From Eledone cirrhosa (lineage: Eukaryota): a DNA stretch of 64,000 nucleotides. Shown one piece after another: positions 1 to 64,000 of this stretch; within the stretch, counting starts at the first letter, position 1, and each line of letters begins with the position of its first letter. A program made the position numbers and the translations under genes. The stretch spans positions 13,082,001 to 13,146,000 of the forward strand of contig OZ024749.1 of assembly GCA_964016885.1 (NCBI GenBank). The letters run 5' to 3'. The notes below the pieces were generated by a model, which was not told the DNA's origin, did no database searches, and saw only the letters and a program-made list of their open reading frames with translations.

Positions 1-1465
1 CATTGGTGCTATTTCTCATGGTCCCCGACATACAAAATCATACAGTAAGCATTGGTGCTATTGTCATTGGTGCCCGACATACAGCATCATATAGAATAGC
101 ATTGGTGCTATTGTCATTGGTCCCCGGCATACAGCATCATATAGAATAGCATTGGTGCTATTGTCATTGGTCCCGGCATACAACATCATATAGATTAGCA
201 TTGGTGCTATTGTTATTGGTCCCCGACATACAGCATCATATAGAATAGCATTGGTGCTATTGTCATTGGTCCCCGACATACAGCATCATATAGAATAGCA
301 TTGGTGCTATTGTTATTGGTCCCCGACATACAGCATCATATAGAATAGCATTGGTGCTATTGTCATTGGTCCCCGACATACAGCATCATATAGAATAGCA
401 TTGGTGCTATTGTTATTGGTCCCCGGCATACAGCATCATATAGAATAGCATTGGTGCTATTGTTATTGCTCCCCGACATACAACATCATATAGAATAGCA
501 TTGGTGCTATTGTCATTGGTCCCCGACATACAGCATCATATAGAATAGCATTGGTGCTATTGTTATTGGTGCCCGACATACAACATCATATAGAATAGCA
601 TTGGTGCTATTTTCATTGGTCCCCGACATACAACATCATATAGAATAGCATTGGTGCTATTTTCATTGGTCCCCGACATACAACATCATATAGAATAGCA
701 TTGGTGCTATTGTTATTGCTCCCCGACATACAGCATCATATAGAATAGCATTGGTGCTATTGTTATTGCTCCCCGACATACAACATCATATAGAATAGCA
801 TTGGTGCTATTGTCATTGGTCCCCGACATACAGCATCATATAGAATAGCATTGGTGCTATTGTCATTGGTCCCCGACATACAACATCATATAGAATATCA
901 TTGGTGCTATTGTCATTGGTCCCCGACATACAGCATCATATAGAATAGGATTGGAGCTATTGTCATTGGTCCCCGACATACAACATCATATAGAATATCA
1001 TTGGTGCTATTGTCATTGGTCCCCGACATACAGCATCATATAGAATAGGATTGGAGCTATTGTCATTGGTCCCCGACATACAACATCATATAGATTAGCA
1101 TTGGTGCTATTGTCATTGGTCCCCGACATACAACATCATATAGAATAGCATTGGTGCTATTGTCATTGGTCCCCGATATACAACATCATATAGAATAGCA
1201 TTGGAGCTATTTTCGTTGGTCCCCGACATACAACATCATATAGAATATCATTGGTGCTATTGTCATTGGTCCCCGACATACAGCATCATATAGAATAGGA
1301 TTGGAGCTATTGTCATTGGTCCCCGACATACAACATCATATAGAATAGCATTGGTGCTATTGTCATTGGTCCCCGATATACAACATCATATAGAATAGCA
1401 TTGGAGCTATTTTCGTTGGTCCCCGACATACAACATCATATAGAATAGCATTGGAGCTATTGTCA
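1..1465. repeat. 50-bp tandem satellite (~29 copies), unit ~CATTGGTCCCCGACATACARCATCATATAGAATAGCATTGGTGCTATTGT
   Basis: CCCCGACATA recurs at 221, 271, 321, 371...; each unit holds the hairpin AATAGCA-TTGG-TGCTATT; array runs off the left window edge. Confidence 0.95.
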
Positions 1466-2445
1466 TCATTACCACCATCACCATCACCACCACCACCGAC
1501 ACTACCACCAACACTACTACCACCACCACTACCACCATCACCACCAACAACACTAGTACCACAACCAACACCACCACCAACACTATTACCACCACTACTG
1601 CTATCACCACCAACGCTATCACCACCAACACTACCACCAACACTACTACCACCACCACCACTACCACCACCACCAACAACACTATCACCACCTCCACCAC
1701 CAACACTATCACCACCACCACCACCACTACCATCAACACTACTACCACTACCTCCACCACCCCCACCAACACTATCACCACCACCAACACTATCACCACC
1801 ACCACCACCACTACCATCGACACCACCACCACAACCATCAACACCACCACCACCACCACCACCACCACCACTACCATCAACACCACCACCATCAACACCA
1901 CCACCACCACAACCATCAACACCACCACCACCACCACCACCACCACCATCACCACCATCACCACCACCACCATCAACACCACCACCACTACCATCAACAC
2001 TACTACCACTACCTCCACCACCACCACCAACACTATCACCACCACCAACACTATCACCACCACCACCACCACTACCATCAACACCACCACCACAACCATC
2101 AACACCACCACCACCACCACCACCACTACCATCAACACCACCACCATCCACACCACCACCACCACAACCATCAACACCACCACCACCACCACCACCACCA
2201 CCATCACCACCATCACCACCACCACCATCAACACCACCACAACCATCAACACCACCACCACTACAATCAATACCACCGCCATCAACACCACCGCCACCAA
2301 CACAGCCACCACCACCACAACCAACACTACCACCACCACTACTACCTCCCCCACCACTACCACGATCACCACCACCGCCAACACTACCACCAACACTACC
2401 ACCACCATACTCCACCACCACCACACTCCACCACCACCACACCAT
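1466..2445. repeat. Degenerate (CCA)n trinucleotide array
   Basis: Direct reading; source of spurious poly-Pro/Gly/Val ORFs. Confidence 0.95.
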
Positions 2446-2901
2446 GATATGGTAGCTACTCTTGGTAGATAACTGATTTAATAAATCAAGGATGTACGCA
2501 CATACACACATACATACACTCACACATACACATATATGTGCATATACACACGCACACACACATATATATATACACACACATATATATACACACATGCACG
2601 CACACATGTACACATACATGCATACACATATGCCCACAGATACACGCATACATGCATACATATATATATATATATACACACAAACATGCAATACACTCAC
2701 CCATAAACACAGATATACACACATACATACATACACACACCCGCACGCACACATATATATTTATATATAAATATATTACATAATTATTTATGAGCATACA
2801 CATACACACATGCTCATACACATACAAACACATACCATTTGCATTGTATATGTAAAATTCATATGAGCGCATACACATACAAGAAATTATTATATATATA
2901 T

Positions 2902-3097
2902 AACAAAGGAATTGTGGTAAGGAACCAGATGGACCATAACGCACCAGAGTACTCAATACTTAGGGTAGTAGAGAGGGAAATAGGAAAAAGTATGACCCCG
3001 ACGGCAGAGCTCAAGCCGTTTCGACGGCTATTTCTGAGTCCAGAAATTGCCGTCGAAACGGCTTGAGCTCTGCCGTCGGGGTCATACGTTTTCCTAT
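2902..3097. mobile_element. Small fold-back insertion of a hammerhead-bearing (PLE pLTR-like) family, between (TA)n tracts
   Basis: Inverted arms 2980-3036/3041-3097 carry the 3' half (GAAA-CGGC..GCCG-TC-GGGGT) of the hammerhead seen whole at 31399; the extra tail 2902-2979 also occurs at 14487-14537. Confidence 0.7.
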
Positions 3098-3660
<563 letters not shown>

Positions 3661-3879
3661 ACATACATGCATCCATACATACACACTGGTGCCTTTGAAA
3701 AGAGAAACGTTCAGGCAAAGAAGCAACATTAAATATCATCCAGGGTGTTCCAAAACATGTATACACATTTATTTGAATGCTATAGAAGTGTGTATACATT
3801 TTTGGGAGACACCCTGTATAATAGTAGGGAATAGCAAAATCAACAACCGAAATCCGGTTACATTGCACGCACTAAAGCT

Positions 3880-4990
3880 GTATAGAACTATTACTCAATA
3901 TAGCTATAGAACCATAGAGCTGTTACACTATACTGCTCTAGAACTAGAGAACTATACAGCTATATATCTATACAGTTATAGAACTATACAACTATAAAAC
4001 TATAGAGCTATAGAATTATAGAGCTATACAGCTATATAGCTATAGAACTATACAGCTATACAGCTATATAGCTATAGAACTATACAGCTAAGGAACCATA
4101 CCGCTATAGAACCATACCCCTATAGAACTACGGTATACTGCTATAGAACTATACAGCTATAGAAACATACCGCTATAGAACCACACCGCTATAGAATAAT
4201 ACAGCTATATAACCACACCGCTATAGAACTATAGAACTATAAAACTATAGAGCTATACAGCTACATAGCTATAGTTCTATACAGCTATAGAACTATAAAA
4301 CTATAGAGCTATACAGCTATATAGCTATAGTTCTATACAGCTATAGAACTATAGAGCTATAGAACTATAGAGCTATAGAACCATACCGCTATAGAACTAT
4401 GCAGCTATAAAACTATAGAGCTATACAGCTATAGAACTATACAGCTATAAAACTATAGAGCTATACAACTATAGAACTATACAGCTATAGGACTATAGAG
4501 CTGTAGCACTATAGAGCTGTAGCACTATAGAGCAAAACGGCTATAGAACTATAGAGCTATAAAACTATAGAGCTATACAACTACATAACTATACAGCTAG
4601 AGAACTATAGAGCTATAGCACTATACAGCTATAGAGCTAAATCTATACAGCTAAACTAAGAAAATCTCAGGCGAGCTGGACAACAGAACGTCTACAGAGA
4701 AGAACATCACCGCCCCCACCTCAAGAGCTATACAGTTATAAAGTTATACAGCTATACAACTGTGTAGTTATAGTGGTAGAGAGCTATAAAGTTATAGGGC
4801 CATAGATCTATATATCTATAGTGGTATACAGCTATATATCTATGGTATTAGTAGCTATACAGCGAGAGTGTTATATAGTTATAGGGCCATAGGTCTATAG
4901 GTATACAGCTATATAACTATGGTATTAACAGCTATGCAGTTTTACAGCAAGAGAGTTATAGAACTATGAAATATACAACTATATAGCTCT
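3880..4990. repeat. Degenerate 9-bp satellite (CTATAGAA-C/CTATACAG-type units)
   Basis: Repeated gctatagaa/ctatacagc/ctatagagc units. Confidence 0.9.
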
Positions 4991-5209
4991 GTTAAAAAAA
5001 GGGTGGGGCGGATGAACTCATCTGAATCAATATCCCTCCCCTAACTATGGGTTAAATAGACTCACCAACCAGAAAATTAGCCAAGCGTGGTGAATACGGC
5101 TACACCTTTGAAGACATGACCAAAACCAAACAGAAAGCGGCGGAAGTCAGTGAACCTAGGCAGTGTTCTTCCAGCAGGAGTGAAAAAGCCCTGAATTAGA
5201 TTAGATTGG

Positions 5210-6360
5210 ATAGAGCTCTAAAGCAACATAGCTCTACGGCTAGCTATAGAACTATACGTACACAGCTATAGGGCTCTAAAATAACAAGGTTCTACATATA
5301 TACGGCTAGCTATTGAACTATAGGTACACAGCTATAAAGCTCTAAAGCAACATAGCTCTACATATATAGGACTAGCTATAGAACTATAGGTACACAGCTA
5401 TAGAGCTCTAAAGCAACATAACTCTACATATATACGGCTAGCTATTGAACTATAGGTACACAGCCATAGAGCTCTAAAGCAACATAGCTCTACATATATA
5501 CGGCTAGCTATTGAACTATAGGTACACAGCCATAGAGCTCTAAAGCAACATAGCTCTACATATATACGGCTAGCTATAGAACTATAGGTACACAGCCATA
5601 GAGCTCTAAAGCAACATAACTCTACATATATACGGCTAGCTATTGAACTATAGGTACACAGCCATAGAGCTCTAAAGCAACATAACTCTACATATATAGG
5701 ACTAGCTATAGAACTATAGGTACACAGCCATAGAGCTCTAAAGCAACATAACTCTACATATATAGGACTAGCTATAGAACTATAGGTACACAGCCATAGA
5801 GCTCTAAAGCAACATAACTCTACATATATAGGACTAGCTATTGAACTATAGGTACACAGCCATAGAGCTCTAAAGCAACATAACTCTACATATATAGGAC
5901 TAGCTATAGAACTATAGGTACACAGCCATAGAGCTCTAAAGCAACATAACTCTACATATATACGGCTAGCTATTGAACTATAGGTACACAGCTATAAAGC
6001 TCTAAAGCAACATAGCTCTACATATATAGGACTAGCTATAGAACTATAGGTACACAGCTATAGAGCTCTAAAGCAACATAACTCTACATATATAGGACTA
6101 GCTATAGAACAATAGGTACACAGCTTTTGAGCTCTAAAGCAACATAGCTCTACATATATACAGCTAGCTATAGAACTATAGGTACACAGCTATAGCGCTC
6201 TAAAGGAACATAACTCTACATATATAGGACTAGCTATAGAACTATAGGTACACAGCTATAGAGCTCTAAAGGAACATAACTCTACATATATAGGACTAGC
6301 TATAGAACTATAGGTACACAGCTATAGCGCTCTAAAACAACAAGGCTCTACATATATAGA
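5210..6360. repeat. 66-bp tandem satellite (~17 copies)
   Basis: CTCTAAAGCAAC recurs at 5340, 5406, 5472...; unit contains the 9-bp motif GCTATAGAACTATAG. Confidence 0.93.
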
Positions 6361-6936
6361 ACTATAGAACTAAACAGCCCATAGAGATTGGTGACTATAA
6401 AGTTATATAACTATAGTGTTATGTTGCTAGAGATTTATACAGCTATAGAGAGGTACACCGCTATGGAGTTCTAAAGCAACGGAGTTCTACACGTATTGAG
6501 TTATAAAACCATAGAACTATAGAACTACACAACGATAGAACTATAGAGCTAAACAGCTATACAAGAAATGGTTTCAAATTGCTAATGCTTAAAATACAAG
6601 ACTGCATGAAGGAATTAGTAAAAAAAACCACACCCAGAGAAATATTCCAAATCCGCACTTCAAAGATGGCGACTATGCAGAGCGGAAGTTATGCTTTTAT
6701 CTCTGGTTCACCATCGGAAACAATCTCCTGAGATCTAGCGTTCTGTGTAAAAGAAATTAAATATAAAGACTGGTGGGATGGATAGATGGATGGTGGTGGT
6801 TCTGGTAAGGGCGGCGGCGGCGGATGGATGGCGGCTGAAGGAGGGGGAGATATCTCAGCAACGGCTGTACTGAAATGTCATCTAAATGGTGGAAATGAGT
6901 GCAGTAAAAAATACTGTATACACACACACACATGTA

Positions 6937-6983
<47 letters not shown>

Positions 6984-7182
6984 TATGTATGTATGCTTGT
7001 GTGCTTGTCTGTGTTTGTGTCTGTTATATCTGCTCAATTTAAGTTTGTTCTAGATATCAAAGGTAGGACTCAATACAAATAACATATTTTTAATAACATT
7101 TTGCTTCCTATATGTCAAATCACTCTATGTAAATATATACGTCGGGTTCGTTGTAATTAATGTATACAGTATGTGTGTGTGC

Positions 7183-7218
<36 letters not shown>

Positions 7219-8340
7219 TGTAAAAATCGTCTTCAGTTATATAACAGAATATTTAATGTTCAGCAACGTAACAACATTATACGTAGAATGTTTAGCTATA
7301 TTACGCGGCTATATATATATACATCTGTATACATACATACATATGTATACATATATTGACACTTCCCATATATATATATAATAGCTGAGCTACCCGGTGA
7401 TACCCGGGTATTTTATGAAAGTTACAATTTATTTGGCACACATTACAAAATATTTGACCATTCAAATATGATTGCTGAATTTTAACCAAAGTAGGAATTA
7501 TAGAAGAATATTTATTGTCGTTTGGTCAAAGTAAATCATCTAGATAAAAATATTAATTTTTTCCAGTGGTGATTTTTTGAATACTGCTCCCTATTACAGT
7601 CAGCATATATAATGCTTTACTCATAGATGAATCATTAGGTATGTTGTCAGGGCATGACCAAAAAAATATATTTAGATTTTTTTTTTTTATCCCTTCCTTT
7701 CTTTTTTTTTTTTTTTTTTTTGTTCAACCTGAACCTCTGAAATTCAAACAACATGTAAAGACCTTAAAAACCATAAATAAAATAATAAAATAAATTTAGC
7801 ATTGGTTTATGATTGAATGAAGCATTTACTTACTCATTTCTTTAATTCGGGAAAAGTGTATTTAAATTTGTACACAGTAGCTTTCACCATTCTTTGCCTC
7901 TATGGCAGTAGGATCTTGTTTGAGGGAGATTTGTTTTCTATTTCTATTAGCTATACCAACAGTTATAGTGGCTCACATGATATACATGGATACATACACA
8001 CACATGTATGTGTGTAAGACAGTTGTTTGTGATTTGAAATGGATTTTGCTAATATTTCTAGTAGATCAAGTTATCACATAGAACCATTCCTTTTTGCTTC
8101 ATACATATATACATACCTGAGAAAGTAAGGTAGGATTTGAAGGAAATTTGGCTGCTATTTCTACCCAACAAAGTCCTCACTTATACTACTTTATATAGTA
8201 GAGGTACCCGGGAATGCCTGCATATTCTTCCAAAGTAACACCATGCAGTAAACTTGCGGCTTCAGAATTCCTTGCAAACTACGTGACTAAGGAATTAGGA
8301 TCTGTGTGTATTGTCATTGAATGAGGAATTACGACATTCC

Positions 8341-11300
8341 TCATTCCAAAGCCTCTGGATAAACAACATTCTTGGTTTTGCCCTGTGGTGTCACAATGAA
8401 GAGACAATCAGGGTTCCCAACCCTTGTTGTGCCAACATAGAGTTGACCATGCGAAAAGACAGGATCTGCCAGATTCAACCCAACGACTTTCAATGATTGC
8501 CCTTGAGATTTATTAATGGTCATGGCAAAACTAAGCCTGATCGGAAATTGAAGTCTTTGAAATTCAAATAGCAAATCAGTTGGTTTCAGAGGTATTCTGG
8601 GAATGAAACAATTGTCACCAGCAAATTTTCCTGACATGATTGCAACTTTTAGAACATTGGACATCATATTTTTGATGATGAGTATTGTGCCATAACAAAG
8701 TTTTGGAGGATCCAGATTGCGAAGTAGCATAACCGATGCTCCAAGCTTCAGTATCAGGTTGTGTGGAGAAATTCCCGCTTGTTCAAGACTGTTCAAAAAT
8801 TCAGTTGGATAGTTTACAACCTGGTCTTGAGAAGTGATTGTAGCATATTTTCTCTCCCGGTAACATCTCCAGCAGCCTTCTGTTGATTTCTTTCACAGCA
8901 ACATTTTTAGATGCTAAGATTGCTCGTTCACAGAGCCATTTCAGATCACATTGTCTGGTCTGAATGTTTGGAAACACTCTGGCAATCAGTTCTTGTTCTG
9001 TGTCAATGATATGGCCAAATGACAACTGAATATGGTCATTGGAGTCCTTTTCAAGAAGTCCATTTCCCAATTTAAGTAGTTGGATGGCAAACTCACTGAC
9101 ACCTTCGTCACCAGTTAAGTGCACTCGCATGTTGGTTGTAAGGCTCAGCAGCTGAAAGTGGGGCCAGAGATAGGATGTTTTCAGACAGGCATTGACCGGA
9201 TCAGCTCGAGTCCCTCGAAGAATTACAGGCTGTGTTTGTCTGAAATCACCAGCAAGAACCATTGTCACTCCTCCCATTATGCAACTATTTTCTCTCAGAT
9301 CCCTTATCGTCCGGTCCAAAGCTTCAATTGCTCCTTTATGGCTCATAGTAGCTTCATCCCAAATTATCATCTTGCATGTTTGCAGAAGCTTGCCCATGGG
9401 TGAGTTCTTGTTGATGTTGCAAAACGATTGTTCATGCCGTGTGAGATATATGGGCAGCTTAAACATGGAGTGTGCAGTTCTTCCTCCATCCAGAAGTGTT
9501 GCTGCAATGCCACTTGAAGCCACAGCAAGGGCAATATGTTGCTTTTGGTGAACCTTTGCAAGCAGGAGGTTTTTGAGGAATGTCTTGCCTGTGCCAGCAG
9601 GAGCATCGAAGGAGAAAAGTCCTCCCTTGTTATTTTGAATGTTTTCGATGATGATGTGGTGGGCGTATTTCTGGTCATCCATCAATCGAGGTTCATTTTT
9701 ATCCACAAACTTACGCAATGCTTGAATTTCGTAGTTTGTCTCCTGAAAAATGTCTTGTGCTACCTCCATTTCTTCATCTGGCTCTGGCCTCCCGCAGTTA
9801 GCTAATGTGCTATTCATTGCCTGAACTCGATGGGACAGGTGACAGAGAGCTTGATTGTAAATTCTGGGGGTATATTCCATATACATATTGCCATGATGAC
9901 TTCGGGCTTGGTGTTGATAGTGGTCCGACATATTGTTTTTGTACTCCTGCCAGAATAAATGAGCTTCATCAATTCCACATGCTGTGAACATAATAGCAAA
10001 TAATTGTCTTATTTGACTGGCTACTTGAGTAATTGCTGCTTCTTCTAGGCACTCACTTCTTCCAGTGTCCATTGTCATGCAGGAGTCCATGCTGTTTACA
10101 TGCTTCTTGGTATGTTGCGCACTCCCTTCCTCTGAAGCACCTAAGATCCTCAAAGGACGTTGGTCTTCGAACAGTATGCAGAAGTAACCGTAAATAAAAA
10201 CATTCTCTGTTGTTGGGATAGACATTGTAAACACGCCCAATAGCATCACTTGACTTGACTTCATGACCTTCCACTAAATGACCTTGCTTTCTTCGATTCC
10301 AGGTCTTGCAATTGGTCCAGGTGTAGTATGTTGGGACTTCAGCATATAGGAGGGATCGAGCAAATTCATCATTCTGGCAGAGTTTAAAGAAAGCAGTTAG
10401 TGTAGTGTCATGTGATGCTTGTGCCAACTGATGAGCAGTGATCTCAGTGAAGTACACTCTCTGTCCATTTTCCAGATGGACTGCGAGGTTGACCACTGTT
10501 GGGTGGCATTGATGGATATCAAATCCAAAGATTCGCCAGATAGCTTCATTGCTGGAGATGTATCGACCTGTTTGATACCGTTTCACCTCATCCAGCCCAC
10601 CATCATTGAGTTCTTTGTCAGTAATAAAAGTAGCCATGTCACTGCCCTTGTTGATATATTTTGTGACATATAGGATTGCCTTGACGGAGCTGCAATACTC
10701 AACATTGATATGAGCTTTTAAAAGTTTGCACAACAATTTGTTGTGTGGGACGACCCACTGATTGTTTATGGTCAGCTCCTCTCCTCGAACTGTTAGGCTT
10801 GCAGTATTGCCTCCATGTTCTGGTCTACGCCTACGATAAAGGGGGTATCCATTATTGTCAGTCCGAGTTTCCCGAATAAACGCTCTAGGATAATGTTTGC
10901 TGCATTTTTTATCTTTCATGCAGGGAGACGCTGGATTGATGACTCTACATGGACCATTAATGAGTTTGGACTTGATGGTTTCAAAGAGCTCTGGATCACC
11001 ACCTTTATCAGGCAACTCTGCTGAAATGATCTTATCAACATCATCTGGTCTTATCTTCTTCTTGCACCAGATTAGTGTGTGAGAGTGAGGAAGACCTCTC
11101 TTCTGCCACTCAATAGTGGTCATCCAAGCACTAAGCTCACCAAAGATTCTTCCTTCTTTTAGGAGCCAGATGAGTTTTTTTTTGCTTTTCATGGAAAACC
11201 CGAGCAATGAGGTCATGTCGATCCTTTGGTTTTTAATTTTGAATTGCATGTAAATGTAATGAAGAGATACGGCCGACGAAATTTTCTGACATAGGCCATT

Positions 11301-12725
11301 GCATCTTGCGTACGTTCATGCATGTAACGTGGTCCTCCAGTGAACCTTGATACTAGTATGACTGGCTGGCCAATATTTCTTGGGTCAACGTCAGAATTGA
11401 TGGCATCTCTAAGGTGGATGTAGTTATCTGCTCTCAACTTAGTTTGATTCCTTCGCAGAAAACCCAATCTTTATGTTTCAATTTTGGCATATATGTCCAC
11501 CATAAACTGGCTGGTTATTTCTTTGAATCGCAGAACTTGGTTGAAGTGATCACGTACCATGAAATGATAAGCATAGAATTATTTGCAACTGATTGATCGG
11601 TCAGTTTCTTGTCCCATTCCTAGGCTGATCTACCGTAGCTGAAAATGATATCCATCTTGACCATTCCAAAAGATAAGCAGATATTGGAGTGAATCTTAGG
11701 CTCTATGAGTTTCACAAATTCGCTCCAAATGTCCACTTTGTTTTTGTAAAACAATGCCACGTCATTCATGCTGTTCATCAACCATTATGATTGCAGCTTC
11801 ATCAGTGACAGGTGCATTGAATCTGCGTTCATGTTCTGAAGCTGGGCGTTTATCTGCCCTAATGATGATTTTACGATCTCTGGTGTTGTTCATATGCTCC
11901 AGTGCATATTTAAATATACTGACGTACATGTGATGTTGGTGAAGCATTTCTTGTAACTTTATGACTATGTAGAACTGCAATCCACCATGGACATTGGTAC
12001 ATCTTTGTTGTGCCTGTGTTTCATTTCCACCCATGAAGTAAACCTGCACAAATGTGTGAGGCTCCTGTGAAAGTGGCAGAAGGCCACCCATTAAGTGGTA
12101 ACACTGTCCCTGAATTTTATAAGTTGTACAGAATCTAATGTCAGTCACATTCCTGTCAGCCCCAAAAGATGTCATTTGAAAGGCATAATTATATTTTATG
12201 GTGTATTTATTGAAGTATCGTGCTTCTGGTGTATGCTGAAGGAGCAGATTCTTCAGAAATTCAGGAGGTTCTTGTATTGTTTTAAGGCTCACTTTGCCTT
12301 TTGAGCAGCATAGACTTGATGTTTCTGCTGTCCACATCTTGGCACCACAATACTGGCAGCATTTGTTCATTTTCCCAATGTTGATTTGTGGATTACTGCT
12401 GTAGTCCTTTTGGGGGTCATAAGAAAAAGTACCCATCAGTCAGTTCATTTTACTTGTGGCTTGTTCTCCTGCTCGGGCAGTAGAACGATGTGCTTGATTA
12501 GCTTTTCGTATGATTTGCTGTTGTTCCTTAATTTGTTGTTCTCGTGTAGCAGCAGTCCTTTGTTCCCTTGCATCCAAACGGTGTGCTCGTGCTAAAGCTA
12601 TTTGGGCTCTGTTAGCAGCTAGACGGGCATGCCGAACTTCTTCACTTTCTTCAGATCGCTGTTTTCTTTCTCTTAACCTCTGAAGATGACCTTCCGTATA
12701 ATGATCTGGAACGTTTCCTAGGCAT
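8341..12725 (-). pseudogene. Helitron Rep/PIF1-family helicase, broken by frameshifts and stops (pieces 12651-12725, 11762-12436, 11213-11467, 10053-11249, 8801-10264, 8341-8796)
   Basis: Rep motifs LFITFTCN, IEWQKRGLPHSH, YVTKYINKG; helicase motifs DAPAGTGKT, IIWDEATM, GDFRQ, QFPIRLSFAMTINKSQGQSL, FSHGQLYV; N-terminal CQYC..CC. Confidence 0.95.
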
Positions 12726-12752
12726 TTGAAGTGATATTATTACACACCACAC

Positions 12753-12815
12753 GATAAAATAAAGTACCAGTAATACACTGGAATAATTGCTGGTCTTGTG
12801 CCAAAAGTAGAAACA
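12753..12815 (+). mobile_element. 5'-truncated SINE (3' part of the Meta-domain-like family) with a 17-bp target-site duplication
   Basis: Matches the 3' end of the 26975 SINE; flanked by ATTATTACACACCACAC at 12736-12752 and 12816-12832. Confidence 0.8.
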
Positions 12816-13080
12816 ATTATTACACACCACACTCTTTCCGAAATAGAAACAACTATAGAATGTATTGTTCACTCAGTAAAGTTGTTTTAAATGATCTCTT
12901 TATATGAATGTATATTTGGGGTAAATTAATTTTAGACATATGTAGAAAATATTGGGATTTCAGATTGTATTCTGAAATTATCATTTTGTATCCCCCCCCC
13001 CCAAAAAAAAAAAACGACAAACACTACAAAAAAAATATTTTCGTGTTAATTCAAATAACAGCGGAAAATAATATATTCAA

Positions 13081-13269
13081 ATAATTGTTTCTACTTTAGG
13101 CACAAGGCCAGCAAATACCTAGTACATTACTGGTACTTTATTTTATCGACCCCGTAAGGATGAAAGGCAAAGTTAACCTCGGCGGGATTTGAACTCAGAC
13201 TGTAAAGGGACGTAACTATGCTAGAAAGCATGGCGTCCGACCCTCTACCGATACTGCCAATCCACCGTC
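13081..13269 (-). mobile_element. tRNA-derived SINE with Meta-domain-like core
   Basis: B-box GAGTTCAAATCCC and core GCCTTTCATCCTTACGGGGTCGATAAAATAAAGTACCAG on minus; homologous to 26975-27166. Confidence 0.85.
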
Positions 13270-14144
13270 AAATAATATCTTTTAAAAATACCGTTTTTTT
13301 TTTGTCCGTTAAATACATACATATATACAACTTCTATAAAAGCATCTGTGATTTCTTTAGACATATGTAGAAAATAAACTTTGATGGTAACATATATCGT
13401 CTGCTAAAGAATGCCCCCCCCCCCCTCCCCCATAACACACTTATGTGTGTGTAAATATATATATATAAACACGGACACACGTTAGGTAAAGAATCCCTCC
13501 AATCACCCTCCCTCTCTTCTGCCTCTTTACTTTTTTTTCTCTCTCCCATCTTTTCTCTTTTCTTATTGTCTTTCACTCCCCATCCGCCTCATTCCCTTTA
13601 TCTTTCTTTCTCTCTCTCATCCTCTACAGAATAACGAACAAAAAATAAATAAAAGATAAATAACATTGGGAGAGTTAAGAAGTGTGTAAAAATAATAAAT
13701 AAATAAAAGTTAATGAACGCTGGCTGCTTTCCCTCTCTCTCTCCCATCCCATTACTCTCTCTCTCTCACACACACACCCTCTCTCTACAGAATAGAGAAC
13801 AAAAAATAAAGAAAAGATAAATAACGTTAACGAAGCGGGAGAGTTAAAAAGTATGTAAAAATAATAAATAAATAAAAGTTAACAACGCTGGAAGCTTTCC
13901 CTCTCTCTCTCTTTCATCGTCTTTCTCTCTCTCATCCCCTTACTCTCTTTCTTTCTCTCTCACATCCCCTTACTCTCTCTCCCATCTCCTACTCTCTCTC
14001 TCTTTCTCTCTCATACCTTACTCTCTTTCTTTCTCTCTCACATCCCCTTAGTCTCTCTCTCCCATCCACTCACTCTCTCTCTTTCTCTCTCATCCCCTTA
14101 CTCTCTCTCCCATCTCCCACTCTCTCTCTTTCTTTCTCATCCCT

Positions 14145-14222
<78 letters not shown>

Positions 14223-14996
14223 ATCTCTCCTATCCCTCACTCTCTTATCTGCAGACTGCAGAACATAAAAAAAAAAAAAATGAATGATCTCTTTTGATAT
14301 TCATTAGAAAATAAGATAAATTGAATTTAAATGAATTCCTTGCTTTGCAAAGTAAAACATTTTCGACCGTTACCTGTCCGAGTGTATAGTGAATATGTAC
14401 AGGTAATTTTGAGAAGTTTGGTCCGGTAGTTTGCTAGTTTTAGGCAGACACAGAATCGTAAACTTGCATTTATATATATATATATGTACTTTGGTGCGTT
14501 ATGGTCCACCTGGTTCCTTACCACATTTCCTTCGTTATATATATATAGAGATAGAAGATATATATATACGGCGGGAGAGAGAGACATAGCGAAGAAGAGA
14601 GAGAGAGATTATCTCTGTAACTATTCGTCGATATATGTATATACATGTATGTAGGTATATTGTGTATAGTGTTCTGTTAGATAACATAGCAGTAACTATA
14701 TCTAACTATCTATATATATATATCGGTTATTATATTGTAAGCAGAAGCTGTTAAATGTCACTGCTGACGCTGTTGCTGCTGTAATTCCTGACAGATATTT
14801 TCTTTCATCCTACAAGTCTTAACTCCATTAACAGGAAAACATGATGGAGGAATTATCATACTTCATATGACAGTAATGGCTTGTTTATTTAACGAAATTT
14901 GAAGTCTACAGCGTCCATCTAATATGCAAACAATTCCAAAGTATTATGTTCGATACAGTTGATGTAATATATATATATATAAATATACATACATAC

Positions 14997-15405
14997 ATGG
15001 TGGCTGACAACTCGTTTTCGAGTACGGCCACTACTTTATATCCATGTAGGAGAACCCCTACCGATGCGCTGAACGAGTGTGACTTTTTAATCCAGCCAGA
15101 GACTTGAAAACTCTGGTACAAATACTACACTTGTGAGAATTACTGACACATAGTGCTGGGCCCATGGTACCGTGTGACGACAAGTGCAGAGAGATCTCCA
15201 GACATAAAGCAATGCCTGTGCGGTGAAGCTTTTATAGTGAGCAAAGGCACTGCACAAAGCCAGTCCCTCTCTCTTAACCAAGATGATATTTACCAAAAAG
15301 AAGAACAGGTCAACATCATTGGATACCATCAGGGTTGCAGATGTTATATCAGAGTTTTCCTTCTCCTAGAATTCTGTCTTGACAAAGGCTAAGGGGTCAT
15401 CTCTC
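14997..15405 (-). mobile_element. Non-autonomous RTE-derived element, 5'-truncated copy 1
   Basis: High identity to 15691-16303; flanked by (ATAC)n. Confidence 0.85.
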
Positions 15406-15690
15406 ACATACATACATACATACATACATACATACATACATACATACATACATACATACATACATACATACATGCGAAACATAGACAGAAATAACAATGG
15501 AAACAACACAATACAATGAAAATATATATTAGTTTTAGGCTTAATACGGTAGGATAAGCGTCTTTACATTTCGGACATTTTAATCCTTTATCAGGAGATA
15601 AAATAAAAGATACAGATGAAAGGGGAAATACAGAGAAGAAGGAACAGAAAATATGTATGTATGTATATATGTATATTTATATATATTTAT

Positions 15691-16303
15691 GTCAGGTCAC
15701 CAGTTGGTGCTACTGGTAACATGTATCCCAGTACAACCTGTCCCATGGTCGGGTCGTTGGCGACTAAACTGGCAACTCCACCAAGGTTTCTTGGTGAGGA
15801 GGGTGACTTTGGACATCCTGCAGGACTAAAAACAAAACCTGTCAAAGGGCAAAGGAGCTCTTAAGAGTCAATGGCCATCCAAATTCACCGGGAGAGATGA
15901 CCCCTTAGCCTTTGTCAAGGCAGAATTCTAGGAGAAGGAAAACTCTGATATAACACCTGCAACCCTGATGGTATCCAATGATGTTGACTTGTTCTTCTTT
16001 TTGGTAAATATCATCTTGGTTAAGAGAGTGGGACTGGCTTTGTGCAGTGCCTTTGCTCACTATAAAAGCTTCACGGCACAGGCATTGCTTTATATCTGGA
16101 GATCTCTCTGCACTTGTCGTCACATGGTACCATGGGCCCAGCACTATGTGTCAATAGTTGTCACAGGTGTAGTGTTTGTACCAGAGTTTTCAAGTCGCTG
16201 GCTGGACTAAAAAGTCACACTCGTTCAGCGCATCGGTAGGGGTTCTCCTACATGGATATAAAGTAGTGGCCGTACTCGAAAACGAGTTGGCAGCCACCAC
16301 CAT
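15691..16303 (+). mobile_element. Non-autonomous bipartite RTE-derived element (~610 bp), full-length copy 2
   Basis: RTE-5'UTR-like motif CTAGGAGAAGGAAAACTCTGA; 3' part encodes CSVCTRVFKSLAGLKSHTRSAHR* (C2H2 finger like those at RTE ORF ends); terminal stem-loop CTCG-AAAA-CGAG; 5 copies in window. Confidence 0.8.
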
Positions 16304-16304
16304 A

Positions 16305-16472
16305 TTTATATATATGTATGTATGTATATATATATATATATAAATATATATATATGTGTGTGTGTGTATATGTGTGTATATTTATATCTATATGTATATG
16401 TATATATATATACATGTATATGTATATTTATATATATATATGTGTATGTTTATTTATATATATATGTGTGTA

Positions 16473-16537
<65 letters not shown>

Positions 16538-16967
16538 TTATATATGTATATTTATATATGTATATATATATGTATATTTATATATATGTATATATATATA
16601 TATGTATATATAAGTATATTTATATGTATATGTATATATATGTATATTTATATATATATATGTATATTTATATATATATATATGTATATATATATATGTA
16701 TAGATGTACGTGTGTATATATATTTATATATATATGTATATTTATATATATATGTATATATATATATGTATATATATATGTGTATATATATATGTATGTG
16801 TATATATGTGTGTATATGTGTATATATATATGTATATGTGTATATATATATGTGTATATATATATGTATATATATATTGTATATATATATATGTATATGT
16901 GTGTATATATATATATATATGTATATGTGTGTATATATATATATATATGTATATGTGTGTATATATA

Positions 16968-17063
<96 letters not shown>
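16305..17063. repeat. (TA)n/(TG)n microsatellite array
   Basis: Direct reading. Confidence 0.9.
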
Positions 17064-17065
<2 letters not shown>

Positions 17066-17663
17066 AGCACTGAGTTATTTAATTTGTTGATTATCCAACA
17101 ATTTAATTTATTACAGATTAGACGCACTCAATAAGAACTCAACAAGAACTTAATCTTGTGATTTGAAGTTTTCTTCACTATTCAAATAGAACTCACAACG
17201 TTAAATTCTTGTCTGAATATGTCACTATCTGTAAACCAACTTTTGTATTTTATCTGATGAGAGCGTACCAAAATGTTGGTACCCTTCAAACATATAATAA
17301 AATAAATATGGTTTTGCAAAGATAGCTTCCATTTATTAATATTATTTCTGAAGACAGTATATATATGTGTAGGTATGTATATTCCCTCTGATAGTTTGTA
17401 AAAACTTTACATAGATCTATATGATATACATACCAACACAAACATATATATCCTAGAAACGATCGTAAAATGATGAATTTTTTAATATAAGGAACTGTTT
17501 CTTTGTTTTTATTCATTATTTTTATTAATTCATCTTGACTCTGTTTTCCTGTATTTTTCATCGGAAAATTTTTTCTTTGCATACATCTTCTCTTTTCATG
17601 ATATTCGGATTACATCGAGTTTTTCATACGGATTAGACACTACCGGACATTTTGGTAGATTTA

Positions 17664-18151
<488 letters not shown>

Positions 18152-18223
18152 CATTATGAAGAGAGAAGAAACATTTAGATATAATTAGTAATAAAATGTA
18201 TCATACCTAAACTGTTCCTAAAT

Positions 18224-18311
18224 TCCTCGACTACGTAGTTTCGTGGCATAAACAAAAACAATATATCAAAGATATAGAGTCCTTGCGAGGTCTGCCGACT
18301 TATCAAGAGGA
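18224..18311 (-). ncRNA. Type I hammerhead ribozyme, U3-A8 core (copy 1)
   Basis: Reverse complement of 19091-19178. Confidence 0.8.
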
Positions 18312-18814
18312 TACCTCATTTTACTAGTCTCAAGAACGCGTCTACACGACGTGAGAAAGAATCCCAAAAGGCGGAGGGGGAGACAGTCACGCGATATAAC
18401 GGTCGAGAAACAGAGCTAAGCCTCTTATAACCACGAAGAAAATACCACAGAGGCGGAGGGGGCATTCATATCGAGGCCGTAGAAGAGGTAGTGAAGAAGG
18501 CGAGAAGTATGAGTAATGGAAGCTTTCCAGTTGTCCCCACACTTCAAATATTGCTCGACCAGAGGGAGTTATTAATATATTTAGAAACACACAGATACAT
18601 GCGGACACACACATATATACATGAATGCATCCGCACCCAACTGCGAGTTAAGGGTGCCAACTTCACCGATGTTGCTCAATGAATGACTGGGACAGACCAA
18701 TTCAGTTTGAACCAGACTGAACCAGTATCAGAGTTAAAAATACATTATGAAGAGAGAAGAAACATTTAGATATAATTAGTAATAAAATGTATCATACCTA
18801 AACTGTTCCTAAAT

Positions 18815-18902
18815 TCCTCGACTACGTAGTTTCGTGGCATAAACAAAAACAATATATCAAAGATATAGAGTCCTTGCGAGGTCTGCCGACTTATCAAGAG
18901 GA
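18815..18902 (-). ncRNA. Type I hammerhead ribozyme, U3-A8 core (copy 2)
   Basis: Same as copy 1, 591 nt away. Confidence 0.8.
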
Positions 18903-19090
18903 TACCTCATTTTACTAGTCTCAAGAACGCGTCTACACGACGTGAGAAAGAATCCCAAAAGGCGGAGGGGGAGACAGTCACGCGATATAACGGTCGAGAA
19001 ACAGAGCTAAGCCTCTTATAACCACGAAGAAAATACCACAGAAAATACCACGTCGTGTAGACGCGTTCTTGAGACTAGTAAAATGAGGTA

Positions 19091-19178
19091 TCCTCTTGAT
19101 AAGTCGGCAGACCTCGCAAGGACTCTATATCTTTGATATATTGTTTTTGTTTATGCCACGAAACTACGTAGTCGAGGA
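19091..19178 (+). ncRNA. Type I hammerhead ribozyme, U3-A8 core (copy 3)
   Basis: Stem I TCCTC/GAGGA; core TTGATAA; stem II GT(C)GGCA/TGCCAC; GAAA; palindromic stem III CTACGTAG; GUC site, predicted cut after 19173. Confidence 0.8.
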
Positions 19179-19409
19179 ATTTAGGAACAGTTTAGGTATG
19201 ATACATTTTATTACTAATTATATCTAAATGTTTCTTCTCTCTTCATAATGTATTTTTAACTCTGATACTGGTTCAGTCTGGTTCAAACTGAATTGGTCTG
19301 TCCCAGTCATTCATTGAGCAACATCGGTGAAGTTGGCACCCTTAACTCGCAGTTGGGTGCGGATGCATTCATGTATATATGTGTGTGTCCGCATGTATCT
19401 GTGTGTTTC

Positions 19410-19450
<41 letters not shown>

Positions 19451-19651
19451 AATAATAAATTTGAAGACTAAAATCCAAAGAGGGCTCGATAAGGATAAAT
19501 ATATATCAAATATATAAGAACCGTAGAGCAAATATTTTAATCTGTTGTTTTAATAAATCTGTTAATAAATTTGTTATTTTAATAAATATATATATATATA
19601 TATATATATACGATATTAAACAAATGGAAACTATATTTATAAAACCATATT

Positions 19652-19717
19652 TATTTCATTATATATATTTCAGGGATACCATATTAAAAATATGGTATGC
19701 CTTCCTCAGACAAAATA
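19652..19717 (-). ncRNA. Minimal type I hammerhead in the PLE 3' repeat (sense to ORF)
   Basis: Reverse complement of 23476-23541. Confidence 0.8.
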
Positions 19718-21247
19718 CAATATATAAACCGTTTTATAAATAAATTTGACATACCTAGAACAGTGCAACTTCCATTTAAAAAGTTGATTTGGTAGTGAAA
19801 ATGTTGAGGACAGTTAAAAAGAAGGACGAAGAGAAAAAAGAAAAAAAAAAAAGAAAAGAAAAAAGAAGAGAAGAAGAAAGAAAGTGTATAGCGCTAAGGA
19901 CAGTTAGAGAAGAAGATGAAGAGATGTATGCAAAGAAAGCAACAGAGCGAGATAGAGAGAAAGAGATATGGGAGAGAGAAATATATTGAGGGAGTGAAAA
20001 ATGATAGGCAGCTTGGAGACAGATGATCAGCGTACAAATGAGATATTAAGGAGGGATGGGGGTACTGTAATTATTTATTTATTTATTTATTTAGTTATAG
20101 TGTTAAGGATACGGAGAGAAATATGATAAATAAAGAGAGGTAGAGAGAGATATATGTGGTGGGAGAAAAGAGGTAGATCGAGTAATATCTATCATACGAG
20201 GTGGGAGAGATACAGTTAAAAACAGCCGATATATAAGTCCCGTCAAGTGTAGAGGAGAAAAAGAAAGAAAGATGATATATTTAAAATATATTTAAAATAT
20301 TATGTCTCGTCGATTTGAATTATCAATTCATATGCATTAGGTATTACAATGTAGATATCAATATTCATGAATGAGACACATATCAATAATGTGTGAAAAA
20401 TGAAAAAATAATGACCCCATGTTTAGTTTAAAAATTCTTAGGTTTATAAGCAAAATTTGAGATAAAACTTCAAAAATACTGAAATACATAAGTATATATG
20501 TATTTTCATGAAAAAAGAAAAAGAGAAAAGAGAAGGTTATCTCAAATTCAAGTTGACAATTATGGACACACATGTGAATTTACGTGATCGGCTCTGTAAA
20601 ATCATATTTTCATGAAAAGCTTCATTGCGTTACAAAAGATTCCACCATACATATATGTACATACATATATATATAGACATAAAATGTACATTAATATTAA
20701 TAATAATATTCTTGCCCTCACTTACATGATTATCGTTCAAGCATAGAATAGACAACAGATATCAATACATTAAAAATATATTAAAAAATATATTAAAAAA
20801 TATACTAAAAAAATATATTAAAAATGCCAAGAATATCTTCGTCACTCCACTGAGTAACTAGGGACGCAATAAAACATAGTATGCCACGCATATCAACCAC
20901 AGAAAACCACCCTTCAAATTTATTTGACAATATATTGAGTTCATTAGAAGCAAATTTATTTGACAATATATTGAGTTCATTAGAAGCAATCATAATCAAA
21001 AGTAAACTAAACCAAAATTATTCAACAAACCTTATTTAGCAGAAATCATTCAAAAAAAATTTATTCTACAAATGCTCTTATATTTATTATAGAAGTTTAT
21101 CTAGCTTAAAAATTTATTCAATAGATTGGGAACATCACCATTATAGGGTACTTTAATTAATCTTATTAATTTATATACTCATGCAGAAGGTTTTAAAAAA
21201 ATTAACCGGCAAGTTTCATAAATAGTTAAATATCTTAAGTAAATATA

Positions 21248-22200
21248 CTACATTTTAAATTTATATTTATATCTAAAAGTTGAGTTCAATCTATGTCTGC
21301 AGCAGCTGAATAAATTGGTCCGTAAATTAAGTGAATTTTTAGATTTTAGTATAAAGAATATCTCCTCCGCGCAGAGGTCACATGTCTCAGAAGAGGAATT
21401 AAAAGGAATCCCTTTTGAGACTATATTCCAAACCATCGAATATCCAACGTTATCATGTTTAAGTTGCCAGAGTAAACCTGATAGGGATGTTGAAGATTTT
21501 TTACTTGGATCCGTGAAAGAATTCTTGTGATTATTATAGCGAAGTTTAAATTCTGTCGAGGTGGAACCAACATAATTAAAAGAATTTAAGTCAGTTTTAA
21601 CATTACAGTTGTATATTATATTTTTAACTAAGCAATTGTTATTTAGCGGACATTTAGATCTATCTCTACAGTTACAGTTGTTTACTTGAATATTGTTTAG
21701 GCTATTTTCGGTATTTTGGCTAGGTTTTAGATTCCTATTATTTATTCTATTAATATTTTGTGCTAAATTTTTGGTGGCCGAGTATGTTAATTTTATGGTA
21801 TGTCTATTGAAAATTGAGTGATACTTATGTGTTCTAGGGAAGCGTTTGTCAAGAGCATTAAAAAATAGTTTAGCGATGTGGGTTTTAATGTTTAGTAAGA
21901 AAGGGGGGGGGGGGGGGGCAAACCATATTATATTTCTAGTTCTATTTCTTTTCTGGTTTTTGGAATTATTGTAATGCTTTCTATTATAGTTGTTAAAGTT
22001 GTTACTGTGATTAAAATTGTTGTAATTTCGGTTAGTTTGTCTATTATCGATGTACATAATTTTATCAGTATATCCTGCTCTAGCTAACGCATCATTGTAA
22101 TACTGGGCTTTTTCGTCGAAAATATTTTTATTAGATGAGATTCTAGAGATACGTTTTTGAACAGAGTTCACTATAGTATTTTTGACAGATCTGGGGTGAT
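21248..22200 (-). CDS. C-terminal part of a PLE polyprotein (RT thumb, Cys linker, GIY-YIG endonuclease), 5'-truncated
   Basis: NHPRSVK..KRIS..SS; WFAPP..F; CNC..CPL...C; NIIY..YVGST..FKLRYNNH; CDLC..E..LN..CRH; frame open to the inversion junction at ~22200. Confidence 0.88.
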
Positions 22201-23475
22201 TAGATCTGGGGTGATTAGTTTACTTTTGATTATGATTGCTTCTAATGAACTTGACAATATATTGTCAAATAAATTTGAAGGGTGGTTTTCTGTGGTTGAT
22301 ATGCGTGGCATACTATGTTTTATTGCGTCCCTATTTACTCAGTGGAGTGACGAAGATATTCTTGGCATTTTTAATATATTTTTTTAGTATATTTTTAAAT
22401 ATATTTTTTTATATATTTTTAATGTATTGATATCTGTTGTCTATTCTATTCTTGAACGATAATCATGTAAGTGAGGGCAAGAATATTATTATTAATATTA
22501 ATGTACACTTTATGTCTATATATATATGTATGTACATATATGTATGGTAGAATCTTTTGTAACGCAATGAAGCTTTTCATGAAAATATGATTTTACAGAG
22601 CCGATCACGTAAATTCACATGTGTGTCCATAATTGTCAACTTGAATTTGAGATAACCTTCTCTTTTCTCTTTTTCTTTTTTCATGAAAATACATATATAC
22701 TTATGTATTTCAGTATTTTTGAAGTTTTATCTCAGATTTTGCTTATAAACCTAAGAATTTTTAAACTAAACATGGGGTCATTATTTTTTCATTTTTTCAC
22801 ACATTATTGATATGTGTCTCATTCATGAATATTGATATCTACATTGTAATACCTAATCCATATGAATTGATAATTCAAATCGACGAGACATAATATTTTA
22901 AATATATTTTAAATATATCATCTTTCTTTCTTTTTCTCCTCTACACTTGACGGGACTTATATATCGGCTGTTTTTAACTGTATCTCTCCCACCTCGTATG
23001 ATAGATATTACTCGATCTACCTCTTTTCTCCCACCACATATATCTCTCTCTACCTCTCTTTATTTATCATATTTCTCTCCGTATCCTTAACACTATAACT
23101 AAATAAATAAATAAATAAATAATTACAGTACCCCCTTCCCTCCTTAATATCTCATTTGTACGCTGATCATCTGTCTCCAAGCTGCCTATCATTTTTCACT
23201 CCCTCAATATATTTCTCTCTCCCATATCTCTTTCTCTCTATCTCGCTCTGTTGCTTTCTTTGCATACATCTCTTCATCTTCTTCTCTAACTGTCCTTAGC
23301 GCTATACACTTTCTTTCTTCTTCTCTTCTTTTTTCTTTTCTTCTTTTTTTTTCTTTTTTCTCTTCGTCCTTCTTTTTAACTGTCCTCAACATTTTCACTA
23401 CCAAATCAACTTTTTAAATGGAAGTTGCACTGTTCTAGGTATGTCAAATTTATTTATAAAACGGTTTATATATTG

Positions 23476-23541
23476 TATTTTGTCTGAGGAAGGCATACCA
23501 TATTTTTAATATGGTATCCCTGAAATATATATAATGAAATA
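23476..23541 (+). ncRNA. Minimal type I hammerhead in the inverted PLE repeat
   Basis: Stem I TATTTTGT/ATGAAATA; CTGAGGA; stem II AGG(C)ATACCATATT/AATATGGTAT(C)CCT; GAAA; palindromic TATATA; AUA site. Confidence 0.8.
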
Positions 23542-23668
23542 AATATGGTTTTATAAATATAGTTTCCATTTGTTTAATATCGTAAACCTACTCCAAAACC
23601 TGTTGAGTGCTTTTATATCAGTTATAAAATATTTACTCGTTGTAACCCTACAATTTTAAATAAAACTT

Positions 23669-23709
<41 letters not shown>

Positions 23710-23849
23710 TTATAATGAACCAGGCAATTAGATTTCCTATAGGATCACCGTTTTCCTCTTAATCCATGATTTTGCAAAAATAGTATGCTGTGAATACGAA
23801 TTTGCATATTAGAGAGAAGTCAATCCGTTACATAGTGAAATTCTTTCAT

Positions 23850-24130
23850 TGTGTACTCCTCTCAAAGGCTGGTTATATCACCTGAAGTCACATGAAAGGA
23901 TAACCACCCACAACACCACTCAACAAAAACCTGGCGAAACAACATACGTGATATGCAACAAAGTCCCGGACTAAAAAAGCACATGGTCGTGCATAAAGAT
24001 TTGTCTCACAGGGTGACCCTACCGATCGTGTGAAAACTCTGTTATGTCACCTGTGTCGTAAACCATGCAGATCTATAGCTGTTCTATGAAGTCGTGGCCG
24101 CCGATGAGATGAGATGACAACGAAGAATTA
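23850..24130 (+). mobile_element. Old degenerate LINE 3' end (RTE-like) with C2H2 remnants
   Basis: Fragments YVICNKVPGLKKHMVVH and LCHLCRKPCRSIAVL. Confidence 0.35.
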
Positions 24131-24207
24131 ATAAGAAACGGCAATGATCTGTGAGGACGCTGCAATTATGTCTGTATTTATACATATATGCATGTGTTTG
24201 CTTGAGA

Positions 24208-24274
<67 letters not shown>

Positions 24275-24397
24275 GGAGGTGAGTTTTATTGTAGTACAAT
24301 AAAGCAATGCAGATATCGGATAAGAAGCACTCTACAGTTTGTAGGACTGGAGTATGCATAATATAAGATCAAAAGATGGTTAAAGGAGTTCCATGTA

Positions 24398-24464
24398 TTT
24401 TATTATGCGCATTTCAAAAACAAACATCATCATGCAATAATATTTGTGTTTTCATCAGATAAAA
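24398..24464 (-). ncRNA. Minimal type I hammerhead (mirror copy)
   Basis: Reverse complement of 24585-24651. Confidence 0.8.
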
Positions 24465-24584
24465 CAGGAGAACATGATATGAAGGCTAAAAAACACTTGT
24501 GGATAGTGCAGTTTTAAATCTACATGTAGATTTAAAACTGCACTATCCACAAGTGTTTTTTAGCCTTCATGTCATGTTCTCCTG

Positions 24585-24651
24585 TTTTATCTGATGAAAA
24601 CACAAATATTATTGCATGATGATGTTTGTTTTTGAAATGCGCATAATAAAA
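24585..24651 (+). ncRNA. Minimal type I hammerhead
   Basis: TTTTAT/ATAAAA; CTGATGA; stem II AAA(C)ACAAATATTAT/ATGATGTTTGT(T)TTT; GAAA; palindromic TGCGCA; AUA site. Confidence 0.82.
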
Positions 24652-24702
24652 TACATGGAACTCCTTTAACCATCTTTTGATCTTATATTATATATATATA
24701 TG

Positions 24703-25070
24703 TATAACCAACGATTAATATGGTTCATTGATTACTCAATGAATATAGTTTTACAATAGATTAAAAGCACTCTACACGGAAAAGATTTCTGGAGTTATTA
24801 ATATTCAGAATATTAATAAATTAAGTCATTCACATAATCAAAATATATGTTTTATTAAATATATTTCGAAGGTACTGTGCTGTTTTGTCAGTACGTCCAC
24901 GTCAATACTGGAATTGAAGCATGAAGACCGTTGTAGTATGTCATACATCAATTCATGTATTTTATCTGACGAGGACGTACTGAACAAACAGTACAGTACC
25001 TTCGAAATATATATAATAAAACATATATTTTGATTACGTGAATGTCTTGATTTATTATTATTTTGAATAA
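24703..25070. mobile_element. Older inverted pLTR-like pair (same family as 48250-48490)
   Basis: The reverse complement of 24703-24915 matches 48335-48490 and, in part, 24966-25070. Confidence 0.7.
24960..25021 (+). ncRNA. Minimal type I hammerhead
   Basis: TTTTAT/ATAAAA; CTGACGA; stem II GGA(C)GTACTG/CAGTAC(C)TTC; GAAA; TATATA; AUA site. Confidence 0.8.
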
Positions 25071-25087
25071 TATATATATATATATAT

Positions 25088-25340
25088 ATCACCTTGACCG
25101 ACCAGTCTGTCGCGCGCCAATCGGCGCCGCTGGTCACAGCACGTCGTGCTGTTTTAGCCATAAGATAACGCCAACCCACCGGCTGGGCGGACAGGCCAGT
25201 AATCATTTCTACAGCTGAGTAAACTGGAGCAACGTGAAATAAAGTGTCTTGCTCAAGGAAATAAAATATCACCCGGCTCTAAGAATTGAACTCACAACCT
25301 TTCGATTGCAAGCCCAATGCTCTAACCACTAAGCCTTCTC
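25088..25340 (-). mobile_element. tRNA-derived SINE (second family)
   Basis: A-box-like GGCTTAGTGGTTAG, B-box-like GAGTTCAATTC, central TCCTTGAGCAAGACACTT motif common in SINE bodies. Confidence 0.75.
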
Positions 25341-25422
<82 letters not shown>

Positions 25423-25468
25423 TCGATTATACATGTGTACAAATGATGGTATAGGGCTACCTAAACAC

Positions 25469-26075
25469 ATGGTGGCTGCCAACTCGTTTTCGAGTATGGC
25501 CACTACTTTATATCCATGTAGGAGAACCCCTACTGATGCGCTGAACGAGTGTGACTTTTTAGTCCAGCTAGCGACTTGAAAACTCTGGTACAAACACTAC
25601 ACTTGTGACAATTACTGACACATAGTGCTGGGCCCATTTTACCCTGTGATGACAAGTGCAGAGAGATCTCCAGATATAAAGCAATGCCTGTGCCGTGAAG
25701 CTTTTATAGTGAGCAAAGGCACTGCACAAAGCCAGTCCCACTCTCTTAACCAAGATGATATTTTCCAAAAAGAAGAACAAGTCAACGTCATTGGATACCA
25801 TCAGGGTTGCAGGTGTTATATCAGAGTTTTCCTTCTTCTAGAATTCTGCCCTGACAAAGGCTAAACGGTCATCTCTCCCGGTGATTTTGGATGGCATTTG
25901 ACTCTTAAGAGCTCCTTTGCCCTTTGGCAGGTTTTGTTTTTAGTCCTGCAGGATGTCGAAAGTCACCCTCCTCACCAAGAAACCTTGGTGGGGTTGCCAA
26001 TTTAGTCGCCAACGACCAGACCATGAGACAGGTTGTACTGGGATACATGTTACCAGTAGCACCAACTGGTGACCT

Positions 26076-26078
<3 letters not shown>
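25469..26078 (-). mobile_element. Non-autonomous RTE-derived element, full-length copy 3
   Basis: Same 5' end (GTCAGGTCACC) and 3' end as copy 2. Confidence 0.85.
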
Positions 26079-26147
<69 letters not shown>

Positions 26148-26172
26148 CATATTTACATACATACATATATAC

Positions 26173-26654
26173 ATGGTGGTGGTTGCCAACTCGTTTTGGA
26201 GTACGGCCACTACTTTATATCCATGTAGGAGAACCCCTACTGATGCGCTGAACGAGTGTGACTTTTTAATCCAGCCAGCGACTTGAAAACTCTGGTACAA
26301 ACACTACACTTGTGACAATTATTGTCACATAGTGCTGGGCCCATGGTACTATGTGACGACAAGTGCAGAGAGATCTCCAGACATAAAGCAATGCCTGTGC
26401 GGTGAAGCTTTTATAGTGAGCAAGGGCACTGCACAAAGCCAGTCCCACGCTCTTGACCAAGATGATATTTACCAAAAAGAAGAACAAGTCAACATCATTG
26501 GATACCATCAGGGTTGCAGGTGTTATATCAGAGTTTTCCTTCTTCTAGAATTCTGCCCTGACAAAGGCTAAGCGGTCATCTCTCCCGGTGATTTTGGATG
26601 GCCATTGACTCTTAAGAGGTCCTTTGCCCTTTGACAGTTTTTGTTTTTAGTCCT
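26173..26654 (-). mobile_element. Non-autonomous RTE-derived element, 5'-truncated copy 4
   Basis: Homology to copy 2. Confidence 0.85.
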
Positions 26655-26974
26655 AAACACATACATACATACATACATACATACATACATACATACATAG
26701 ACAATCTTATATACATACAACCAGACAGGCACAAATTGGCACTGATATATTTATATATATACCGACATGTGTATATATACACATATAATCATGCTACATT
26801 ACAAGAGAAATTGCATTAAATTATATATACATTCATACACATACGAAATGGAAACACATTATACACACATACATATATTCGTACACATAAACACAACCAC
26901 ACACACACACACACACGCACACACACGCACGCACGCACGCACGCACGTACATATAACCATTATGACTATATTAT

Positions 26975-27166
26975 GGCGGTGGATTGGCAGTGTCGGTAGA
27001 GGGTCAGACGCCATGCTTTCCAGCGTAGAGTTGCGTCCCTTTCCTTTCTGAGTTCAAATCCCGCCGAGGTTGACATTGCCTTTCATCCTTACGGGGTCGA
27101 TAAAATAAAGTACCAGTAATGCACTGGGGTAATTGCTGGCCTTGTGCCTAAAGTAGAAACAATTAT
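26975..27166 (+). mobile_element. tRNA-derived SINE with Meta-domain-like core, full length
   Basis: GGCGGTGGATTGGCAG head, B-box GAGTTCAAATCCC, core GCCTTTCATCCTTACGGGGTCGATAAAATAAAGTACC. Confidence 0.85.
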
Positions 27167-27368
27167 GTAGCTAATGTTACGGCGACACATATATGTCTAT
27201 TTCAATTCTAAAACATATATATATGTATATACATGTGTGTGTGTATAACTATGTATATGTTTGTATATATATATAATTAAATTGAGTCCCTCTAGATATT
27301 ATTTTCATATAAATTTAAAAACCGTCCGTGTTCAATTTCAACATTTAAATATTTGTAAAAAACCCCTC

Positions 27369-27370
<2 letters not shown>

Positions 27371-27430
<60 letters not shown>

Positions 27431-27469
27431 TTATATATTTATATATATATATATATTTATATATATATT

Positions 27470-27501
<32 letters not shown>

Positions 27502-27539
27502 TATATATATATATTTATATATATATATTTATATATATA

Positions 27540-27593
<54 letters not shown>

Positions 27594-27675
27594 TATATAT
27601 ATATATTTATATATTTATATATATATATTTATATATATATATATTTATATATATATATATTTTCATATATATATT

Positions 27676-27749
<74 letters not shown>

Positions 27750-27856
27750 ATATATATATAAATATATATATATATTTATATATATATTTATATATATATA
27801 TATTTATATATATATATATTTATATATATATATATATAAATATATATATATATATT

Positions 27857-27920
<64 letters not shown>

Positions 27921-28016
27921 AATATATAAATATATATATATATATACGATATTAAATAAATGGAAACTATATTTATAAAACCATATTTATATATATATAT
28001 ATATATATATATAAAT

Positions 28017-28069
<53 letters not shown>

Positions 28070-28097
28070 AATATATATATATAAATATATATATATA

Positions 28098-28151
<54 letters not shown>

Positions 28152-28221
28152 AATATAAATAAAATAAAATAAATATAAATAAATATAAATATATATATAT
28201 ATAATAAATATAAATATATAT

Positions 28222-28254
<33 letters not shown>

Positions 28255-28351
28255 TATAAATATAAATAAAATAAAATAAATATAAATAAATATATATATA
28301 TATAATAAAATAAATATAAATAAATATAAATATAAATATATATAAATATAT

Positions 28352-28386
<35 letters not shown>

Positions 28387-28420
28387 AATATAAATAAAAT
28401 AAAATAAAATAAGATAAATA
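27371..28420. repeat. ~1-kb (TA)n/AT-rich array
   Basis: Direct reading; includes a ~40-bp PLE tail fragment at 27946-27987. Confidence 0.9.
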
Positions 28421-29024
28421 AATACATACACAAGCACAATAACAACAAGCACATAAACACACACTAGTCACCCAGCAGACACAACACTATACACACTAGT
28501 CACACTTCACACATAACACTATACACACACGCAAACGCATGCGCAAAGAAGACAAAATAAAATAACATAAACAAACAAGCAAATAAATAAATAAATATAT
28601 AGACAGACTGAATAAAAAATGGCGTAGACATACAACACAACAGGAGGAACAATGAATATAACACCACTGACGATGTTGCAGATGTGCAACGAAAGATTTA
28701 TGTAAATTATGTAAACTATATATATGTGTTTGTGTCTATATTGTATCTGTATTATTTTTGACCGCCGGTCAGTCAATGGCAACATTGAGGACAGAGTAAG
28801 TTAGATCGCAGATATAAAAGACAGCGAGAAGCGAAAACCAACCAAACAGTGAGTGTGTTCTGTTATTAATTCTGGCAATATTACGCAAATATGACCCTCC
28901 CCAAATATAACAATATCTGTTTCGACACACGATTTCATATAAAAAACCTCGCTAAACTAATTCATCGCCGCTATAAATATAAATATATCTATATATATAA
29001 ATATATATATATCTATCTATCTAT

Positions 29025-30041
29025 CTAAGGCGGGTAAAATTCCCGAGATCCATGGACGAGTTCTCTCCAGCGGTCTCTGTCCCTCATTATCGCTGCCATG
29101 TCCTGCGTCTCCAACAGACCAGTGTCTGTCCTTAGGGCATCAACATATGTTAACCTTGGTCTTCCTCTTCCAGTGTGTCCATGTAGGGGCTCCCAAAGGA
29201 GCACGGAGTGCAATGTCAACTCTGGATGTCGGTGAGCATGTCCAGCCAACCTCAGTCTCCTCTGTGTCACTTTTGAGCTGACTTTTGGGAGGCTCCCATA
29301 CAGCTCTGAGTTTTTCATCCTCAGTGTATACTGATTAATGTTCAGAGCCATCCTCAGCATTCTCGTGTAGCACCCATCCACCATCTGAGTGAGTCTCTTG
29401 GTCAGTGTCCAAGTCTCAGACCCATACAGCAGCACAGACTCCACTACAGCAATGAAGAGGCGGATTTTCAGGTCTCTACGAAGGTCCGACTTCCACACCG
29501 ATCTCAAGCTGTGGCACGCTGCCCAGGCCTTGCTCTTCCTCTCAACCACATCATCTTCCGTATTCCCAATCTTTGCTCCCAAATACAGGAAGTCCTCAAC
29601 CAATTCCAGCGGCTTCCCGCCTACATTAGTGATCCCCTCTGGCTTCTCAACATTCTCTACCAGATATTTTGTTTTAGTCTCATTCATTCTCAGCCCCACA
29701 CTCATCGACACAGTCTCAACCTCCCGCATCAAATCCTCTGCCTCCTTCACTGTATTTGTCACCAAAACTATGTCGTCGGCAAATTCAGCATCCGATACCT
29801 TTTTCGCCCCAACTCTCCTGCTCTGAGCCGGTGCTACAGTAAAGCCAGAGTCCTGGTGTTTCTCCAGTGCAAGGCGCATACAATAGTCCACTACGATGAT
29901 AAAAAGGTAGGGAGCCAATGTATCTCCCTGGAGCACTCCAGCCAGTATCTCAAAGAACTCTGTCATCCCATCAGGTGTAATGACTTGGGCTTTGGTGTTG
30001 GTGTAGAGCAGTGATATCAGGTCCACTATCCTCTTGGGGAT
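29025..30041 (-). CDS. RTE-type reverse transcriptase, C-terminal portion (uninterrupted, truncated)
   Basis: GVLQGDTLAPYLF, FADD, FLYLG, LLYGSETWTL, GRGRPRLTY, DRDRWR. Confidence 0.9.
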   Translation of the reverse strand: MPKRIVDLISLLYTNTKAQVITPDGMTEFFEILAGVLQGDTLAPYLFIIVVDYCMRLALEKHQDSGFTVAPAQSRRVGAKKVSDAEFADDIVLVTNTVKEAEDLMREVETVSMSVGLRMNETKTKYLVENVEKPEGITNVGGKPLELVEDFLYLGAKIGNTEDDVVERKSKAWAACHSLRSVWKSDLRRDLKIRLFIAVVESVLLYGSETWTLTKRLTQMVDGCYTRMLRMALNINQYTLRMKNSELYGSLPKVSSKVTQRRLRLAGHAHRHPELTLHSVLLWEPLHGHTGRGRPRLTYVDALRTDTGLLETQDMAAIMRDRDRWRELVHGSREFYPP

Positions 30042-30058
30042 AGTGGACCTGATATCAC

Positions 30059-30366
30059 AGTGCCAAAGAAGGGAGATCTCTCTAACACCAACAACTACCG
30101 GGGGATCTCACTGACGTCACTTGTGGCAAAGACCCTCAACAGGATGATTCTTAACAGGATCCAGCCTGAGATGGAGAAGAAGCTCAGGGACAACCAGAAC
30201 GGCTTCAGAGAGGGTAGATCAACCACCAGTCACATCTTGATGCTGAGGAGGATATTAGAGGGAGCTAGAGCAAAGTGCCTTCCTGCGGTCATGGTTTTCA
30301 TTGACTTTAGGAAGGCCTTTGATTCTGTGGACCGTTACTGCCTGATGAAGATCTTACAGGCTTATG

Positions 30367-30370
<4 letters not shown>
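30059..30370 (+). pseudogene. Inverted upstream RT segment of the same RTE element
   Basis: PKKGDL..NYRGISL..NQNGFR..FIDFRKAFDSV..LQAYGI continues directly into IPKRIVDLIS on the minus part. Confidence 0.9.
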
Positions 30371-30414
<44 letters not shown>

Positions 30415-31398
30415 ATACTTTGGGAGGGTCATGTTGCCAATAAGAAACACACGCACCAGTTGCTTTCACTTCAATTTATTATAATAAATTTATAATAAAT
30501 TTATAAATTTATAAATTTCTGGTTGGTTGGTTGGTTCCACAACCAGATAGTTGGTCATATATTGTCATAGTTCTTTCGTCACACACTCTGTGACCTCTTC
30601 AGTGACTGGGGATTCCTTTCTTTGTTTTTGTGCCTCTCCTTTGTTCTGTCCTACGCCGTTTTGTTTCTGTGTGTGTGTTGTGTGCTCAGTCTACACATGC
30701 GCCACATCCGGGTGTCTGTGTGTGTTTATGTTCATTTATTTATTTGTTTATTTACATGTTACTGGTTGGTTGTTTGTTCTATGTGTGTGTGTGTTTTCAT
30801 TTTGTCCTTAATTGTAAGTTGTGATGTTGCTGTTCCACTCATATTTTCTATTTAAATTTTGTTGTAATTCTTTTATGTTTATTGCCTCTGTGATTTGTCT
30901 AAACATTTTGGCCCCATTTGTTGACCCGTCACCGTATCATTTACGTACTTATACCTCTTAAAAGGGTCCTTGCCTATTCTGTCCCACCTAGTTCATTTAC
31001 TTATTTCGTTATTTCTTTATTTCTTCCTTTACTTCTTTCTTTCTTTCTTTATTTATTTATTCTAGCCTAACAATAGCTAGAGACCTAGGTCGTAGAACTT
31101 GCTTTACTTTTTTCTTTACACTTATCCGCTTTTCTTCACTCTCAGTATTTTTTTTTTCATATATATTTTTACCCCCCATTGTTCTACCTACCGTTCCGAC
31201 TTCCTCCCCCTCCCCCTCCCCAGTATCTTCTTTGACCTCATGCCCAGCTGTAGCTGGCACTACCAACGCTTGATTGGGTCTACTCCACCCCCTCCCCTCT
31301 TTCTCCTACTGGCAGGCTTAGCCACCATCTCCCCTACTAATTTGCAACCACAGAATTACTACTGATTTTTGACAATCACTTTGACCATATATGGAATT

Positions 31399-31492
31399 AC
31401 CCCTTGAGAAGATCGGCTATTTAAATACCAGGATAAATTTTCATTTAGTCCAGAATTAGCCGTCGAAACGGCTTGAGCTCAGCCGTCGGGGT
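31399..31492 (+). ncRNA. Type I hammerhead ribozyme, U3-A8 core, stable stem III
   Basis: ACCCC/GGGGT; TTGAGAA; stem II GA(T)CGGCTA/TAGCCGTC; GAAA; stem III CGGCT/AGCCG; GUC site, predicted cut after 31487; followed by (TA)n. Confidence 0.8.
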
Positions 31493-32225
31493 CTTACTGG
31501 TTCCTATATATATATATATATATATATAAATTTATAGATTCAGAATAGTGGGCATACAGGACAAGGACAATGGAAACAACAATGGAAATGGATGGACTCT
31601 CCTTCGTAGGGGATGGTCAAGGGTTCGCCAAATATTGTTTGCTATGACTTATTTAGTATTTAAAAGACAGAGAATATGTCAAGGTGTACAGTTGATTTAC
31701 CAAACAACCTGCATAAATGATTTTTCACATTATATACATACACACATATACCTGTACAGATACATATTTTCATACATGCATATAAACACACATACATACA
31801 TAGATACATACATACATACATACATACATACATACATACATACATACATACATACATACATACATACATACATAGTTTCATTCATACAAATTACAAGTAC
31901 AATCCATTAATAGAACAGTAAAATGTAAAACATTCCACAAATTTTGCATCTAATAACTGCATATACACATGTACAAACACAAAGCATATACAGATGCACA
32001 CATACAACTCAAAACATACACATCCACACATACAATAACATACATATCTACACATGCTTGCAGACATGCATACATAATCTACCTAGTTGATGTTGTGTAA
32101 ATTCCAATGATAGAGTCTTGTGTCTATGTTAGAAACCGACTCTCTCCCTATTGGTAAAACTTTGTGAAATTATAAAACCAGAACATACATATATACATAC
32201 ATACATACATACATACATACATACA

Positions 32226-32261
<36 letters not shown>

Positions 32262-32264
32262 TAC

Positions 32265-32827
32265 ATGGTGGCTGCCAACTCGTTTTCGAGTCGAGTACGG
32301 CCACTACTTTATATCCATGTAGGAGAACTCCTACCGATGCGCTGAACGAGTGACATTTTAATCCAGCAAGCGACTTGAAAACTCTGGTACAAACACTACA
32401 CGTGTGACAATTATTGACACATAGTGCTGGGCCCATGGAACCATGTGACGACAAGTGCAGAGAGATCTCCAGATATAAAGCAATGTCTGTGCCGTGAAGC
32501 TTTTATAGTGAGCAAGGGCACTGCACAAAGCCAGTCCCACTCTCTTAACCAAGATGATATTTACCAAAAAGAAGAACAAGTCAACATCATTGGATACCAT
32601 CAGAGTTGCAGGTGTTATATCAGAGTTTTCCTTCTCCTAGAATTCTGCCTTGACAAAGGCTAAGGGGTCATCTCTCCCGGTGATTTTGGATGGCCATTGA
32701 CTCTTAAGAGCTCCTTTGCCCTTTGACAAGTAGTTTTTAGTCCTGCAGGATGTCCAAAGTCACCCTCCTCACCAAGAAACCTTGGCGGGGTTGCCAGTTT
32801 AGTCGCCAACGACCCGACCATGAGACA
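32265..32827 (-). mobile_element. Non-autonomous RTE-derived element, 5'-truncated copy 5
   Basis: Homology to copy 2; (ATAC)n at its 3' end. Confidence 0.85.
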
Positions 32828-32961
32828 TATATGTATGTATATATATATATACATACATACATATATACATACATACAAACATACGTAAATCATAATATGA
32901 GTTACACGTTATAGACAAATTATTCTGATGACAGACGTCCACAAAATTACAGCTTTATAGA

Positions 32962-33029
<68 letters not shown>

Positions 33030-33173
33030 CATACATAGAATAAAAGTGAGACTCACATATAGTATAAAAGGCGATGGTATCGTACTCTGAAGGAATGAAA
33101 ATAATGTCCTTACTCCCCACCACCGCCACCTCTGACCTTATAAACCAAGGAATAAAGGAAATATAAGTATGTA

Positions 33174-33230
<57 letters not shown>

Positions 33231-34365
33231 ATATATATATCTATGCATGCATACATATGTATAATGTATATATAGTATATATATATGTATGTATATATAT
33301 ATGTATGTATGTATATATATATATAATGTGTATATATATATATATAATGTATATATATGTATGTATATATAATGTGTATATATATATATATAATGTATAT
33401 ATATATGTATATATATATAATGTGTATATATATATATATAATGTATATATATATGTATGTATGTATATATATATATATAATGTATGTATGTATATATATA
33501 TAATGTATATATGTATATATATATATGTATGTATGTATGTATGTATATATATATATGTATATACATATTCTACTAGTAAATGAACTCGATACAGGAGGAA
33601 AGCAGAAAAAAAGCAGGAATATAATCAAATACATAAACACCTCACATAAAATTCATATAGAGGGAAATGAAGAACGAAAATCTACAAGTTATTGCAATGA
33701 AACATTAAAATGTATGTATGAGTGTATGGCATATGTAGATATACATACATACATATATATATATACACACATAGATATATGTATACATACACATACATAT
33801 AGATGTATAAATTAATAAGAAGAGAAGCAGAAAGAAGAAAGCAGTGTTGTAAGACCACCCTGCTGTTGAAACGTTGAACCAAGTGCTAAACGTACAATTT
33901 ACTACTTATCTCTAAAATTATCAGTAAAAAAGAAAAACGATTAAATAAACTATATATGCCTGAATATAACTGGAAAAAAATATACCACACGTCAAAGTAT
34001 ATACTTAACTACACTTAATAATAATGATAAAAAGGATGATGTTGATCATGATGATCATGATGATGATAATAATAATAATAACAATAATAATAATAATAAT
34101 AATAATGATTTCATTTATTGGCCACAAGGGCCGACATATAGGGGACAACACAATAGACAGGGACAGTGGGGGTTTACATAGAGATCGAGTAAGTATAAAT
34201 AACAAAAAAACAAAAACAAAATAACAATAAAAATACAACAATGAAAGTTCCCCAATAAGAGGGATCACCACCCAGGGTTGACTCAAGCACCCCACCAGTC
34301 CTGAGCCACCCGACGCTCCTAGGGCACCCGGGAAGGGCACCCCTCTCCTTCTCGAATTCACCAGC

Positions 34366-37300
34366 CTACAGGCGCATGATCAGAGTAGGCCCACTCACGC
34401 GGGCCATTCTCGCCACATTCACCCACCTTTCAGTAAATGTACTGGGGGGCAGCACTTCTCTCTCCACCCTCACCTTCCTTTCCAAGTGAAACTTGAAGAA
34501 GTTGATGAGGGATTGGCCGAAGAGAAAAGTGTCTGTCTTCAGTCCTTTCAACCTGGTCCACCATGCAACCTCTTTCGCTACTGCCACCAGGCAGAGGAAA
34601 ATTGCCTGCCCTTCCTGACCAAAAGAAGGCGGCGGGTCAATCTTCACTATGGACTCGGACGATAGCCGGATCCGTTCTACACGCGACAATAGCTGTTCGA
34701 CATAACCCCACAAGTCAGCAATGCACGGACACTGGACGAGTGCGTGCAGAACGGTTTCGTCGCTCTGCGCGCATCTCGGGCAGGTTCGTCTGACAGCACT
34801 TCCGTGCCTGTAGAGTTTATCCCGAACCGGCAGCGCCCCCCGGTAGCACTGCCAAGCGAGGGATTTCTGGAAGTTATCCATCGTCCCCGGCTCGAAAGTC
34901 CTCCGGAACATACTGGTCAGTTCTACTTCGTTGACGCCCAGAGCCTCTCCTAGTACGTCATCGCACTTGCCCTCCACTAATCCTCTATAGAAATCTTGAG
35001 TGGAAGTTCCACTGACCGCATTGCCCACCTTGCAGAGTGCAGTGAGCGCCTGGCAACATTCCAGATGCCAGTCGCCCAGTCTCGGTCTCTTCTTGACCCA
35101 GGACTGCAGCTCAGTCAAAGAGATGAGCTGCGGAAAGGCCCGTCTAACAAACGGCGACCACACCTGTTCACCGTTTAGGCAAAATATCTGGAGATGTCGC
35201 AGCCTCAGCGCATGTCTGCGCATCATTAGCCACGGCATGCCCAGCCCTCCACGAAGAGGGTGCTGGCAGCAGATGGACCGCCTCACCAACGGGACCCGTC
35301 CCCTCCACAAAAATTTGAAAAGGAGCCGTTCCAAATTGGCGAGGCGTGGACGGGGGCAAGGCACGACGGTCAGGCGGTAGTAGATGACGGACGCGATGTA
35401 CGCGTTCGCCACCTCCGCCCGCCCTTTCAGTGATAGCTTTCTCTCAGCCCATTTCTGGGTGAGGTTGGCTATCCTGCTCGTCACCTCGTCCCAATTCTTA
35501 TCCACCTGGAGGTCTGGTCCGAACCAAACCCCGAGCAACTTTACCGGTCCGTCTGTCCAGCGCCCAACGACGCTGTTGGACGGCATGGACTTGCCTCTCC
35601 AGGTGCCGAGCTGCAAGCCCACCGACTTTTCCGGGTTAAGTTTTGCTCCCGTCAACCTTTCATATTCCTCCAAATGGGTGCGGATCACCTCGATTTCCGA
35701 GGTGTCCGACACCATCACGGTGATGTCGTCCGCATAAGCGGACGCAGCCTTTCTACGTCCCGGTTCGAGCGGGATGCCCTGCAACAACTCCAGCTTCCGC
35801 AGTAGAGGCTCAAGAGTCAATACGTACAGAAGTGAGGAGAGAGGGCACCCTTGACGGACCGATCGAGAGATCTGAAACGGTTCCGAGAGGTGGCCATTAA
35901 CTTTGACCACCGAGCGGATGCCGCTGTACATTGCAGCGATCCAGCTTCTGAAGACGGGGCCGAAGCCAGCCGCCTCGAGGACAGCCTCCAAGTACCGATG
36001 GTCGACCCTATCGAATGCTTTCGATTGATCTAAATTGATCAGAGCCCCACCGAAGCCAGGTTTGCACCCAACCCTCTCTATGATGTATCGCATGAGGTGG
36101 AGGTTGTCGTGTATGGACCTGGTCGGGATTGCGCAAGTTTGCGCCTCCCCAACCAAATCTTTGACGACAAGCGCCAACCTTTTCGCTAACACCTTGGCCA
36201 AAATCTTAAACTCTGTGTTGAGCAGGGTTATGGGCCTGAAATTATCTAGTGTGTCCCTCTTGTTCTCGTCTTTCCTTATCAGCGTCACTACGCCACGGCT
36301 CACAGAACTGGGAATGCTCCCGTTCTGCTGCCAGTTGCAGTAGAGCGCTTCGAGGAGATCGGAGAACAAGTCTGGCATATTTACGTAAAGCTCGTAGGGC
36401 AGACCATCCAAACCGGGTGACTTGCGACTCGAGCAGCCGACAAGGGCGTCCTGAATTTCGGCTGATGTTATCGGCTCTTCGCAGCGCTCAGCGTCGGCCG
36501 TCGAGAGGCGTGGCAAGCCGTCGAGGTAGGGACTGAAGTCCGCCGCCGTCTCCGACTCACCCATCCTCCCGAACAATCGAGCAAAGTGCTGGCGAAAGGC
36601 CTCACACATCTGCTTGGAATCGCTCAGTTCGTGTCCATCTCGATCCGTCAAAGACCGAATTGTGGTTTTATTTCCACGCTGCGTCTCTGCAAAGCGAGCC
36701 CATCGGGCAGCTTTGGTTCCCTCGTTCCTCAGAGCACGCGCCTTAGCTCTGACAATGCAACCTTCGTGTTTCGCATTGAAGAAATGGTCTAGTGCCATTC
36801 TCGCCGCTAGCACGTCTGTTGCAATGCCACTACAAATAGCCTCGTCTAACTTAGCTATCAGCCCCTCCTCCTTTCTATTTTTCTCTATTGCTACTTCTTT
36901 GCTAAATCCTATCGAGGTTGCTCTAATCTCTCTTTTGAGTGCCCCCCACCACCTGTTGTTGACAACCCCCCCTGTCAACTTTTGCTTAACTAAGTTGTTG
37001 ACCCGGTCCCTGTAAGCTTTACGTGCCGGAAACGACATGTTTAGCTTCCAGTAGCTAGGTCCTAACCTACGTGTCTTATCTAGGTCGACCATACAGATCA
37101 CAAGCTTGTGATCTGAATAGGCAACCGTTTTAAAATGTGGACATCCTACACTATTTCTATCTCTTTTCCTAATGAAAATCCTATCTATGTACGATCTAGA
37201 TGACCCTATGCGATTGGTCCAGGTCCATACTGGCGCATTAGGGAAATCTAGTCGGTACCTGTCAGACAGTTGAAACTGGCTGATCAGGTACTTGAGGCTT

Positions 37301-37785
37301 TTGCACCCCCCGCTCCTATCAGATACTCCCACACAATCCCAGCGTGCTTCTAAGATGCCATTCCAATCCCCTATTAACAGTAAAGGGCGAGACGTAAGCA
37401 GAAAGTTTTCCAGGCGCCTAAAGAAGTCCGGCCGACCGGCCCCAGTAGGGGCGTAGACGGCCACCAGTCTAAAGGCACCACCTTCGCTATTGCTCACGTC
37501 CAGGACCACCAACTTTCCGTCAGGATCCCGGAAGATTGACCTTACCTCGAGATCCAGACATTTCCTAAACAGCACAGCCACTCCACCTCCCATTCCCGGC
37601 CGACTAACAGATGCAAAGATCTGATAATCGTCGAAAATCGGCGCCAGTGCGCGTGTGTCGGAAATTCTGGTCTCGCTGATGGCAATTACATCCATTCCTA
37701 GTGACCTGAGGTCGTTGAGCAAGTGACCTTGCTTCCAGGGCGACCCCAGGCCACGAACATTTAAACTTCCTACTCTTATGGCCAT
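34366..37785 (-). CDS. ORF2: APE endonuclease, reverse transcriptase, C-terminal zinc finger (1139 aa, intact)
   Basis: SLNVRGL, SET, GDWN, IDRIF, SDH; KSPGLDGLP, FRPITLLN, DQSKAFDRV, RQGCPLS, YADD; CPRC..ETVLHALVQC. Confidence 0.97.
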   Translation of the reverse strand: MAIRVGSLNVRGLGSPWKQGHLLNDLRSLGMDVIAISETRISDTRALAPIFDDYQIFASVSRPGMGGGVAVLFRKCLDLEVRSIFRDPDGKLVVLDVSNSEGGAFRLVAVYAPTGAGRPDFFRRLENFLLTSRPLLLIGDWNGILEARWDCVGVSDRSGGCKSLKYLISQFQLSDRYRLDFPNAPVWTWTNRIGSSRSYIDRIFIRKRDRNSVGCPHFKTVAYSDHKLVICMVDLDKTRRLGPSYWKLNMSFPARKAYRDRVNNLVKQKLTGGVVNNRWWGALKREIRATSIGFSKEVAIEKNRKEEGLIAKLDEAICSGIATDVLAARMALDHFFNAKHEGCIVRAKARALRNEGTKAARWARFAETQRGNKTTIRSLTDRDGHELSDSKQMCEAFRQHFARLFGRMGESETAADFSPYLDGLPRLSTADAERCEEPITSAEIQDALVGCSSRKSPGLDGLPYELYVNMPDLFSDLLEALYCNWQQNGSIPSSVSRGVVTLIRKDENKRDTLDNFRPITLLNTEFKILAKVLAKRLALVVKDLVGEAQTCAIPTRSIHDNLHLMRYIIERVGCKPGFGGALINLDQSKAFDRVDHRYLEAVLEAAGFGPVFRSWIAAMYSGIRSVVKVNGHLSEPFQISRSVRQGCPLSSLLYVLTLEPLLRKLELLQGIPLEPGRRKAASAYADDITVMVSDTSEIEVIRTHLEEYERLTGAKLNPEKSVGLQLGTWRGKSMPSNSVVGRWTDGPVKLLGVWFGPDLQVDKNWDEVTSRIANLTQKWAERKLSLKGRAEVANAYIASVIYYRLTVVPCPRPRLANLERLLFKFLWRGRVPLVRRSICCQHPLRGGLGMPWLMMRRHALRLRHLQIFCLNGEQVWSPFVRRAFPQLISLTELQSWVKKRPRLGDWHLECCQALTALCKVGNAVSGTSTQDFYRGLVEGKCDDVLGEALGVNEVELTSMFRRTFEPGTMDNFQKSLAWQCYRGALPVRDKLYRHGSAVRRTCPRCAQSDETVLHALVQCPCIADLWGYVEQLLSRVERIRLSSESIVKIDPPPSFGQEGQAIFLCLVAVAKEVAWWTRLKGLKTDTFLFGQSLINFFKFHLERKVRVEREVLPPSTFTERWVNVARMARVSGPTLIMRL

Positions 37786-37814
37786 GCTGGCAGGATGAAT
37801 GGGAGAGGAAAGGT

Positions 37815-64000: not shown

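What the first reader, a model, noticed from the sequence alone, without database searches (positions are those of the whole stretch)
2980..3097. Palindromes folded back inside hammerhead stem II: footprint of cDNA self-priming
Seen: compared with the intact ribozyme at 31399, this hairpin keeps stem II (GACGGCTATTT..GCCGTC), GAAA, stem III and the tail. Where the core TTGAGAA should precede stem II, the sequence continues as the reverse complement of GAAA and everything downstream. The same geometry appears at 58543-58645 and probably at 49957-50106 (GAAA-GCA..TGC-TT). Inference: reverse transcription stalls in stem II, the cDNA snaps back on the ribozyme's own hairpin and primes second-strand synthesis. 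The ribozyme structure would then define the inversion breakpoints.
Basis: partly seen in the sequence, partly recalled or inferred. Interest (0 to 1): 0.7.

Follow-up and report, generated by a model that had tools for sequence, protein, structure and literature searches.

The report
Head-to-head Penelope retroelement end stub
The hairpin is a tiny, mirror-image leftover of the end of a Penelope-type jumping gene, a known kind of insertion; copies of this family do tend to stop inside one loop of their self-cutting RNA motif, but that spot looks more like the start of the copied RNA than a place where the new DNA folded back on the motif's own stem.

Summary
The palindrome is real (arms 55 of 57 identical, 4-nt spacer), but the unit is 2900-3097 and lopsided: one arm carries an 80-nt tail, the other runs into (TA)n. 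This is the published insertion form of Penelope-like elements (PLEs): inverted 5'-truncated copy, one-sided tail, hammerhead in the terminal repeat; self-priming was proposed for it in 2013. (1) Native stem II is not kept: the left half is the reverse complement of the 3' arm; the native 5' arm and about 27 nt of loop are missing. (2) 49957 holds a whole hammerhead in one arm, and only 2 of 7 such hairpins in the window turn inside stem II. (3) The tail-less arm reaches further 5', which simple snap-back cannot give. What survives: in this family 5' ends pile up at 31443-31457 (5 of 7 window arms; 9-fold depth step in whole-genome contigs). That edge coincides with a TATA-like box at -29 and an initiator-like motif. 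Best reading: two target-primed cDNAs, one running off a transcript start in loop II, joined end to end. The genome-wide axis map was not obtained.

The parts
2900..2979 (-). 80-nt one-sided 'tail' continuing the inverted arm, ending in (TA)n
   Evidence: homologous to the tail after the right arm of 58543 and to 14486-14538; the same tail is the loose-end consensus behind 31507 in 4872 and 5154 reads, agreement 0.94-0.95
2980..3036 (-). inverted arm: 3' half of the hammerhead (stem II 3' arm, GAAA, stem III, cleavage triplet, stem I 3' arm); its 5' end equals reference position 31451
3037..3040 (+). 4-nt spacer; sense sequence equal to reference 31447-31450, i.e. the first four bases of the direct arm
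3037..3097 (+). direct arm: same 3' half of the hammerhead (GAAA 3055-3058, cleavage triplet 3075-3077), starts at reference 31447, short end running into (TA)n
31399..31492 (+). intact reference type I hammerhead of the family: U3-A8 core 31404-31410, stem II 31411-31464 with long loop, GAAA 31465-31468, stem III with palindromic loop, cut site after 31487; copy ends short at 31507
31418..31450 (+). TATA-like heptamer at -29 (31418-31424) and initiator-like hexamer (31445-31450, A+1 = 31447; a second match puts A+1 at 31443) inside stem II 5' arm / loop II: candidate core promoter
   Evidence: both motifs together at 4 of 66405 unmasked positions; motifs recalled, test made after the fact
46886..46937 (-). 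solo family copy, 5'-truncated in the stem II 3' arm (about reference 31456), short end
58540..58725 (.). second, older hairpin of the family from another subfamily: short inverted arm 58540-58584, 20-nt spacer, direct arm from 58605 with long tail
14486..14538 (+). tail-only fragment of the family between (TA)n runs
49956..50190 (.). hairpin of a different family: complete hammerhead-like motif 50033-50083 in the tailed arm; short arm ends in the core; axis not in stem II
19609..23670 (.). large head-to-head insertion of another family with the same layout; carries the C-terminal 323 codons of a GIY-YIG PLE-type ORF (21248-22219, minus) and hammerheads at 19652-19717 and 23476-23541

Best explanation
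2900-3097 is a minimal insertion of the hammerhead-bearing end (pseudo-LTR plus tail) of a Penelope-like element into a (TA)n tract. Shown: head-to-head layout, one-sided tail, (TA)n flanks, both arms cut inside loop II, family-wide 5' edge near 31443-31457. Inferred: the PLE protein nicks both target strands and primes two cDNAs, one from the outer (tail) start site and one from the inner start site; their 3' ends are then joined, which gives head-to-head arms with a tail on one side only and lets either arm reach further 5'. [quoted passage not shown] The ribozyme's fold is then a bystander, not the primer. Rough odds by step: PLE-type insertion 0.9; real 5' edge in loop II 0.75; two cDNAs rather than snap-back 0.55; edge is a transcript start 0.4.
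For: Layout: 7 of 7 head-to-head hammerhead pairs in the window have one arm running into (TA)n and the other continuing into non-simple sequence; that continuation is matched by an independent copy in 4 (2980, 58543, 49957, 24799), weakly in 1 (19609, 68%), unmatched in 2. Same form in PMC3846280 and PMC8557442. A purified PLE protein cuts AT-rich DNA, extends both strands and starts at two internal sites that bound the tail (PMC11167929). Which arm reaches further 5': tail-less arm in 3 of 7 (2980 by 4 nt, 24799 by about 64 nt, 19609 by 1.2 kb), tailed arm in 2 (49957, 18570), equal in 1 (24358), unclear in 1 (58543). Edge: 5 of 7 family arms in the window end within 31447-31462; summed contig depth in X1 rises 9.2-fold from 31442 to 31456, in X5 3.4-fold; one opposite-strand joint at 31449/31450 in X23; an X1 joint lands on 31447; 449 X23 reads have loose ends before 31447 whose consensus ends in the inverted tail (read by eye). 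Promoter-like pair at 31447: 4 of 66405 positions; PLE transcripts start inside the terminal repeat (PMC2377424).
Against: No RNA data show a start at 31447; the promoter motifs were looked for after the edge was seen, in an AT-rich genome, and the one mapped PLE promoter is TATA-less. Part of the depth step comes from a subfamily with a different loop II (loose ends before 31457: 103 contigs, 1373 and 1515 reads, the reads with a shared upstream, agreement 0.65-0.71), and divergence of the reference alone gives a 3.5-fold drop on the 3' side. Counted by locus, 3 of 5 in 16 nt is weak (P 0.04-0.33). Only 1 opposite-strand joint (3 reads, one run) was listed among 38720 laid records of four runs, so the axes were not mapped. 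No autonomous element of this family was found. Snap-back followed by trimming of one tail gives the same products.
Confidence: 0.5

Rival explanations
1. Structure-induced stop. The polymerase copies the 3' arm of stem II; the displaced RNA 5' arm re-pairs and peels off the cDNA end, which is then free to join a second cDNA or the target, or to fold back on one or two bases. The ribozyme sets the 5' edge, though not by the first reader's route.
For: Ends cluster along the stem II 3' arm and just above it (31447-31462). In two other families one arm ends in the core just past stem II (49957, 24799).
Against: Native stem II is modest (-9.3 kcal/mol). Several pointers name one base, 31447, four bases into the loop. 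In 5 of 7 window hairpins at least one arm passes the whole hammerhead.
Confidence: 0.25
2. One reading: cDNA stalls in stem II, snaps back on the ribozyme's own hairpin and primes the second strand.
For: 2 of 2 hairpins of this family turn in the stem II region; arms share private variants; a cDNA run to 31411 would fold on stem II (-13.6 kcal/mol for the whole cDNA); self-priming is proposed in PMC3846280; 24358-24691 is a perfect fold-back with no spacer.
Against: Native 5' arm and loop are missing from the 2980 centre; cDNA stopped at 31447 or 31451 has no 3' hairpin on stem II; the tail-less arm leads at 2980; 49957 is not an example; 2 of 7 overall.
Confidence: 0.1
3. Snap-back of a free, tailed cDNA on a short chance microhomology at its 3' end, then endonuclease trimming of one tail during integration.
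For: Arms nearly identical and from one subfamily; PMC8557442 ascribes the tail to endonuclease resolution of an intermediate; explains tail asymmetry in 7 of 7.
Against: PMC11167929 maps the tail to two polymerase start sites rather than to trimming. No microhomology at the 2980 joint against the reference copy.
Confidence: 0.12
4. One amplified MITE-like founder, or an assembly fold-back artefact.
For: The 2980 locus itself was not checked in reads; two other window pairs are 99-100% identical between arms.
Against: Both arms of 58543 share states absent from both arms of 2980 and the reverse; spacers differ (4 and 20 nt); a third joint at 31449/31450 in X23; arms of 2980 differ at 2 of 57 sites and the unit is asymmetric.
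Confidence: 0.03

Closest known systems
Insertions of endonuclease-bearing Penelope-like elements with an inverted 5'-truncated pseudo-LTR and one-sided tail (PMC3846280, main text read; PMC8557442, passages)
   Same: Head-to-head arms, palindrome at the joint, tail on one arm, (TA)n target, self-priming already proposed.
   Different: Here both arms are only 57-61 nt plus tail, the tail is about 80 nt rather than 30-40, and the 5' ends of the family pile up inside loop II.
PLE hammerheads with U3-A8 core and opposite-strand pairs, Schistosoma Cercyon type (PMC4209133, parts 1-2 of 4 read)
   Same: Type I, U3-A8 covariation, long helix II with an unpaired base near its 5' end, short helix I, palindromic loop III; motifs lying close together on opposite strands.
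   Different: Stem III is long (5 or more pairs); in the hairpins only 3' halves remain, so they cannot form the ribozyme in cis.
PAc (Anolis Poseidon) in vitro system (PMC11167929, main text read)
   Same: AT-rich target, two start sites bounding a tail just downstream of the hammerhead, extension of both target strands.
   Different: The parts read do not treat the inverted joint or 5' ends of short copies; the link to head-to-head joints is my inference.
L1 twin priming (recalled, not read)
   Same: Two primings on opposite target strands give a 5' inversion.
   Different: L1 arms do not overlap and start at a poly(A) end; here arms overlap to make a palindrome and use two fixed internal starts.
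Animal non-LTR retrozymes (10.64898/2026.07.22.740005, part 1 of 5 read)
   Same: Short non-coding type I hammerhead units derived from PLE terminal repeats.
   Different: Retrozymes are head-to-tail arrays of complete hammerheads; these are head-to-head half hammerheads.

Membership tests
Endonuclease-bearing PLE insertion | Inverted 5'-truncated copy adjoining the 5' end (head-to-head) | tested here: met
Endonuclease-bearing PLE insertion | Tail on one end only | tested here: met
   80 nt at 2900-2979; family-wide in reads
Endonuclease-bearing PLE insertion | Type I hammerhead in the terminal repeat | tested here: met
   descriptor match at 31399-31492; no Rfam match at E up to 10; cleavage not tested
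Endonuclease-bearing PLE insertion | AT-rich / (TA)n target | tested here: met
Endonuclease-bearing PLE insertion | Target-site duplication | tested here: inconclusive
   both flanks are TA microsatellite
Endonuclease-bearing PLE insertion | Linked RT plus GIY-YIG ORF for this family | tested here: inconclusive
   none next to any family copy in the window; a different family with the same layout has a GIY-YIG-type ORF fragment (Atlas 0.95-0.97 to GIY-YIG/HTH_animal clusters; no significant Pfam match); no genome held
Fold-back on native hammerhead stem II | Native 5' arm and full loop II kept at the palindrome centre | tested here: not met
Fold-back on native hammerhead stem II | Tailed (template) arm reaches furthest 5' | tested here: not met
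   tail-less arm leads at 2980 and in 3 of 7
Fold-back on native hammerhead stem II | Axes enriched at stem II genome-wide | tested here: inconclusive
   2 of 2 in this family, 2 of 7 over all families in the window; 1 joint in reads
MITE from one founder | Copies share one joint and one set of arm variants | tested here: not met
Non-LTR retrozyme | Head-to-tail array of units with complete hammerheads | tested here: not met
Pol II core promoter in loop II | Capped RNA 5' ends at 31443-31447 | not testable with these tools
   sequence motifs only

The most novel reading that the evidence does not exclude
In this PLE family the core promoter lies inside the hammerhead's stem II / loop II, so the transcript begins with only the 3' half of the ribozyme and cannot cut its own 5' repeat in cis. 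Reverse transcription from the two tail start sites of that first repeat runs off after about 60 or 140 nt, and a protein dimer joins the two cDNAs head to head. This would explain the one-sided tail, the head-to-head orientation that Arkhipova et al. could reconcile only with an antisense template, and the large excess of half-hammerhead stubs.
Probability: 0.25. Interest if true: 0.62.

Novelty: new member of a known kind. Interest (0 to 1): 0.36.

Why it matters
How PLEs make their inverted 5' copies is unresolved in the papers read: self-priming on an antisense template was the 2013 proposal. These stubs turn that into a count that any long-read assembly allows: which arm leads, tailed or tail-less, and where the 5' ends fall. 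A promoter inside the ribozyme would also suggest how a PLE keeps its hammerhead from cutting the transcript's 5' end. As a sequence feature it is ordinary transposon debris.

Tried and rejected
No whole genome is held, so no census of copies. Rfam: the best 150 of 289 matches over the window held no hammerhead family; 0 matches on 31340-31505. Exact-pattern scans: 0 loci in metagenome contigs and viral contigs. Run search: no RNA holder listed; not evidence either way. RAD read ends at 31342, 31395, 31398, 31439 and 31454 sit on AATT sites of the reference and were set aside as restriction cuts, as were the RAD loose ends at 31453-31454 (possible ligation chimeras) and at 31443 (cause unclear). 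The 24799 row used a wrong split point and was redone. One descriptor row (21804) and one (51140) were dropped as chance-looking. Earlier-findings look-ups by place, by sequence and by the first word set were empty. Pfam gave nothing significant for the ORF fragment. Literature searches listed no paper, by title or abstract start, that ties PLE inversion axes to stem II, invokes twin priming for PLEs, or places a promoter in loop II; subscription papers (for example the 2005-2006 PLE reviews) and all supplements were not seen and may cover these points.

Full report
Observation. 2980-3097 is a palindrome whose arms (2980-3036, 3041-3097) agree at 55 of 57 positions around a 4-nt spacer; it folds at -106 kcal/mol, and 0 of 200 shuffles do as well. 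The arms are 89-91% identical to the 3' half of a type I hammerhead at 31399-31492. That motif has a U3-A8 core, a variant reported for Schistosoma PLEs (PMC4209133); it is a descriptor match only, Rfam gives nothing there, and cleavage was not tested.

The unit is larger than reported. The left arm continues for 80 nt (2900-2979) as an inverted tail, while the right arm stops at 3097 and runs into (TA)n. The same tail follows the right arm at 58543 and stands alone at 14486-14538, and it is the loose-end consensus behind 31507 in 4872 and 5154 raw reads of two runs carrying the same species label as the best holder. An inverted 5'-truncated copy, a tail on one side and a microsatellite target are the published form of PLE insertions (PMC3846280, parts 1-4 of 5 read; PMC8557442, 12 of 18 passages). 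The 2013 paper already infers self-priming from such palindromes and notes that head-to-head orientation would need an antisense template.

Stem II is not kept. Native stem II (31411-31464) has an unpaired T and about 30 nt of loop. The 2980 centre has neither; its left half differs at 1 of 14 letters from the reverse complement of the native 3' arm and pairs three bases further than the native 5' arm could. The long loop is not private to 31399: 6 of 16 contig pieces shown (of 9285) cross it, and no loop deletion is among the 12 of 15 indels shown or the 2 joints listed. So the inverted arm ends at reference 31451 and the direct arm begins at 31447. A cDNA that snapped back on the native hairpin would have had to copy the 5' arm and loop; a cDNA stopped at 31447 or 31451 has no such hairpin at its end. 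A short-loop subfamily too divergent to be laid is not excluded.

Other hairpins. The window holds seven head-to-head hammerhead pairs from six families. At 49957 the tailed arm contains a whole motif (50033-50083, one core change) and the other arm stops in the core, so it is not an example of the claim. Turning points: inside stem II / loop II in 2 of 7 (2980, 58543); one arm in the core in 2 (49957, 24799); both arms upstream of the motif in 3 (24358, 18570, 19609). The 19609 pair encloses a 323-codon ORF fragment that resembles GIY-YIG clusters in the Atlas at 0.95-0.97 (no significant Pfam match), which ties the layout to a PLE-type protein in this genome, though not for the focal family.

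Which arm leads. Simple snap-back copies arm two from arm one, so the tailed arm must be the template and reach furthest 5'. The tail-less arm leads in 3 of 7 (2980 by 4 nt, 24799 by about 64 nt, 19609 by 1.2 kb), the tailed arm in 2 (49957 by 18, 18570 by 104), they are equal in 1 and unclear in 1. A purified PLE protein nicks AT-rich DNA, extends both strands and starts at two internal sites that bound the tail (PMC11167929, parts 1-2 of 4). Two target-primed cDNAs, one per start site, joined at their 3' ends, account for orientation, one-sided tail and either arm leading. This is inference; snap-back with later trimming of one tail gives the same products. In run X23, 449 reads have loose ends before 31447 whose consensus (agreement 0.5) ends in ten letters of the inverted tail (compared by eye): a tail-only arm joined to a full short arm, as two primings predict.

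Independent origin. Both arms at 58543 share states that both arms at 2980 lack, and the reverse; spacers differ; X23 shows a third joint at 31449/31450 (3 reads, 3 starts). One founder is unlikely.

The 5' edge. Of 7 family arms at 5 window loci, 5 end within 31447-31462, one is tail only, one reads through. For 7 independent arms this has P 0.0002-0.02 by range assumed; by locus (3 of 5) P 0.04-0.33. In whole-run contigs of organism A (X1, 9039 laid) summed depth rises 9.2-fold from 31442 to 31456, and 31465-31479 is 34 times 31420-31434; organism B (X5, 21 laid) gives 3.4 and 12. Against this: depth is no copy number, divergence of the reference gives 3.5-fold on the 3' side, and a subfamily with another loop II adds to the step. 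For that subfamily the X1 consensus of 103 contigs loses the shared upstream ten letters before 31457, i.e. at 31447, while 1373 and 1515 RAD reads keep it. RAD ends at AATT sites were discounted.

What sets the edge. Position 31447 is the A of an initiator-like hexamer with a TATA-like heptamer 29 nt upstream; both occur together at 4 of 66405 unmasked positions of the window (motifs recalled, tested after the fact). The D. virilis element starts transcription inside its upstream repeat, from a TATA-less promoter (PMC2377424, 12 of 16 passages); TATA and initiator-like motifs are noted in rotifer repeats. If the RNA starts in loop II, copying from the first repeat runs off after about 60 or 140 nt, which fits the excess of half-hammerhead stubs. 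The rival is release of the cDNA end by re-pairing of stem II.

Verdict. A real feature of a known kind. Searches listed no paper on stem II axes, PLE twin priming or a loop II promoter; closed papers and supplements were not seen. Interest 0.36.

Noticed in passing
window 18149-19423: Three copies of another U3-A8 type I hammerhead (18224-18311 minus, 18815-18902 minus, 19091-19178 plus): a partial tandem plus an inverted copy, arms 370 of 370 identical; the two minus copies appear to begin within a few bases of the same site.
   Followed up: partly
window 24358-24691: Perfect fold-back (166 of 167, no spacer) with hammerheads on both arms, axis about 66 nt upstream of the core; the best local candidate for true snap-back.
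   Followed up: partly
window 24700-25072, 48271-48518, 17243-17342: Minimal-hammerhead family: a hairpin with a 2-nt overlap at the joint, a tailed solo copy whose match begins at the same base as the hairpin's direct arm, and a more distant relative.
   Followed up: partly
window 19436-19586: Remnant of the 49957 family: long tail joined to about three stuttered copies of an 18-nt inverted end, nested between two other PLE-type ends in one (TA)n tract.
   Followed up: partly
window 46699-46743 (minus): Small U3-A8 hammerhead candidate unrelated to the focal family, 150 nt from the 46886 copy.
   Followed up: no
window 34366-45582: Two head-to-tail copies, 5803 nt apart, of a non-LTR retrotransposon with 654-codon and 1150-codon open frames (endonuclease plus reverse transcriptase by eye); near-identical, so young or an assembly duplication.
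   Followed up: no
window 8341-12736 (minus): Broken Helitron-like Rep/helicase frames (named from recalled motifs, no search run).
   Followed up: no
window 29025-30443 (minus); 14998-16299: RTE-like reverse transcriptase fragment interrupted by a microsatellite; and a 408-nt inverted pair (96%) of another repeat with further copies near 26266 and 32358.
   Followed up: no
window 2900-2945 (minus) and 14500-14538: The tail holds a short ATG-started frame; two of three differences between the two copies there are silent by eye, but the 58543 tail has a stop. Could be the start of the element's ORF, as in the Anolis element.
   Followed up: no
window 3734-3823, 30011-30058: Two further small palindromes without hammerhead features.
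   Followed up: no
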